Shown here: piece by piece, positions 1 through 64,000 of the stretch | Layout of the letters: every line of letters starts with the position of its first letter | How positions within the stretch are numbered: position 1 is the first letter of the stretch | Assembly: GCA_965202985.1 (NCBI GenBank) | Contig: CBDBCF010000001.1 | Span: 1,184,001 to 1,248,000, forward strand | From: Longimicrobiales bacterium | GTDB lineage: Bacteria > Gemmatimonadota > Gemmatimonadetes > Longimicrobiales > Gaopeijiaceae | Reading direction: 5' to 3' | DNA: 64,000 nt | Position numbers and translations under genes: made by a program | The notes under the pieces: model-generated | Databases searched by the model: none | Told to the model about the DNA's origin: nothing | The model's input: the letters and a program-made list of their open reading frames with translations, nothing else

Positions 1-558
1 AGCGTTGTCGTTGGCGCCGGGGGCGTCCGATTCGCCGTCGGCGGCGTCCGACGCCCGCGAGTCGATGTCGCCCGACATGATCACGTAGCGGTTCGGAGCG
101 ACCGTTCCCCGCTTGATCGCCAGCACGTTGACCACCCATGTGTCCTGCGGGATGCGGGGGCTGTCCTCGGCGGTCACCAGGCTCCGCTGGTAGACGACTT
201 CGTAGCACCCTCCGCACGCCGCCGATACGCGGTCGAACTCGGCCTTGATCCAGCGACGGGCCGCCCCGATGCCTCGGGAGTCCGACACGGTGTCCGAGAA
301 GGTGTTGCGCGTGCCGAAGCCGGCCAGCGCGCGGATGTCGGCCTCCACGCGCTCCGGGGACGCCGAGGCCGCGATCTCGTAGATGCGCGGGTCCACCTCC
401 GGGGGCGGCGCCTGGGCGGCAAGGGGAGGAGCGGGAGCGAACGCGACGGCGAGCGATGCGATCGTCGCCACAGCAGCTGTCGCCGGCGCGGCGGCGTTGG
501 CGAACCAAACGGCTGGAGGCGGCGTTCCTCCGGTGTGGTCCAGGTTGCTCAAGTCCAT
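1..558 (-). CDS. M28 family metallopeptidase (runs off the window edge)
   Basis: Manual translation from ATG 558 (AAGGAG RBS): signal-like N-terminus, then LAGFGTRNT...VNVLAIKRG...IMSGDIDSR...APGANDNA, typical of M28 peptidases. Confidence 0.85.
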   Translation of the reverse strand, partial: MDLSNLDHTGGTPPPAVWFANAAAPATAAVATIASLAVAFAPAPPLAAQAPPPEVDPRIYEIAASASPERVEADIRALAGFGTRNTFSDTVSDSRGIGAARRWIKAEFDRVSAACGGCYEVVYQRSLVTAEDSPRIPQDTWVVNVLAIKRGTVAPNRYVIMSGDIDSRASDAADGESDAPGANDNA

Positions 559-1613
559 TCTCCTTGTTGGCTGGGCGCTTTCCGTCTGCTCCGGGCTTCG
601 CGTCCCGCTCCGGCGCGCCCGCCGTTTTCGGCTCCGTTCCCCCACTCCAGCAGGATCTTGCCGAAGTTCCGGTTCGCCTCCATTCGCCGGTGGGCGTCCG
701 CCGCCTCCTCCGCTGGAAAGATGCGGTCCACGATCGGCTTGAGCGAACCGTCGGCGAAGCCCGGCAGGACGTCCGTCTCGAACTCTCGCGCCAGCGCGGC
801 CTTCTCCTCCACCGGTCGAGCCCGCAGCATCGTACCCATCATGCGCGCGCGCCGCACCATGAGAAGGCGCAGGTCGACCTCTGCCCGCGCGCCCCCCGGC
901 ACCCCCACAACGACGTGGCGTCCCCGCGGCGCGACCGCGGCTTGGTTCCGCTCCAAGTAAGGCCCTCCCACGAGGTCCAGGATCACGTCGGCCCCGCGCC
1001 CGTCCGTCGCGTCCTTCACGGCCCGCTGCCAATCGCCATCTCCGTCCAGCCCCAGCACCAGCCCCATCTCCGCAGCCCGCTCCAGCTTGGCCGGCGTACG
1101 CGAAGTCCCGATCACCCGAGCCCCTGCCCGTCGCGCCAGCTGGAGGGCCGCCGTCCCCACGCCGCTCCCGACCGCGTGCACCAGCAGCGTCTCGCCCGCC
1201 TCGAGCCCCCCTTGCCGAAAGACGGCATCGTAGGCGGTCATGTAGACCTCGGGGATTGCCCCCGCCTCCCGCACGTCCACTCCAGCCGGGACCGCAACCG
1301 CCACCGTCTCGTGGACCACGACCCTCTCCGCGTAACCGCCTCCGGCCACGATCCCCATGACGCGCTGACCGGGCCGCCACCGGGTCGTTCCGGGCCCGAC
1401 CGCCTCCACCGTCCCCGCGAACTCCAACCCCGGCACCTCCGACTCGCCCGGCGGCGGCGGGTAGAGCCCCCGTCGCTGCAGGAGGTCCGCCCGGTTGACC
1501 CCCGACACGACCACGCGCACCGCGATCTCTCGGTTGCCCGGCGCCGGCTCGGGCACGGAGGCGACCCGAAGGACTTCCGGCCCTCCGAACTCGGGAACGA
1601 CGACGGCGCGCAT
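549..1613 (-). CDS. NAD(P)H-quinone oxidoreductase, PIG3/zeta-crystallin family
   Basis: GVNRADLLQRRGLYPPPPG, VPGLEFAG, HAVGSGVG, NFGKILL. Confidence 0.93.
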   Translation of the reverse strand: MRAVVVPEFGGPEVLRVASVPEPAPGNREIAVRVVVSGVNRADLLQRRGLYPPPPGESEVPGLEFAGTVEAVGPGTTRWRPGQRVMGIVAGGGYAERVVVHETVAVAVPAGVDVREAGAIPEVYMTAYDAVFRQGGLEAGETLLVHAVGSGVGTAALQLARRAGARVIGTSRTPAKLERAAEMGLVLGLDGDGDWQRAVKDATDGRGADVILDLVGGPYLERNQAAVAPRGRHVVVGVPGGARAEVDLRLLMVRRARMMGTMLRARPVEEKAALAREFETDVLPGFADGSLKPIVDRIFPAEEAADAHRRMEANRNFGKILLEWGNGAENGGRAGAGREARSRRKAPSQQGEWT

Positions 1614-1673
1614 GGAGCGAATGATGGGGCAAGGGGGAAGGGGCGGCTAGCGGTAGGACGAGCGCCCGTCCGG

Positions 1674-2015
1674 TCACTCCCGCGGTTCTGCGCCCGTCTC
1701 GGCACCCCTGGTCAGGACGACGTAGGCGCGCTTGATCTCGCGACGGAAAGAATCGGGCAACCGGTTCCAGTCGCGAACATCCACGAGGAACGGGATGTTC
1801 GACTCGCTCAGTGCGTCCATCAGCGCCGACAGCCGACGCAAGGGAATTCGCTCGTGCCCCGGGGCCCGCAACACGAGGTCCAGGTCGCTGGCGTCGTGGC
1901 TGCGGCCGTTGACGCGGCTGCCGTACGCCCACACCTCGGCTTCGGGCACGTGCGTGCGCAACAGCTCCGCAAGCATCTTCCGATGGCGAGGCGCCAAGTG
2001 CAGTCGTTCGGTCAC
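1674..2015 (-). CDS. MNT (minimal nucleotidyltransferase) antitoxin
   Basis: YGSRVNGRSHDASDLDL = GSx10DxD; GTGA overlap with the upstream HEPN gene. Confidence 0.9.
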   Translation of the reverse strand: MTERLHLAPRHRKMLAELLRTHVPEAEVWAYGSRVNGRSHDASDLDLVLRAPGHERIPLRRLSALMDALSESNIPFLVDVRDWNRLPDSFRREIKRAYVVLTRGAETGAEPRE

Positions 2016-2443
2016 GGGGCGCTCCGAACCGCTTCCGCAAGCGCACGCGCATCCGATATGAACTCCGGCAGCAACTGGAGCGTGTCCGTGGCGAATACTT
2101 GACCGTAGTCGTGGGCGACGACGTTGCGGGCATCACGGTATTCGAGCCAGCGCTCGCACGCGTCGGCGGAGATCAAGCCGTGCTTTGCGGCGTGTCGAAA
2201 CACGTCCTTGAAGGAAAGGCGGTCGGCTTGGCGGTCGCTCGCAAAGAAGGGCCGCAAGCGTCGTTTCAGCAGCTTGCCGCTCAGTTCCAGCGCCACTTCG
2301 AACTCCTTGACGCAAGCCGCTCGTCCCACGGCGTAGGCGGTGTCGCCGGGCTCGGCATCGAGAAGCCACTCGCGGGCTTGGTCCAGAGCCTGGATGCAAC
2401 GCTCCAAGTGCTCGGTCTGGATATGGGCCGGTCGTTCCTCCAA
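2012..2443 (-). CDS. HEPN / nucleotidyltransferase substrate-binding protein (HI0074-like), putative RNase toxin
   Basis: KEFEVALELSGKLLKR, FKDVFRHAAKHGLI, RNVVAHDY (Rx4H followed by DY); TTG start at 2443 inferred from an AGAGGA RBS. Confidence 0.88.
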   Translation of the reverse strand: MEERPAHIQTEHLERCIQALDQAREWLLDAEPGDTAYAVGRAACVKEFEVALELSGKLLKRRLRPFFASDRQADRLSFKDVFRHAAKHGLISADACERWLEYRDARNVVAHDYGQVFATDTLQLLPEFISDARALAEAVRSAP

Positions 2444-2522
2444 GGCGTCTGTCCTCTTCGGGCCGGAATGCCCTCGGGGCCTCGTGTCTGGCGGTCGGCC
2501 TTCGATCCGTCGCTGGACCGCG

Positions 2523-4013
2523 CTACAGGAGTTCGCGAGCAACGGCCAGACCCCTGACGACCGCCGCGTCGAACCAGTCGGCAAAGCGGTCGGTGACCGC
2601 ATGCCCGGCTTCTTTGTAGTTGACCTGAAACGGCTCCTCCGTCAACGCCCCGACGTTGCTGGCGGGGATGACGAAGTCCCCGTTCGGGTCCTTCTCGTAG
2701 ACGCAGACCGACCCGACGATCACGCCCCTGAATTCGTGGCCGAGACCGTGAAGCGACAGCAGGATCTCGGAGCGCGTCGGCGTGATCAAGACGAGCCGGG
2801 CCCAGGAGTGATGCGACCCGACGTTGGCAAAGTATCCGAGCGCCTTCGCCGTCTCGACAACCTGATACCGAAACCAGTGCGCCTTGTCGTCGCCGTTGTT
2901 GCAATCGGCGAAGAACTTGAACGGGCGACCCGACGGCGCCACCGGCTGCAACTCGGAACCCAGCTTCTGGGCAAGCTGCCGCAGCTTCTCGAACGCCGTG
3001 CCTTGAAGCCCTGCGCTCAACTCCTTGGCTCGATTCCATGTGCTCGCCAGCTCGCGCGGTCGCCGTTTCTCCAGAGTCTCGTGCATGGCGGCGATGACGG
3101 CATCCTGCCTTTGCACTTGTTGCCTTGCCTGCGCGGCGACGCCCAACGCACGGATGAACTCCTTCTTCTCAATGCGAGCGAACATCTCGACGAGCGGGCC
3201 GAGCTCGCCCTGGTCGGCGTCTTTCAGCGCATCGATGTAGACGTCTCGCTGGGCGTTCTCGACCACAAGCGGAAATCCGCCGGCTTTCAGCAGCACAAGC
3301 GTGGTCAACGTCCGCGCCACCCGACCGTTTCCGTCCTGAAACGGATGGATCTGGGCGAACCTGTGATGAAGCCAAGCGGCCTGGACCTCCGCCGCCACTC
3401 CTTCCGACTCGTGGCAGCGATGCATTTCGATCAGCCGATCCATCTCGGAAGCGACCTGCTCCGGTGGACAGTATTCGTGAATCCTGCCATCCGCTTCCCG
3501 AGGGTTGTTGGGGCGTTGCTTGTAGTCGCCTCTTCGCAGCGGAACCTTGAATGGCCTGCCCAGCGCATCGACCGCCTCGGCGTGAGTCTGGTTGGCGGTC
3601 AGTACCGAGTGCAGCTCCTTGACGTACGACGTGCCGAGCTCCCGACTGTCCGCCACGAAGTCGAACAACCCCGTCACGGCGTCGTGCTGGTCGCGGATCA
3701 TGCGGATCACGTGCTCCGGGTCGCCGTTCGTGGCGCCGTGAGGAACAAGGGCCGCGTCCAAGCCCCGTTCCACCAGCAACACCGTGGTGCCGCGATCCAG
3801 CGTGTACAGGCGTTCGATCAGCCCCGTCTCGATCGCCAGGCGGCGCACCAAGCGTACGTGGAACTCCCTCACCGCGTCGTCGGCCTCGAGCTCGGCCTTC
3901 TGTTCTCGCCAAACGGCCCGCAGGGCTGCCAAGTCGTCGTGGGCCAGCGCACAGTGGTCGGCCGGCAGGTCGGCGATCGGGCTCCATTGATGTGCGAATT
4001 CATGTTGCGACAC
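2523..4013 (-). CDS. Fic family protein with long C-terminal extension
   Basis: HPFQDGNGRVAR Fic motif; N-terminal ETGLIE inhibitory-helix-like motif; GTG start after GAGGAGG. Confidence 0.9.
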   Translation of the reverse strand: MSQHEFAHQWSPIADLPADHCALAHDDLAALRAVWREQKAELEADDAVREFHVRLVRRLAIETGLIERLYTLDRGTTVLLVERGLDAALVPHGATNGDPEHVIRMIRDQHDAVTGLFDFVADSRELGTSYVKELHSVLTANQTHAEAVDALGRPFKVPLRRGDYKQRPNNPREADGRIHEYCPPEQVASEMDRLIEMHRCHESEGVAAEVQAAWLHHRFAQIHPFQDGNGRVARTLTTLVLLKAGGFPLVVENAQRDVYIDALKDADQGELGPLVEMFARIEKKEFIRALGVAAQARQQVQRQDAVIAAMHETLEKRRPRELASTWNRAKELSAGLQGTAFEKLRQLAQKLGSELQPVAPSGRPFKFFADCNNGDDKAHWFRYQVVETAKALGYFANVGSHHSWARLVLITPTRSEILLSLHGLGHEFRGVIVGSVCVYEKDPNGDFVIPASNVGALTEEPFQVNYKEAGHAVTDRFADWFDAAVVRGLAVARELL

Positions 4014-4154
4014 CACGGCCTCCTCGGAGACGACATCCGTTCTGCTAGGCGCACGAGAGAAGATAGCGCCGCCCGGCCACCTCCAAGCGCCGACTACCCC
4101 TCGAGCGGCTCGCCAAGTGCCGAGAAGACGCAGGGCGGCGTTATACTTGGCCCT

Positions 4155-5000
4155 ATGACCAGCCTGCCCTTCGAGCTCGACAGGCCCATCGTCTTCTTCG
4201 ACTTGGAGACGACGGGCCGAAGCGCGGCCAGCGACCGGATCGTGGAGCTGGCGGCGATCAAGATCGGCCCCGACGGCGACCGCGACGAACGAGTGCGCCG
4301 CTTCAACCCCGAGATGCCGATCCCCGCGGAAGCCACGGAGATCCACGGGATCGCCGACGAGGACGTGAAGGACGAGCCTCCGTTCCGCAGCCGAGCCAAG
4401 TCGCTGGCGGAGTTCCTGGGAGCGTGCGACCTGGGCGGCTTCAACATTCGGCGCTACGACCTTCCGATGCTCATGGCCGAGTTCCGCCGCGCGGCCATCC
4501 CCTTCGAGGTCGGCGACCGACGCCTGGTGGACGTGCAGGTCATCTACCACCAGCAGGAACCCAGGAACCTGACGGCGGCGGTCAAGTTCTACCTGAACCG
4601 CGACCACAGCAAAGAAGCGCATCGAGCCCTGGACGACGCCAGCGCCACTCTGGACGTCATGATCGCGCAGATGGAGCGCTACGACCTGCCCCGCAGCATC
4701 AAGGGGCTTCACGACCTCTGCAACGAGTACGCGCCCTTCGAGTCCGAGTTCGACCGCTGGTTCTCCAAGACACTGGCCAGCGATGCGTCCGAGGGCGGCG
4801 CGCTGGTCTTCCGACGCGGCAAGCACCGGGGCACGCCGTTGGACGAAGTGGCCCGCGACAAGCCGGACTACTTGGAGTGGATGCTCCGCCTTGAAGACTT
4901 GGACGCCCAGGTGCTCGACGCCGCAAGAGACGCCCTGGGCCGCCACGACCCCAACCAAACCGTGCTCGACCTGCCGAAACCATCGGAGCCCGACTCATGA
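4155..5000 (+). CDS. DEDDh 3'-5' exonuclease (DnaQ/epsilon-like) with small C-terminal domain
   Basis: VFFDLETTG, GFNIRRYDLP, AHRALDDA; C-terminal FRRGKHRGTPLDEVARDKPDYLEWML. Confidence 0.9.
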   Translation: MTSLPFELDRPIVFFDLETTGRSAASDRIVELAAIKIGPDGDRDERVRRFNPEMPIPAEATEIHGIADEDVKDEPPFRSRAKSLAEFLGACDLGGFNIRRYDLPMLMAEFRRAAIPFEVGDRRLVDVQVIYHQQEPRNLTAAVKFYLNRDHSKEAHRALDDASATLDVMIAQMERYDLPRSIKGLHDLCNEYAPFESEFDRWFSKTLASDASEGGALVFRRGKHRGTPLDEVARDKPDYLEWMLRLEDLDAQVLDAARDALGRHDPNQTVLDLPKPSEPDS

Positions 5001-7936
5001 CCACGACCGCTGCCCCCGCCGCCCCTCGCGCCCGTGCCGTCGCGCGCCTCGTCGCGCTCGCGCTGGCCCTCGCGGCCGCGACCGCCCTTCCCCAGCAGCC
5101 CGCCGCCGCCCAGCAGCCCGTCGCCGAAGCCGACCTGGCCGCCTTCCAGCCGCGCCACGTCGGCCCCGCGCTCACGGGCGGCCGCATCCACGACGTGGAG
5201 GCCCTGCCGGACGATCCCTCCACGATCTACGTGGCCACGGCTTCGGGCGGGCTGTGGAAGAGCACCAACCGGGGGATCACGTGGTCGAACCTGTGGGAGC
5301 ACATGCCCACGAGCACCTTCGGCGACGTGGCCGTGGCGCCGTCGAACCCGCAGGTCGTCTACGCCGGTACCGGCGAGCAGCAGAACCGGCAGAGCACGTC
5401 GTGGGGCAACGGCGTCTACCGCTCCGACGACGGCGGCGCCACGTGGACGCACCTGGGCCTGGTCGAGACGCGCCACACCGGACGCATCCAGGTGCACCCC
5501 GAGAACCCGGACGTGGTTTACGTGGCCGCGCTGGGGAACCTCTGGCGCTCCTCCGCCGAGCGGGGCGTGTACCGCTCCGCCGACGGCGGCCGCACCTGGG
5601 ACAAGGTCCTGTACGTGGACGAGCACACCGGCGCCGTGGACCTGGCCATGGACCCGTCCGACCCGCTTACGCTCTACGCCGCCACCTACCAGCGCCAGCG
5701 CCGAACTTGGGGCTTCAACGGCGGCGGCCCCGGCAGCGGCATCCACAAGACCACCGACGGGGGCGACACGTGGCGACCGCTGACCAACGGTCTTCCCGAA
5801 GGCGACAAGGGACGGATCGGGATCGCCGTATCGCGCACGCGGCCGCAGGTGCTCAACGCCCTGGTGCAGCACGCGACCGAGTCCGGCGGATACCGCAGCG
5901 AAGACGGCGGCGAGAGCTGGCGGAAGGTCAGCGACCAGAACATCAGGCCCATGTACTACTCGCACGTCTATATCGACCCCACGGACGAGAACCGCGTCTA
6001 CACGCTGGCCACCTCGTCGTTCCGGAGCGAAGACGGGGGCCGCACCTTCGAAGAGATCGCCGCCAGGCCCACCTACGACGTGGGCGTCCACGCCGACCAC
6101 CACGCCATGTGGATCGACCCCGGCGACCCGAACCACTTCTACTTGGCGGGCGACGCCGGCCTCCACGAGACCTACGACCGGGGCGTCACCTTCCGGCGCA
6201 TCCACAACCTGCCGATCGGCCAGTTCTACGGCATCCACGTGGACAACCGCGACCCGTACTGGATCTACGGCGGCATGCAGGACAACCACTCGTGGATGGG
6301 ACCATCGGCCACGCGCTCGTGGGAAGGGATCGTGGACGACGACTGGCGCCAGACCGGCTTCGGCGACGGCATGTACCAGCAGGCCGCGCCCGACGGACGC
6401 ACCGTCTACATCAACTCCCAGAACGGCAACTGGACCCGCTTCGACCGCACAACCGGCGACATGATCAGCCTTCGCCTGACCGCGCCCCAAGGCGAGGAAC
6501 CGTACCGCTGGGACTGGGTGTCGCCCAGCCTGCTGTCGCGCCACGACCCGTCGGTGGTGTACGTGGGCGGCAACCGCCTCTTCGTGTCTCGGGACCGGGG
6601 CGACACCTTCTCCCGCACCGACGACCTGACCCGTGGCCAGGACCGCGACGAGCTGGAGATCATGGGCGTCAAGGGTCGGGAGATCGCCCTGTCCCGAAAC
6701 GACGGCACTTCCACGTACGGCGAGATCGTCACGATCGCCGAGTCGCCGCTGGACGCGGCCGTCCTGTGGGTGGGAACCGACGACGGCAACGTGCAGGTGT
6801 CCCGCGACGGAGGCCGCACCTGGAACGAGGTGTCGGGGGGCGCCCAGGGCGTGGCGGACGACACCTACGTCAGCCGCGTGGCCGCGTCGGCTCGGGCGCC
6901 GGGGACGGCCTACGTCGCCTTCGACGCCCACCGAGACGGCGACTTCGCACCCTACCTGTACCGCACCGACGACTACGGCGAACGCTGGACGGCCTTGCAC
7001 GACGGGCTGCCGAGCGGCTCCGTCAACGTGGTGGCGGAGCACCCCGACAACCCCGACGTGCTCTTCGTCGGGACCGAGCATCACGTGTTCGCCAGCACCG
7101 ACGCCGGCGCCTCTTGGGCCAAGTTCCCCGGCTTACCCACCACCGCCTACGACGACCTGGTGGTCCACCCGCGCGAGAAGGACCTGGTGCTGGGCACCCA
7201 CGGCCGCTCCATCATCGTGCTGGACGACATCGCCCCGCTGGCGGAGTTCGCCGCCTCCGCCGACCGGCCCGTCTTCCTCTACGCCGTCCGCGCCGGCACG
7301 ATCATGAGCTACTGGAAGGACACGTCGTACCGCGCCCAAGGCGTCTTCATGGGCCAGAACCCGGCCGACGGCGTCCTCGTCGCGTACCGCCTGGGCGCTT
7401 CGGACGCCGCCGCCGGAGACGACGCCCGCGCCCGCCTGGTGGTTCGGAACGCTGCCGGCGAGACGGTCCGCTCCATGGACGTGCCCGGGTCGCCGGGCCT
7501 CCACCGGGTCAACTGGGACCTGCGCCACGGCCTGCCGGGACAGCCCGCCGGCCAGCCCGCTTGGAGCGCCCACGACCCGACCCGGGTCCCGCGCACGCTG
7601 GAGAACCGAGGCCCGTTCGTGTCGCCCGGCGTCTACACGGCCGAACTCTCGGCCGGGGGCAGCACGCACAGCCGCGCCTTCCGGGTTCGGGGCGATCCCG
7701 ACCTGCCCCTGACGGTGGAAGACTACCGGGAGCGGGAGGCGTTCCTGCTGGAGGTGCTGGCGCTTCGGCGCTCGTTGGAAGGTGCGCCCGCCCCGGCTGC
7801 TCGCCACCGCCGAACGCTCCAGCAGCTGTACGGCGCGATCAACGGCGGCGGCGTCCGCCAAGGCACCCTCCATCCGCCCACTGCCACGCAACGGCGCCAA
7901 CTGGAGGAAATCAAGGCCGCGTTGCAGGAGGGCTGA
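4997..7936 (+). CDS. Secreted VPS10/sortilin-like BNR (Asp-box) repeat protein, putative glycosyl hydrolase
   Basis: Signal peptide; many SxDGGxTW Asp-boxes; GGMQDN; LGTHGRS. Confidence 0.88.
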   Translation: MTTTAAPAAPRARAVARLVALALALAAATALPQQPAAAQQPVAEADLAAFQPRHVGPALTGGRIHDVEALPDDPSTIYVATASGGLWKSTNRGITWSNLWEHMPTSTFGDVAVAPSNPQVVYAGTGEQQNRQSTSWGNGVYRSDDGGATWTHLGLVETRHTGRIQVHPENPDVVYVAALGNLWRSSAERGVYRSADGGRTWDKVLYVDEHTGAVDLAMDPSDPLTLYAATYQRQRRTWGFNGGGPGSGIHKTTDGGDTWRPLTNGLPEGDKGRIGIAVSRTRPQVLNALVQHATESGGYRSEDGGESWRKVSDQNIRPMYYSHVYIDPTDENRVYTLATSSFRSEDGGRTFEEIAARPTYDVGVHADHHAMWIDPGDPNHFYLAGDAGLHETYDRGVTFRRIHNLPIGQFYGIHVDNRDPYWIYGGMQDNHSWMGPSATRSWEGIVDDDWRQTGFGDGMYQQAAPDGRTVYINSQNGNWTRFDRTTGDMISLRLTAPQGEEPYRWDWVSPSLLSRHDPSVVYVGGNRLFVSRDRGDTFSRTDDLTRGQDRDELEIMGVKGREIALSRNDGTSTYGEIVTIAESPLDAAVLWVGTDDGNVQVSRDGGRTWNEVSGGAQGVADDTYVSRVAASARAPGTAYVAFDAHRDGDFAPYLYRTDDYGERWTALHDGLPSGSVNVVAEHPDNPDVLFVGTEHHVFASTDAGASWAKFPGLPTTAYDDLVVHPREKDLVLGTHGRSIIVLDDIAPLAEFAASADRPVFLYAVRAGTIMSYWKDTSYRAQGVFMGQNPADGVLVAYRLGASDAAAGDDARARLVVRNAAGETVRSMDVPGSPGLHRVNWDLRHGLPGQPAGQPAWSAHDPTRVPRTLENRGPFVSPGVYTAELSAGGSTHSRAFRVRGDPDLPLTVEDYREREAFLLEVLALRRSLEGAPAPAARHRRTLQQLYGAINGGGVRQGTLHPPTATQRRQLEEIKAALQEG

Positions 7937-7978
7937 CCGCGCCTTCGGCGCAGGCGCAAGCTCCGGCCAAGGCGATTA

Positions 7979-8632
7979 CTAACGATACCCCAGCGGCACT
8001 CCCAGGATGAACTCGAAGGCGTCGTCTTCCACGGGGTCGAACCGCCGGTCCCGCCTGAAGCGCCCTTCCAGGTGAACGGGCACGTTGCCCGCCGCCACCA
8101 CCAGTCCACCGCCGAACCCCCACGTCACGAAGGTGTTCCCCTCGTACGCGCGGGTTGTGGGGTTGAACTGCGAGAAGGCCCTGGGAAACGCGCGCCCGAA
8201 GAAGACGAAGAAGTGCGGCAAGCCCAGGACGTCGGTCTTCACGCCCCCGTAGGCGGTTGCCAAGTAGCTCATCTTGATCTCTGTCTGCCCCCCGCAAGGA
8301 CCGGAAGGGCAGTCGGTACGCGATTCGTTTACCGCCAGGGTCGCGCCTTCGACGCCCAAATACGTCGCCACCCGCATCCCGGAGGACACCCGCGTCCAGA
8401 CGTTCCCGGTCAGACGGATGCCCGCCAGGGGCGCCGCCGGCAAGCGCTGTTCCCTAGGCGTCGTCGAGACGCCCAAGTAGGGCAGCACGCCCAGGGTAAA
8501 CCGGGGCTCGGTCGAGGCCGGCTGCTGGGCTTCCAGCGCGAGCGCCGACAACGACGCCAACACGACCGAAGCCGCCGCTAGGCGGACCACGCCGCCGGGG
8601 CTTCGTCTTGCAAATGCGATCCATTTCGTCAC
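7979..8632 (-). CDS. Hypothetical secreted protein, probable small outer-membrane beta-barrel
   Basis: Signal peptide (ALEA|QQ); alternating amphipathic strands; C-terminal FEFILGVPLGYR. Confidence 0.55.
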   Translation of the reverse strand: MTKWIAFARRSPGGVVRLAAASVVLASLSALALEAQQPASTEPRFTLGVLPYLGVSTTPREQRLPAAPLAGIRLTGNVWTRVSSGMRVATYLGVEGATLAVNESRTDCPSGPCGGQTEIKMSYLATAYGGVKTDVLGLPHFFVFFGRAFPRAFSQFNPTTRAYEGNTFVTWGFGGGLVVAAGNVPVHLEGRFRRDRRFDPVEDDAFEFILGVPLGYR

Positions 8633-8688
8633 TGCGCCCTCCGGGCTTGGGGGTTGGGCGAAGGCAGGTTGTCAAACCTAACGACAGG

Positions 8689-10017
8689 CTAGAAGAACCG
8701 AAAGAACCCGCCTCCACCGTCGAACCGATTGTTGACTACGTTGTTGTAGATCGAACCAAACTGAAAGGAAAAGCCGACCTCGATGCCGTAGTTGAAGTCC
8801 TGGCTGCGCTGCTGGAGGTTGAGGAGCGCCTCGGCATCGGTGACGCCTTCCGCCGACAGGTAGATCTGGTCGTTCACCCACGAGATGTTGCCCTCGGCGC
8901 TGACCGTCAGCCCCCTGGCGATCCGAAAGTCCAAGTCGCCCCGGAGCGACACGTTGTACAAGTCCTCGTTGTGCAGAAAGTGCGACGCCAGCACTCGCAC
9001 GGAAGCGTCGCCCCAAGGCTGGCGCTGCGAAAGTTCCAGCTCCAGCGACTGCTCCCACCGAGTCTCGGCGGATTGGCCGAAGACCGTCTCGTCGATGTAG
9101 TTCCGGTAGGCGGGTCCGATCTTGTAGAAGCCCGTGAGCGCCCGTCGCGTCGCTTCTTCGTAGGGGAAGACGCTGTACTCCAGGGCGGGCGTGAACTCTG
9201 CGCGGAAGTCTTGGTTGAAGCGCGTGGCCCGGCTGACTTCGCCCTGAATCCCCACCGACCAGTGCTCCGCCAAGGAGTAGGCGACGAGCTGCCTGAAGCC
9301 CCAGTCGATCCTCTGATCCACGAAGGCGGAGTCGTCGGCCAGGTCGATCTCGCGACGGTTGAAGTTCACGTTGCCGCGCAAGTTCGTCTTCCAGGTGGGC
9401 GTCACTCGCGACGCGCTGAAGCTTCCGTCCACGCGGTTGGTGCGGCGCGTGGCCTCTCCGTCCAGCTCGGTCCGACCGCCCACCCGAAAGACCCAGAAGT
9501 TCCACGGATCGTCCACCTCTTCTTGGCCGACCACGCGAGCGCCCGGGTCCACGGCGTCCGGACCGGCGGCAACCACCGAGGCCGGGGGATCGAAGCCCGC
9601 GGCGCTGGCGAAGTGGAGCAGGCCCACCGCCAGGGCGTGGGCGATGCCGTCCAGCGCCTCGCGGTCGGTGTCCGTGGGCAGCGTCTGATAGCGCAGCTGC
9701 TCCTGGTAGCCGAACCGCTCGCTGCCGATGAAGTCCAGCTGGTATTCTCGACCGCCCGCCCCCGTGGCCTGGGAAGTGACGATGAGGTGGACATCCGAGT
9801 CTTCGGGCAGCCTGACCCAGTTCACCCAAGGCAGCTCGGTCCTGTAGTAGTTCAAGTTGCAGCGACGGCCCGAACAGTCGAAGAAGACGCTGGGACGGCT
9901 GGCGTCCACATCTGCCGGCGACTGCCCGTCCAGGCACGCGGGCGCGCCGGCGAAGGCGGCCGCAGCGGCCAGAAACACGGCGACGGCGGCAGCCGCGGCC
10001 GCGCCGGGCGCCGTCAA
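8689..10017 (-). CDS. Outer-membrane beta-barrel protein with N-terminal periplasmic domain
   Basis: TTG start overlaps the upstream stop; signal peptide; VFFDC...C; C-terminal GFSFQFGSIYNNVVNNRF. Confidence 0.7.
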   Translation of the reverse strand: MTAPGAAAAAAVAVFLAAAAAFAGAPACLDGQSPADVDASRPSVFFDCSGRRCNLNYYRTELPWVNWVRLPEDSDVHLIVTSQATGAGGREYQLDFIGSERFGYQEQLRYQTLPTDTDREALDGIAHALAVGLLHFASAAGFDPPASVVAAGPDAVDPGARVVGQEEVDDPWNFWVFRVGGRTELDGEATRRTNRVDGSFSASRVTPTWKTNLRGNVNFNRREIDLADDSAFVDQRIDWGFRQLVAYSLAEHWSVGIQGEVSRATRFNQDFRAEFTPALEYSVFPYEEATRRALTGFYKIGPAYRNYIDETVFGQSAETRWEQSLELELSQRQPWGDASVRVLASHFLHNEDLYNVSLRGDLDFRIARGLTVSAEGNISWVNDQIYLSAEGVTDAEALLNLQQRSQDFNYGIEVGFSFQFGSIYNNVVNNRFDGGGGFFRFF

Positions 10018-10421
10018 CGTCGTCGCGTCGTGACGATGATGGCGCCGGCCAAGTGGTTGGTGCCGAAACGAGTGGTGGCGTCGCTGGCGCTGAGGTACCG
10101 AACTTCGCCCACGTCGCCGGGGAGCAGCGAACGGAGGTCGTATATCCCGCCGAAGGGCTGGCCGTCCAGGTACACTCTGGGCGTCTGGGGCATGGGGTCG
10201 CGGAGCGTGGCCGAATTCCGCGCTTGCAGCCATCGGGGACGCAGGGCGCGCACGGCTTCGTAGAGCGAGCTGTGGGGCACGGCCATGAGTTCCTCGTTCG
10301 CGATCGCGTTGCGGGATCGACCCGACGGCCCGCGTTCTCCGGTGGACGCGCACGAAGCCGCAAGACTCGCCGCGCCGAAACTTGCCACCGCCGTCGCGAG
10401 TAGAACGGTATGTCGCTTCAT
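10014..10421 (-). CDS. Small lipoprotein resembling a stand-alone TonB-receptor plug domain
   Basis: Lipobox LAASC; SLYEAVRALRPRWL, VYLDGQ, EVRYLSASDATTRFG...GAIIVTT. Confidence 0.75.
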   Translation of the reverse strand: MKRHTVLLATAVASFGAASLAASCASTGERGPSGRSRNAIANEELMAVPHSSLYEAVRALRPRWLQARNSATLRDPMPQTPRVYLDGQPFGGIYDLRSLLPGDVGEVRYLSASDATTRFGTNHLAGAIIVTTRRR

Positions 10422-10535
10422 TGCGTCTCCTTCGGCCAGTAGGAAGCCAGCTCGGCCCGACATTCAACGTAGACCCGCGAGCACGGGTTGGAAACCTGGC
10501 GCTCCGTCCGTCGTTCCGCGGGCAGGGAATCCGCT

Positions 10536-10820
10536 ATGGACTGGGAAGTCGTCGCCCCCATGATCGTGAGCATCGTGTTCATCTTGACCGTCGGGGGCGT
10601 GATCGTCCTCCGCCCCATCTCGAAGCGGCTGGGCACGCTTCTGGAGGTGATGGCCCAGCGCAAGGGCGCCTTGGCGGACGACGACGAGGCTTTCCGCCTT
10701 CGGGAGGTCGTCGAGTCCATGAGTCGGCGGCTGGCGCTGATGGAGGAGCGGCAGGACTTCACTGAGCGGCTGCTGGAACGAGGGAGCGGCGCACCCGCGG
10801 ACGAGCCGCCGCCCAGGTAG
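10536..10820 (+). CDS. Small membrane protein, one TM helix plus coiled coil
   Basis: Hydrophobic N-terminus; RLALMEERQDFTERLL. Confidence 0.7.
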   Translation: MDWEVVAPMIVSIVFILTVGGVIVLRPISKRLGTLLEVMAQRKGALADDDEAFRLREVVESMSRRLALMEERQDFTERLLERGSGAPADEPPPR

Positions 10821-10897
10821 CGGACGCGCCTTCGCCGGCCCGGCGAGCCTTTCGAGGGGCCGCCAGCCCTGCCGCGCCGGGGGAACGAGCTGAACCG

Positions 10898-11785
10898 TCA
10901 GTCGTTCGGCGGCGCCATGGGCTCGTCTCGGCTCACCACGCGAGCCGCGGAGCCCGCGATCAGCGGATCGGGACCGGTTACCACCTCGGAGTCCTTGCCG
11001 GGGTACGGCAACTCGCGCAGGAAGTACTGCATGCACGCCAGCCGAGCCCGCTTCTTGTCGTCGGACTTGATGACCGTCCAGGGGGCGTCGGCGGTGTCGG
11101 TGTAGAAGAACATGGCCTCCTTGGCTTCGGTGTAGTCGGGCCACTTGTCCAGCGAAGCCATGTCCACGGGCGAGATCTTCCACTGCTTGAGCGGGTCGGT
11201 CTTGCGCCGGTCGAAGCGGTGGATCTGCTCGTGCTGGGACACGGAGAACCAGAACTTGAAGAGGGCGATTCCGCTGTTGACCAGCATCCGCTCCAGTTCG
11301 GGACACTGGCGCAGGAACTCCAGGTACTCTTGACCGGTGCAGAACCCCATGACCCGCTCCACACCGGCGCGGTTGTACCACGAACGGTCGAAGAGCACGA
11401 TCTCGCCCGACGAAGGCAGGTGCTTCACGTAGCGCTGGAAGTACCACTGGCCGCGCTCGACCTCGCCGGGCTTGTCCAGGGCCACGACTCTCGCCCCCCG
11501 GGGGTTCAAGTGCTCCATGAACCGCTTGATCGTGCCGCCCTTGCCCGCCGCGTCGCGACCCTCGAAGAGCACGACGACCTTGGCGCCCGACTCCTTGATC
11601 CAGCGCTGGGCCTTCAGGAGTTCGACCTGCAGGCGCGCCTTCTCGTTCTCGTAGGTCTGCCGCTTCATCTTCGTGGCGTAGGGATAGACGCCCTCGCGGA
11701 ACACCCGTTCGATGGCGGCGCGGTCCCCATGCGCGACCAGCGGCGCGCCGTCCCGGTCGGCACCGGTGCCGTCTTCCCAGGTCAT
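10898..11785 (-). CDS. ppk2: Polyphosphate kinase 2
   Basis: FEGRDAAGKGG, FDRSWYNRAGVERVMGF, PLKQWK. Confidence 0.96.
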   Translation of the reverse strand: MTWEDGTGADRDGAPLVAHGDRAAIERVFREGVYPYATKMKRQTYENEKARLQVELLKAQRWIKESGAKVVVLFEGRDAAGKGGTIKRFMEHLNPRGARVVALDKPGEVERGQWYFQRYVKHLPSSGEIVLFDRSWYNRAGVERVMGFCTGQEYLEFLRQCPELERMLVNSGIALFKFWFSVSQHEQIHRFDRRKTDPLKQWKISPVDMASLDKWPDYTEAKEAMFFYTDTADAPWTVIKSDDKKRARLACMQYFLRELPYPGKDSEVVTGPDPLIAGSAARVVSRDEPMAPPND

Positions 11786-12375
11786 GGCCGCCCCTCCGCC
11801 GTTCGGGTCTCCAGTCGGCGAGGCAGGATCAGGTGCGTCAGTTCGCCGCCGCCCGACACCAAGTCCCAGCGGTCGCCGCCGAGCTCGACAACCGCCGCGG
11901 CCCCCGTGGGCATCTTCAGCCGGATAAGCTCGGTCTCTTCGGGGTCGCCCCTGCGGGCCAACCCGCACGCAAGAGAGTGAATGCCGGGGTTGTGGCCCAG
12001 GATCATCAGCGTGTCCACGTCGGACGGTGCGGTCGCCGCGAGCTCCAGGAGCGCCTCCGTCGTCGCCAAGTACAGCTCGCGAAGAAAGCGGACCTGGGGG
12101 GCGCCGGCCGCCGTTGCGTGATCCTGCCGGGCGCCGGCCGCGTCATCTTCCCGGAAACCCCGCTCGAACCGGGCCGCCATCAGTTCCCAGGTCTGGCGTG
12201 TTCGGGCCGCCGTGCTGCAGTACGTCAACTCCGGCACGCATCCGCGTTCCGCCAGTGCGCCGGCAACCCGAGGGGCGGCCCAGCGGCCCCGTAGGTTCAA
12301 CGGGCGGTCGTGATCGGGGACCGTGCTGTCCGCCCAACTGGACTTGGCGTGCCTGACGACGACGATGCGCTTCAT
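11782..12375 (-). CDS. sixA: SixA-like histidine phosphatase
   Basis: VRHAKSSW, DHDRPLNLRG, LGHNPG. Confidence 0.88.
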   Translation of the reverse strand: MKRIVVVRHAKSSWADSTVPDHDRPLNLRGRWAAPRVAGALAERGCVPELTYCSTAARTRQTWELMAARFERGFREDDAAGARQDHATAAGAPQVRFLRELYLATTEALLELAATAPSDVDTLMILGHNPGIHSLACGLARRGDPEETELIRLKMPTGAAAVVELGGDRWDLVSGGGELTHLILPRRLETRTAEGRP

Positions 12376-12542
12376 GGATACCGGCTCCGCAAGTTCGGCG
12401 TTTGCTCTCGCCTCCGATCATGGGCCCGTCGGCGTCCGGCGCGAAAGGGGCGCGTGCCTTTTCCCCTGGTGCCCGCCCGTCGGATTCGCCAACTTGGTGT
12501 CGCGCAGCGGGCGGACGAACACCAGGAAGAGGAGGAAGCAGG

Positions 12543-13307
12543 ATGGCGGGCACACCCAACGGTCGCTTCTGTTGGTACGAACTCATGACCACGGACCCGG
12601 ACGCGGCGGTGGAGTTCTACGGCCGGATCGCAGGCTGGACCACGGCGCCGTGGGGCGAGGGCGAAAAGCCGTACACGATGTGGATGAACGGCGAGACGCC
12701 GATCGGCGGCGTCATGGAGCTGCCAGAAGAAGGGGTGCCCCCGTGCTGGCTGGCCTACGTCTCGACGCCGGACGTGGACGCCGCCAACCAGCAGGTCAGG
12801 GCGCTGGGCGGCAACATCCTGAAGGAGCTGGCGATCCCCCAGGTCGGGCGCATCTCGGTGGTGCAGGACCCCCAGGGCGGCGTCCTCTCGATCATCGAGC
12901 CCGAGGGCGACGCGCCGGGTCACGACGACATGGCGGCGGTCGGCGAGTTCTCGTGGCACGAGCTGGCGACCAGCGACTGGGAGGCGGCGTGGCGCTTCTA
13001 CTCGCAGATGTTCGGCTGGCAGGAGGCGAGCCAGATGGACATGCCCGAAGGCATGGGCATCTACCACATGTTCAGCAGGGGCGCGCATCCGCTGGGCGGC
13101 ATGTTCAACCTGCACTCCGCCATGCCGATCGGCTGGGCGTTCTACGTCCGCGTCCCCGACACGCACGCCGCCGTCGAGACGATCAAGGAGCTGGGCGGAG
13201 AGATCCTGAACGGCCCCATGGAGGTTCCGGGCGGCGACTTCGTCGCGCAGTGCAAGGACCCGCAGGGGGTCGTCTTCGCGGTTCACTCGACGGCGGCCCA
13301 GGACTGA
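12543..13307 (+). CDS. VOC/glyoxalase family protein (two domains)
   Basis: FCWYELMTTD and FSWHELATSD; DPQG motif twice. Confidence 0.9.
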   Translation: MAGTPNGRFCWYELMTTDPDAAVEFYGRIAGWTTAPWGEGEKPYTMWMNGETPIGGVMELPEEGVPPCWLAYVSTPDVDAANQQVRALGGNILKELAIPQVGRISVVQDPQGGVLSIIEPEGDAPGHDDMAAVGEFSWHELATSDWEAAWRFYSQMFGWQEASQMDMPEGMGIYHMFSRGAHPLGGMFNLHSAMPIGWAFYVRVPDTHAAVETIKELGGEILNGPMEVPGGDFVAQCKDPQGVVFAVHSTAAQD

Positions 13308-13370
13308 CCCGACGGCGGGGGGCCGGGGCCGCGACCTCGCACTGGCCGGACCGGACCGGCCGATCCGCCT

Positions 13371-14438
13371 TCACGCCACCTGGATCGAGTCGTCCAAGAA
13401 GACGTCCTGTATCAGGTTCAGTAGGCGGACGCCCTCGGCCATGGGGCGCTGAAACGCCTTTCGGCCCGAGATCAGCCCCATGCCGCCGGCCCGCTTGTTG
13501 ATCACGGCCGTGCGTGCGGCCTGGACGAAGTCGTCGGCGCCGCTGGACCCGCCCGAGTTGATCAGCCCCGCCCGCCCCATGTAGCAGTTGGCGACCTGGT
13601 ACCGCGTCATTTCGACGGGGTGCGCGCCCGGCACGAGTTCGTCGTAGACCTTGGGGTGCGTGCGTCCGAAGCCGACCGCTGCGTACCCGCCGTCCACCTG
13701 AGGCTGCTTCTGCTTGACGATGTCCGCCTGGATCGTGGCACCCAGGTGGTTCGCCTGGCCCGTCAGGTCCGCCGCCGCGTGGTAGTCCGTCCCGTCCTTC
13801 TTGAAGGCGGGCTGGCGCAGATAGCACCACAGCACCGTCACCATCCCCAGCTCGTGCGCCATCTGAAAGGCCTCGGACACCTCCTGAAGCTGTCGCGCCC
13901 CCTCTTCCGAGCCGAAGTAGATCGTGGCGCCCACGGCGACGGCGCCGAGCTCCCAGGCCTGCTGCACGCCGGCGAACATGACCTGGTCGTACCGGTTGGG
14001 GTACGTGAGCAGCTCGTTGTGGTTCAGCTTGACCAGGAACGGGATCCGGTGCGCGTACTTGCGCGAGCAGGCGCCCAGCACGCCCACCGTGGAAGCGACG
14101 GCGTTGCATCCGCCCTCGATCGCCAGCTCCACGATCCTGCCGGGGTCGAAGTACGCCGGGTTCGGCGCGAACGACGCCCCGGCCGAGTGCTCGATCCCCT
14201 GGTCCACCGGCAGGATCGACACGTACCCGGTGCCGGCCAGCCTGCCGTGGCCCAGGATCTGCTGCATGCTCCGCAGCACCTGGGGTCCCCGGTCGCTCGA
14301 CGCCATGACCCGATCCACGAACCCGGGGCCGGGAAGGTGCAGCGTCTCCTTGGGAAATCCCTTGGCGCGATAGGTCAGCAGGTCTTCGGCTTCGCTGCCC
14401 AACAGGTCGCGAATTCGGCTGGCGGCGGGTGCGGTCAT
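13371..14438 (-). CDS. fbaB: Class I fructose-bisphosphate aldolase
   Basis: [41 protein letters not shown]. Confidence 0.96.
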
Positions 14439-14557
14439 CGGCGGGCTCCAGGTATTGGTGGCGGCAGGGGAAGTCTGGTCAATGCTCGGGGACTTGCTGT
14501 ATTCTGCTCTACTCTACTCTAACGTGTCGAACGTTCGGCGAGCGGGAGAAAGCGCAA

Positions 14558-14818
14558 GTGACGACGAATCAAGAGACATGGGGGCGCGCGAAGGCCCTGG
14601 GCTTGGCAGTTGCATGCATGGGCGCGGGGTGCTCTTACGGCGCGATCAGGGTATTCGCCATGGGTGCGGATTGGAGCACGCTGGTGGGCAGCTTCCTTGC
14701 CGCCGGCGTCGTTGGAGCGGTGGCGGTCTGCTCGGTGCGCCCGAAGGCCGAGAAGCCCGTGCACATGGCGTGGGGCTGCGCCTTCTTCGTGGCGGCGCTC
14801 GTCTGGGTGGTCATCTGA
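14558..14818 (+). CDS. Small hypothetical membrane protein (about 3 TM helices)
   Basis: GTG start after GGAG; hydrophobic ORF filling the fbaB-ppk1 gap. Confidence 0.5.
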   Translation: MTTNQETWGRAKALGLAVACMGAGCSYGAIRVFAMGADWSTLVGSFLAAGVVGAVAVCSVRPKAEKPVHMAWGCAFFVAALVWVVI

Positions 14819-14873
14819 CTGACATCAATGGTCGTTTGGCGCATTCGACGCCGGCACGCTCCCACGACCCCCG

Positions 14874-17258
14874 TCAGTTCTCTTCGCGGGCGCCCTTCAG
14901 ACCCGCCGGTCGGCGCCGACGCAGCCGCTTCCCTTCCAGCTCGCGGGCGTGGGCCCAGTCGACGAGCGCGTGGAAGGTGCACGAGTCGCCGTCCTCTCCG
15001 GGAACGCGCTGGGAGTAGCTTCCGTCGGCCGCCATCTCCCAGACGCTCCGTCGGTCCCGAAGCTGCACGTCCAGGACGTGGCGAAGCTCGGCGCGCAGGG
15101 CCGGGTCCTCCACCGGCGCCAGCGTTTCGACCCGGGCGCTGAGGTTCCTTCTCATGCAGTCGGCGGAACCGATGTAGTACTCCTCGTCGCCGCCGTTCCG
15201 GAAGTAGTAGATCCGCGAGTGCTGAAGGAAGCGGCCCACGACGCTGACGACCCGGATGTTCTCGGACAGGCCGGGGATCCCGGGGCGGATGCGGCAGCTG
15301 TCGCGCACGATCAGGTCCACGCGCACGCCCGCCTGCGACGCCGAGTACAGCGCCTTCGTCACCTCCGGGTCCTCCAGGGCGTTCATCTGGAACTGAAGCC
15401 GGCCGGGCGAGGCCGCCGAATGGACGGCGATCTCGCGCTCGATGCGCTCCAGCAGCGCCCGGCGCAGCCGCTTCGGCGCGGGCAGCACCTTCCGGTACGT
15501 GCGCTGAGGACGATAGCCCGTGGTCAGGTAGTTGAAGAGCTCGGTCAGGTCCGCGCCCACCGACTCGTCGCACGTCAGCAGGCCGTGGTCGCAGTACATC
15601 CGCGCGGTGCCGGCGTGATAGTTGCCGGTGCCCACATGGGCGTAGCGCCGCAGGCCGTCGTGGTCCTGCCGCACCACCAGAATGAGCTTGCAGTGGGTCT
15701 TCAGCCCCAGCACGCCGTAGGTGACGTGAATGCCGTGCGCGGCCAGCGCGTTGGCCCACTGGATGTTCGCAGCCTCGTCGAAGCGCGCCTGGAGCTCGAT
15801 CACCACCGCCACCTGCTTGCCGTTGCGCGCGGCCTCGACCAGGTAGTCGGTGATGCCGCTCCGGGGCGCCATCCGATAGAAAGTCATCTTGACGGCGCGA
15901 ACCTTGGGGTCTCGGGCCGCCTCGCGGATAAAGCGCGCGACCGACGTGTCGAACGCCTGATAGGGATGGTGGAGCAACAGCGCCCCGGACTCCCGGATGA
16001 TGTGGAATATCGGGCGGTCGTCCAGCAGGCCGGGGTGCTCCGCCGGGTGGTGCGGCGGATGCAGCAGGCCGGGCCGCGCCAAGTCGCAGAGCTCGGCCAG
16101 GTCGCGCAACCCCAGTTGCCCGCCGCCCTCGAATACGTCGATCTGCTCCAGTCCCAGCTCCTTGGCGAGCACGTCGCGGCGGCCCGTGTCGATGCCCTCC
16201 TTGACTTGGAGACGGACGATCGGTGCCAGGCGGCGCTTCCGCAGGCCGGCCTCGATCAGTTCGAGCAGGTCGTCCGCCGTGTCCTCGTCCACATCGTAGA
16301 TCGCGTTTCGCGTGACCCGAAACATGTCGCACGACAACACGTCCATGCCGGGGAAGAGCAGGTCCAAGTTGTGGGCCATGACGCTTTCCAGGGGGACCCA
16401 GACGTCCGTGTCCGCGATCCGCACGAAGCGCGGGATCCCCGTGCCCACGGGGACCTTGACGCGGGCGACCGAGGTGGCGTCTTCGCCGGGGTGCCGCAGC
16501 GTCACCAGCAAGTTGAGGGACAGGTTGGAGATGAAGGGGAACGGATGGGCGGGGTCGGTGGCCTGGGGCGTGACCAGCGGGTAGATGTTGCGCACGTAGT
16601 GGTTGCGGATCCACCTGCGCTGTCCCCGCTCGAGGTCGTCGATCTCGGCCACGCGGATGCCCTCTCGCGCCAACTCGGACAGGATCCGACGCGCAGCCCG
16701 GCGCTGACGCTCTTCCAGGTTGCGAACGACGCGGCAACACTCGTGGATCTGCTCCGCCGGCGTGCGGCCGTCGATCGTGCGCTCGGTGATCCCGGCCCCC
16801 ACCTGCTGCTTGAGCCCCCCGATCCTCTTCATGAAGAACTCGTCCAGGTTCGACCCGACGATCGACAGGAACTTCACGCGCTCCAGCAGGGGCGTCCTGG
16901 GGTCCTCGGCCTCGTGGAGGACGCGGAAGTTGAAGTTGAGCCAAGTGAGCTCCCGGTTCAGGTAGTACTCGGGGCGCTCCAGGTCGTGCGCGTCGGCCGG
17001 CACGGGAACCGGCGTGGGGTCGGCCGGCGTGACGAAGCCGAGCTCGGGCGACAAGGGGGCGGGCGCGTCGTCGGGCGTCGCCGGAACGACGCTGGGCACC
17101 GGCGTTCGGGCACGCGAAGGGGGCGCAGGCGGCTGTCGGAGGGCCCTCGGAGCAGGGGCGGGGGCCGTCGCGCCGCCTTGGGGCGGAGCCTTCGGCGACG
17201 GACGCGCCGGCGGGGTCGGCGTACGGGTTCCGGGCATGGTCGTAAACATATGTAGCAA
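14874..17258 (-). CDS. ppk1: Polyphosphate kinase 1 (start may be 17237)
   Basis: YLNRELTWL, SNLDEFFMKR, HPFPFISNLSLN, LLHHPY, ARFDE, KTHCK, GTGNY. Confidence 0.96.
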   Translation of the reverse strand: MLHMFTTMPGTRTPTPPARPSPKAPPQGGATAPAPAPRALRQPPAPPSRARTPVPSVVPATPDDAPAPLSPELGFVTPADPTPVPVPADAHDLERPEYYLNRELTWLNFNFRVLHEAEDPRTPLLERVKFLSIVGSNLDEFFMKRIGGLKQQVGAGITERTIDGRTPAEQIHECCRVVRNLEERQRRAARRILSELAREGIRVAEIDDLERGQRRWIRNHYVRNIYPLVTPQATDPAHPFPFISNLSLNLLVTLRHPGEDATSVARVKVPVGTGIPRFVRIADTDVWVPLESVMAHNLDLLFPGMDVLSCDMFRVTRNAIYDVDEDTADDLLELIEAGLRKRRLAPIVRLQVKEGIDTGRRDVLAKELGLEQIDVFEGGGQLGLRDLAELCDLARPGLLHPPHHPAEHPGLLDDRPIFHIIRESGALLLHHPYQAFDTSVARFIREAARDPKVRAVKMTFYRMAPRSGITDYLVEAARNGKQVAVVIELQARFDEAANIQWANALAAHGIHVTYGVLGLKTHCKLILVVRQDHDGLRRYAHVGTGNYHAGTARMYCDHGLLTCDESVGADLTELFNYLTTGYRPQRTYRKVLPAPKRLRRALLERIEREIAVHSAASPGRLQFQMNALEDPEVTKALYSASQAGVRVDLIVRDSCRIRPGIPGLSENIRVVSVVGRFLQHSRIYYFRNGGDEEYYIGSADCMRRNLSARVETLAPVEDPALRAELRHVLDVQLRDRRSVWEMAADGSYSQRVPGEDGDSCTFHALVDWAHARELEGKRLRRRRPAGLKGAREEN

Positions 17259-17363
17259 CGGCCGCGACGCAACTTGACGAAGTCGCCTGCCCCACGCGCC
17301 CGGCGGGGCTCGCGCGCTCCGGCGTCCGTCGCTGGTTGGGTTGTCGTCTTATCTTGGGAAGAC

Positions 17364-18800
17364 ATGGGCCACCTCGTTCGCCGCCGTCTCGCTGCGGTCT
17401 CTCCGTCGGTGTTTCTTCGCGCGGCCCGCGGCCGCCCTCGCGGCTTCTGGGCCAGCGGGGAGCGCTGGGTGGCCCACGCCGGAGTGCACGAAGACGTTGC
17501 GCCCGACTCCGCCGCCGGGACAGGCACGACGGCGCCTCCCATTGAGCGCTTTCAGGAGGTGCAGGAACGCGCCCGTCGAACCTTCGCACGTTCGTGGGAA
17601 GGTTCGGGTTCGGATGCGCCGCCCAGGGTCTTCGGCGGCTTCTCCTTTGCGGGCCGGGGGTCGGCCGAGCGGGCGTGGGCGCCGTTCGGGTCGGCTCGCT
17701 TCCACCTACCGCAGGCCGAGATCGAGTTTGGCCCCGATCCCGCCTCGTCGTGGCTGACCGTCCGGGCCGACGGACGCCGACGGGCCGAGGCGTTGTGCGA
17801 GAGGTGGCTGCGGGTGCTGACCGCCGACGGCGCACCGGCGCTGCGGGGGCCGCCGGTTGGACGAGGGTCGCCGGTTGAGCCGGACGGATTCCGCCGCCCC
17901 GGTCGCATCTCCGGCATCGACCGCCGGGCATGGGAACGGATGGTGAAGCGGGTCCTGCGCCGGATCAAGGCCGGCGAAGCGGACAAGGTCGTCTTGGCGC
18001 GGACCCTGGACGTCGAGCCCGACGGGCCGGTCGAGCCCGACGAACTGGTGGCGGCGTTGTGGCGCGAGAACCGGGGCAGCCACGTGTTCCTGTTCGAGCC
18101 CGCGGCCGGCCACGCCCTGGTCGGCGCCGCGCCCGAAACGGTGGCCGTGTTCGCCAACGGCGTCTTTCGCGCCACGGCCGTGGCCGGCAGCGCGGGCGTG
18201 GGAACGAACTCGGTGGAGACGGCCTACTTGGCGGACCGGCTCTTCAACAGCGCCAAGGACCGGGCCGAGCACGACTTCGTGGTCCGCGACATGGTGGCGC
18301 GCTTGGAGGCTCTGGACTGCGAAGTGAGCCGGGACGTGGAGCCGCACGTGCTGGCCCTGGCGCGGATCCAACACTTGGAGACCAAGATCGCGGCCAAGCT
18401 CCCGCCCGGGCTGGCGTTGCTGGACGTGCTCGCGTCCCTTCACCCCACGCCGGCGGTGTGCGGGAGCCCCCGCGAGGTCGCGTTGTCGGTGCTGTCGGGA
18501 AGCGAAGTCTTCGACCGCGGCTGGTACGCCGGACCCGTGGGGTGGCTGGACTCGGCCGGGAAGGGGATCTTCGTCCCGGCGCTCAGGTCGGCCGTGTGCT
18601 TCGACGGGCGCTGGCGACTCTTCGCCGGGGCGGGGATCGTGGCCGGCTCGGACCCGGTGCTGGAGTGGGAAGAAACCGAGATCAAGTTCCAGCCCGTGCT
18701 TCGCGCCATGGTGAGGGCCGAGGCGAGCGAGCGAGCCGAACGCGACTGGGGGCGGCGACCGAGCGGCGACGAGCTCTCGACAGCGACCAGCTCCGGATAG
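17364..18800 (+). CDS. Isochorismate synthase (MenF-like); start uncertain
   Basis: DKVVLAR, GAAPE, KDRAEH, IQHL, LHPTPAVCG, FDRGWYAGPVGW, FAGAGIVAGS. Confidence 0.9.
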   Translation: MGHLVRRRLAAVSPSVFLRAARGRPRGFWASGERWVAHAGVHEDVAPDSAAGTGTTAPPIERFQEVQERARRTFARSWEGSGSDAPPRVFGGFSFAGRGSAERAWAPFGSARFHLPQAEIEFGPDPASSWLTVRADGRRRAEALCERWLRVLTADGAPALRGPPVGRGSPVEPDGFRRPGRISGIDRRAWERMVKRVLRRIKAGEADKVVLARTLDVEPDGPVEPDELVAALWRENRGSHVFLFEPAAGHALVGAAPETVAVFANGVFRATAVAGSAGVGTNSVETAYLADRLFNSAKDRAEHDFVVRDMVARLEALDCEVSRDVEPHVLALARIQHLETKIAAKLPPGLALLDVLASLHPTPAVCGSPREVALSVLSGSEVFDRGWYAGPVGWLDSAGKGIFVPALRSAVCFDGRWRLFAGAGIVAGSDPVLEWEETEIKFQPVLRAMVRAEASERAERDWGRRPSGDELSTATSSG

Positions 18801-18882
18801 CCCTACGGTCGATCCGGGGGCTACATTGGCCGGCGCCTCCCGCCCGATCTCAACTTTCTTAGCAAGCATAAGGAGCGTCCTC

Positions 18883-20505
18883 GTGCCGCACGCCAGAACC
18901 GACTTGTCATCCGCTCGCATCCGCCCAAGTCGCTTGGCTCGGCGCGACGCACGCCCCTGGACCGCAACGCTTGCCGGCATCGCCGGGGCGCTTGCCTGCG
19001 CAGCGGCCGTTCTGGCCGTCGGGATCGCCCCGGCGTCGTCGGCTGCCCAGGCCCAGGCGCTGTCGGGCTTGGACGACGAGATCGCGGACATGCTCGAGGA
19101 GTGGGAGGTCCCCGGCTTGGCGCTGGCCGTGGTCCGCGACGACGCGGTGGTCTACGCGCGGGGCTTCGGCGTGCGAGAGGCGGGCGGCGCCGGCCCCGTG
19201 GACGAGCACACGCTGTTCGCCGTCGGCTCCACGTCCAAGGCGTTCACCGCAACCGCCGTGGCGATGCTGGTGGACGAAGGCAAGGCCTCTTGGGACGACC
19301 TCGTGGTGGACCACCTGCCCTCCTTCCGCCTCAGCGATCCCTACATCACGCGGGACCTGCGCCTCCGCGATCTCATGAGCCACAACTCGGGGCTCCTGCG
19401 GGGCGACCGGATCTGGTACGCCAGCGGCCGCAGCCGCGAAGAGGTGCTGCACCAAGTCCGCTACCAGCCGACGACGTTCCCGCTCCGCTCCACCTTCCAG
19501 TACAACAACACGACCTGGATCGCCGCGGGCGAAGTGATCGAGGCGCTGACGGGCGCGACCTGGGACGACTTCGTGACCGAGCGCATCCTCCGGCCCCTGG
19601 GCATGACCCGCAGCAACACGCGCGTCGGCCCGCTGGCCCAGATCGACAACGTGGCCACCCCTCACGTCGAGACCCCCGAAGGCGAACTCCGGACCGTCCC
19701 CTACCGGAACATCGACAACGCCGGGCCGGCGGGATCGATCAACTCCAGCGTCGCGGAGATGGCCCAGTGGGTCCGAATGCAGCTTGCGGGCGGCGCCTAC
19801 GAAGGCGAGCAGCTGGTGTCGGAGGAAGCGTTGCGCGAGACGCACACCGCCCAGATGGTGATCCGCAAGGAAGGCGCGTGGGCCTTGATCTGGCCCGAGT
19901 CCAACTTCATGAACTACGGCCTGGGCTGGTTCCTGACCGACTATCGGGGCCTGAAGGTGGTGTCTCACGGCGGCAACATCGACGGCATGACCGCCTACGT
20001 GGTCCTGGTGCCCGAGCGGAACTACGGCTTGGTCGCGCTAGTCAACATGAACGGCGCCAACGCCCTCGTCAGCGCCGTGGCCCACCGGCTGATCGATCGG
20101 ATGGAGGGCGGCGAAAAGGTCCCCTGGAGCGAACGGATGCTGGCGCGGTGGGACGAACTTCAGGAGGAGGCGCGGGAGGCCGCTCGCAAGGTGGAAGAGG
20201 GGCGGATCGCCGATGCGCCGCCCACGCTGGAGGCCGGCGCGTACGCCGGCGTCTACGCCAACGACATGTACGGCGAGATCGTGGTCGCCGAGAGCGAGGG
20301 CGGGGGAGGCCTGTCGGCCCGCTTCGGGGCCGGGTTCGAGGGTCCGTTGGAGCACTGGCACTACGACGTGTATCGGGCGGTCTGGGAAGGAAGCACCGGC
20401 CCCGGCGAATTCTTCCGGTTCGAGATCGGCAACGACGGCAAGGTGGCGGCGCTCCACGCGGAGATCGAAGGGAGCGTCGAGTTCGTTCGGAAGCCCCCGG
20501 CCTGA
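18883..20505 (+). CDS. Secreted serine hydrolase (beta-lactamase class C fold) with DUF3471-like C-terminus
   Basis: GSTSKAF (SxxK), FQYNN, HGGNIDG, LEHWHYD. Confidence 0.9.
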   Translation: MPHARTDLSSARIRPSRLARRDARPWTATLAGIAGALACAAAVLAVGIAPASSAAQAQALSGLDDEIADMLEEWEVPGLALAVVRDDAVVYARGFGVREAGGAGPVDEHTLFAVGSTSKAFTATAVAMLVDEGKASWDDLVVDHLPSFRLSDPYITRDLRLRDLMSHNSGLLRGDRIWYASGRSREEVLHQVRYQPTTFPLRSTFQYNNTTWIAAGEVIEALTGATWDDFVTERILRPLGMTRSNTRVGPLAQIDNVATPHVETPEGELRTVPYRNIDNAGPAGSINSSVAEMAQWVRMQLAGGAYEGEQLVSEEALRETHTAQMVIRKEGAWALIWPESNFMNYGLGWFLTDYRGLKVVSHGGNIDGMTAYVVLVPERNYGLVALVNMNGANALVSAVAHRLIDRMEGGEKVPWSERMLARWDELQEEAREAARKVEEGRIADAPPTLEAGAYAGVYANDMYGEIVVAESEGGGGLSARFGAGFEGPLEHWHYDVYRAVWEGSTGPGEFFRFEIGNDGKVAALHAEIEGSVEFVRKPPA

Positions 20506-20524
20506 TCCCGAGCGTCCGCCCGAC

Positions 20525-21703
20525 TTGGCCACCGTTACGGCGGACGCCGTGGTCCTGGGCGCCGGCATCGTGGGCGCGTCGTGCGCCCATCACATGGCCG
20601 CGCTCGGGCTTCGCGTGGTCGTCCTCGAGCGCGAAGCCGCGCCGGCCCTGGGCTCGACGGGACGGAGCGCAGCAGGCGTTCGCGTGCAGTTCACGACGCC
20701 CGCCAACATCGCGCTCTCGATGCACTCGCTGCCCGTCTATCGCGAGTTCCACGAACGCCACGGCCGCGACATCGGCTATCGCGACATCGGCTACCTGCTG
20801 CTGGCGCCTCGGGACCGCTGGGACCGGCACTTGGAGTCGGTGGCGCTCCAACGAAGCATGGGAGCGCCCGTGGAGGTGCTGGACCCCGTGGAGGCGCAGC
20901 GCCACGTCCCCTTCGCCACGGACGGCCTGGGCGGCGCCACCTACGGCCCCTGGGACGGGGTGATCGACCCGCACTTGGCCACTCACGCCTGGGTCGCCAT
21001 GGGCCGCGCCGCCGGCGTGGACTACCGGTTCGGCCTAGCCGCGACCGGGTTCCGCAGCACCGCGAACGGATGGCGCGTGGACGCCGGCGACGAGTCGTTC
21101 TCGTGCCGCCACGTCGTGAACGCGACCGGCGCCTGGGCGGGCGTCGTGGGTCGGTTGGCCGGGCTGGAAGTCCCCGTGCGCCCCAAGCGCGTGCAGATCT
21201 TCTTGAGCGCCCCGCTGTCGCGCGACGGCGAGTCCGCCCCCTACCCCCTCACCATCGACCTGGCCACGGGCGTCTACCTGCGGAGCGAGGGCGAGCGGGT
21301 CCTGTTCGGACTGGACGCCCACGAGGACGCAGGAGCGTTCACCGAGGGGGTGGACTGGAACTGGCTCGAACACGTGCTGGTCACCGGCGTTCGCCGGTTT
21401 CCGTGGTGGGAGGACTTGGGCGTGGACCGCGCCGGCAGCTGGTGGGGCTACTACGAGGTCACGCCCGACCACAGCCCCGTGATTGGCCTCAATCCCGGCG
21501 CGGATCGCTGGATAGACGCGTGCGGATTCTCCGGCCACGGGATCATGCACGCGCCCGCCACGGGACTTGCGGTCTCGGAGCTTGCCGCCGAGGGCCGCTC
21601 GACGACGCTGGAGATCGCGGCGTTCCGGCACGACAGGTTCGCGCCCGCCGCCCGAGCCGTCGCGGACGACGAGCAGTGCGCGACGGAGGCAAACATCTTC
21701 TGA
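20525..21703 (+). CDS. FAD-dependent oxidoreductase (DAO/sarcosine oxidase beta-like)
   Basis: VLGAGIVG, GSTGRSAAGVR, YEVTPDHSPVIG, GFSGHG. Confidence 0.9.
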   Translation: MATVTADAVVLGAGIVGASCAHHMAALGLRVVVLEREAAPALGSTGRSAAGVRVQFTTPANIALSMHSLPVYREFHERHGRDIGYRDIGYLLLAPRDRWDRHLESVALQRSMGAPVEVLDPVEAQRHVPFATDGLGGATYGPWDGVIDPHLATHAWVAMGRAAGVDYRFGLAATGFRSTANGWRVDAGDESFSCRHVVNATGAWAGVVGRLAGLEVPVRPKRVQIFLSAPLSRDGESAPYPLTIDLATGVYLRSEGERVLFGLDAHEDAGAFTEGVDWNWLEHVLVTGVRRFPWWEDLGVDRAGSWWGYYEVTPDHSPVIGLNPGADRWIDACGFSGHGIMHAPATGLAVSELAAEGRSTTLEIAAFRHDRFAPAARAVADDEQCATEANIF

Positions 21704-21787
21704 CCCAGCTTGACGCCTGGGCCCAACGGTAGAAACTTCTTGCTTTCCGGTTCTTGCGCCGGTCGCCTTCAACGGAACGATTTCATC

Positions 21788-22444
21788 ATGAAGCTCAGGT
21801 TCGCCGAAGAGATCCTGCTCCTGCTCCTGCACGACGAAGACGGGAAGTTCGCGCGCGTTCCCGACTGGTCCATGAGGTACGCCTTGGGGGGCGGCGTCCT
21901 CATGGATCTGGCGCTGGAAGACCGAATCGACACGGACCTGGAGCAGCTGATCCTGGTCGACGCGACGCCTCTGGACGACGACATCCTGGACCCGGTCCTG
22001 GGCGAGATCGCCGGGGCAACCGAGGCGCGGAGCGCCAGCTACTGGCTGGAGGTCGCAGCCGCGCGCGCCGACGGCATCCGCGAGGCGGCCGTCGGCCGCT
22101 TGGTCGAAAGGGGCATCATCGAGCGGCGGGAAGACCGGTTCCTGTGGGTCTTCCGCTCCCGACGCTACCCGGTCGTGGACGGCTCGGCCGAGCGCGAGGT
22201 CAAGCTGCGGCTCATGGAGGTCCTGTTCAGCGACGTGATCCCGTCGCCCAGAGACGTGGTCATCATCTGCCTGGCCGACGTCTGCGGCATCTTCACGGAG
22301 CTGCTGTCCAAGCGAGAAGCTCGGCTGGCCCGGCCCCGGATCGAACTCGTGCGCAAGATGGACCTGATCGGACGGGCGGTGACGGACGCCATTCGGAACA
22401 TCGAGGCGTCGCTGGCGCGGGCCGCCCAGTCCTACGTCGGGTAG
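21788..22444 (+). CDS. GPP34/GOLPH3 family protein
   Basis: FAEEILLLLLHDEDG, LMDLALEDRI, LVERGII...FLWVFRSRRYP. Confidence 0.85.
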   Translation: MKLRFAEEILLLLLHDEDGKFARVPDWSMRYALGGGVLMDLALEDRIDTDLEQLILVDATPLDDDILDPVLGEIAGATEARSASYWLEVAAARADGIREAAVGRLVERGIIERREDRFLWVFRSRRYPVVDGSAEREVKLRLMEVLFSDVIPSPRDVVIICLADVCGIFTELLSKREARLARPRIELVRKMDLIGRAVTDAIRNIEASLARAAQSYVG

Positions 22445-22493
22445 GCGGAGCCGGGGTTAGGCGGAGACGACCGGGTTCGCGCGAGCGCGGGCG

Positions 22494-22946
22494 CTAGGAA
22501 CTCGGTTCCGCTTCGCCCCCGCCGGGTTCGGGAACCCCCAAGTGGCCCTCCACGCGGGCCAGCCGCTCCGCGAGATCCCGAACGACTTCCTCCAAGCGCA
22601 GTATCCGCCGCTCCATCTCCTCGAGACGGGCATCGACGGCCTCGAACCGCAGATTCATGCGGGCTTCGAGCTGGTCTATCCGCTGGTTCATCCGCTGGTT
22701 CATCCGGGCTTCGAACTCGTCGAACCGCTGTTCCATGCGGGACTCGAAGCGGTCCATTCGGGACTCCATCCGGGAGTCGATCCAACCCAGGATCGCCGCA
22801 AACGCCCCCAGCACGGTCACAGCCGACACGAGCACTCCGCCCCAATCCTTGCCGAACACTTTGAGCCTGGTCATGGCTCGGTCCCTGGGGACGCCATCTT
22901 GGCCCCCAACGGACGCAACGGGAATTCCTTCCGGCATCGTCGCCAT
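22494..22946 (-). CDS. Membrane-anchored coiled-coil repeat protein
   Basis: AAGGAG RBS; one TM helix, then repeated SRME/RFD/ARMN units ending LAERLARVEG. Confidence 0.75.
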   Translation of the reverse strand: MATMPEGIPVASVGGQDGVPRDRAMTRLKVFGKDWGGVLVSAVTVLGAFAAILGWIDSRMESRMDRFESRMEQRFDEFEARMNQRMNQRIDQLEARMNLRFEAVDARLEEMERRILRLEEVVRDLAERLARVEGHLGVPEPGGGEAEPSS

Positions 22947-23079
22947 GTCGTTTCTCCTTGGTTGAGTGAAGGGTGCGGGAAGGTGGAACCAAGGTAGGCG
23001 AAGGGTCGCCGAAACGGCACGATTTCGCTGCGGACGACACCGGCGCGGCGTCCGCGAAACGTCTGGGCTTGAAGCAATA

Positions 23080-23128
23080 GACAACTATAGTTGACATTAT
23101 GATATGTTGATATGTCCGTTATGGGACA
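23080..23128. promoter_or_regulatory. A/T-rich divergent promoter/operator region
   Basis: Perfect palindrome CAACTATAGTTG (23082-23093) overlapping TTGACA (23091-23096); GATATGT twice; TGTCC-N6-GGACA (23113-23128). Confidence 0.55.
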
Positions 23129-24399
23129 AGCTGCGGCCTGTTGGGTCGCCTCCGTCGCGCCCCCGGAACGGCGCCTCCGCTTGTTCAGCCAGCTTCTCCG
23201 CTGTCCACTCCGCTTCTCCACCGCAAGGTCGCACGCCGTTGACCGCATCCTCCCCGTTGACCGCATCCGGTGTTCGGAACCAAGTCCGGCGTCGCCGCAG
23301 GGCGCTGGCAATCTCCCAGCAGGCGCTGGCGGACCGGGTCGACGTGTCCCGCCAAGCGATCGGGGCGATCGAGGCCGGGCGCCAAGTCCCTTCGACCGAG
23401 CTCGGACTCCGCCTTGCGCACGCGCTGGGGTGCACCGTGGAGGAGCTCTTTCGGCTGGTCCCGCCTTCGGACATCCTGGCGCGGGCGGCCGTTTCCCCCG
23501 AGCAACCGGCGCTCGCCCCAGGGATCCGAGTCGTGCTGGGTCGGGTCGGTGGCTGCTGGGCCGCCCATCCGGTGTCGCACGGAGGCGCCTCCGCCGCGGA
23601 CGGCGTTGTTGTCGGGACGTGCGCACCGCCCAAGTCGTGGGGGGTGGGACCGGATGCGCCGGCGGTAGCCGTTCGACCGCTGGTGGACCCGGCCAGCTTG
23701 GCGGGCAACGTTCTTGTGGCGGGTTGCGCGCCGCTGCTGGGCTTGGCGGCCCATCACATGGCGCGGCGCTACGCCGATGCCAGGCTGACCTGGGTGCAGG
23801 CCGGCAACGAGCGCGCACTGGCGCTGCTGGCCGCCGGGCTGGTCCACATGGCGGGCGTGCACCTGCCCGGCGACCGGGCGGAAGTTGCGGAGACGTTTCG
23901 GCGGGCGGTTCCCGGCAAGCGGCTTGCGGTCGTGAACCTGACGCGGTGGCGGCAAGGCTTGGTGGTGCCCGCGGGGAACCCGCTCGACATCGTCTCAGGG
24001 GCGGACTTGCTGCGGCCCGGCCTTCGCTTGGCTCGTCGAGAACGCGGATCGGGGGCACACGCCCTGGCGGCCCGGCTGTTGGCTGGACAGGACGCGGGCT
24101 GTGTCGCCCTCGCCGGGCCCGAGGCGGCAAGCCACGGAGAGGTCGCGCGGCTCGTGCGCCTTCGCGCCGCCCACGCAGGCATCGGCGCGGAAGGCCCCGC
24201 CTTGGCCGAGGGCTTGGAGTTCGTGCCCCTGACCGAAGAGCGGTTCGACTTGGTCGCGCCTGCGGACCGGCTCGCGGACCTGCCGGTGTCGCGCGTCGTG
24301 GAGCTGCTGGGCGACGCTGCCTTCCGGGTCGAGGTCGCCCACCTTCCGGGGTACGACTGCTCCCTGGCCGGACGGACGGGCATGGTGGAAGCGGCTTGA
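23104..24399 (+). CDS. XRE-HTH transcriptional regulator fused to a PBP2-like (molybdate-binding-like) domain; true start probably near 23240-23260
   Basis: SQQALADRVDVSRQAIGAIEAG...LGCTVEELF; HMAGVHL, RQGLVVPAGNP, RERGSG, FVPLTEERFDLV. Confidence 0.88.
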   Translation: MLICPLWDKLRPVGSPPSRPRNGASACSASFSAVHSASPPQGRTPLTASSPLTASGVRNQVRRRRRALAISQQALADRVDVSRQAIGAIEAGRQVPSTELGLRLAHALGCTVEELFRLVPPSDILARAAVSPEQPALAPGIRVVLGRVGGCWAAHPVSHGGASAADGVVVGTCAPPKSWGVGPDAPAVAVRPLVDPASLAGNVLVAGCAPLLGLAAHHMARRYADARLTWVQAGNERALALLAAGLVHMAGVHLPGDRAEVAETFRRAVPGKRLAVVNLTRWRQGLVVPAGNPLDIVSGADLLRPGLRLARRERGSGAHALAARLLAGQDAGCVALAGPEAASHGEVARLVRLRAAHAGIGAEGPALAEGLEFVPLTEERFDLVAPADRLADLPVSRVVELLGDAAFRVEVAHLPGYDCSLAGRTGMVEAA

Positions 24400-25193
24400 A
24401 GACGAGGCCGCGCCTCCGGGTCGCGCTGACCCTTGCAGCGGGCGCCGCCGTTTGGGCGGGCTGCGCTGATGGCGAGGCGGCCTCCCCGGCTCGGCAGACG
24501 CTTCACGTCTTTGCCGCGTCGTCGCTGGCGGAGGCGTTTCGGGACTTGGAGGGGCCGTTCGAGCAGCGTCATCGCGATCTGGACGTGGTGCTGTCGTTCG
24601 CGGGCAGCCAAGTGCTTGGGCTGCAGATCGTGCAGGGCGCCCCTGCCGGAGCTTTCGCGTCGGCGGACATCGGCCTCTTGGACTCGCTGGCCCGTGCCGA
24701 AGTCGTCGGCGGCGTGCAACCTTTCGCCGGCAACGAGCTGGTGGTCGTCTTGCCCCCGGGAAACCCGGCCGGGATCGCGTCCTTCGCCGACCTGCCGCGG
24801 GCCCGTCGCATCGTCTTGGCCACGGCAGCCACGCCTGCGGGCGCATACGCTCGCCAAGCCCTGGACCGCGCCGACGCCGCGTTCGGCCCCGGGTTCCGCG
24901 ACGCCGTCATGGACCGGGTCGCGTCGGAAGAGCACAACGTTCGGCTGGTTCGGGCCAAGGTTGCGGCGGGCGAAGCGGATGCCGCCGTCGTCTACCGAAC
25001 CGACGGCCTCGCCGCTGGGTTGCCGACGGTTCCCGTGCCGGCGGTGCTGGACGTCCGGCCGCAATACGCCATCGGGGTCGTCGTCGCCGGTCCCGACCCA
25101 GAAGCGGGGGCACGATGGGCGGCGTTCGTGCGTTCGGCGGAGGGCCGTCGCATCCTTGCGGCGCGGGGGTTCCTGGTCGACCCGCCGTCGTGA
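24396..25193 (+). CDS. modA: Molybdate ABC transporter substrate-binding lipoprotein
   Basis: FAASSL, FAGSQ, QGAPA, FAGNELV, PAGAYA, ADAAVVY. Confidence 0.92.
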
Positions 25194-25200
25194 CCGCTTC

Positions 25201-26046
25201 GTGAACCGCCCGACGAGCGCGAGGCAGCTGGGCGCCTGGCACAGCGGGCGAAGCTTCACGGCCGCCCTTCCGATGCTGGCGCTCCTGGCCTTGCCCGTGG
25301 TGGGGCTGGCTGCGGCTTCTTCGCCCTCCGACCTGCTCGCGGGCGTTCGGGATCCGCTGTTCGCGCCCGCCCTGTGGCTCAGCATGTGGACCACGGCGGC
25401 CAGCTTGGCGCTGGTGGTGGCGGCCGGCACCCCCTTGGCGTGGTGGCTGGCCGGCGCCTCGGGTCCGCGCGCGCGGGCCGCAGCCACGCTGGTGGACCTG
25501 CCCGTCGTGCTTCCGCCGGCCGTCCTGGGCATCGCCCTCCTGGAGACCTTTGGCCGACGGGGCCTGCTCGGGCCGGCCCTGGACACCCTGAACCTGGGGC
25601 TTCCCTTCACCAGCGGCGCCGTGGTGCTGGCCCAGGTGGTGGTGTCCGCCCCGTTCTACGTCCAGGGGGCCGTCGCCGCCTTCAAGGGCGTGGACCCGGA
25701 CCTGCTGGTCGTGGCGCGCACCTTGGGCCGGGGCTCCGCTGCCGTCTTCTTCCGCGTCGCCGTGCCGCTGGCGCTTCCGGGGCTTGTGGCCGGCGCGGGC
25801 CTTGCCTGGGCGCGGGCGCTGGGCGAGTTCGGCGCCACCCTGCTGTTCGCGGGCAACTTCCCGGGCGCCACGCAGACCCTGCCGCTGGCGATCTACGCGG
25901 CGCTGGAGTCGAGTCCCCAGGCAGCCGCGGCGCTGGCGCTGGTGCTGGCAGCGGCGGGCGCGTGCCTGCTTCTGCCCCTGCGCGTGCTGCCCGCCGTCCT
26001 GGACCGGCGGCACGGCCGGCGCAGTGGCCGGCGTTCCCCGGCCTGA
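25201..26046 (+). CDS. modB: Molybdate ABC transporter permease
   Basis: [37 protein letters not shown]. Confidence 0.93.
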
Positions 26047-26049
26047 CCC

Positions 26050-26790
26050 TTGGATTGGCACGTCCGCATCCGCGCCCGGGCGGGCACCTTCGCCTTGAAG
26101 GCCGAGCTTGCGGGCGCCGCCCAACCGGTGGCGATCGTCGGTCCCAACGGCTCGGGCAAGACCACGCTGCTTCGCGTCGTTGCGGGCGCGCACCCGGCGG
26201 ACGAAGGACGGATCGAAGTCGCGGGCCGGGTTCTCTTCGACGCTGCCCTGGGGATCGACTTGCCGCCCGACGGGCGTCGGGTCGGATACGTCCCGCAGGG
26301 ACATGGCCTGTTCCCGCACATGACCGTAGCCCGCAACGTGGCGTTCGGGGCGGGCGCCGGGCGGGGCGCGGAGGCCGGTGCGCAGGCAATCGGTCGCCGC
26401 GTCGCCGAGCTGCTGGAGACGGTGGGGTGCGCCCACCTGGCGGACCGCAGACCCGGCGAGATCTCGGGAGGCGAGAGCCAGCGGGTCGCCCTGGCGCGGG
26501 CCCTGGCCGCCGCGCCCGACATCCTTCTCATGGACGAGCCCCTGTCGGCGATGGACGCGCTGGCGCGACGGGAGCTTCGGACTTATCTGGCGCGGTACTT
26601 GGCCGACTGGCGAAGGCCCGCCCTGGTGGTCACGCACGACCTCTTGGACCTTCGCGCATTGGCCCCCCGGCAAGTCTACGTCTTGGAGGACGGCGTGGTC
26701 GTGCAAAGCGGCCCCCCGAGCGCGGTGGCCGCCCGTCCTCGAACGCCCTTCGTCGCTGCCTTCTTCCAGTCGGCGGCCAACCCGGCTTGA
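26050..26790 (+). CDS. modC: Molybdate ABC transporter ATP-binding protein
   Basis: GPNGSGKT, LFPHMTV, ISGGESQRVALARAL, LLMDEP, VTHD. Confidence 0.9.
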   Translation: MDWHVRIRARAGTFALKAELAGAAQPVAIVGPNGSGKTTLLRVVAGAHPADEGRIEVAGRVLFDAALGIDLPPDGRRVGYVPQGHGLFPHMTVARNVAFGAGAGRGAEAGAQAIGRRVAELLETVGCAHLADRRPGEISGGESQRVALARALAAAPDILLMDEPLSAMDALARRELRTYLARYLADWRRPALVVTHDLLDLRALAPRQVYVLEDGVVVQSGPPSAVAARPRTPFVAAFFQSAANPA

Positions 26791-26797
26791 CGCCCCC

Positions 26798-27556
26798 CTA
26801 ACGGCCGCCGCTGGGCTCGGGCGTCTCCCCTTGCAGAAGCATGTAGCGAACGGTGAACGAAAGCACGCCGTTCAGGAGCTCCGCTTGCGGCGCTCGGTTC
26901 ACGGACCGAAGGCCGGCCTCGTAGCGGACTCCGGCAACGGCCACGCCGAACAGGTCGGTTTCGATCCCCACCACCACGCCAGCGTCGATGGACTGGCGGG
27001 CGAAGCCGAGAATGCTCTTGCAGGCCAAGCCCCCGCGCCGGCACTGCAGGGGCAACCCGAGAGACGCGCCGCCGAGCAGCGTCGGAAGGAGGGACGGTCC
27101 GGGCGCCGGTCGCACCTGGAGCAGGATCGGCAACTGAAGGTACGACACGTTGAACTCGGCGCCGCCCCGGCCGCTTCCGGCCGTGACGACCCGCGCGCCC
27201 TTGGCCGAGTAGTGGAGCTCCGGCCGGATCGAGAAGCTCCCGGCGACCGGAAGCTCGACCACGGCGCCGAGCATGACGCCCCCGCGACGCCCCGCGACCG
27301 AGACGGAGCTGCTTCCGGTGAACGTGGCCGAGTTGAAGCCGCCGATGACGCCGACCGACGGCTGGGCGGCGCCGCTGGCGCCAGGGGCCGCCAGCAACAG
27401 GGAAACACCGAACAGCGCGACGACGGTCGGAGTCGCCGGCGGCAGGGATCCACGCCCGCAGATCCGAACCGCGCGTCGGTTGCGGCCGGCCGCGCTCGCG
27501 TTGTCCCGAGCCGCGCGACAGTTGCGCCGGACGCCTATAGGGGACCGTCCTCCCAT
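26798..27556 (-). CDS. PorT-like outer-membrane beta-barrel (porin family); start uncertain
   Basis: GVIGGFNSA, SIRPELHYSAKG, YLQLPILL, C-terminal SFTVRY. Confidence 0.72.
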   Translation of the reverse strand: MGGRSPIGVRRNCRAARDNASAAGRNRRAVRICGRGSLPPATPTVVALFGVSLLLAAPGASGAAQPSVGVIGGFNSATFTGSSSVSVAGRRGGVMLGAVVELPVAGSFSIRPELHYSAKGARVVTAGSGRGGAEFNVSYLQLPILLQVRPAPGPSLLPTLLGGASLGLPLQCRRGGLACKSILGFARQSIDAGVVVGIETDLFGVAVAGVRYEAGLRSVNRAPQAELLNGVLSFTVRYMLLQGETPEPSGGR

Positions 27557-28989
27557 GGGCCCCAAAGGGCGTAGGTGCCGCTCGGGGTCGTGCCTCCGAC
27601 TTCGCGCGAACCTTGCACGTTGAAGAAGAGGACGCGGCCGTCCGGGCTGAAGCACGATCCGGCGAACTCGCCGGGCTGGGGCGCACCGGCGGCCCGCGGC
27701 GACCGCACCAAGTTCACGATCCGGCCGTCCCGGTCCAGGCCTCGAACGTACTGGTCGTCGCTGCCGTCCTCGCACATGATCAGGCCGCCCCGGGGGCTGA
27801 GCACGATGTTGTCCGGGCTGTCCAACACATCGTGGGACGGCGACTCGAAGACGAGCGTCAGCTGTCCCGCGTCGTCCGACAGGGGGCGGTAGTGGAAGAC
27901 CTGCCCCGCGCGCGCGTCTCCACCGTTCGTGGACACGACGTAGATGCCGTCGTCGCCGTGGAACGCGCCCTCCAGCCGAGCGAAGCGCGCCGCGCCCTTG
28001 GCCACGCCCTGCTTGAAGACGGCCAGGGGGTCGTCCTCCGCGGCCTCGGGGTCGGGGTCGTCGATCTCCACCCAGTGCACCGGCAGCACCGTGCCCGGAG
28101 CCTGGTCGCGGGCGGTCAAGTATCCGGGCCGCCCGTCCACCGCCATCATCTGCAGCCGGCCTCCGGCGGCCAGCTCGCCGGGGCGGTCGGGCAAAAAGCG
28201 ATAGAGGCCGGCGCCGGGCAGCTCGGGCCGTCCGGGGCGCGCCGGCACGTACCAGGTGTCCTCGGTCTCGTAGACGATCCCCGTGTCCGGGTCCACCGCC
28301 ACCGCCTCGTGAACGAACCGCCCCATGTCGCGCAGCGGAACGGGGTCCACCGGGCCGGTGGCGGCCGCGGGCACCTCGAAGACGTACCCGTGGGGCTGGC
28401 CGAAGCCGTGGGAGCGCCCCGACGTGATCTCTTCGCAGGACAGCCAGCTCCCCCAGGGGGTCGGGCCGCCGGCGCAGTTGACGCGCGTGCCGGCCAGCGA
28501 CACGAACTCGTCCACCAGCTCGATTTCGACATCGGCGCCGCCCCCGGCGCTCCCGCCGATCCGCACCTCCAGCGAGGTCGTGCCCCCACTCCCCTTGTCG
28601 TCGTAGTGCGGCGACCCGACGGGCCTTGCCGTGGCGGCGTCGTCCACCATCTCGTGGTTGCGGATCAGCCGCACGTTGCCGTTGGGCAGCGGGAACGCCG
28701 CCATGCCGTCGAAGGCGTTGGGCACGTGGAGGCCTTCGCGGACGGCGGAAGGGACGCCCCCGGAGCCGATGCGGACGCACTGGAACCGCTCCGGCACCTC
28801 CAGTTCGGAACAGTCGGGGCTCGGGACCAGCCTGCCGTAGGGCGCGGCGAACATGTCGGATCGCGCCAGGCGGGCGTCGCTCCAGCGGGCCAGTCCCTGC
28901 AAGGACGGCGCGAAGACGGCGGCACCCCCGGCGGCCCCGAGGGCCTTCAGAAACGATCGACGAGCAAACGGACGGCGAACAAGAGACAT
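27535..28989 (-). CDS. phoX: PhoX-type (DUF839) alkaline phosphatase, Tat-exported
   Basis: RRSFLK Tat motif; FDGMAAF, LIRNHE, NCAGGPTPWGSWLSCEE, MGRFVHEA, SPDNI, CEDG, GEFAG. Confidence 0.9.
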   Translation of the reverse strand: MSLVRRPFARRSFLKALGAAGGAAVFAPSLQGLARWSDARLARSDMFAAPYGRLVPSPDCSELEVPERFQCVRIGSGGVPSAVREGLHVPNAFDGMAAFPLPNGNVRLIRNHEMVDDAATARPVGSPHYDDKGSGGTTSLEVRIGGSAGGGADVEIELVDEFVSLAGTRVNCAGGPTPWGSWLSCEEITSGRSHGFGQPHGYVFEVPAAATGPVDPVPLRDMGRFVHEAVAVDPDTGIVYETEDTWYVPARPGRPELPGAGLYRFLPDRPGELAAGGRLQMMAVDGRPGYLTARDQAPGTVLPVHWVEIDDPDPEAAEDDPLAVFKQGVAKGAARFARLEGAFHGDDGIYVVSTNGGDARAGQVFHYRPLSDDAGQLTLVFESPSHDVLDSPDNIVLSPRGGLIMCEDGSDDQYVRGLDRDGRIVNLVRSPRAAGAPQPGEFAGSCFSPDGRVLFFNVQGSREVGGTTPSGTYALWGPWEDGPL

Positions 28990-29095
28990 GGCGGGGCCTG
29001 CGGTCGCGCAGTACTTTGCTGGGAGCGGGGCCTTGGGCGGGCGCGCCAAGGCGGACACGCGAAAGGTATCGGCGAACAGCGGAAAAGGAACAACC

Positions 29096-30330
29096 ATGAG
29101 GAACGACGACGGACGCGGAGCGGGTTGGAAGTTGCGGGCGGCATGGAACCGGCGCGACTTCATCAAGGCCGCGGCGGCCGCGGGCGCGCTCGCGGGAACC
29201 GGGTGCGGGCCGGGAACCCAGCAGTCCGACGACACCGGCGGCTACGGGGACCCCGCAACGTCCCCACCCCCCCCCCCATGTCGATCCTGATCCTGGGCGG
29301 CACCGGCTTCATCGGTCCCCACATGGTGGAGTACGCCCAGGCCCGAGGCCACGAAGTCACCCTCTTCAACCGGGGTCGCACCAACACGCACCTGTTCCCG
29401 GAGCTGGAGAAGCTGGTCGGCGACCGCGCGTCGGACTTGACGGCCTTGGAGGGCCGCCGGTGGGACGCCGTGATCGACAACTCGGGGTACATCGAGCGCC
29501 ACTGCCGGAGTTCGGCGGAGGTCCTGTCCGACTCGGGGCGCTACGTGTTCATCTCGACGCTCTCCGCGTACAAGGACCTGGCCACGCCGGGGATCACGGA
29601 GGACTACGAGCTGGCCCGGCTGCCCGACCCCGCCATGGCCGAATCCGACGAGCGGACGGGGCAGACCTACGGCCCCTTCAAGGCGCTGTGCGAAGAGGCG
29701 GTCCAGGCGGTGTTCGGCGAGCGCGCCACGATCGTGCGGCCCGGCTACATCGTCGGACCTCGCGACGGCACGGACCGCTGGACCTACTGGCCGGTGCGGG
29801 CGGCGGCAGGCGGGACGATGGCCGTGCCCGGTTCGCCCGAGGACGCCGTGCAGTTCATCGACGCCAGGGACCTGGGCGCGTGGGTGGTCCGCATGGTTGA
29901 GAACGACGCGAGCGGAGAGTTCAACGCCGTGGGACCCGTCGAGCCCGTCAGCATGGCCTCCATGCTGGAGGCGTGTCGGAGCGTCAGCGGGAGCGACGCC
30001 GAGTTCCAGTGGGTGGACGCGGAGTTCGCGCGCGACCAGGGCGTGGTGTTCCCGATCTGGGCGCCGCCGGGCGAGGGCGACTTCGGCGCCGTGCACCGCG
30101 TCGACAACGCGCGAGCCGTGGAAGCCGGCTACACCAGCCGGCCGATCGAGGAGACGATCCGGGACACGCTGGCTTGGTGGAACGAGATCGCGCCCGACGA
30201 ACGGGCGGACGGGATGCGCTCCGGGTTGCGGAAGCCGCCGGAGCTGGCGTTCAGGGAGCCGGCGACGATGGAAGCCATGATGGAGGTCGAGGCCGCGCTG
30301 CTGGAGGCGTGGTCGGCCCGAAACAGCTAG
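29096..30330 (+). CDS. Tat-exported NAD-dependent epimerase/dehydratase (isoflavone-reductase-like SDR); frameshifted at a poly-C tract between signal peptide and catalytic domain
   Basis: ATG 29096 gives NRRDFIKAAAAAGALAG; catalytic frame from ATG 29278 gives LILGGTGFIG, YGPFK, VRPGYIVGP; the frames differ by one base across C4-A-C11 (29262-29277). Confidence 0.85.
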
Positions 30331-30344
30331 CAGGCCGGCCCAAG
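29371..30344 (+). repeat. Direct repeat copy 1 (3' ~960 bp of the epimerase gene plus a short flank)
   Basis: Matches 35221-36199; first ~430 bp appear identical, scattered substitutions after that; shared AGGCCGGCCCAAG after the stop. Confidence 0.97.
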
Positions 30345-30447
30345 AAGTCTTCCTGGCCACAAGATTCCCTGGCAACATCGGCGATCCTCGGGGCTACGGA
30401 ATACGGTTGCAGCGGGCGGGAAGCCTCGTCGTTTCATCGAAAACGAC

Positions 30448-30479
30448 GCATTTTGCTACCATCGAGTGTCGCATATTGC
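30448..30479. promoter_or_regulatory. Paired putative enhancer (UAS) boxes GCA-TWT-TGC
   Basis: GCATTTTGC (30448-30456) and GCATATTGC (30471-30479), 23 bp apart, ~105-135 bp upstream of a sigma54 box. Confidence 0.55.
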
Positions 30480-30582
30480 ACGTTTCTATCGTGACAAACT
30501 GCGCAGGCCGAGGGGTCCACGTGTCTTATAAGTCTTTGTCTGACAATATCTTATGGACTTGTGGTGGCATCATTCGAAACAG

Positions 30583-30598
30583 TGGCACGGAATTTGCT
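30583..30598 (+). promoter_or_regulatory. Sigma54 (-24/-12) promoter
   Basis: TGGCAC-GGAAT-TTGCT, an exact match to TGGCAC-N5-TTGCW, 64 bp before the ATG at 30662. Confidence 0.85.
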
Positions 30599-30661
30599 GT
30601 GGTTATCGACAACCTTGCCCCCCATCAAGCCTCCAAAAGACATCCAGCACAAAGGCCGGAC

Positions 30662-31831
30662 ATGACCCTGCCACAAGATCTGCTCGAATCTCCCTCGGCC
30701 CATTCGCACCATACCAAACTTGAAGGCTGTTGGCCGCTGTTCTTGCTCATCGGACTAGTTGCGGGGTGCTCGGAACCCAGATCGGCACACCAACGCGCCA
30801 TCCCAATCACTCTGCCTGTGGGCGAGCCGGAGTTGGTCGTCACGATTCTGGACACCCTACGTACGGGAGACGGCGCCGTTCTAGCCGATCCGATCGGCAT
30901 CTTCGAAGACCGCCTTGGACGATACATAGCTGTTGATCGCTCCGACAAGGACATTAAGGTTTATGGCGACGATGGAGAGTTTACAAGTACGGTAGGGAGG
31001 CCGGGATCGGGCCCAGGAGAATTTGAAGTGCTTTGGGGTGGAGGCGTCACGCGAGGTGACTCTGTCTTCGGATATGACTTCGCAGATTTATCTGTCGAGA
31101 TGTTCGACGCCAATGGAACCGTAGGGCGAACATTCTCGATCGGCGACGGTTTCTTGGTACCTTCATCTGTTGCTTCGTTTGGCCACAACGCCTTGCTCGT
31201 ATCATACTTTCCGCTTGGAGCGACGGCCGACAACCTGCTTCACGTTGTAGACTTGCACTCCCATGCCGGCCCCCGCTTTGCGAATTTTGCTCATTACCTG
31301 GAAGGAGCTCCCCCCGCCGTTCTGCAGGAGTCCATTGTTCATGCTGACGCCCACGACGGCCTAGTTGTGGTAGGCATGCGTGGTTATGATTCCATCGCCG
31401 CATACACTGATAATGGCAAACGCATTGCTGCCGTGCGGTTGCCCGACGACTTGGTTGCATCCACTTACCGCCGAGCAATTGAATCTAGGGGTGGTGACGC
31501 TCAACGTGCTGACGGTACATTTGTAACCGACAGCATAGAAGCCGTTACGAGCATCTTGGTAATCGACGGGTCAACTGCTCTGGTGCAGATCGCATCCGTA
31601 GATGCCATTAGCCCTCTTGTTGACCTTACCGCAGGAGGAAGCTATTTAGTAGTGCTCGTTGATCAAGCTGCTCAGGTAATGCGTGTAGTATCAATCGGTC
31701 GAAAGAGCTGGGGATTGATCGGAAGACATCAGTCTGGCGATGCTTTGCTGGCCAGGTATGTCGGGGCGCTGTACGATGCCGTCGAGATCGCCTCGGCACG
31801 TGTGCACTATCGGATGGCGACCAATGAATGA
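30662..31831 (+). CDS. 6-bladed beta-propeller (NHL/TolB-like) lipoprotein
   Basis: Lipobox LVAGC; DRSDKDIKVYGDDGEFTSTVGRPGSGPGEF signature. Confidence 0.8.
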   Translation: MTLPQDLLESPSAHSHHTKLEGCWPLFLLIGLVAGCSEPRSAHQRAIPITLPVGEPELVVTILDTLRTGDGAVLADPIGIFEDRLGRYIAVDRSDKDIKVYGDDGEFTSTVGRPGSGPGEFEVLWGGGVTRGDSVFGYDFADLSVEMFDANGTVGRTFSIGDGFLVPSSVASFGHNALLVSYFPLGATADNLLHVVDLHSHAGPRFANFAHYLEGAPPAVLQESIVHADAHDGLVVVGMRGYDSIAAYTDNGKRIAAVRLPDDLVASTYRRAIESRGGDAQRADGTFVTDSIEAVTSILVIDGSTALVQIASVDAISPLVDLTAGGSYLVVLVDQAAQVMRVVSIGRKSWGLIGRHQSGDALLARYVGALYDAVEIASARVHYRMATNE

Positions 31832-32564
31832 CAGAACCCGTAGTGGGCTTCGAGACTCGCTGCTCGTGATCGTCGGCTTGATCGTGGTATTCGTGGCGAG
31901 CGTTGCAGTTGGGTCGCGAATCAGCTGGCTTGGCGAGTGGCTACGTGACAGCCCGTCTATCGCCGGTGAGGTTCACAACGTCCCGGCTGTGGCCGTACCA
32001 GCTCATCGCCGGCTCACACCCAGCATGCGCGCGCTGGTGAACGATATCTTGGAGGACGACGAGACGTTACTGGTAGTCCTGAATGCAGAAGATCTGGTTG
32101 GTTGCGAGGATCTCGGACGACAGTTGCGACGACTCGGGCGGGCGATCAAGCCCAGAAAGATGATGCTTGTTACGGCCGCTACCGATCATGAACGTGTGAG
32201 TCATTTCCTTAGACGCGAACGCGTGGCTGGGGCGGTTGCAGACATTGTCTCATTACAGCTTGCCGGGGATATGGATGAGCACATGATTGATGGGTTTACT
32301 CTTGTGACTCCGGCTGCCATGGTCGTAGACCGTCACGGCCGAATTGTTCGGGGCGTCATGCATCCATACAAAGTTAAAAACTACAGGGCGATTTCGTTCA
32401 CCGAAGAGCTTGGACTATTGGAGAGCGACACCCTGAGCATTGATATTCGCAATCCTCATTCACCCTTAGACAAGAGCGGACCAGCCGATGACTACGCGAC
32501 GCCTGTTGGTGCTTGCCGCGATGGTCCTGTCAGCAGTTTCCGGGCTAGCACTCGGAAGCGCTAG
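31824..32564 (+). CDS. Membrane-anchored thioredoxin/redoxin-like protein with degenerate active site
   Basis: N-terminal TM helix; LLVVLNAEDLVGCEDL (single Cys); VTPAAMVVDRHGRIV resembles the redoxin cis-Pro strand. Confidence 0.55.
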   Translation: MNDRTRSGLRDSLLVIVGLIVVFVASVAVGSRISWLGEWLRDSPSIAGEVHNVPAVAVPAHRRLTPSMRALVNDILEDDETLLVVLNAEDLVGCEDLGRQLRRLGRAIKPRKMMLVTAATDHERVSHFLRRERVAGAVADIVSLQLAGDMDEHMIDGFTLVTPAAMVVDRHGRIVRGVMHPYKVKNYRAISFTEELGLLESDTLSIDIRNPHSPLDKSGPADDYATPVGACRDGPVSSFRASTRKR

Positions 32565-32694
32565 GCCGTCTCGGGCCAACGACGCCGGGTACCCGCACCA
32601 GTGCTTCTACAGATGCGCTGGCTGTGGTGGGACCTGCCTGGGCGAGAACTACATCTGCTGTTGCCAGAGCGGGCCTGGCAACTGCGAGGAATAG
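32488..32694 (+). CDS. Small secreted cysteine-rich peptide (8 Cys in a ~38-aa mature part)
   Basis: Signal MTTRRLLVLAAMVLSAVSGLALGSARPSRA, then NDAGYPHQCFYRCAGCGGTCLGENYICCCQSGPGNCEE. Confidence 0.75.
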   Translation: MTTRRLLVLAAMVLSAVSGLALGSARPSRANDAGYPHQCFYRCAGCGGTCLGENYICCCQSGPGNCEE

Positions 32695-32787
32695 CATCCT
32701 CGACAGGCAGGACGTACCCAGCGCCCATGCCGGTACCGCATCGGTGCTAGCTTGGGCGTGGAAGGGTGACGGAGTTCGTCGCATGCG

Positions 32788-34197
32788 ATGGAATCGGAGC
32801 GGCGGACTCTGTCGCCCTTCCTGAGCCAGCCGGACGGTTGCTTTGCCTCGTTGCTTGATAGATATTTGGTGGTTGGCGGTGCAGAACAGGCGACACAGGT
32901 TCGGCGGCGAGTAAAGGCGCAACTCATGAGAACCCACGAACACGACTCAAAGAGCGGTCCGCAGGGAACCCCATCCAATCGCGAGCGTGTTGACCTGTAT
33001 TTGCGGCTCAGCCGGATCGCACGAGAATACGAGGATGGGACGGGAACGAGCAGACGGTCCGAATTGACTTCAGCCACCCTCGATCTGCTGGGGACAGACA
33101 TCGCGGACCGAGTTTGGGAAGGACCTCCTGACGTAGAGGGACTGGGCGAGCTGGATGCCGTTGCCGTAGCGTACCTATGCGGATTGTTGGAGGGGTCGGT
33201 GGGCGAACGGACCTGTGGGGACGTGAACACACGCCTTGACGGTTGCTCACCGGAGATCGTGACCATTCGACAGCTCCTTCCAGCCTACTCTCGTTCGTGG
33301 CGCTCCGTGCTGATCATCGGTGAAAGGGGCAGCGGGAAGGGTCAGTTCATGCGAGCTGTCGCCGCGGGCGGCCCGCCACCATTGACGATCAACCTTGCCG
33401 CAGTCTCAGAATCCTTGGCGGACTCGGAGCTCTTCGGACACGTCCGAGGAGCATTCACGGGCGCAACGGAGACTCGGCCGGGCATCATCCAGGCGGCCAG
33501 CGACGCCGAGTGTGCACTCTACTTGGATGACGTACCAGAATGCCCCGAGTCCATTCAAGTGCGCCTGCTCACTTGCCTGGACGATGGGGTCATGCGCCCC
33601 GTCGGCTCCGATGAAGTCGTAGCGATCGGCCGGGGGCGGAAGCGGAAATTCCGGGTGTTCTCGTCCAGCCAACCCGGTGCGCTTCACAAACTCCGCCCGG
33701 ACCTCCGGGACCGATTGGCCGGCCTCCTGGTCTTGATTCCCCCCCTGCGGGACATCAAGATGGACATCCTTTTCCTCGCCAGCATGGCGATCCAGCACCA
33801 ATCGGAGACGAGTTCCCGAGTCAGGACGACGAAGCGGTTCTCCCGCGGTGCCTGCCGTGCTCTGCTGGACTACGCATGGCCAGGCAACGTCCGCCAACTG
33901 TTCAACGTGGTGGGCCGGGCACTGACGAAGGCGGAAGGGAGCGTGGTGATCAACACTGAGGTCGTGAAGACATGCCTGCGCGACGAAGAGTGGTTAGCGA
34001 AGCTGAGCGCAGATGGCAACCACCAGCCGAGCACGGATGAGGATGCCCCTTTGCCGACGTTGGAGGAGTTGGAGGCGCGCCTCATTCAACAAGCGTTGGA
34101 AAGGACAGATGGAAACGCAAGCCAAGCGGCAAGACTCCTTGGCGTGCACCGCACGACGCTCAGTCGACGCCTCAAGCGGCGTGGCCAAGTAGGGTGA
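32788..34197 (+). CDS. Sigma54-dependent enhancer-binding protein (AAA+ and Fis HTH) with unrecognised N-terminus
   Basis: GERGSGKG, SELFGHVRGAFTGA, WPGNVRQL, GNASQAARLLGVHRTTL. Confidence 0.92.
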   Translation: MESERRTLSPFLSQPDGCFASLLDRYLVVGGAEQATQVRRRVKAQLMRTHEHDSKSGPQGTPSNRERVDLYLRLSRIAREYEDGTGTSRRSELTSATLDLLGTDIADRVWEGPPDVEGLGELDAVAVAYLCGLLEGSVGERTCGDVNTRLDGCSPEIVTIRQLLPAYSRSWRSVLIIGERGSGKGQFMRAVAAGGPPPLTINLAAVSESLADSELFGHVRGAFTGATETRPGIIQAASDAECALYLDDVPECPESIQVRLLTCLDDGVMRPVGSDEVVAIGRGRKRKFRVFSSSQPGALHKLRPDLRDRLAGLLVLIPPLRDIKMDILFLASMAIQHQSETSSRVRTTKRFSRGACRALLDYAWPGNVRQLFNVVGRALTKAEGSVVINTEVVKTCLRDEEWLAKLSADGNHQPSTDEDAPLPTLEELEARLIQQALERTDGNASQAARLLGVHRTTLSRRLKRRGQVG

Positions 34198-34340
34198 TCT
34201 GTCTTCCTCGACCAGTAACCGCCGATGTCCGAGGTTGAGGTGATGCTGGGACGCTATGCTGAGCCTGTTGGCGGGTGCGGACGGCGGCGGGCGGGGACCA
34301 TGGCCGTGTTCGGCTCGTGTCGGTGGGAGCGACACCCGAG

Positions 34341-34384
34341 TTCCTAAGAGAAAGGGCGGGACTTCCTAAGAGAAAGGGCGGGAC
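34341..34384. repeat. 22-bp perfect tandem duplication
   Basis: TTCCTAAGAGAAAGGGCGGGAC twice, adjoining the 3' end of the ISL3 relic. Confidence 0.9.
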
Positions 34385-34389
34385 GAGGG

Positions 34390-35125
34390 TCAAGGGATCA
34401 CCGGCGGGCGGTGCGGGGCGAGAGGTCGAGGCCGCCGAGGTGGAAGAGGATGGCGGTGACGAAGCGGTCGTAGTTGCGGAAGCCTCGGCTGCGGCCTTGA
34501 CCATCTGGACCCTGCTGTTGATGCTCTCGGCCGGGCCGTTGGTCGCTCGCAGCACGACGACGTCGAGGATGCCCCACAGATGGGCGCCGACCATCTCGGC
34601 GACCTCGTGAACGGGCGCGAGCCCGCAGCCCGACGCCATTGCAGCCAGTGCAGCCAGGCGTTCTCGGCCAAGCCCCGGAGCTTGTAGTCCCACAGCTTCG
34701 ATGCCGCCTCCTTCACCGCCCAGGCGCGGGCGGTCCGGTCCACGTTTCTTGCGCAGCGCCGCGAACGCCAGCTTCTCGGCACGAGTCGTCCTGCCGCGTC
34801 CGGTCAGCCACCGGTAGCGCGTCCTCGCGAGCACGGCGCTGTCCTGCGCCAGCAGCTCGCGGTGCTCGGCGCGCCGCACCTTGTCCACCGCGTCCGCTAG
34901 GTGCTTTGGCCACGTGGAAGCGGTCGAACGTCGTCTTCAGCTCCGCGCCCGGCACCCGCTCCCCCGTCGCCGCCACGTAAGGACTCCACATGTCCATCGA
35001 CACGCTCTCCAACGCGGCCAGCCAGCCGCCGTCCCTGCTCCGGTAGAACTGCTCCAGCGACTCTCAGGTCCGGCCCTTCGCGACATGCAGCACGCGCGTA
35101 CCGATGGCCGCGCTTGACCGACGTC
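34390..35125 (-). mobile_element. ISL3-family transposase relic (5'-truncated, several frameshifts)
   Basis: Fragments in different frames: VSMDMWSPY...[17 protein letters not shown]...[49 protein letters not shown]. Confidence 0.88.
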
Positions 35126-35126
35126 T

Positions 35127-35219
35127 TCGCACCCGGCGTCGAAGGTGGGCTGGCACTCATGGACGAACGGTGCCGGATCTCCCGAAGGAACCTTTTTGCG
35201 TTTCTGGAGTATACGTCGG
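35127..35219 (+). repeat. ~90-bp non-coding repeat copy 1 (promoter-like)
   Basis: Similar to 36330-36421; contains GGAACC-N16-GTATAC. Confidence 0.85.
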
Positions 35220-35220
35220 C

Positions 35221-36180
35221 CGGGGTCGCACCAACACGCACCTGTTCCCGGAGCTGGAGAAGCTGGTCGGCGACCGCGCGTCGGACTTGACGGCCTTGGA
35301 GGGCCGCCGGTGGGACGCCGTGATCGACAACTCGGGGTACATCGAGCGCCACTGCCGGAGTTCGGCGGAGGTCCTGTCCGACTCGGGGCGCTACGTGTTC
35401 ATCTCGACGCTCTCCGCGTACAAGGACCTGGCCACGCCGGGGATCACGGAGGACTACGAGCTGGCCCGGCTGCCCGACCCCGCCATGGCCGAATCCGACG
35501 AGCGGACGGGGCAGACCTACGGCCCCTTCAAGGCGCTGTGCGAAGAGGCGGTCCAGGCGGTGTTCGGCGAGCGCGCCACGATCGTGCGGCCCGGCTACAT
35601 CGTCGGACCTCGCGACGGCACGGACCGCTGGACCTACTGGCCGGTGCGGACGGCGGCGGGCGGGACGATGGCCGTGCCCGGCTCACCCCAGGACGCCGTG
35701 CAGTTCATCGACGCCAGGGACCTGGGCGCGTGGGTGGTCCGCATGGTGGAGAACGACACGAGCGGAGAGTTCAACGCCGTGGGACCCGTCGAGCCCGTCA
35801 GCATGGCCGCCATGCTGGAGGCGTGTCGGAGCGTCAGCGGGAGCGACGCCGAGTTCCAGTGGGTGGACGCGGAGTTCGCGCGCGACCAGGGCGTGGTGTT
35901 CCCGATCTGGGCGCCGCCGGGCGAGGGCGACTTCGGCGCCGTGCACCTGGTCGGCAACGCGCGGGCCGTGGAAGCCGGCTACACCAGCCGGCCGATCGAG
36001 GAGACGATCCGGGACACGCTGGCTTGGTGGAACGAGATCGCGCCCGACGAACGGGCGGACGGGATGCGCTCCGGGTTGCGGAAGCCGCCGGAGTTGGCGT
36101 TCAGGGAGCCGGCGACGATGGAAGCCATGATGGAGGTCGAGGCCGCGCTGCTGGAGGCGTGGTCGGCCCGAAACGGTTAG
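35221..36180 (+). pseudogene. 5'-truncated second copy of the epimerase gene
   Basis: Begins abruptly at RGRTNTHLF; lacks the Tat signal and the GGTGFIG NAD-binding loop. Confidence 0.9.
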
Positions 36181-36329
36181 GCGGCTAGGCCGGCCCAAGG
36201 CGCTGCTGCCGCGCCGGTTGCCCGACCCGTGCGGCCTCGCCGCGCCCGTCTTCGTCGCCTGCGCCCCGACCCAGGGAGCTGATCCGGGCGGCTAGTCCGA
36301 CATCCCCCAAGCACCCGCCGAGGGCGCCG

Positions 36330-36421
36330 TGCGCCCGGCGTCGAAAGGCGGGCTGGCACTCGTGGATGAACGGCGCCGGAACTCCCAGGGAACTTTTTCC
36401 GGTTTCTGGAGTATACGTCGG
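36330..36421 (+). repeat. ~90-bp non-coding repeat copy 2, putative ECF-type promoter of the downstream operon
   Basis: GGAACT-N16-GTATAC (36389-36416), ~90 bp before the ATG at 36506. Confidence 0.8.
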
Positions 36422-36505
36422 TACGGGCAATCGAAGCCGGACGCATCCGGCCTCCACAAGACCGTCCCGGGCAGGTGCCCGCTGCCCCGGAACAGGAGAA
36501 GCAGC

Positions 36506-37674
36506 ATGAGATACACCAAGCAGTTCCTCATCGCGGCAGCCCTGGTGCTGACCGCGTGCGACGAGACTCGCGTCCCGTCGCCCCCATCGACGAGCCCGAG
36601 CCGCCGATCGTCGCGCAGGCGGACCAGGGCATCTCGCAGCTGGCGCGGGCCGCTTCCGTGGCCCTGGGCGCTCCCGCCGTCCGCAGCAGCATCCTGGCGG
36701 CGATGAGAGCCTCCACGGCGGTCGAGCACCGCCTGCTGCTGGCCGACTACCTGCAGAGCCCGGAAGGCTCCGGGCTGCTGGCCGGCAGCGCTGCCGCTCT
36801 CGAGATCGACGAAGACGAGTTCCTTGCCCGGGTGGAGGAGGTCTCGGGCAGCATCGAGCTTGCCATCGCGGTTCCGATGAGGGAACACCGGCTCGGCTGG
36901 CGGGGTACGGCCCACATCGGAGTCGCCGGCGCGTGGGACACCGACGAGCTGGACTTGATCGTCCACGAGCCCGATGGGAACCGCCGCAGGGCCACGACGG
37001 TGAACGCGCTCCAAGAGTACGACGCCTTGTTCCTGATCCGCCCGCAGGAGACCTGGGGAACTCGGATCGACCGTCAAGCCGACGTTCCAGGACCCGTGAT
37101 CCAGGACGCGGGCGACGGTGAGCAGGCGTTTATCTGGACGTACGATGCCGGCGACGGCAGCGCGCCGTTATCGGTGGACTTCGGGAGTTACGAATCGGAA
37201 GGTGCGTTGGCCGAGGCGCTGGCGGCGGCGGGCGGGGTGCGTCACGATGCAGCGGCCGCCTGCGATCAGTCCGACGGCAGTGCGTGCGAAGGCACGGTAG
37301 CCGGACACTACACGGGCCGCTGGGTCACTTACTCGCCAATATACCTCCACGAGTTCGAGCTGTTGCACGCTACGGAATGGCCGGGGTCGGAGGAAATCGA
37401 GATCACGGTGTGGTACCGGAATCACCATGGCCGCACGCCTCGGGTTGTTCAACGGGAGGAAGGGATTCGAGCCAACGGTCATCCCTTCGTATACGACCAA
37501 CCTGTTCGTATGCTCTCCGTTTCGCCCAAGCGAGGCGGATATCCGTTCTACGTGAAGGCGGTTGAAACCGACTTCTGGCGCGACGACCCCTTGGGCACCA
37601 AATCGCTAACGGTCGATACACCACAGGGGTACATCAACACCAGCTGGTGGTTCAAGCTCTACCTCACCTGGTAG
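36506..37674 (+). CDS. Secreted lipoprotein of unknown function; one-base frameshift near 36574
   Basis: AGGAG RBS; MRYTKQFLIAAALVLTAC lipobox in one frame and the long body (VAPIDEPEPP...) in another; adding one C at 36574-36576 joins them. Confidence 0.7.
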
Positions 37675-37692
37675 CGTCGAAACAAGGAGACG

Positions 37693-40002
37693 ATGATGAA
37701 TCGCACCAACATCTTCGCTGCCGCGCTGGTCGCCATCGCGAGCGTGGCGTCACCGTCTCCCACGTTCGCCGCCCAGGCCCCCGATTCGGGGGTCTGGGCG
37801 GTCCGAACCGTGGACCGGCGCAGCGGCGATCCGATAAGCGGCGTGCTTGTGTCCTTCTCCAAGCGCGGCGCAAACAGAGTTACCGACGACCGTGGACTAG
37901 CCGCTGGTCACAAGAACGCTGCTACTGTCCGCGTCCTTGCCCGGCGACTGGGCTACGCCGACCTGGACACGCTCGTCGCCGTCCCGAAGGCAGGCGGAGT
38001 CGTCGTGCTCCTACTCGAACGCTCCGCCGTCGAGCTGCCGCCGCTCACCGTGGAGGCGGAGCGCCGCATGACCTCCATCGAGCTGCACCGGCTCGTGTTC
38101 GACCGGGAGGTCGCCGTCGGAGCCGTCGGGATGACCCAGGCCGAGATCAAGGCCGTGCCGCCGATGGTCGAGTCCGACGTGCTCCGCAGCCTGCAGGCAC
38201 TCGCAGGCGTCTCCAGCGTCAACGACTACTCCGGCGAACTCTTCGTCAGGGGCGGCGGCAGCGACCAAGTGGCCGTGCTGATCGACGGCGCGCCCGTCTT
38301 CGCGCCATACCACATGTTCGGGCTCTTCGGCGCATTCAACGCCGACGCCGTCGAGTCCACCGAGTTCTACAGAGGCTCGATCCCGGCCCGCTACGGCGGC
38401 GCGCTGTCCGGCGTGGTCGCGGCTCGCCAGAAGACGGGAAGCGCGGACGAGACCCGCTTCGCCGGCGGCGTCAGCCTTCTAGGCGTCCGGTTCGCCGCCG
38501 ACGGAAGCCTGCCGTGGAACGAATTCCGCTGGCTGGCCGCGGGCCGCAAGGCGTCGGTGGACGTGGCGCGGATCAGCGTTCCCTACTCGTTCCACGACCT
38601 GAACCTTGGCCTGGAAGCATTCCCCGCGGACGAGCATCGGATGCGCCTGTCCGTGTTCGCATCCGACGACGAATTCGACTGGGACATGTCGTCTTCCGGA
38701 ACCAGGAACTCGTTCACCTCCGAGTGGGCGAACCTAGCGACTTCGGTCACTTGGTCGTGGGTGCCGGATCATCGGATGTCCAGCGACGTGACGGCGTACT
38801 ACAGCCGCTACGACGGCGAGCGGACGATCGGGGGTACCTCATCCTCACCCGTGACAACCAACCGCATCTCGGCAACGGGACTTCGCGCGGAACTCACCCT
38901 TCGCGACGACCATATCGGTGGGCGAGCCGGCGTCGCGCTGGAGGCCGGGCCGGTGGAACTTCGGACCGCCGGAGGACCGGGCGGCTACATGGACGGCGAC
39001 ATGTCCGCCTCGTACCAGCACCTGTCCGCATTCGCTGAGCTCGAGGCGTGGGCGGGTCCGCTCAGGATCGCGCCCGGCGTTCGGGCTGGTAGCGAGCGCC
39101 GTTCCGGTCGCAATTTCCTGGAGCCGCGGTTGTCCGTCCGGCTAAGCAGTTCCGTCTTCGCGATTAGCGCCAGCGTGGACCGGACGTACCAATTCCTGTC
39201 CGTGTTGCGAGACGCTGTCGCACTGGAGCCGGGTGCTCCGATGTGGTTCCTGCACGGCCGGGACGTGCCAGCCTCTGCGTCCGACGGGGCTAGCGTGTCG
39301 CTGGACACATGGCGAGGCGAGGAGTGGACGGCCTCGGTGGCCGGATGGACCAGGCGATTCCGAGCGGTGCCCTACTGGCGCCCCATACTGACCCGGGACC
39401 CGTCAGGTGTCGAGTACCAGGACGGCGGAGCGCAGGGCCTCGAGGTCATGGTGCAGAGGCACTCGGGCCGGGTGCGCGGCTGGCTGTCGTATCAGTGGGC
39501 GCGTGCGGCGTTCGACGCCGCCGACGGATCCGAGTACGCGCCCCAATGGGACCGCCGCCACGAACTCGACGCGTTGCTGGCTGCAGATGTGCCGGGCGAC
39601 GTCGAACTATCGCTACGAGCCACCGTAGGCACCGGCACCCCATTCTGGTTCCCGGCGGGCCTGTACGACGCTCTGCGCTTTGCGCCCAATCAGCGAATGC
39701 GAGACGAAGAGCTTGGAGGCGGCAGTTTTTTTAGCCGCTTCGACCAGCTGATCATTTGGTCGGACAACCAAGGCCGGCTTCCGATCTACGCTCGTCTGGA
39801 TCTCTCGGCGCGTCGTGCTTTCCGCTGGGGTTCCGTAGACGTGATTCCCTACCTCGCGGTCGTCAATGCTGGCAACCGCGAGAACGTCTTGCGGTACGAC
39901 TTCGTGGGAGTTCGCGACGACGGCGAAGGACCGTACCAAACGTTCCGGCACGGCAGGCAGATGCCGCTCTTCCCTTCTATCGGAATCGACTTTCGGTTCT
40001 AG
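37693..40002 (+). CDS. TonB-dependent receptor, copy 1
   Basis: Signal peptide; ESDVLRSLQALAGV, FVRGGGSDQ...LIDGAPV, FYRGSIPARYGGALS plug; C-terminal F. Confidence 0.92.
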   Translation: MMNRTNIFAAALVAIASVASPSPTFAAQAPDSGVWAVRTVDRRSGDPISGVLVSFSKRGANRVTDDRGLAAGHKNAATVRVLARRLGYADLDTLVAVPKAGGVVVLLLERSAVELPPLTVEAERRMTSIELHRLVFDREVAVGAVGMTQAEIKAVPPMVESDVLRSLQALAGVSSVNDYSGELFVRGGGSDQVAVLIDGAPVFAPYHMFGLFGAFNADAVESTEFYRGSIPARYGGALSGVVAARQKTGSADETRFAGGVSLLGVRFAADGSLPWNEFRWLAAGRKASVDVARISVPYSFHDLNLGLEAFPADEHRMRLSVFASDDEFDWDMSSSGTRNSFTSEWANLATSVTWSWVPDHRMSSDVTAYYSRYDGERTIGGTSSSPVTTNRISATGLRAELTLRDDHIGGRAGVALEAGPVELRTAGGPGGYMDGDMSASYQHLSAFAELEAWAGPLRIAPGVRAGSERRSGRNFLEPRLSVRLSSSVFAISASVDRTYQFLSVLRDAVALEPGAPMWFLHGRDVPASASDGASVSLDTWRGEEWTASVAGWTRRFRAVPYWRPILTRDPSGVEYQDGGAQGLEVMVQRHSGRVRGWLSYQWARAAFDAADGSEYAPQWDRRHELDALLAADVPGDVELSLRATVGTGTPFWFPAGLYDALRFAPNQRMRDEELGGGSFFSRFDQLIIWSDNQGRLPIYARLDLSARRAFRWGSVDVIPYLAVVNAGNRENVLRYDFVGVRDDGEGPYQTFRHGRQMPLFPSIGIDFRF
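37927..38504 (+). repeat. ~578-bp identical block shared by the two TonB receptors (other copy 41166-41743)
   Basis: No differences seen by eye across the plug-coding region, whereas the flanks diverge. Confidence 0.9.
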
Positions 40003-40019
40003 AAAGCGAGACAAACTCC

Positions 40020-40928
40020 ATGTCCTTTTACAAACCGACGAAGACGTTGCTTAGTCTTGCGGTCGCCATCGGGTTCCTGGGCGGGTGCGGCAACGCGACG
40101 GGCCCCAGCGAGTACCCCAAGGCGCTTAATGACGGGCTGATCCTCTACGCCGTCCTCAACGCCGACTCCGCCCGTCATTTAGTCGAAGTCGCGGCGGCCG
40201 ATCACTACTCGCGTCCGGCGCTTTCGGGCGTGCGAGTGACGATCCACCAGCGCAACCACGGCCCCACGGGACCCCAGTGGAGCCTCGTCGCGGAGTGGGA
40301 CAGCGCACGGGCCGCCGCTCGCGGCGCGTCTCTGACCGACAGAGACCAGTGCTGGCGCGCCAACCTCGAACGGCCGCGGATGCGGGCCACGAGCAGCATT
40401 GTCTCGGCGACGCACAAGTACTGTCTGGCTCCAGAGGCCCGCCTGGAGCCAGGCACCACCTACCGAGTCGAAGCCACGGCGGACGGTCGGATTCCCGCGT
40501 CGGGAGAGACAACGGTGGTAGGCAACTTCGCAATAGAGAGTGCGACCATATCCGGAAGCCAAGGAAAGTATGCGTTGTCCGGCAACTGGACCTCGAGCAT
40601 CTCTGCCCATCGCTACTTCGTGGGCATCAGGTTGCGCGTCACCTTCTGCGGAAACTGCAACGAGCCGTGGTATACCGTAGTCGACGGGCGAAACTTCGCA
40701 GGCCGTGTACCCGACTTGGCCGTCGACAGCGCGGGACACGAGCCCATGCTGGACGTGGCGGCGGTCGACCGGCACCTGTACGACTACCTCACGACTGGTC
40801 ACCGAGGCAACTTGCACTCCGTCCACCCCGCCCAGAACGTGCAAGACGGTTTTGGTGTCGTGGGATCGGTCCGGATCCGAAGTCGGCAAATCGCCACGCC
40901 CGCGCGCACGCCGCCTGCACCGAGCTGA
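40020..40928 (+). CDS. DUF4249-like lipoprotein, copy 1
   Basis: Lipobox LGGC; LYAVLNAD, PGTTYRVEATADG, GETTV, NVQDGFGVVGS; directly after the TBDR. Confidence 0.75.
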   Translation: MSFYKPTKTLLSLAVAIGFLGGCGNATGPSEYPKALNDGLILYAVLNADSARHLVEVAAADHYSRPALSGVRVTIHQRNHGPTGPQWSLVAEWDSARAAARGASLTDRDQCWRANLERPRMRATSSIVSATHKYCLAPEARLEPGTTYRVEATADGRIPASGETTVVGNFAIESATISGSQGKYALSGNWTSSISAHRYFVGIRLRVTFCGNCNEPWYTVVDGRNFAGRVPDLAVDSAGHEPMLDVAAVDRHLYDYLTTGHRGNLHSVHPAQNVQDGFGVVGSVRIRSRQIATPARTPPAPS

Positions 40929-40931
40929 CCG

Positions 40932-43238
40932 ATGATGAACCGCATCAACATCTTCGCTGCCGCGCTGGCCGCTCTGGCTGGCTCGGCTCCACCGTCCCCC
41001 ACGTTCGCCGCCCAGGCCCCCGACTCGGGGGTCTGGGCGGTCCGAACCGTGGATCGGCCCAGCGGCCAACCGGTGAGCGACGCCTTCGTGGACTTCCCGG
41101 AACACGGCGCAAGCGGGGTCACCGACGACCGAGGGCTCGTGAATGGACACGGAACCGGCCCTGCCGTCCGCGTCCTTGCCCGGCGACTGGGCTACGCCGA
41201 CCTGGACACGCTCGTCGCCGTCCCGAAGGCAGGCGGAGTCGTCGTGCTCCTACTCGAACGCTCCGCCGTCGAGCTGCCGCCGCTCACCGTGGAGGCGGAG
41301 CGCCGCATGACCTCCATCGAGCTGCACCGGCTCGTGTTCGACCGGGAGGTCGCCGTCGGAGCCGTCGGGATGACCCAGGCCGAGATCAAGGCCGTGCCGC
41401 CGATGGTCGAGTCCGACGTGCTCCGCAGCCTGCAGGCACTCGCAGGCGTCTCCAGCGTCAACGACTACTCCGGCGAACTCTTCGTCAGGGGCGGCGGCAG
41501 CGACCAAGTGGCCGTGCTGATCGACGGCGCGCCCGTCTTCGCGCCATACCACATGTTCGGGCTCTTCGGCGCATTCAACGCCGACGCCGTCGAGTCCACC
41601 GAGTTCTACAGAGGCTCGATCCCGGCCCGCTACGGCGGCGCGCTGTCCGGCGTGGTCGCGGCTCGCCAGAAGACGGGAAGCGCGGACGAGACCCGCTTCG
41701 CCGGCGGCGTCAGCCTTCTAGGCGTCCGGTTCGCCGCCGACGGGAGCGCGCCGTGGGGCGGCATCCGCTGGCTGGCCGCCGGGCGGAAGGCGTTCGTGGA
41801 CGTGGCTACGATCGACGTTCCGTATTCTTTCCACGACGTGAACTTCGGGCTCGAAGCCCATCCGGCGGACGAGCATCGGCTGCGTTTCTCGGTGTTCGCG
41901 TCCGACGACGAATTCGACTGGGACCTGTCGTCCTCGGAAACCCAGTACTCGTTCACCTCCGAATGGGCGAACCTGGCGACCTCTGCCACCTGGTCGTGGG
42001 TGCCGGGTCACCGCCTGTCCAGCGACGTGACGGCGTACTACAGCCGCTACGACGGCGAGCGGACAACCGGCGGCACCGCCAGTTCACCTGTGACGACGAA
42101 CCGCATCTCGGCGACGGGACTTCGCGCGGGCGTCACCCTTCGGGGCGACCGCTTCGGAGGACGCGCCGGCGTCGCCATCGAGGCGGGGCCAGTGACGTTG
42201 CGGACCACGGGCGGCATGGGCGGCTACGTGGACGGCGACATCTCCAACTCTTACCAGCACTTGTCGGCGTTCGCCGAGCTGGAGGGCTGGGCCGGTCCGC
42301 TTCGGATCGCGCCGGGTGTTCGAGCGGGCAGCGAGCGGCGCTCCGGGCGCAACTTCGTGGAGCCGCGGTTCTCGGTCCGCCTTCGCATGCCCGCGTTCGC
42401 GGTGAGTGCCAGCGTGGACCGGACGTACCAGTTCCTCTCCGTCCTGCGGGACGCCTACTCCCTCGAGCCGGGCGCCCCGATGTGGTTCCTGCACGGCCGG
42501 GACGCGCCCGTCAGCGCGGCCGACGGCGCGAGCGTGTCGGTGGACACGTGGCGAGGCGACGAGTGGACGGCGTCGGTGGCGGGCTGGACCCGGCGGTTCA
42601 GATCGGCGCCGCACTGGCGTCCGATTCTCTCGCGCGACCCCTCCGACGTCGAGCACCACGACGGCAGGGCACGGGGCCTCGAAGTCATGGTGCAGCGGCA
42701 CTCGGGCCGAGTCCGGGGCTGGCTGTCGTACCAGTGGGCGCGGACGGCGTTCAGCGACGCCTCCGGAGCGGAGTACGCCCCCCAGTGGGACCGACGCCAC
42801 GAGTTCGACGGGCTGATGGCGACCGACCTGCCCGGCGGCGTCGAGGCGTCGCTCCGGACCACGGTGGGCACCGGCGGACCGTTCTGGTTCCCGGCTGGCG
42901 CGTACGATGTGCTGCGCTTCGGTCCAGTGCAACGGATTAACGGGATCGGGGAGTTGCGTGGTGGGAGCTACCTGACGCGCTCGGACATGATGAAGATCTG
43001 GTCGGACGCGCAGGGACGGCTTCCGGTCTACGCTCGCCTTGACCTGTCGGTGCGTCGCGCCTTTCGCTGGGGTTCCTGGGACCTGGTCCCTTACCTCTCG
43101 GTCGTGAACGCGGGCAACAGGAAGAACGTCCTTCAGTACTACTTCACGGGCTTCACTGCCCCCGACGAGCCCTACGTGTTCGAACCAGGCAGGCAGATGC
43201 CCCTCTTCCCTTCAATCGGAATCGACGTTCGGTTCTAG
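40932..43238 (+). CDS. TonB-dependent receptor, copy 2
   Basis: Paralogue of 37693-40002. Confidence 0.92.
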   Translation: MMNRINIFAAALAALAGSAPPSPTFAAQAPDSGVWAVRTVDRPSGQPVSDAFVDFPEHGASGVTDDRGLVNGHGTGPAVRVLARRLGYADLDTLVAVPKAGGVVVLLLERSAVELPPLTVEAERRMTSIELHRLVFDREVAVGAVGMTQAEIKAVPPMVESDVLRSLQALAGVSSVNDYSGELFVRGGGSDQVAVLIDGAPVFAPYHMFGLFGAFNADAVESTEFYRGSIPARYGGALSGVVAARQKTGSADETRFAGGVSLLGVRFAADGSAPWGGIRWLAAGRKAFVDVATIDVPYSFHDVNFGLEAHPADEHRLRFSVFASDDEFDWDLSSSETQYSFTSEWANLATSATWSWVPGHRLSSDVTAYYSRYDGERTTGGTASSPVTTNRISATGLRAGVTLRGDRFGGRAGVAIEAGPVTLRTTGGMGGYVDGDISNSYQHLSAFAELEGWAGPLRIAPGVRAGSERRSGRNFVEPRFSVRLRMPAFAVSASVDRTYQFLSVLRDAYSLEPGAPMWFLHGRDAPVSAADGASVSVDTWRGDEWTASVAGWTRRFRSAPHWRPILSRDPSDVEHHDGRARGLEVMVQRHSGRVRGWLSYQWARTAFSDASGAEYAPQWDRRHEFDGLMATDLPGGVEASLRTTVGTGGPFWFPAGAYDVLRFGPVQRINGIGELRGGSYLTRSDMMKIWSDAQGRLPVYARLDLSVRRAFRWGSWDLVPYLSVVNAGNRKNVLQYYFTGFTAPDEPYVFEPGRQMPLFPSIGIDVRF

Positions 43239-43255
43239 AAAACACGAGGCAAACC

Positions 43256-44164
43256 ATGTCCACTAACAAACACTTCCTGCTGTCGGCCGCAACGGCTCTT
43301 GTCGCGGCGACGGCACTGATGGGCGCATGCGGCAACCCGACGGCGCCCACCGACTTTCCCGAGACCCTCAACGACCGCCTGATGGTGTTCGCCGTGCTCG
43401 ACGCCGACTCGGCACGCCAAGTGGTCGAGGTCGCAGCCGCAGACCACTACACTCGCCCCCGCCTCTCCGGGGTCCGAGTGACGATCCATCGCCGCAACAC
43501 CACTGCCGGCGGACCCGAATGGATCTTGGTCGCCGAGTGGGACAGCGCACGCGCCGTCGCTACCGGCGTGGCTATGAACGACTACGCGTCATGCGTTCGC
43601 GACAGCGACGGGTGGGCCGCAAAGTCTTTCGGAGTCGTCGCCGCGCCCGGTCTTCACAGCAGGTACTGCATGACGCCGGAAGTCCAGCTGGAGGTTGGCG
43701 CCACGTACCGAGTCGAGGCCACGGCGGAGGGCCGCGTTCCCGCCTGGGGAGAGACAACGGTGGTCGGCGACTTCGCGGTCGAAGTCGCGGGTCTCTCGGG
43801 CAACCGAGGCTCGTACGCATTGTCGGCCGGCTGGACGCCCGCGGCCGCAGCTCATCGGTACTTCGTGGCCGTCAGGCGACGCTATCGGCTCTGCGTCAAT
43901 TGCGTCGAGACTTGGTACGCCGACGTGGGCGAACCGACCTTCGCAGGCAACGTGCCCGATCTGGTCGTCGACAGTGCGGGGCCGAACCCCATGCTGGATG
44001 TGGTTGCAATGGATGCGCACCTGTACGCGTACCTAACCACCGGCCACGAGGGCCACCTGCACGAAGTCCACCCTGTCCAGAACGTGCGGGACGGGTACGG
44101 CTTCGTCGGCTCGGCGACCTACCGCAGCCGCCGGCTCGCGATCTCCGGCGGCTCGTTGCCCTAG
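43256..44164 (+). CDS. DUF4249-like lipoprotein, copy 2
   Basis: Lipobox MGAC; paralogue of 40020-40928; NVRDGYGFVGS. Confidence 0.75.
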   Translation: MSTNKHFLLSAATALVAATALMGACGNPTAPTDFPETLNDRLMVFAVLDADSARQVVEVAAADHYTRPRLSGVRVTIHRRNTTAGGPEWILVAEWDSARAVATGVAMNDYASCVRDSDGWAAKSFGVVAAPGLHSRYCMTPEVQLEVGATYRVEATAEGRVPAWGETTVVGDFAVEVAGLSGNRGSYALSAGWTPAAAAHRYFVAVRRRYRLCVNCVETWYADVGEPTFAGNVPDLVVDSAGPNPMLDVVAMDAHLYAYLTTGHEGHLHEVHPVQNVRDGYGFVGSATYRSRRLAISGGSLP

Positions 44165-44234
44165 CGACTTGGAGAACCGGCGTTGCAACCGATTCGCGGG
44201 CTCGTTGCAACCAGTAAGTAGAGGAGGGTTTCGG

Positions 44235-45311
44235 ATGACGCGCCTCGCGACAAGAAAGAGGGCGTGGCGGTACTGGGCCGGGTTCTTCTGGCTGCCGGTG
44301 CTGGCCGTCGTGATCGCCCTGTGCTCCGACCTGACGTTCATGTCCGCCGGCGACGGATTTTCGTACGAGGAGTCCGAGCCTGGAGAAGTCGTCGCGACGG
44401 TGCCGGCCAGCGGCTCGTCTACGCCGGTGTTCCAGGGGTTGGTCGCGCTGGCGCTGTCTCGCGACCAGCAGAGCTTCTGGGCACTCGACGGCTGGGCCGC
44501 CAAGGTGTACCGCTTCGGCCTGGACGGAGAGCTGCTCGCGGAGATGGGACGGCGCGGGGAGGGCCCCGGCGAGATGACTCTTCCGGGCGCGATCCAGCCT
44601 GTCCCCGAGGGCGCTTGGGTGCTCGATCCGCAAGGCGGGCGGGCGGTGCTGTGGGGGTCGGGCGGCGAAGCGAAGAAGACGCTGAACTTGGGAGGCGTCG
44701 TCGGGGGAGTGTTCGTTCCGGCGGCGTCGGGACTGATGATCTCTGTCGCTGGGTCGCCGACGGAGGCGCAGCCGGGGGAGATCTTCGCCTACGTTTCGGA
44801 AGAGGGAACTACGCCCGTGCAAATGGACGAGGCCGCGTCGCGCACCTTGGGCGCCGTGGACGACGTTGCCGAACGCATGGTCGGGCTGCGCATGGCCGCG
44901 ACGGGTCGGAACGAGGCGATTCTGGTGCGGAACAGCGCGGACTTGGCCGCATGGAGAGCGGTCTTGAACGACGGCGCGCAACGCTTGGCGGAGTTGTCGA
45001 GCCTGCCGATTCCGGGACCGGTGCTGAGCGCGATCGGGCCGCTGGAGGACCCGGCTCCCGACATGAAGGTGCGGCCGGTATCGAGCGTCAGGGTGGTGGG
45101 CGACGACCTCTGGATCATGACAACCGGGGTCGGGCCCGAGCTGCTGGGCTTCACGATGCCGCGATCTCGGGACGCCCGAGTCGCGCTGGCGTACCCTGGC
45201 GAGCTGTACAAGAAGGGGCTGGTCGACGCCATCGTCTTGCCGGACCGCATCATCGCCGCAAGCGCGACCGAGATCGTCGTCGCCCGACGGAGGCCTTTGT
45301 CGCCGGCGTGA
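44235..45311 (+). CDS. 6-bladed beta-propeller protein
   Basis: GAGGAGG RBS; N-terminal hydrophobic anchor; VYRFGLDGELLAEMGRRGEGPGEM. Confidence 0.78.
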   Translation: MTRLATRKRAWRYWAGFFWLPVLAVVIALCSDLTFMSAGDGFSYEESEPGEVVATVPASGSSTPVFQGLVALALSRDQQSFWALDGWAAKVYRFGLDGELLAEMGRRGEGPGEMTLPGAIQPVPEGAWVLDPQGGRAVLWGSGGEAKKTLNLGGVVGGVFVPAASGLMISVAGSPTEAQPGEIFAYVSEEGTTPVQMDEAASRTLGAVDDVAERMVGLRMAATGRNEAILVRNSADLAAWRAVLNDGAQRLAELSSLPIPGPVLSAIGPLEDPAPDMKVRPVSSVRVVGDDLWIMTTGVGPELLGFTMPRSRDARVALAYPGELYKKGLVDAIVLPDRIIAASATEIVVARRRPLSPA

Positions 45312-45325
45312 TCCTCCCGGTGGAC

Positions 45326-46180
45326 CTACGAGTCGTGCAAAGCCGCTTCCGCCTTCCAGCGGTCGTAGCGCATTCGGAGCGTGCGGACCGGGTTGGCGTT
45401 CTCGTCCGGTCGGATGTTCTGGTCGGTCACGTCGATGAAGAGCGACCAGTCGCCGTCGTTGAACGACTCGCCCTGGGGGTCGCCCGGGTTGGCCAACAGC
45501 AGGTAGGCCACGTGCGAGGTCTTGCCGTCGCAGGACGCCGCCTTCGGCAGGGGCTCCGTCTCGCAGGTGCAGCGCCGGTCGCCGCCCTGGGCGTCCGCGG
45601 CCTCCATCGCCGCCACGACCCGGTCGGCCATTGTCCCGCCCGCGCCCTTGAAGGCGGCCACGGCCTCGTGCACCACGTCGTCCGACGCCAGGATGTTGCC
45701 TTGCACCGAGAACGCGATCCCGGCGCCGGGCACGCTGTCGGCCACGACCAGCGACGCCGCCCCGTTCTCGCTGCCGGAGTGGCCCGCCGAGCGCCCGCGC
45801 ATGTCCACGATGGCGAACTGGCGCCGCTCGAAGTCGGGGTCCGCCGCCAGCATGCCGACGATCTCCTCCGGCGGCGTCTCCTTCTTGAGCTCCGCGTGGA
45901 TCAGCATCTGGTTCGCTCGCGTCCGGTCGACCCCCGCCTGGGCCGCGGCCGCGCCCACGCCGGGCGCCACGATCGCTTGGATGTCCATGAGTCCCTTGGC
46001 GGGGAACCCGGAGAAGCGCGCCTGAGCCACGCACGTGGCCGACGCGACGATCACCTGGCCGGTGCGCATGTCCACCGCGACGACCGACCACGTGGCCGAC
46101 AGCCAAGCCGGAACGAAGAACGCGAGAAGCAGGCCGGCCAACAGCCTGCGGGCTTGCCGGAAGCGGCGAAAACGATTCAT
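45326..46180 (-). CDS. DUF1028 (Ntn-hydrolase-like) secreted protein
   Basis: [35 protein letters not shown]. Confidence 0.88.
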
Positions 46181-46254
46181 GTAGCGTGCCCAAGTTTGGG
46201 GTTCGGAGCCGATTCGGCCGGGATGCGCGCTCACAACAGGTAAGGAGTCCAACC

Positions 46255-47763
46255 GTGACGGACAAGCTGACCCGCAGGACGTTCGTGGACCGAGGGTCCA
46301 AGCTGGCCATGGGGGCCATGGTCGTGCCCCGCCACGTGTTGGGCGGCTCGGGGCGCCAGGCGCCGTCGGAGCGACTTTCGATCGGCATCGTCGGCGTGGG
46401 CGGCCAGGGCACGGAGGTCGCGTTGGAGTTGGGCGACGAGCACGTTGCGGCCGTCTGCGACGTGGACTTCGGCGTTGTGCATCGTCGCGTCCAGGAGCGG
46501 CTGACCGACAACGACGGCGCTCCCAGCGAGAAGGGACGGCGTTGGCGGGAGCAGTTCCTGCCGGCTCGCCAGTACGTGGACTTCCGGGAGATGCTGGATC
46601 GGGAGGACGGGTTGGACGCCGTGGTGGTGGCGACGCCCGATCACACGCACGCAACGATCGCCAAGGCGGCGATGGAAGCCGGCAAGCACGTCTACGTCGA
46701 GAAGCCGCTGACGTACACGGTCCGCGAGGCGCGCGTGCTGACGCAGGTTGCGGAGGAGACGGGCGTCGTGACGCAGATGGGCAACCAGGGCCACTCCAGC
46801 GACGACGCGCGGCGGATCAACGAGTGGGTGCAGGCGGGCGTGATCGGAGACGTGGCCGAGGTGCACGCTTGGACCAACCGGCCGATCTGGCCCCAGGGCG
46901 TCCGGCGACCCGCGCGTTGGGAAGAGGGGCTGAACCCGAAGTGGTACCAGCAGTGGCACCAGGACGCGATCCTGTCCTTGGCGGCGGACGTGATGGATGC
47001 CGGCTACGCGGAGCCCCAGGGCATGAACTGGGACCTGTACTTGGGACCGGTGGTCCGCGACCTGCCCTATCACCCGGTTTACCACCCCTTCAACTGGCGG
47101 GGCTGGGTCGATTTCGGCACCGGCGCGCTGGGAGACATGGGCGCCCACCTGCTGGACCACCCGTACTGGGCGCTGGACCTGGGCCTTCCGACCAGCGTGG
47201 AGGCCACGTCGTCGCCCTGGGGCGGCCCGACCGACAACCCGCACACTTTCCCCCTGGCCACGCGCGTCCACTTCCGGTTTCCGGCGCGTCCCGCCTCGGG
47301 CCGAGCGCGGAACGGCATGCCGGCCGTTGACCTGCACTGGTACGACGGCGGCCTCATGCCGCCCCGCCCCGTCGGACTGCCGGACGACGTGGAGCTGAAC
47401 CGCACGGGCGGCGTGATCTTCGTCGGGAGCGACGGGCTCCTGATGCACGACACCTACGGCGGCAACCCCCGGCTCTTCCCCGAGTCGCTGGCCGAAGAGG
47501 CCGCTGCGGTTCCCGAGTCCTATCCGCGCATCGAGGAGTCCCACGTCGCGAACTGGGTGAAGGCGTGCAAGGAGGGCGGCGTCGCTTCGTGCCCCTTCGA
47601 CTACGGCGCCAAGCTCACGGAGGTGATGCTGCTGGGGATCGCGGCGCTTCGCGCGGGCCAGGGCCGCAAGATCGAGTACGACGACGCGGCGATGCGCGTC
47701 ACGAACGCCGAAAAGGCGAACACGTTCCTGACGCGGGAGTACCGGGACGGCTGGGAGGTGTAG
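46255..47763 (+). CDS. Gfo/Idh/MocA oxidoreductase, Tat-exported
   Basis: TRRTFV; VGVGGQG, ATPDHTH, YVEKPL, QMGNQG, GDMGAH. Confidence 0.92.
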
Positions 47764-47772
47764 GCGGGCGAA

Positions 47773-48756
47773 TCAGAGCTCGACCAGCCGGCCCCGATCC
47801 GCGGCTTCCGCGCGATCGAGCACGAGCGCGCCCACGGCCACGTCCTGCACGGCGACGCCTACGGACTTGAAGAAGGTGAGGTCGCGGCCAGCGCTTCCTT
47901 GGGGTGCGCGACCGGCGACGATCTCTCCCAGTTCGGCGTCGACGACGTTCGGCGGCACGATCCCTTCGCGGACGGGGACGATCAGGTCGCCCGCCTCTTC
48001 CATCGCCGCCTCGCGCTGCTCCACCACGACCCGGGCACGCTCGACCACCTCGGGGCCGATCTCCTGCATGGCGGGCATGAAGCTGCCGCTGCCGCTGACG
48101 TGCGTGCCCGGGGGCAGCTCGGCGCCGTCGAACACGGGCGTGGACGACGTGGTGACGGCCGCGATCACGTCGGCGCCGTCCACCGCCTGCGCGGGGTCGT
48201 CCAGCGCCCGGGCCTCGACCCCGTCCAGTCGGGCTGCCAAGCGGCGCGCCGATTCGCCGTGCCGGGACACGATCCGCACCTCTTCGATGGGCCGCACGGC
48301 TCGCATCGCCTCGATCTGACGGGGCGCCTGGGCGCCTGCGCCGAACAAGGCCAGGACGCGCGAGTCCGGGCGGCTGAGCAGTCGCGCCGCCAAGCCGGCG
48401 GCCGCCGCCGTGCGCACGGCTGTGAGCTCGCCCGCTTCGACGAGCGCCGTGGGGACGCCGGTCTCGTCGTCCAGCATGAGCAGGACGCCGTGAATGGCGG
48501 GCAGGTCGCGGGCGCGGTTGCCGGGAAAGATCGACACGACCTTGGCGCCCCGCTTGCCGCCTGGGCCGTGGTCCGGGCCCTTCGTCCGGGCCGGCATGAA
48601 CAGGCTGGTTCCCGCGCCCGTGGAGAGGGACCCGCGAACCGGCATCTCGGCGTCCCCCGCCGACAGCCCGGCGAAGGCCTGGGCCATCGCCTCGACGGCG
48701 TCGTCCATGGTGACCAGCGCCCGCACGTCGTCGCGGGACAGCACCCGCATCGTCAC
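47773..48756 (-). CDS. Ornithine cyclodeaminase/mu-crystallin family protein
   Basis: KVVSIFPGN, LTAVRTAA, FGAGAQA, FKSVGVAVQD. Confidence 0.92.
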   Translation of the reverse strand: MTMRVLSRDDVRALVTMDDAVEAMAQAFAGLSAGDAEMPVRGSLSTGAGTSLFMPARTKGPDHGPGGKRGAKVVSIFPGNRARDLPAIHGVLLMLDDETGVPTALVEAGELTAVRTAAAAGLAARLLSRPDSRVLALFGAGAQAPRQIEAMRAVRPIEEVRIVSRHGESARRLAARLDGVEARALDDPAQAVDGADVIAAVTTSSTPVFDGAELPPGTHVSGSGSFMPAMQEIGPEVVERARVVVEQREAAMEEAGDLIVPVREGIVPPNVVDAELGEIVAGRAPQGSAGRDLTFFKSVGVAVQDVAVGALVLDRAEAADRGRLVEL

Positions 48757-49427
48757 TGGTTTGCGCCGTCTCCCGCAAGCTGCAAGGCCGCTCGGTACCG
48801 AGACGCCAGCACTCTGCGGTGATGCAGGGAGTGCCCGGCCGCGATCCACGCCAAGCTACGCACCGTGAACTCGCAACCGCTGGCGGTACCGCGCCGGTCC
48901 CAGACGCCGGCGTCGAAGCCCTTGAAGAGCGCCGCCGTGGCGGCGCGCACGGCGACCAGCTCCGCCCGGAGCTCCGGCAGGGGCCGCTCGTTCGCTCCGG
49001 ATTCGCGGACGTAATTGTTCTCGTCGAACCCCGGATAGGACGCGGGGTCGTTTCGGGCGAACGCCAGGGCTCGCACGGCGAAGACGCGCTCGGCGTCGAT
49101 CACGTGTCCGACGACGTCGCGGATCGTCCACTTGCCGGAGGCGTAGCGGTAGCCCTCCCAGAGGGGCGACACTCGGTCCAGCAGCTCCTGCCACGCCGCT
49201 ATGTCGGCCTCCAACAGCCGATCCAACGAACCGTCCATGGCCGCTACCGCCGCCTCCTCCACGTACGGACGGTAGAACGGCGCGCACTCGTCGTTGGCAG
49301 GCGGACCGGGCCATCGCGCAAGGCTCGTCGGCACACCCTCGGCGCCGGCGGGCGGTCCAGGCGTCGCGGCCCGCGCTTCGAGCGCTCCGTCCCGAGCCCC
49401 GCGGCCCGTGCCCGGCGCCTCTTTCAT
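48753..49427 (-). CDS. DinB family protein
   Basis: YASGKWTIRDVVGHVIDAERVF, PGFDEN, AGHSLHH. Confidence 0.9.
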   Translation of the reverse strand: MKEAPGTGRGARDGALEARAATPGPPAGAEGVPTSLARWPGPPANDECAPFYRPYVEEAAVAAMDGSLDRLLEADIAAWQELLDRVSPLWEGYRYASGKWTIRDVVGHVIDAERVFAVRALAFARNDPASYPGFDENNYVRESGANERPLPELRAELVAVRAATAALFKGFDAGVWDRRGTASGCEFTVRSLAWIAAGHSLHHRRVLASRYRAALQLAGDGANQ

Positions 49428-51703
49428 TCCGACACGACCCGGCCCACGAACGCGCGCACCCGGTCGTGGCTCTTCAGCACCATCACCGTGGTGCGAGCCT
49501 CGCGCGCAATGCGCTCCGGCAGCGTCCCGAACAGGACCCGCGTCGAGAAGCTTTCGCTGGACGCCCCGACCATGACGGCGTCGAAGTTCCCAGACGCCCC
49601 CAGCACCGCTTCGGCCACCCCGGGGCCTTCCAGGATCCGCGTGTCCACTGGGGCGTCCGGGCCGGAGACCGGCGTCTCGGCTGCGTGCGCGTCTGTGTCG
49701 GACAACGCGTCCTCGCCAGCCGCCGCCTGCTCCTCCGCCAGCGCCCTCCTCTCTTCCGCCAGGCGCTCCGCCTCGCTGGTCCGCCGGGACTCGGGCGCGT
49801 CCGGGGGCACGACCGAGGCCAAGGTCAGCCGACCGCCCTCGCCCGCAGTCGCCAGGTCCAGAGCGTAGCGCTGCGCCTGTTGGGCATGGACGCCGCCCGC
49901 GGTCGGCAGCAGGACTCGATGGGGCACCGCAGGCTCGGCACCGAACTTGACCAGCAGAATGTCGGCGCGCCCTAGCCGCACCACGTCGTCGGTGACTTCG
50001 CCCAGGATGCGCCGGGTGGTGGTCGTGTAGCCCTTCCAGCCAAGGAGGATCATGTCCGCGCGCCGCTCCCGGGCGGACTCCAGGACGGCCCGGGCCACAT
50101 TGTGCCCCACGCGCACCTCCGACGACACGGGAACGCCCACCGACGCCTCCAGGCTCTGGATGCGCTCCAGGACATGGCGCTCCTCCTCGATGGCGGCTCT
50201 AGCCAGCGAAGGCGGGAGCTGCTCGGGCACCTGCACCACGCGCAGCACCGCGATCTCGCCGCCTCGGGGCTTGGCCACGGCGGCCGCCATGCGCAGCAGC
50301 GGCTCGGCGGTGCGGGGGTTGTGAACCGGCAGCAGAACCCGAAACCGGGCCGTGCCGGGCGATGCGCGAAGCGCCACGACCTTGGAGTCGGGGCCGGCGG
50401 GCTCGGGCACGTCGAACCGGGTTCCCCGCCAAGCGGCGAAGGCGAAGAAACCCGTCGCGATCGCCGCCGCCACCAGCAGCACGGGCCGGATGTGGCCGCC
50501 CGCGGGGATCTGAAGGATCAGGTAGACGTTGGCGACGATGCCCAGGGCAGGCAGCAGCGGAACCAGCGGGACCCGGAACGGGCGCTCCACGTCGGGGAAG
50601 CGGCGCCGATGCACCACGAGGGCCGCGTTCACCAGCGACAGCGCCAGGAGCAGGACCAAGTTCGCGAAATGCGCAAGCGACTCCAGCGGAAGCACCAGGG
50701 CGAACGCCCCTATTGCGCCGCCCACCGCCGCCAGCGCCGCCACCGGCGTCCGCGTGCGGTTGCTGACCATCCCGACGATGCCCGGAAGGTGTCCCAGCCG
50801 ACTCATGGAGAGCGCGACTCGGGAGCCCGCCAGGATCGAGGCGTTCGAGGCCGATATCATCGAGAACAGGGCGCCGCCCACGATCACCATGCCGCCCACG
50901 GGTCCCAGGAACCGTCGCGCCGCCACGCCCATGGCCGCTTCCGTGTACTCGGTCAGGTCGGCCACGACGACGACCAGCACGACCAGCGCGTAGAGCACCG
51001 TCACCACGAGCATCGAGATGAAGATCGCCCGGGGGATCGTCTTGGTCGGCTCCATGACTTCGCCCGCCGAAGCCGCGATCGCCGAGAAGCCGAAGAAGGT
51101 GATGAAGACCAGCGCGGCCGTGGAGGCGATCAGGGGCACGTCCCGGCTGAACCGCTCCTGCAAGACGCCCGCGTCCACGTTGCCCAGCCCGCCGACCACG
51201 AACCAGACGAGCAGAACGATCTTGGCCGCCGTGACGACGATCTGGAAGGTTCCGCTCTCCTTGGTGCCCTTGACGTTGAGAAGGGTCAGGGCCGCCAGGA
51301 ACAGCAGTCCGGGCAGGGCGGGAATGGGCGAGTGCCAGAGGAACTCGTTGAAGTAGGTGGAGAGGCTGGCGATGTAGAAGGCGCAAGAGGACGCGTACCC
51401 CAGCAGCAGGCACCAGCCCACCAGATAGGCCAGGAGCGGCGGAAAGGTCTTGCGCGCGTAGAGGTAGCCTTCGCCCGAGCGGGGATATATCGACGCGAAC
51501 TCGCAGTAGGTGAGCGCCGTAAACGCCGCCACCAGCGCCGCAAGCAGGAACGACGCGATGGCGGCGCTGCCCACGTAGCCCACCGCCAGCCCCGACAGCG
51601 TGAAGATGCCGGCGGCGATCATGGTGCCCGTCCCGATGGCAAGGGCCGAGACGAGCCCCAGGTCGCGGCTCAGGCCTTCATGGACGGCCTTGGGTTCGGA
51701 CAA
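49424..51703 (-). CDS. APC amino-acid permease fused to two universal-stress-protein domains
   Basis: GTMIAAGIF, FITFFGFSAIA, RPFRVP; VLLPVHNP and VLLPTAGG USP starts. Confidence 0.92.
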   Translation of the reverse strand: MSEPKAVHEGLSRDLGLVSALAIGTGTMIAAGIFTLSGLAVGYVGSAAIASFLLAALVAAFTALTYCEFASIYPRSGEGYLYARKTFPPLLAYLVGWCLLLGYASSCAFYIASLSTYFNEFLWHSPIPALPGLLFLAALTLLNVKGTKESGTFQIVVTAAKIVLLVWFVVGGLGNVDAGVLQERFSRDVPLIASTAALVFITFFGFSAIAASAGEVMEPTKTIPRAIFISMLVVTVLYALVVLVVVVADLTEYTEAAMGVAARRFLGPVGGMVIVGGALFSMISASNASILAGSRVALSMSRLGHLPGIVGMVSNRTRTPVAALAAVGGAIGAFALVLPLESLAHFANLVLLLALSLVNAALVVHRRRFPDVERPFRVPLVPLLPALGIVANVYLILQIPAGGHIRPVLLVAAAIATGFFAFAAWRGTRFDVPEPAGPDSKVVALRASPGTARFRVLLPVHNPRTAEPLLRMAAAVAKPRGGEIAVLRVVQVPEQLPPSLARAAIEEERHVLERIQSLEASVGVPVSSEVRVGHNVARAVLESARERRADMILLGWKGYTTTTRRILGEVTDDVVRLGRADILLVKFGAEPAVPHRVLLPTAGGVHAQQAQRYALDLATAGEGGRLTLASVVPPDAPESRRTSEAERLAEERRALAEEQAAAGEDALSDTDAHAAETPVSGPDAPVDTRILEGPGVAEAVLGASGNFDAVMVGASSESFSTRVLFGTLPERIAREARTTVMVLKSHDRVRAFVGRVVSE

Positions 51704-51718
51704 GGCGTCTCCCGCGCG

Positions 51719-52270
51719 TCAGCCGACGGCGTCGTCCGCGTCCGCGGGCGGAAGAAGGGCGCGCACGTCCTCTTGCACGTCGGCGGCCATGGGGCGGAAC
51801 GGGCCGGTCCACTTGCGCGCGATTCTGCCCTCGGCGTCGACCAGGAAGCTGCCGGGCAGACCGGGCAGGAAGTAGGCGTCCATGATCTGCCAGGACGTGT
51901 CGTGATAGAGCGGGAAGGTGATGCCCAGGTCGTCCGCGAAGGCGCGTATCTGGTCGCGGGCCGACCGGTCGTCCACGCTGACGCCCACCACGCGGAAGCC
52001 CCGGTCCGCGTAGGCGTCGTGCAGCTCCTGGAGTTCGGGCATCTCGTGCCGGCAGGGGGCGCACCACGTGGCCCAGATGTTGAGCATGTACGGCGCGCCG
52101 AGCAGGTCGTCGCGGCCCACCGAGTCGCCGGCCAGCGTGACGGCGGCGAAGTCGGGCGCGGGGTCGCCAGCCACGGGCGCTCTCGTCTCTCCGCCGGCGC
52201 ACGCCGCCGTCCACGCGGCCGCCAGCCACGCGACGGCCAGCCCCCGGAGCCGCGCAAGGTTACTCTTCAT
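51719..52270 (-). CDS. TlpA-family thiol-disulfide oxidoreductase lipoprotein
   Basis: LNIWATWCAPCRHEMP; lipobox AAC. Confidence 0.93.
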   Translation of the reverse strand: MKSNLARLRGLAVAWLAAAWTAACAGGETRAPVAGDPAPDFAAVTLAGDSVGRDDLLGAPYMLNIWATWCAPCRHEMPELQELHDAYADRGFRVVGVSVDDRSARDQIRAFADDLGITFPLYHDTSWQIMDAYFLPGLPGSFLVDAEGRIARKWTGPFRPMAADVQEDVRALLPPADADDAVG

Positions 52271-52367
52271 AAGGCCAAAGCTACCGCTGCCGGGTCCCAC
52301 CGCAACCCTTCGCGGCGCGCCGCCGTAGTGTCCCGGACGAATCAACGGGCGAACCAGGACGAACACG

Positions 52368-53159
52368 ATGAGAGCCACCGACGCCTCGACTGTTGGAGCC
52401 GCCGACCCCTTCGACGAGGAAGGCTTCGACCGGGACGGCGACTCGCTCGGCGGCGACTCCGGCGCCGGCGACTCCCGCGGCGGACGCTCGGGCGGCGCGT
52501 GGAGGAAGCTGGCGTTCCTGGGCGGATTCGCGGCCTACTTTGGGGCCGTGTGGTTCCTGTGGGACACGCCGGTCATCTACCCCGTCAAGCTGTTCGTGGT
52601 CATGCTGCACGAGATCAGCCACGGCTTGGCGGCGCTGGCCACCGGCGGGACGATCGAGCAGATCGTTCTGGACCCGCACCAGGGCGGCGCCTGCTACTGC
52701 CCCGGCGGCAACGCGTTCCTGACGCTGTCCGCGGGCTACCTGGGAAGCCTTCTGTGGGGCTTGGTGCTGCTGTCGGCGGCCTCGGCGCCTCGCATTCCCA
52801 ACCGCGCCCTCCTGTTCGTGGTGGGGGCGGCGGTGCTCGCGCTCTCGGTGCGCTACGTCGGGAACGGATTCGGCCTTCTGTTCGGCATCGGCTTCGGCGC
52901 GGCGATGATGTTCGCCGGCTGGAAGCTGTCGGCCGGTCCCAGCCGCGTGCTGCTCACCGCCCTAGGGCTGACCAGCTGCCTGTACGCCATCCTGGACATC
53001 AAGAGCGACGTGCTCGACCGACCCCACCTACGGTCCGACGCCGCCATGCTGGCCGAGATGACGCCCGGCATCACCACGACGACCTGGGGCGTGGTGTGGA
53101 TATCCATCGCGCTGGCGGTGAGCGGGCTGGCATTGGTGCGGGCTTACCGGGCGGCGTAG
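52368..53159 (+). CDS. M50B-like membrane metallopeptidase
   Basis: LHEISHGLAA, SAGYLG, SDAAML. Confidence 0.9.
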   Translation: MRATDASTVGAADPFDEEGFDRDGDSLGGDSGAGDSRGGRSGGAWRKLAFLGGFAAYFGAVWFLWDTPVIYPVKLFVVMLHEISHGLAALATGGTIEQIVLDPHQGGACYCPGGNAFLTLSAGYLGSLLWGLVLLSAASAPRIPNRALLFVVGAAVLALSVRYVGNGFGLLFGIGFGAAMMFAGWKLSAGPSRVLLTALGLTSCLYAILDIKSDVLDRPHLRSDAAMLAEMTPGITTTTWGVVWISIALAVSGLALVRAYRAA

Positions 53160-53191
53160 GGGACCGGGCACTCGTCGGGCGGCGGACCGAC

Positions 53192-54304
53192 CTAATCCGC
53201 TCCGTTCAAGGTGAGGCGCCATATCTGAAGGCGAGGTGCGAGGGAGGCGCCGTCCTCTCGCGAGGCAGCCCATCCGGCGCCAACGAACAGGAAGGCCTCG
53301 TCAAAGGTGGCCGAAGCGATCACCCTGCCGGCTACCGGATCAATCACCTCGACGACCGTGTCGAACACGTTGTCCAGGTGGTTGGGAAGCGTATACTCGC
53401 CGAACTCGGGATGAGCGTCGTCCGCCGTCTTCACGAGACCGGCCGGCCAACCGTTGGACGCCACGCTGATCATTATCCACAACCGTCCCGGTTGGTCTTC
53501 GGCGACACCGATGATTCTGGGCAACGCGGGCTCCTCCGGATTCGTACGCGAGCCCTGGACGTGCTCGGGAAACCACTCCGCGTTGCGAACCAGCGATCGC
53601 AGCTTGCCGCCCGTCGCGGGATTCCACAGGTCGACTTGGTACTTGGAGTAGTGCGCGGACCACACGGTACCGTCCCGCCCGCGACCAACGTTGCGCATCA
53701 GCTTCACGTCCGAGCCGGGAGTTCCGTATCCCCCGGACAGCTCGTCAAATGATCGAACCGCATTGCCTCTTCCGTTGACAGTGTGCAATGCATAGCCTAT
53801 GCGATCTTGGGTGGGCACCACCATGTTGACGACATAGGTCGAGTCGTCGAGAACCGCGGCGTCCCAGTGGGGAATCCCCGGAAGAACGAGGGTTCTCCCC
53901 ACGTCGAGACTGCTGTCCAGCACGGTAAGCCGCCGCGCTTGGCCGTCGAACACGTACAGCTGGCCACCGTGAGGCCTGACCCACCGAACGTACCTGTATT
54001 CTCCCGGCCCCTCGCCGGCGCGACCGACGCGTTCCGCGCTGCCGCCCGTTGCGGGGTAGACCATGAAGCCGGCGCCGTCGTAAGCCGAAGCCAGCACGGT
54101 GCGGCCGTCTGCCATCCGCCGCAGGTCGGACCCTGCACCCGCATCGTCCAGCACGATGTCGCGAGTCGCCTCGATGGTGCACGCCCGGCAGGGAGAGTGA
54201 TCGAGGACGAGATTGACCTGGGCGGTTGCCGGAGAAGCGGCGCAAAGAACCAAGAGCCCGCCCAATGCTGCCGCGTTCAGGAGCTTGGGGGACATGGACG
54301 TCAT
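53192..54304 (-). CDS. Secreted 6-bladed beta-propeller protein
   Basis: ATGA overlap with the upstream gene; signal peptide; CRACTI; VGRAGEGPGEY; FDTVVEVIDP. Confidence 0.8.
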   Translation of the reverse strand: MTSMSPKLLNAAALGGLLVLCAASPATAQVNLVLDHSPCRACTIEATRDIVLDDAGAGSDLRRMADGRTVLASAYDGAGFMVYPATGGSAERVGRAGEGPGEYRYVRWVRPHGGQLYVFDGQARRLTVLDSSLDVGRTLVLPGIPHWDAAVLDDSTYVVNMVVPTQDRIGYALHTVNGRGNAVRSFDELSGGYGTPGSDVKLMRNVGRGRDGTVWSAHYSKYQVDLWNPATGGKLRSLVRNAEWFPEHVQGSRTNPEEPALPRIIGVAEDQPGRLWIMISVASNGWPAGLVKTADDAHPEFGEYTLPNHLDNVFDTVVEVIDPVAGRVIASATFDEAFLFVGAGWAASREDGASLAPRLQIWRLTLNGAD

Positions 54305-54816
54305 TGTTCCTGCGGGTCCTGGTTCTGGGCGGCCAGCGCCAAGGCCTCTGGAGACCGGAGCGGGAGGTGGACCAGGACTGCGTCGCCACACGCCTTCGCC
54401 TGTATCGCCGACCGATGCGGAAGATAGTAGAGACGACTGTTGAATGGACGGCGACGGACGAGCCGATATGCCTCCGCCTCGTCGCCGTCGGCCAGGGCCT
54501 CCAAGACCCCGGCGAGCACCACTTCGATGGCGTCCTCTTCCTGCTCTTCGGAGCGGAGGCAGCCCAGCGAGATGGGATGTCGCTCGTTGCAGGGCCCCGT
54601 GTTCACGCAGGACATGTGAGTGCCCGCCCCGACATCGTGCACGGCCGTGTCGTCTCCTGGAAAAGCCACGTTTCCGGCATCGCCGTCGCCGGCGTGGCAG
54701 AGCGAGCAGTGGACGCAGCCTTGCGCGGCCGCCGGCGCAGGGGCCGCAACGCTCGCCAGAGCCAGAGACAGCAGAACCAGGACGATTCCACGGCACGCAG
54801 GTTGCATCGAGAACAT
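54301..54816 (-). CDS. Secreted Cys/His-rich hypothetical protein
   Basis: AAGGAGG RBS; signal ...APAAA|Q; CVHCSLCH...H...THMSC...CNERH...C. Confidence 0.78.
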   Translation of the reverse strand: MFSMQPACRGIVLVLLSLALASVAAPAPAAAQGCVHCSLCHAGDGDAGNVAFPGDDTAVHDVGAGTHMSCVNTGPCNERHPISLGCLRSEEQEEDAIEVVLAGVLEALADGDEAEAYRLVRRRPFNSRLYYLPHRSAIQAKACGDAVLVHLPLRSPEALALAAQNQDPQEQ

Positions 54817-54947
54817 CTCATCCTCCTTGAGCTGTGGGCGAGTGCGAGCCCCGCCGGTGCGTCGATCGGCAGAATCGGTCTGCCCGTGCGCTTACGAGAA
54901 CGCAGTTTCCGGCGAAGATAATGGGTCAAATTCTGCCATCCTGGCGA

Positions 54948-55056
54948 CATTTCCGACCGCACCCTCCTGTTCGTAGTGGCCGAGATGACGCCCGGCATCG
55001 CCACAACGACCTGACGCTTGGTCTGGACTGTCCGTCGCGCTGGCCGCGAAGGGAGC
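54948..55056 (+). pseudogene. Degenerate, internally deleted relic of the M50 peptidase gene 3' half
   Basis: 54948-54979 matches 52793-52824 (4 mismatches in 32) and is fused to a match of ~53050-53125 (TGGCCGAGATGACGCCCGGCATC...). Confidence 0.8.
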
Positions 55057-55119
55057 GGGAATCGAAGTCGCCTCGTAAACGCATGTCGTGCTAGAGAGGA
55101 CGTCCCGCATACGCCGGCC

Positions 55120-56157
55120 ACATCGGCGGACGTGCCGGACCAGGAAGTTCGGTTCCTGATCGCGTACCTTCCGCTCGAGTTCGCGGCCAAGTCCACGGGC
55201 GAGCAAGAAGGGACAGCGAGGGACCTCTTCGAGAACCACGGGAAGCGCACCCGCGACTTCCGCAATGGCCTTGGACTCGCCGTGCCGTCGGCCAACCAAG
55301 TCGAGAGCCTTCGCCGCTCTGTCCGCTACCTGACAGCCGTCGAGCGAGTCCGGCAGAGGTGGCGGCAGCACAACCTTACAGATGCGCAGAGAGGTCAGCT
55401 CAGAGAACGAGACGCCACCGAAAGGACGGCGGTCGAATCCGCGCTGCTTAAGCTGTACGAAGAAATCCGCTTGCCGACGACGGACAGCGGTTCGCTGTCG
55501 CTGGATGCCGTCGGCATGAGAGGCCGGCCGCTCCAGACGACCCTCGACGAGAGGAAGCGCGCCCGGATCCATGATCGCTTGATGGAGCTGCTGACGATGG
55601 TGCACCGCAGGGTCTTCGAAGACGTGGCGCCGGGGAAGATCGTCGAGCTGTTCAGGTTGGGAGAAGTCGAGTCCGCCGAGCCGGGAATCCCGACCTCCCG
55701 GGTGGTTGCCGGGTTCTTCTCCTTCCTTGGTTTCCCGCGCTTGCTTTCCGGCAACGTGGTGCGCAGAGCCATTGCCCGTGGCGTCGAAAACGGCCTCTTC
55801 GGCTACTTCACGGGCCGACCGACCCTTGGCGAGGACGGCCGGTATCGAATCGACACGAGCCAGGTCGCCGTCGGTCGCGGCGTAGCTGAGGACGAAATCG
55901 ATCTCGATTCCGGGTTCCTGATCCTCCCCGCCGCGCTTCCCGCCCAGCCCGCGGAAGCTGTTGACGGAGCGGAACTGTGGTCAAAGCCCGAGCCCGGTAC
56001 CGGACTACTGGTACGCGAGACGCCGGACAGCCCCGAGCCAGGTGCTCCGACGACGCCTGCCACCCTGGATGAGCACGCTGTCGCCCTCTCGTTCAGCGCA
56101 GACCGGAGCGCCCTCTACGGCGCGTGGAACGCGCCGGCGACGTCTCGAAGGTCCTGA
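55120..56157 (+). pseudogene. 5'-truncated C-terminal part of a DUF499-like ATPase
   Basis: SADVPD...RDFRNGLGLAVPS...NLTDAQRGQL...VRRAIARGVENGLFGY resembles DUF499 C-termini; no Walker motifs and no clear start. Confidence 0.6.
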
Positions 56158-56371
56158 AGTCGCGGATCCGCGCCGGTACCTGATAGCCAGATCCCCTGGA
56201 CGCGGGCCTTTGGAGCTCCTGCGACTGCCCCCTCCGCCGACGGAAGGGAATGTGACGTACTGTCAAAGAGCTGGTCAAATAGCAGGACACGATAATATGC
56301 TCATCTTGCGTAACTTCCTATGAGTCAACATTTTGTATCGTCATGAACCGTGCCAAACAAGGAGCCACAAA

Positions 56372-57553
56372 ATGGACTGGAACTGCTTCGGCTTCCACTA
56401 CCGGATCGGCTTGCCCCCTCGGCAGTTCCAGGCGCTGCTGGTCAAGATCGACGGCTGCCGGGAGGCGTTTCGCAGCCTCGTGATGCCGCCGGAGTGGAAG
56501 GACCGCCTCGACCGGCTCAACCGCATTCGTGCGGTCAAGGGGACCACCGGGCTGGAGGGCAACCCGCTGTCCGAGGAGCAGGTGGCGGAGGTGCTGGACG
56601 ACGAGACGGGGGCGGCCGCAGGTACGATGGAGCGGCTTCAGGCTCGCAACGCTGGAATCGCGCAGGGCTGGGTGAGGCACCGGTTCGGTGGCGATGGACC
56701 GCCGCTAGCCGCCGAGGACATCCTCCACATGCACGAACTGATGACGACCGGCTCGGATGAGGCCAAGAACATGCCGGGCCGCCTGCGAACTCACGACGTG
56801 CAGGTCGGAACGCCCGCGCTAGGCGGGGTTCACCGGGGCGCACCGCACGCTCGAATCGAGCGCCTGATGAGCGAACTCGTCGCCTTCGTCAACTCGCCCC
56901 AGCTGCGCGACGAACATCCCGTCGTCCGAGCCTTCCTGGCTCACTTCTTCCTGGTGACCATCCATCCGTTCGGCGACGGAAACGGTCGAGTGTCCCGGCT
57001 CGTGGAGTCTGCCGTCCTGTACGAAGGCGGCTACAATGTCCACGGCTTCTACGGCCTGTCGAATTTCTTCTACCGCCACGGAGACGAATACAAGCGGCTC
57101 CTGCAGCTATGCCGACGCCGACGCCCCTTCGACGTGGGGCCGTTCGTCGAGTTCGGACTGGAGGGGTTCGCGAGCGAATTACGGGGCATCAGCAATTTCG
57201 TCCAAACGAAGCTCAACCGCTTGGTCTACCGTGACCTGATGACGAGAGCCCTAGCCATCCGAATCGGAAAGCGCCGCCGACTCCTCAACGGCCGAGAGTA
57301 CAGCCTGCTCCTCTTCTTGCTTGAAGAGACAGAGCCCGAGGATCCCTTCGCCGCCGCTCCTTCGCGCCAAGTGCCGCTGGCGGAACTCCTGCGGTCACCG
57401 TTCGTGCGCGAAGTGTACCGCGACGTGACTCGTCGCACCTTCATCCGGGAATTGCACCGCCTCCACGAGAACGGGTTCATCGGCTTCGCCTTCAACGCGG
57501 AGTCCGAGAACTACACGGTGGAGATCGACTTCAGCGCGATCGGCCGATACTGA
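56372..57553 (+). CDS. Fic family protein (class II) with C-terminal wHTH-like region
   Basis: AAGGAG RBS; TTGLEGN inhibitory motif; HPFGDGNGRVSR. Confidence 0.92.
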   Translation: MDWNCFGFHYRIGLPPRQFQALLVKIDGCREAFRSLVMPPEWKDRLDRLNRIRAVKGTTGLEGNPLSEEQVAEVLDDETGAAAGTMERLQARNAGIAQGWVRHRFGGDGPPLAAEDILHMHELMTTGSDEAKNMPGRLRTHDVQVGTPALGGVHRGAPHARIERLMSELVAFVNSPQLRDEHPVVRAFLAHFFLVTIHPFGDGNGRVSRLVESAVLYEGGYNVHGFYGLSNFFYRHGDEYKRLLQLCRRRRPFDVGPFVEFGLEGFASELRGISNFVQTKLNRLVYRDLMTRALAIRIGKRRRLLNGREYSLLLFLLEETEPEDPFAAAPSRQVPLAELLRSPFVREVYRDVTRRTFIRELHRLHENGFIGFAFNAESENYTVEIDFSAIGRY

Positions 57554-57769
57554 CTCTTGGAAGGCATTCGTCAGGCACTGGACCAAACAGGCGGCCAGCT
57601 CTGGGCCGATTCGGGCACGGACGCGCCACCTCTCGATTGCGCAAGGGGTCCCGTTTGCGCTAGACTTGGGTTCGCCAGTGCTCCCCAGACTGTTCCCCAG
57701 TCCATCGGCGACGGCGAAGAAGCGGCTGTGTCTAATCGAACCGACGAAGGAGGGAGGGAGTAATTTCGA

Positions 57770-59692
57770 ATGCGCGTGACCAGAATCGAGATCCGCAATT
57801 TTCGCTCAATACGCCATCTCGTTGTCGACTTGGGTGAAACTACGGTGTTCGTGGGCCCGAACAACGCTGGCAAGACCGCGATCCTCGATGCGCTGCGCAT
57901 CGCACTCACGCGGCGATGGGGACAACGCGGGACTGGGTTCACCGAATACGACGTTCATCTCGCCGGCCATGACGACGACCCGAAAGCCTCCCGCGGCATA
58001 AGCATTGAAATCCATGTGCAGGAATCGGAGCCGGAAGAATGGCCCGACGGCGTCTCGGGAGATCTCGAACAGATCGTGCAGCTCGACCTGGCCACTGGTC
58101 GTCGCTCCATCGCTCTGCGGACGCGGTGCGCTTGGAGTGAGGAGAGCGGTGCGTTCGAGCCCATCTGGGAGTTCCTCAACGCCGCCCGCGATCCGCTCAC
58201 CGGACGAGGCACCCGTCGCGTCAATCTCGAGCGATTCTGGCGCTACCTGCCGGTGTTCTACCTGGACGCACTGCGGGACGTGGGCGACGAGTTCTCGCCG
58301 CGCTCGCAGTTTTGGGGACGGCTGCTCAAAGCAATGGAGGTTCCTGCCGGCCTGGAATCGCGAGCGCTTCGTGTGCTTGATCTGCTCAACCGCCGCCTAC
58401 TGAAGGCCGACCCGCGCCTGCAGGAGATAGCTGGAACGTTGGCCGGCACCACTCGAATCGCCACGCACGACCGGGAAGGCGGATTGAAACTGCGCATGGT
58501 CCCGCTCAAGATGTGGGACCTGCTCTCCAAGGCAGAGATCATCCTGCGCAACGAACCGGATTCGCCGTGGCTGCCGCTACGACGCCAGGGTCAGGGCATT
58601 CAGAGCCTCTCGGTGATCTTTCTGTTCCAGGCATTCGTAGAGCATCTCGTGCGTGAGCTGTACGAACAGGACAGTGAGCCGGTGCTCGCCTTGGAAGAGC
58701 CGGAAACACACCTGCACCCGCAGGCGGCTCGCACTTTGTGGGCCCACGTGCGAGACCTGCCCGGCCAGAAGATCGTCACCACGCATTCGCCGTATTTTGT
58801 TCAGCATGTGCCATTCCGGGATCTGCGCCTGGTACGGCTCACGCGGAAGGGGACCCAGGTGAAGTCACTACCCGCGAGCTTCTCTGCTCCCGTTCCCCCG
58901 CTCGATGGTCTCGACAAGGTGGTGGACAAGTCGGGAGGCGGTCTGAAGTACGAGCACGCATCGGAGATACTTACAGTCACCGGAGTGCTCGAAGAACAGA
59001 CCTATCGCGCCTTGCTCCGCTGTTGCGACAAGCATGAACGGCGAGCCGAAATCGAGAGCACCTTGAGAGACCTGCGGGATCGATCCTCATTCCATATCGG
59101 CGATGACGAGCTTCAGGCGCTGGAGACGTACGCCAGGAGGATGCGTGGAGAGATCTTCTTTGCGAAACGTTGGCTCATTGTCGAGGGACAGGCGGACTAT
59201 TTGATCGTCCATGCGCTGGCGCGCGCAATGGATTACGACGTGGATTCGCGTGGCACAGCCGTGATCGACGCGAAGAACAATGGCAACCCGGCTACGTTCG
59301 CGGCTCTCGCGCGGGCGCTCGACATTCCTTGGCTGGCCGTATTCGACGGGGACAGGGCGGGAGAGAACTACGTGAGGGATATTGCCAAACGTAGGTTCCC
59401 AGACGAGGAGGTCAAGAGACGATGCCACACACACGAAGCTGGCGATCTCGAAGCGCAACTTGTGGCCAGCGGGCTTGACTCCGAGCTGCGAGAAATCCTG
59501 GCGGAGTTGGGCGTTAAGGATGCTGCCGATCTGACAAATGACGAGCTTCTGGCGCGGATGAAGCAGGACAACAAGATGAAGACCAGTTGCGCCGCTCTAC
59601 TGGCCGTCCGCTTTCAAAAAAACCCGGATTCGGCGTTGCACGCACCTCCGGCGTTCCGAAAAGCGATCAAACAACTGCCGGAGCTGACGTAA
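57770..59692 (+). CDS. OLD-family ATP-dependent nuclease (ABC ATPase + TOPRIM), GajA-like
   Basis: IRNFRSI, GPNNAGKT, QGQGIQS, LEEPETHLHP, TTHSP, IVEGQAD, FDGD. Confidence 0.92.
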   Translation: MRVTRIEIRNFRSIRHLVVDLGETTVFVGPNNAGKTAILDALRIALTRRWGQRGTGFTEYDVHLAGHDDDPKASRGISIEIHVQESEPEEWPDGVSGDLEQIVQLDLATGRRSIALRTRCAWSEESGAFEPIWEFLNAARDPLTGRGTRRVNLERFWRYLPVFYLDALRDVGDEFSPRSQFWGRLLKAMEVPAGLESRALRVLDLLNRRLLKADPRLQEIAGTLAGTTRIATHDREGGLKLRMVPLKMWDLLSKAEIILRNEPDSPWLPLRRQGQGIQSLSVIFLFQAFVEHLVRELYEQDSEPVLALEEPETHLHPQAARTLWAHVRDLPGQKIVTTHSPYFVQHVPFRDLRLVRLTRKGTQVKSLPASFSAPVPPLDGLDKVVDKSGGGLKYEHASEILTVTGVLEEQTYRALLRCCDKHERRAEIESTLRDLRDRSSFHIGDDELQALETYARRMRGEIFFAKRWLIVEGQADYLIVHALARAMDYDVDSRGTAVIDAKNNGNPATFAALARALDIPWLAVFDGDRAGENYVRDIAKRRFPDEEVKRRCHTHEAGDLEAQLVASGLDSELREILAELGVKDAADLTNDELLARMKQDNKMKTSCAALLAVRFQKNPDSALHAPPAFRKAIKQLPELT

Positions 59693-61674
59693 TGGACAGT
59701 CCGCTAGAGACGTCTCTTCAGGAATTGACAGACATCCAGCGCCAAGCGGTGGATTGGGACGGTGGAGCCTTGCTCGTGCTGGCCGGACCCGGCTCCGGCA
59801 AAACCCGAGTTCTCACTTGCCGAATCGCCCGCCTGCTGGACTCATCGCCGGACCGGCGCTTTCGCATTTTGGCCCTGACGTTCACCAACAAGGCGGCGAA
59901 CGAGATGGCCACTCGCGTGGGCGCCCTCGTTCCAGGGCTGGAGAGCCGTGCTTACATTGGAACATTCCATGCCTTCTGTGCGCAGGTTCTCCGGCAACAC
60001 GGCGTGCACTTGGGTATCAAGCCCGACTTTGCCATCTATTCGGAGACCAAGGATCGGCAGGCGGTGCTGGAAGACGCGCTCGGCCGTGACGACGAGCGGG
60101 GTTGGAGCGGCGAGCACTTGCGATTTCTTCCCTTGATCGATCACCTCAAGACTCGACTCGTGGATCCCGAATCGGCGGAACAGTACATCCGAACAACAAA
60201 TGGCCCGGCTGCCGACGACGCCGGTCACGTTGCCCGAGCCTACCGTCTCTACGAAGAAGAACTACGACGCATAAATGCACTCGACTTCAACTCGCTCATT
60301 CTGGATGCGTACCGCTTGTTTTCCTATCAGACCATGGCCCGCCAGTACCGAAGGACATATCGATACTGGCTGATCGACGAATTTCAGGACACCAATAGTG
60401 CTCAATACAAACTGTTGCGACGAATGGCTGGCAACGACTTTCGCGAGCTCTTCGCAGTAGGCGATGACGACCAGACGATCTTCGAGTGGAACGGGGCCAG
60501 CGTGCGCAGAATCGGCGATCTCGTGGAGGACTTCTCCTGTGACGTGGTCCAACTACCAACGAACTTCCGCTGTCCGCCACACATCGTCGAGGCCGCGAAC
60601 CGCCTTGTCGTGTACAATTCACACCGTCCAGTGTGGAAGCAGCCCGCCGCGCCGGCAGGAGCGCAGGGCTGTTCCGCTTCCTTGGACGAGGAGCAGATTC
60701 AGTGTCGCCAGTTCGAAACGAACGAGGCAGAGGTTGCGGGCATCGCGGACGAAATCGCGCGCCTAGATGCCGCGGCCCGAGGGCGAACCGCCGTGCTGGC
60801 TAGAACCCGATTCCTCCTTGAAGCAATGCACGGTGCTTTGGCCGCCAAGGACGTGCCCGCGATGATCACAATGCGTCGTGACGATTTCTTGTCTCCGCAG
60901 ATGCGGTGGCTCGTTGCCTGTCTGAAGCAGATCGCTCGGCCACTGGACCGACGCAACATGGCCGTGCTGGTCGAGGCGTTCGATCAATTCGCCCCTTCGC
61001 CCCTGGATTGGGACGAACTCGTGTCGCGATCGGAATCCGACCGACTCACTTGTCTTAAGGTGTGGACGGATGCGGTGAGCGATGCCGATATGCCGCGCCC
61101 CGTCGTCGCAATGGTGAACGTAGTTGCCGGCCTCGCCGCCGGAGCGGTCGGTCTCGCCGACGCCATCGAACAGCTTCTCGACCACTTCGACAACAACGAT
61201 CCAAACGACGGCGACAACCTTATCAAGGACGACCTGAGCGCATGGCGCAGGATTCAGCGCGAAATCAGGGACGTGCAGGGGCTAGCGTCGCTCGACCATT
61301 TCCTGCAGGAACTGCAGCTTCGATCCAAGGAGCCGGTGCCGGTGCCCGGGACGGTATCGCTGACTACCATTCACGGCGCCAAGGGACAAGAATTCGACAC
61401 GGTGTACCTGATCGGCATGGCGGAGGACATCTTGCCGTCGTGGCACAGCGTGAAGAAGGGCAACGGCAGTGCCGCGCTGGAAGAGGAGCGTCGCGGGTGT
61501 TTCGTGGCCGTCACGCGCGCCGAAAAGCGCCTCGTTCTGTCGTGGGCTGGGGAGTACCGCGGCTGGCCAAAGGCGCCCTCCCGATTCCTCAAAGAGATGG
61601 GCTGTCTCGAGCATGGGCCTCCCGCAACGGCTTGCGGGGACCGGATGACGGCGGCAGGGGCGACTGACGGGTGA
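59692..61674 (+). CDS. UvrD/Rep-family helicase, GajB-like
   Basis: TAATG overlap; AGPGSGKT, LTFTNKAA, IDEFQD, VGDDDQ, NFRC, TIHGAKGQEF, EERR...VAVTRA. Confidence 0.92.
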   Translation: MDSPLETSLQELTDIQRQAVDWDGGALLVLAGPGSGKTRVLTCRIARLLDSSPDRRFRILALTFTNKAANEMATRVGALVPGLESRAYIGTFHAFCAQVLRQHGVHLGIKPDFAIYSETKDRQAVLEDALGRDDERGWSGEHLRFLPLIDHLKTRLVDPESAEQYIRTTNGPAADDAGHVARAYRLYEEELRRINALDFNSLILDAYRLFSYQTMARQYRRTYRYWLIDEFQDTNSAQYKLLRRMAGNDFRELFAVGDDDQTIFEWNGASVRRIGDLVEDFSCDVVQLPTNFRCPPHIVEAANRLVVYNSHRPVWKQPAAPAGAQGCSASLDEEQIQCRQFETNEAEVAGIADEIARLDAAARGRTAVLARTRFLLEAMHGALAAKDVPAMITMRRDDFLSPQMRWLVACLKQIARPLDRRNMAVLVEAFDQFAPSPLDWDELVSRSESDRLTCLKVWTDAVSDADMPRPVVAMVNVVAGLAAGAVGLADAIEQLLDHFDNNDPNDGDNLIKDDLSAWRRIQREIRDVQGLASLDHFLQELQLRSKEPVPVPGTVSLTTIHGAKGQEFDTVYLIGMAEDILPSWHSVKKGNGSAALEEERRGCFVAVTRAEKRLVLSWAGEYRGWPKAPSRFLKEMGCLEHGPPATACGDRMTAAGATDG

Positions 61675-61856
61675 TCGGGCGAGATCATGGGCTCCACGAA
61701 GTCGGCAACGGGGCAGGGCGACCCGAACGGCCACTTCAGGGCCGATCGAGGTGCGTCGCGCCCGGACGCTTCCGACCCCCTCCCCCTTTTCCCAGGGACC
61801 GCGCCCACGCTCGTCGCCCCGGACCGCGATAGCTGACGCCCCCACCCAGCCCCCCA

Positions 61857-61886
61857 TTGACCCGCCCCGACCTCAGGGGTTACCTT
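61857..61886 (+). promoter_or_regulatory. Putative sigma70 promoter
   Basis: TTGACC-N18-TACCTT. Confidence 0.5.
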
Positions 61887-61892
61887 GCGAGA

Positions 61893-62135
61893 CGCAGTTG
61901 TCGAGCAGGACACGCACGTTCCGCCCGATGTCGAACCCCACAGCAAAGGAGGTGATCACTTGTCCAGTTCAAGTACCCAGCCCAACCCGGCAAGGGCAGG
62001 CGATCGCCGCTTCGGCCACTAAGCCGAAACACGATCGAACGTTCGCGCCGTAAAGCGGTCATCGCGCCGGGTTGCGGCCGGTCCGACGCCCCTCGGAGGT
62101 TCCCGTTTCGGAGCTTCCGGGGGGCGTCTTTCGTT
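61893..62135 (+). other. Putative small transcript (sRNA or 20-aa sORF mRNA; ORF 61960-62022)
   Basis: Promoter upstream; AAAGGAGGTGATC at 61945-61957; TTG start 7 nt after GGAGG; stop codon in a hairpin loop; terminator downstream. Confidence 0.5.
62085..62135 (+). terminator. Rho-independent terminator
   Basis: 19-bp stem with G-U pairs GACGCCCCTCGGAGGTTCC / GGAGCTTCCGGGGGGCGTC, followed by TTTCGTT. Confidence 0.75.
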
Positions 62136-62191
62136 CGCCGACGAGCCAGTGGACGACGCGCCGTGGCAGGCTGCGGGCTGACCTGCCAGCG

Positions 62192-62680
62192 TCAGTTCCC
62201 CTCGCCGGCCGCCAGCTGCTGGGGGAGCGTCGACAGCTCCACGACCTTGAGCCGGCGCTCGCCCGCCGGCAGCCGAACCGTCACCTCGTCGCCTTCGCGG
62301 GCACCCAGCAGGCCTCGGCCAATCGGCGACTCCAGCGACACGTGACCGGCGTCAAAGTCGATGAAGTCTCCGGCGACGATGGTGTAGGTGTCGGATTCGT
62401 CCACCGCCAAGTCGTGAACCCGGACCTTGGAGCCGAAGCCCACGCGGTCCTCCGGCATGTCGTCCAGGTCGATCTTGGCCAGCTCCGCCAAGCGACGGGA
62501 CAGGTGCCCGATCCGCGCCCGGACGAACTCTTGTCGCTCCAGGGCCGACTTGTACTCGGCGTTCTCGCGAAGGTCGCCCAGCTCGACGGCCTTCTCGATC
62601 CGATGCGGCAGCTCGACGTTGAGTTCCCGGGTCAGCGACTCGACCTCGTCGCCGATCTTTTCCTTGATCTCTTCCAGCAC
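62192..62680 (-). CDS. greA: Transcription elongation factor GreA/GreB family
   Basis: LGDLRENAEYKSA, VGFGSKV, VSLESPIGRGLLG. Confidence 0.92.
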   Translation of the reverse strand: MLEEIKEKIGDEVESLTRELNVELPHRIEKAVELGDLRENAEYKSALERQEFVRARIGHLSRRLAELAKIDLDDMPEDRVGFGSKVRVHDLAVDESDTYTIVAGDFIDFDAGHVSLESPIGRGLLGAREGDEVTVRLPAGERRLKVVELSTLPQQLAAGEGN

Positions 62681-62769
62681 GCGCGTATCCTCAACTGTGA
62701 AAGCAGGGGGGTTGCGACGACATCGCTACGATACATGCTAGCCGGGTGGAGCACCCGTCGCAAGGTGGG

Positions 62770-63111
62770 CTACTCGGGTCGTGGGCGAGCCCTGAGCCAC
62801 TCCCGAACCAAAAGATACGCCGTGCCGCCGATGGGGAGAGCAACACCGGCACCCGAAGTAACTGTTTCGCGAACCCAATCCAGTAGGACGCCACCGTTTC
62901 CCAGGTCGAACACCATCATCGCAAGCGCGGACGTTCCGACAACGCGAACAGCTATACCGGTGAGACGATACGCGATCCGCTCTACAACGGCATCCCACGA
63001 AGCCTGCCGTTGTCGGTGAACCCTTCCTTTCTCTCCCGTGGCGTCGTCGGTCGTGTCTGCGTTGCGAACTATCTCCGGAGCCAGCGCCACATGCTCGTCA
63101 AGATCACGCAT
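62770..63111 (-). CDS. Hypothetical small membrane protein, candidate toxin partner of Panacea
   Basis: ATG overlaps the Panacea gene end by 8 bp; two hydrophobic segments. Confidence 0.55.
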   Translation of the reverse strand: MRDLDEHVALAPEIVRNADTTDDATGEKGRVHRQRQASWDAVVERIAYRLTGIAVRVVGTSALAMMVFDLGNGGVLLDWVRETVTSGAGVALPIGGTAYLLVREWLRARPRPE

Positions 63112-63631
63112 CTGAGGTCCTCGCATACTCCTTGTATCGCTTATGCTTATCCGCGAAATGCTTTTTGATTTTCTCATCCCCGATCTTGCGATTCTTGTCG
63201 GATTCATAGGTCTCGCTCCAGGGCGTGCCGTCACTGTGCGTCATGTTCCGAAGCTGCCGGGCCGAGAACGGCTTGTATGCTTCCCAAACCTTGTGCAAGA
63301 CGCCAGCGACCCGGCCGTCGGGCTGAACTTCCGGGATGATGAACTCTCGGTTCTCGAAGTCGTAGTGCGCCGACCACTGCCTGATCGGTTGCCAACCGCA
63401 GTGCTTGAATTCATGATAGAGGTCGGGCACGACTGGACCGTATCGCCACGCTTCTATTCGGTCGGGAAACAGGGGACGGCCGAGTATTTCCCAGCACCAG
63501 CCGTACGCGATGTAGACCAGCTTCTGCAACTTGAGGTGGCTCAGGTCTCGGCGCTCCCTCTTGGCACGCTGGAGGAAGTAGTTCGCCACGTGACTGGCAG
63601 TGTATGGGAAGGGCGCACGCTCTGAAGCCAC
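63104..63631 (-). CDS. Panacea-domain (DUF4065/SocA-like) antitoxin
   Basis: VANYFL, LSHLKLQKLVYIAYGW, IEAWRYGPVVPDLY, MTHSDGTPW; GTG start after GAGGAG. Confidence 0.93.
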   Translation of the reverse strand: MASERAPFPYTASHVANYFLQRAKRERRDLSHLKLQKLVYIAYGWCWEILGRPLFPDRIEAWRYGPVVPDLYHEFKHCGWQPIRQWSAHYDFENREFIIPEVQPDGRVAGVLHKVWEAYKPFSARQLRNMTHSDGTPWSETYESDKNRKIGDEKIKKHFADKHKRYKEYARTSDA

Positions 63632-63814
63632 CGACTCCTCCTCTGCTCTGCCACCGCGCGATAAAGGCCGGGGCTCCGGGTTCGACCCGTCCTCTTCGAA
63701 GAATGAAGTTACGGTCAGCCTACGCCGGGGGCAATACGGCGAGTCCTACGCCCCCGGCCGCGGAACAATCGGACGGGACCCCGAGCGCGTGAAGAGCGCT
63801 TTCGCAGCATGGGC

Positions 63815-64000
63815 TCACTCGACGAAGCCCCCTTCGCCCGGCAGCGGCCCGTCCCCCGCCGCCAGCCCCCACGCCCGTCGCGCGGTCGCCATGACCGCCG
63901 CCCGATCCGAGCCCGCGACGTTCACGTGGCCCAACTTGCGGCCGGGCCGGGGGGACTTGCCGTAGAGGTGGAGGCGCAGGCCGGGGACCGCGGCCAGGGT
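63815..64000 (-). CDS. purK: N5-carboxyaminoimidazole ribonucleotide synthase, 3' end only
   Basis: Manual translation LRLHLYGKSPRPGRKLGHVNV; TGA at 63815-63817. Confidence 0.88.
   Translation of the reverse strand, partial: TLAAVPGLRLHLYGKSPRPGRKLGHVNVAGSDRAAVMATARRAWGLAAGDGPLPGEGGFVE

Follow-up and report, generated by a model that had tools for sequence, protein, structure and literature searches.

The block at 30345–34197 of the window, the 64,000-nucleotide stretch of DNA analysed here, consists of two conserved modules and is not one four-gene cassette. We tentatively propose that it joins a recurring three-gene unit, coding for a beta-propeller, a thioredoxin (Trx)-fold protein and a cysteine-rich peptide, to a conserved module of activator, enhancer and sigma54 promoter. 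The host is a sponge-associated bacterium. Four ORFs of 389, 246, 68 and 469 aa lie in one orientation within the block, and the A/T-richer composition reported by the first-pass annotation was also recovered (GC 0.54–0.63 against 0.685 for the contig). The propeller and Trx genes have a GC content of 0.55, and values below 0.57 occur in only 3.8% of genes longer than 200 aa.

The first-pass annotation described the four genes as self-contained; a fixed cassette of all four is not supported. Propeller, Trx-like and peptide genes co-occur across the phylum and are adjacent in all 10 homologous loci read (L045, L046 and G261 were left out of the readings), but none of these 10 loci carries the activator, and the activator-promoter carries different cargo in the six other loci of the activator clade. 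Over seven loci, the distances computed from each of the three genes agree only weakly with one another (Mantel r 0.57, p 0.06; r 0.53, p 0.04; r 0.26, p 0.22). A literature search, with subscription papers and supplements outside its scope, found no paper on the propeller/Trx/peptide unit or on the activator clade.

The three-gene unit

The first gene (30662–31831, plus strand) encodes a 389-aa NHL/DUF5128-like beta-propeller of a subfamily specific to Trx/peptide loci. Its PF17170 score is 21.9 bits against a cut-off of 22.9, and three of seven family members match PF17170 at E≤0.01. The family profile matches NHL-repeat structures (E 6e-30), and the nearest solved relatives by sequence are the NHL binding domains of TRIM71, Thin, TRIM2 and Brat. 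The earlier description as a six-bladed propeller lipoprotein is retained in the form of an NHL/DUF5128-like propeller and likely lipoprotein (VAG-C36) with six putative blades. With a profile of seven propellers, the next-best paralogue in the genome (E 7e-20) falls far below the non-training member P0104 (E 2e-125). The genome holds about 96 propeller genes among about 2,850 called genes. P0104 is a 505-aa natural fusion of the propeller subfamily with the Trx family, in propeller-Trx order; it is known from a single sequence, on a contig of 3.7 kb, and could stem from a read-through error.

The second gene (31824–32564, plus strand) encodes a protein of 246 aa without a Pfam match. The predicted model (pLDDT 74) has an N-terminal anchor helix at residues 24–55 and matches CcmG in Foldseek (E 3e-4, prob 1.0). 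The closest folds are the reductive proteins CcmG, ResA and TlpA, to which identity is 10–18%, in agreement with the membrane-anchored, redoxin-like protein reported earlier. One catalytic-site cysteine (D-x3-CEDLGRQLR) and a cis-Pro motif are present; the site reads DLVGCEDL and is not a CxxC dithiol. As LVGC aligns with CPPC of 3kcm (E 0.14), the retained cysteine occupies the second CxxC position. Classical thioredoxins have their buried, resolving cysteine there, and redox activity is for this reason not assured. Across the family the catalytic-site cysteine is kept in 149/150 members, the cis-Pro (TP motif) in 142/150 and a conserved His in 134/150, while the first CxxC cysteine is found in 29/150 and absent in 120/150. 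As it keeps only the second cysteine, the Trx protein of the window is no standard oxidase. Strongly conserved surface motifs unrelated to redox chemistry (GRQLR, RER and H-x5-N-x-R-x2-SF) are also found.

In the window, a one-base deletion after 32473 puts the last ~30 Trx residues out of frame. Run X1 has the same allele, so a sequencing error is unsupported. The base is present in runs X3, X6, X7 and X8 (three studies), giving a Trx protein of 222 aa; its stop codon overlaps the ATG of the peptide gene, which lies downstream of an AAGGAG site.

The third gene (32488–32694, plus strand) encodes a 68-aa precursor, in which a hydrophobic signal region precedes a neutral-to-acidic peptide with exactly the pattern given earlier, C-x3-C-x2-C-x3-C-x6-CCC-x6-C (Cys 39, 43, 46, 50, 57, 58, 59 and 66). 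It is a real conserved gene. Six of these eight cysteines, and only six, are invariant in all seven family peptides. The loop after the first invariant cysteine varies from 3 to 11 residues; since this is the C39–C43 spacing, a radical-SAM-like Cx3Cx2C reading of C39/C43/C46 was rejected. Six of the seven precursors have an even number of cysteines, either six or eight. Once matured, most of the peptides are neutral to acidic (net charge −3 to +2). A Cys58-to-Ser change was seen in one database copy (one contig).

No Pfam match was found for the peptide at E≤0.1, none of the seven family peptides matched NCBIfam, and a database search returned only a 99% copy. A profile search of 401 genomes matched five, namely four training genomes and the independent G296 (E 1.2e-11), where the match lies 1.4 kb from a Trx-like gene. 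The single-sequence search of the same 401 genomes gave 11 weak matches beyond the window (E 5e-4 to 9e-3), and the six examined were chance frames. L049 was likewise discarded as a chance match inside another gene. The genome of the window has 18 small Cys-rich ORFs with a signal region, of which 11 have a propeller gene on the same strand no more than 1 kb away (1.8% for random positions), each of the 11 with its own cysteine pattern. A Trx-family profile gave one strong and five weak matches in this genome. Since a close Trx-family gene is missing for most of the ~96 propeller genes and of the 11 Cys peptides linked to them, propeller-peptide pairs do not in general require a Trx.

No MNIO, radical SAM or YcaO gene was found among the ORFs scanned at 27.5–41 kb, and PF05114 (MNIO/DUF692) had no match in the genome (92% complete). 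A peptidase-ABC transporter was seen neither among the scanned flanking genes nor in the 10 homologous loci.

The sigma54 promoter, its enhancer and the activator

The consensus sigma54 promoter reported upstream of the four genes was found at 30583–30598 (plus strand) as a −24/−12 element (GG-N10-GC), TGGCACGGAATTTGCT, which G001 and G003 conserve at the corresponding position. In 3.86 Mb, TGGCAY-N5-TTGC has 16 matches, of which 12 of the other 15 are intergenic, and rpoN is present in the genome. Two predicted activator sites precede the promoter: a distal enhancer half, GCATTTTGC, at 30448–30456 and a proximal half, GCATATTGC, at 30471–30479, respectively 135 and 112 bp before the −24 element. 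They are the only such GCAWWWTGC pair in 3.86 Mb (spacing 20–26, at most one mismatch in all). Pairs stand at equal distance in G003 and G187, G001 has a single site, and the activator loci of G497 and G138 have no such pair. An A/T-rich tract at 30528–30549, common to G003 in the alignment, may serve as an IHF-type bend site; its match to the IHF consensus is imperfect. No sigma70 promoter was found, and terminator-like sites occur at chance frequency.

The activator gene (32788–34197, plus strand; 469 aa, likely start 32926) encodes a sigma54 enhancer-binding protein (bEBP) of a divergent clade, with a four-helix N-domain, an AAA+ core and a Fis-type HTH. The GAFTGA enhancer-binding protein named earlier is borne out by that motif, by a PF00158 match above the cut-off (E 5e-26) and by PF02954 (HTH_8, E 2e-16); the ORF is intact through GAFTGA, the arginine-finger region and the HTH. 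A fold search with the whole chain gave NtrC4, NtrX and FlrC as top matches (Z 18.7–18.9, rmsd 2.4–5.5 over 224–240 residues). Walker B reads LYLDDV and departs from the canonical hhhhDE; DD is found in 7/7 clade members versus DE in 22/22 controls. According to the accessible text of PMC4132715, PspF E108D acts like wild type on duplex DNA, so DD is compatible with activity.

The N-domain comprises ~75 residues. It contains no receiver, GAF or PAS domain and has no family match, its only relative in the protein database is itself, and the Atlas gave no match at ≥0.9. G600, a possible relative (E 7e-4), is an efflux protein and was dropped. Metagenomes scanned with the activator sequence yielded nothing beyond generic bEBPs of 30–40% identity.

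Phylogenetic support for the activator clade is 100/99. A propeller gene lies within about 4.5 kb in 7/7 clade loci, three of whose members belong to one genus, versus 0/23 other bEBP loci drawn from six of the clade's genomes. Two of the seven clade genes (G503 and G138) are frameshifted, and in G001, G003, G187 and G497 the activator precedes the promoter, a permuted order compared with the window. The adjacent activator is the likely binder of the two enhancer halves. The promoter is very likely its own, because the paired enhancer is unique and conserved with the activator. The clade is an undescribed lineage tied to propeller genes, and its member here is likely part of a sigma54 on-switch.

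Downstream of the block, a 5'-truncated second copy of an epimerase gene (35220–36199, plus strand) is 97.9% identical to the copy at 29370–30344 and forms a strain-variable flank. Entry of the cassette by Campbell-type recombination at the duplicated gene was ruled out, since the X3 and X7 contigs skip the second copy yet retain the cassette. A joint in X1 that skips 30342–36255 has a depth of only 3 and is too weak for use. Outside the unit lies also a decayed ISL3-family fragment (34377–35126, minus strand), 95% identical to nine longer copies in the genome.

Possible function of the locus

We propose a possible pathway. The activator would sense a cytoplasmic cue via its four-helix N-domain, bind the paired GCAWWWTGC sites and open the sigma54 promoter. 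Coupled translation of the three cargo genes would follow, as their ATGA overlaps suggest. The peptide might exit via Sec and be oxidized by the general DsbA/VKOR system, after which the monothiol Trx protein could shuffle the six core cysteines into three bonds through transient mixed disulfides. The propeller would bind the peptide meanwhile, forming with Trx a split, order-swapped analogue of NHLRC2/SOQ1. In the least certain step, a compact, non-cationic miniprotein, either displayed or released, may serve another cell or the host as a ligand. We give somewhat less than even weight to this reading, in which Trx and propeller would cooperate beyond the inner membrane, keeping hold of the peptide after its export and proofreading its disulfides. 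The earlier proposal of a peptide folded by the redoxin-like protein has to be read more narrowly: the N-terminal CxxC cysteine is missing and general DsbA-like, VKOR and DsbD (DsbD/CcdA-type) genes are present in the genome.

It is rather unlikely that Trx is a non-redox membrane adaptor and that a Dsb-folded peptide and the propeller, as its cognate receptor or immunity protein, form a ligand-receptor or toxin-immunity pair, such pairs making up a self/non-self or signalling code. The many propeller genes, the 11 of 18 Cys-rich ORFs beside them with their differing patterns, the swapped cargo behind the same promoter, and a Trx family that lost the first CxxC cysteine while conserving its surface motifs all speak for this reading. 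The near-universal retention of the site cysteine and cis-Pro argues against an adaptor, and no kinase, chemoreceptor or other signalling-output gene was seen by eye beside the 10 loci. A toxin is further disfavoured by the net charge, which is unlike that of cationic membrane-active bacteriocins, and by the lack of the leader peptidase/ABC exporter of bacteroidetocin loci. Metal handling, in which the peptide would be a periplasmic thiolate binder of Cu or Zn and Trx would reduce its thiols or load the metal (cf. CcmG, TlpA and Sco-type proteins), accords with the reductive proteins closest in fold, the DsbD/CcdA-type genes, the CxxCxxxC and CC clusters of the peptide and the conserved His of the Trx family. 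We consider it improbable: a thiol-disulfide reductase needs both CxxC cysteines, the 10 loci, read by eye, share no recurring gene for metal transport, metal resistance or a metalloenzyme, the MNIO/DUF692 search of the 92% complete genome was negative, and the even cysteine number is as for disulfides.

Some six-bladed propellers are enzymes, and the dedicated subfamily has invariant polar residues (D92, S94, K99, D139, D229 and D243), tight gene linkage and one fusion. The propeller might accordingly modify the exported peptide with Trx as redox partner in a new RiPP class; this seems quite improbable, as the nearest solved relatives are binding domains and the seven precursors share a hydrophobic signal but neither a leader or recognition motif nor a GG site. 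We hold it very improbable that the activator stands here by accident or as an inactive relic, with the cargo outside its control. The permuted gene order, the Walker B DD, the two broken clade members and the flanking IS debris would suit a relic, but the intact ORF, the DD common to all seven members, and an enhancer pair and promoter that are both intact, unique to this place in the genome and conserved alongside the activator speak against it. Beyond the preferred reading of disulfide correction by Trx and propeller, we offer as a doubtful extension that these bacteria use a peptide code so far undescribed. It would comprise dozens of diverse miniproteins braced by disulfides, each matched to a propeller of its own as receptor or carrier, with maturation by a split monothiol Trx-propeller machine and a dedicated Walker-B-variant sigma54 activator as the switch, whose promoter module would capture peptide-propeller cargo and swap it between sponge-symbiont strains.

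Comparison with known systems

NHLRC2 of animals and some bacteria and the plant protein SOQ1, which is reportedly membrane-anchored, each join a Trx-like domain to an NHL propeller with six blades. In human NHLRC2 the two form a conserved cleft, a proposed ligand site, and its bacterial homologues showed no conserved gene neighbours (PMC6107167). As far as these descriptions go, the locus resembles both in pairing a Trx-fold unit with an NHL-type propeller, and SOQ1 in the membrane anchor. NHLRC2 and SOQ1 (CC(I/V)NC; CCINC) have Trx then propeller in one chain, whereas the locus has two separate genes, a monothiol DLVGCEDL and a co-encoded secreted peptide, and the sole fusion found in its family has the opposite order. 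Should the monothiol Trx and the propeller indeed work jointly on the peptide, the locus would offer a natural model of a substrate for NHLRC2 and other Trx-NHL proteins, and bacteria would become a new source of miniprotein scaffolds rich in disulfides. The three-gene set is small enough for expression in another host and, in a genome with hugely expanded propeller genes, is a compact test case, in which a defined promoter with its enhancer and activator could lead to the inducing cue.

Bacteroidetocin (class IIf bacteriocin) loci of Bacteroidales, as far as the accessible text of PMC6671954 describes them, likewise pair the gene of a small Cys-containing peptide with that of a dedicated thiol oxidoreductase. 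The double-glycine leader, peptidase-ABC transporter and five-TM protein given there are missing from our locus, which has a hydrophobic Sec-type signal and a propeller, in a host with general Dsb genes. The Trx protein shares fold, N-terminal anchor and cis-Pro with CcmG/DsbE, TlpA and ResA; it differs in its low identity, the loss of the first CxxC cysteine and an extra conserved C-terminal motif. The activator resembles the NtrC/PspF/NorR class in its AAA+ core, GAFTGA and Fis HTH, with paired sites 110–140 bp from the promoter, but differs in its N-domain, Walker B DD and link to propellers. The loose analogy drawn earlier to the NVEALA-peptide/DUF5128 propeller neighbourhoods of Bacteroidota (peptide family PF14055) is a partial one. 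No paper on such neighbourhoods was found in the literature search. Both combine a small, secreted Cys peptide with a neighbouring propeller of the DUF5128-like type, but the peptide of the window has a different cysteine pattern without the NVEALA motif or a Pfam/NCBIfam match, and the locus adds the Trx family and sigma54 control.

The envelope unit and its relatives

The window's genome comprises 3.86 Mb in two contigs with a GC content of 68–69%. A check of the sequence bore out what the first-pass annotation described: four ORFs on the plus strand encoding a propeller (30662–31831), a thioredoxin (Trx)-like protein (31824–32564), a peptide (32488–32694) and a sigma54 enhancer-binding protein (bEBP; 32788–34197), the Cys pattern of the peptide, the reduced GC and the sigma54 consensus (−24/−12 at 30583–30598). 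The propeller and Trx genes have 55% GC and the peptide and activator genes 62–63%, with flanks of 67–70%. The observation is real but partly reinterpreted: the 10 three-gene loci inspected contain no bEBP within the DNA read. The locus amounts to a three-gene envelope unit, so far uncharacterised, that in the window's species is joined to a dedicated sigma54 activator lineage.

A Trx profile built from three sequences (E ≤ 0.001) matched 11 of 401 phylum genomes, counting the window's, and three loci in the genome collection. Eight of the 11 non-window phylum places and all three collection places were read; one collection locus was dropped as a chance match of the profile. At all 10 real loci, among which three genomes represent one genus and two loci share one genome, a propeller gene directly adjoins the Trx gene (upstream in nine, downstream in one), next to the gene for a small Cys peptide that bears a signal. 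The window's peptide family is present at six of them. A six-peptide profile matched 5 of the 401 genomes and so added G296 (E 1.2e-11), where the peptide likewise lies beside a Trx gene. Alignment of seven peptides revealed six invariant Cys in a core of C, a loop of 3–11 residues, CxxCxxxC and then CC; C59 and C66 are the window peptide's extras. Net charge counted from the first core Cys is −3 to +2. The peptides have no match among Pfam, NCBIfam or PDB sequence families. Named relatives of the window's Trx-like protein are Longimicrobium records, which suggests that the genome belongs to Gemmatimonadota. Sponge metagenomes from two studies are among the runs holding the stretch.

Of 2,853 crude gene calls in the window's genome, a profile search scored 96 as propeller-like. 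The genome also has 18 small ORFs that carry a signal and four or more Cys; 11 of them have a same-strand propeller gene within 1 kb, compared with 1.8% of random positions. Therefore the cassette is one of a repertoire, in which it alone strongly matches its Trx family; its peptide family has no second match in this genome. Another sigma54 consensus precedes a secreted six-Cys peptide and a propeller (contig C1, 2570192–2571700), with no paired enhancer, and a further one (contig C2, 828761, minus strand) precedes the gene for a secreted protein of 212 aa, together with four propeller genes. A second family of four related secreted peptides (CC-x8-YCC-x2-CC) is found on C1 at 165620, 1890915, 2090568 and 2258216.

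The sigma54 activator lineage

The activator lineage is undescribed and dedicated. Its N-domain is predicted to form four helices and has no family match in the databases searched; an N-domain profile matched 8 of 251 family genomes, giving seven bEBPs and one false match. A propeller gene lies no more than about 4.5 kb from the AAA+ core at 7/7 clade loci versus 0/23 other bEBP loci, the latter being all those in the window's genome, G003, G503, G138 and G187 together with six of the roughly 22 in G497. The clade copies of G503 and G138 are frameshifted. The seven activators fall on one side of a branch with 100/99 support, in a tree that includes long branches. Walker B reads DD in all seven and DE in 22/22 controls; the PspF E108D variant is wild-type-like on duplex DNA (PMC4132715).

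A GCAWWWTGC pair lies 135 and 112 bp upstream of the −24 element and is the sole such pair in the genome. The same pair occurs in the relatives G003 (136/114) and G187 (138/117), G001 has one site, and the G138 and G497 activator loci have none. When 61 genomes were searched at the DNA level, two of the same genus proved to carry the activator gene at about 70% identity, and the window's cargo was not found there. The activator gene lies 5' of a conserved sigma54 site in G001 and G003 and downstream of the cargo in the window. The cargo consists of propeller genes in G001, of a different six-Cys peptide and four propellers in G003, and in G497 of two propellers, a DsbA-like gene and an eight-Cys peptide of another family that is present twice. 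These two G497 copies belong to a duplicated peptide-propeller unit behind the clade activator (3840–4112 and 6018–6290), with near-identical upstream DNA. At the G187 locus (4249–6883) the activator, enhancer pair and promoter precede related lipoprotein-like genes that match propellers weakly, and a Cys peptide is absent.

Possible roles of the unit

The Trx model (pLDDT 74, pTM 0.61) combines a thioredoxin core with a helix at the N-terminus; its closest structure matches are CcmG, ResA and TlpA, and its only core Cys aligns with the second position of CxxC. At a cut-off of E ≤ 1e-10, 177 representatives make up the family. Judged by its sequences it is mostly monothiol, since among the best 150 the second-position Cys is kept in 149 and the first in 29; cis-Pro is kept in 142. 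The genome encodes a VKOR adjoining a DsbA-like gene, two further DsbA-like proteins and two of DsbD type, so a private enzyme is unnecessary for primary oxidation. The 505-aa database protein P0104, a single sequence, fuses the propeller subfamily (E 2e-125) to the Trx family (E 9e-36).

Genes, motifs, predicted folds, linkage and controls are demonstrated for the locus, and we infer sigma54 activation, export, disulfide bonding, Trx-propeller cooperation and peptide binding. The Trx-like protein and propeller would cooperate on an exported, disulfide-bonded peptide, and the activator would drive the cassette. That the two proteins mature and hold the peptide is quite possible, and we propose it tentatively. 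A ligand-receptor or immunity pair, with the Trx-like protein as a non-redox adaptor, is rather unlikely, and is compatible with peptide maturation and holding. It is improbable that the unit handles metal, and slightly more so that the propeller acts as an enzyme. An activator dead or unrelated to the cargo is the hardest to credit.

The nearest analogues are NHLRC2/SOQ1 (PMC6107167) and the bacteroidetocin loci (PMC6671954), but the locus lacks the defining features of either. Literature searches on NVEALA, DUF5128, DUF4934, BF3164 and PF17170 returned nothing relevant, and none was found on beta-propellers of Gemmatimonadota sponge symbionts.

Strain variants and flanking DNA

The last 77 bases of the window's Trx ORF lie within the peptide gene. 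Sequencing runs X3, X6, X7 and X8 carry one extra base after 32473, which is absent from X1, possibly the window's source. In the extra-base allele the Trx stop overlaps the peptide start, with AAGGAG upstream, an overlap of the same kind as at the propeller-Trx junction. The peptide ORF of X3, X6 and X7 differs from the window's by a single silent change, and the X7 Trx gene by eight changes (four silent, four non-silent), these strains being too close for gauging selection. A hairpin 3' of the peptide stop was found without a shuffle control.

The cassette block is flanked by two epimerase gene copies (97.9% identical) and an ISL3 fragment. The X3 and X7 contigs run from the first copy into the cassette and skip the second; therefore the duplication is strain-variable and younger than the cassette. 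A 92-bp repeat (86%; 35129–35219 and 36331–36421), found nowhere else in the genome, bounds the skipped stretch, and X7 lacks a perfect tandem duplication of 21 bp located at the IS end (34339–34381). The TonB-receptor/DUF4249 tandem at 36.4–44.2 kb recurs, inverted, near the G001 activator locus, which suggests that a shared region was rearranged locally. The pairs of TonB-dependent receptor and DUF4249 lipoprotein genes occupy 37693–44164 (plus strand) as a tandem duplicate.

Farther along, a Fic-domain gene (56372–57553) precedes genes for an OLD-family ATPase/TOPRIM nuclease and a UvrD helicase (57776–61674, plus strand), which we take to be a Gabija-like defence pair. On the other side lie an operon resembling a molybdate ABC transporter and including an HTH/PBP regulator, recognised by eye (23104–26790), and a gene for a Tat-exported PhoX phosphatase (27535–29235).
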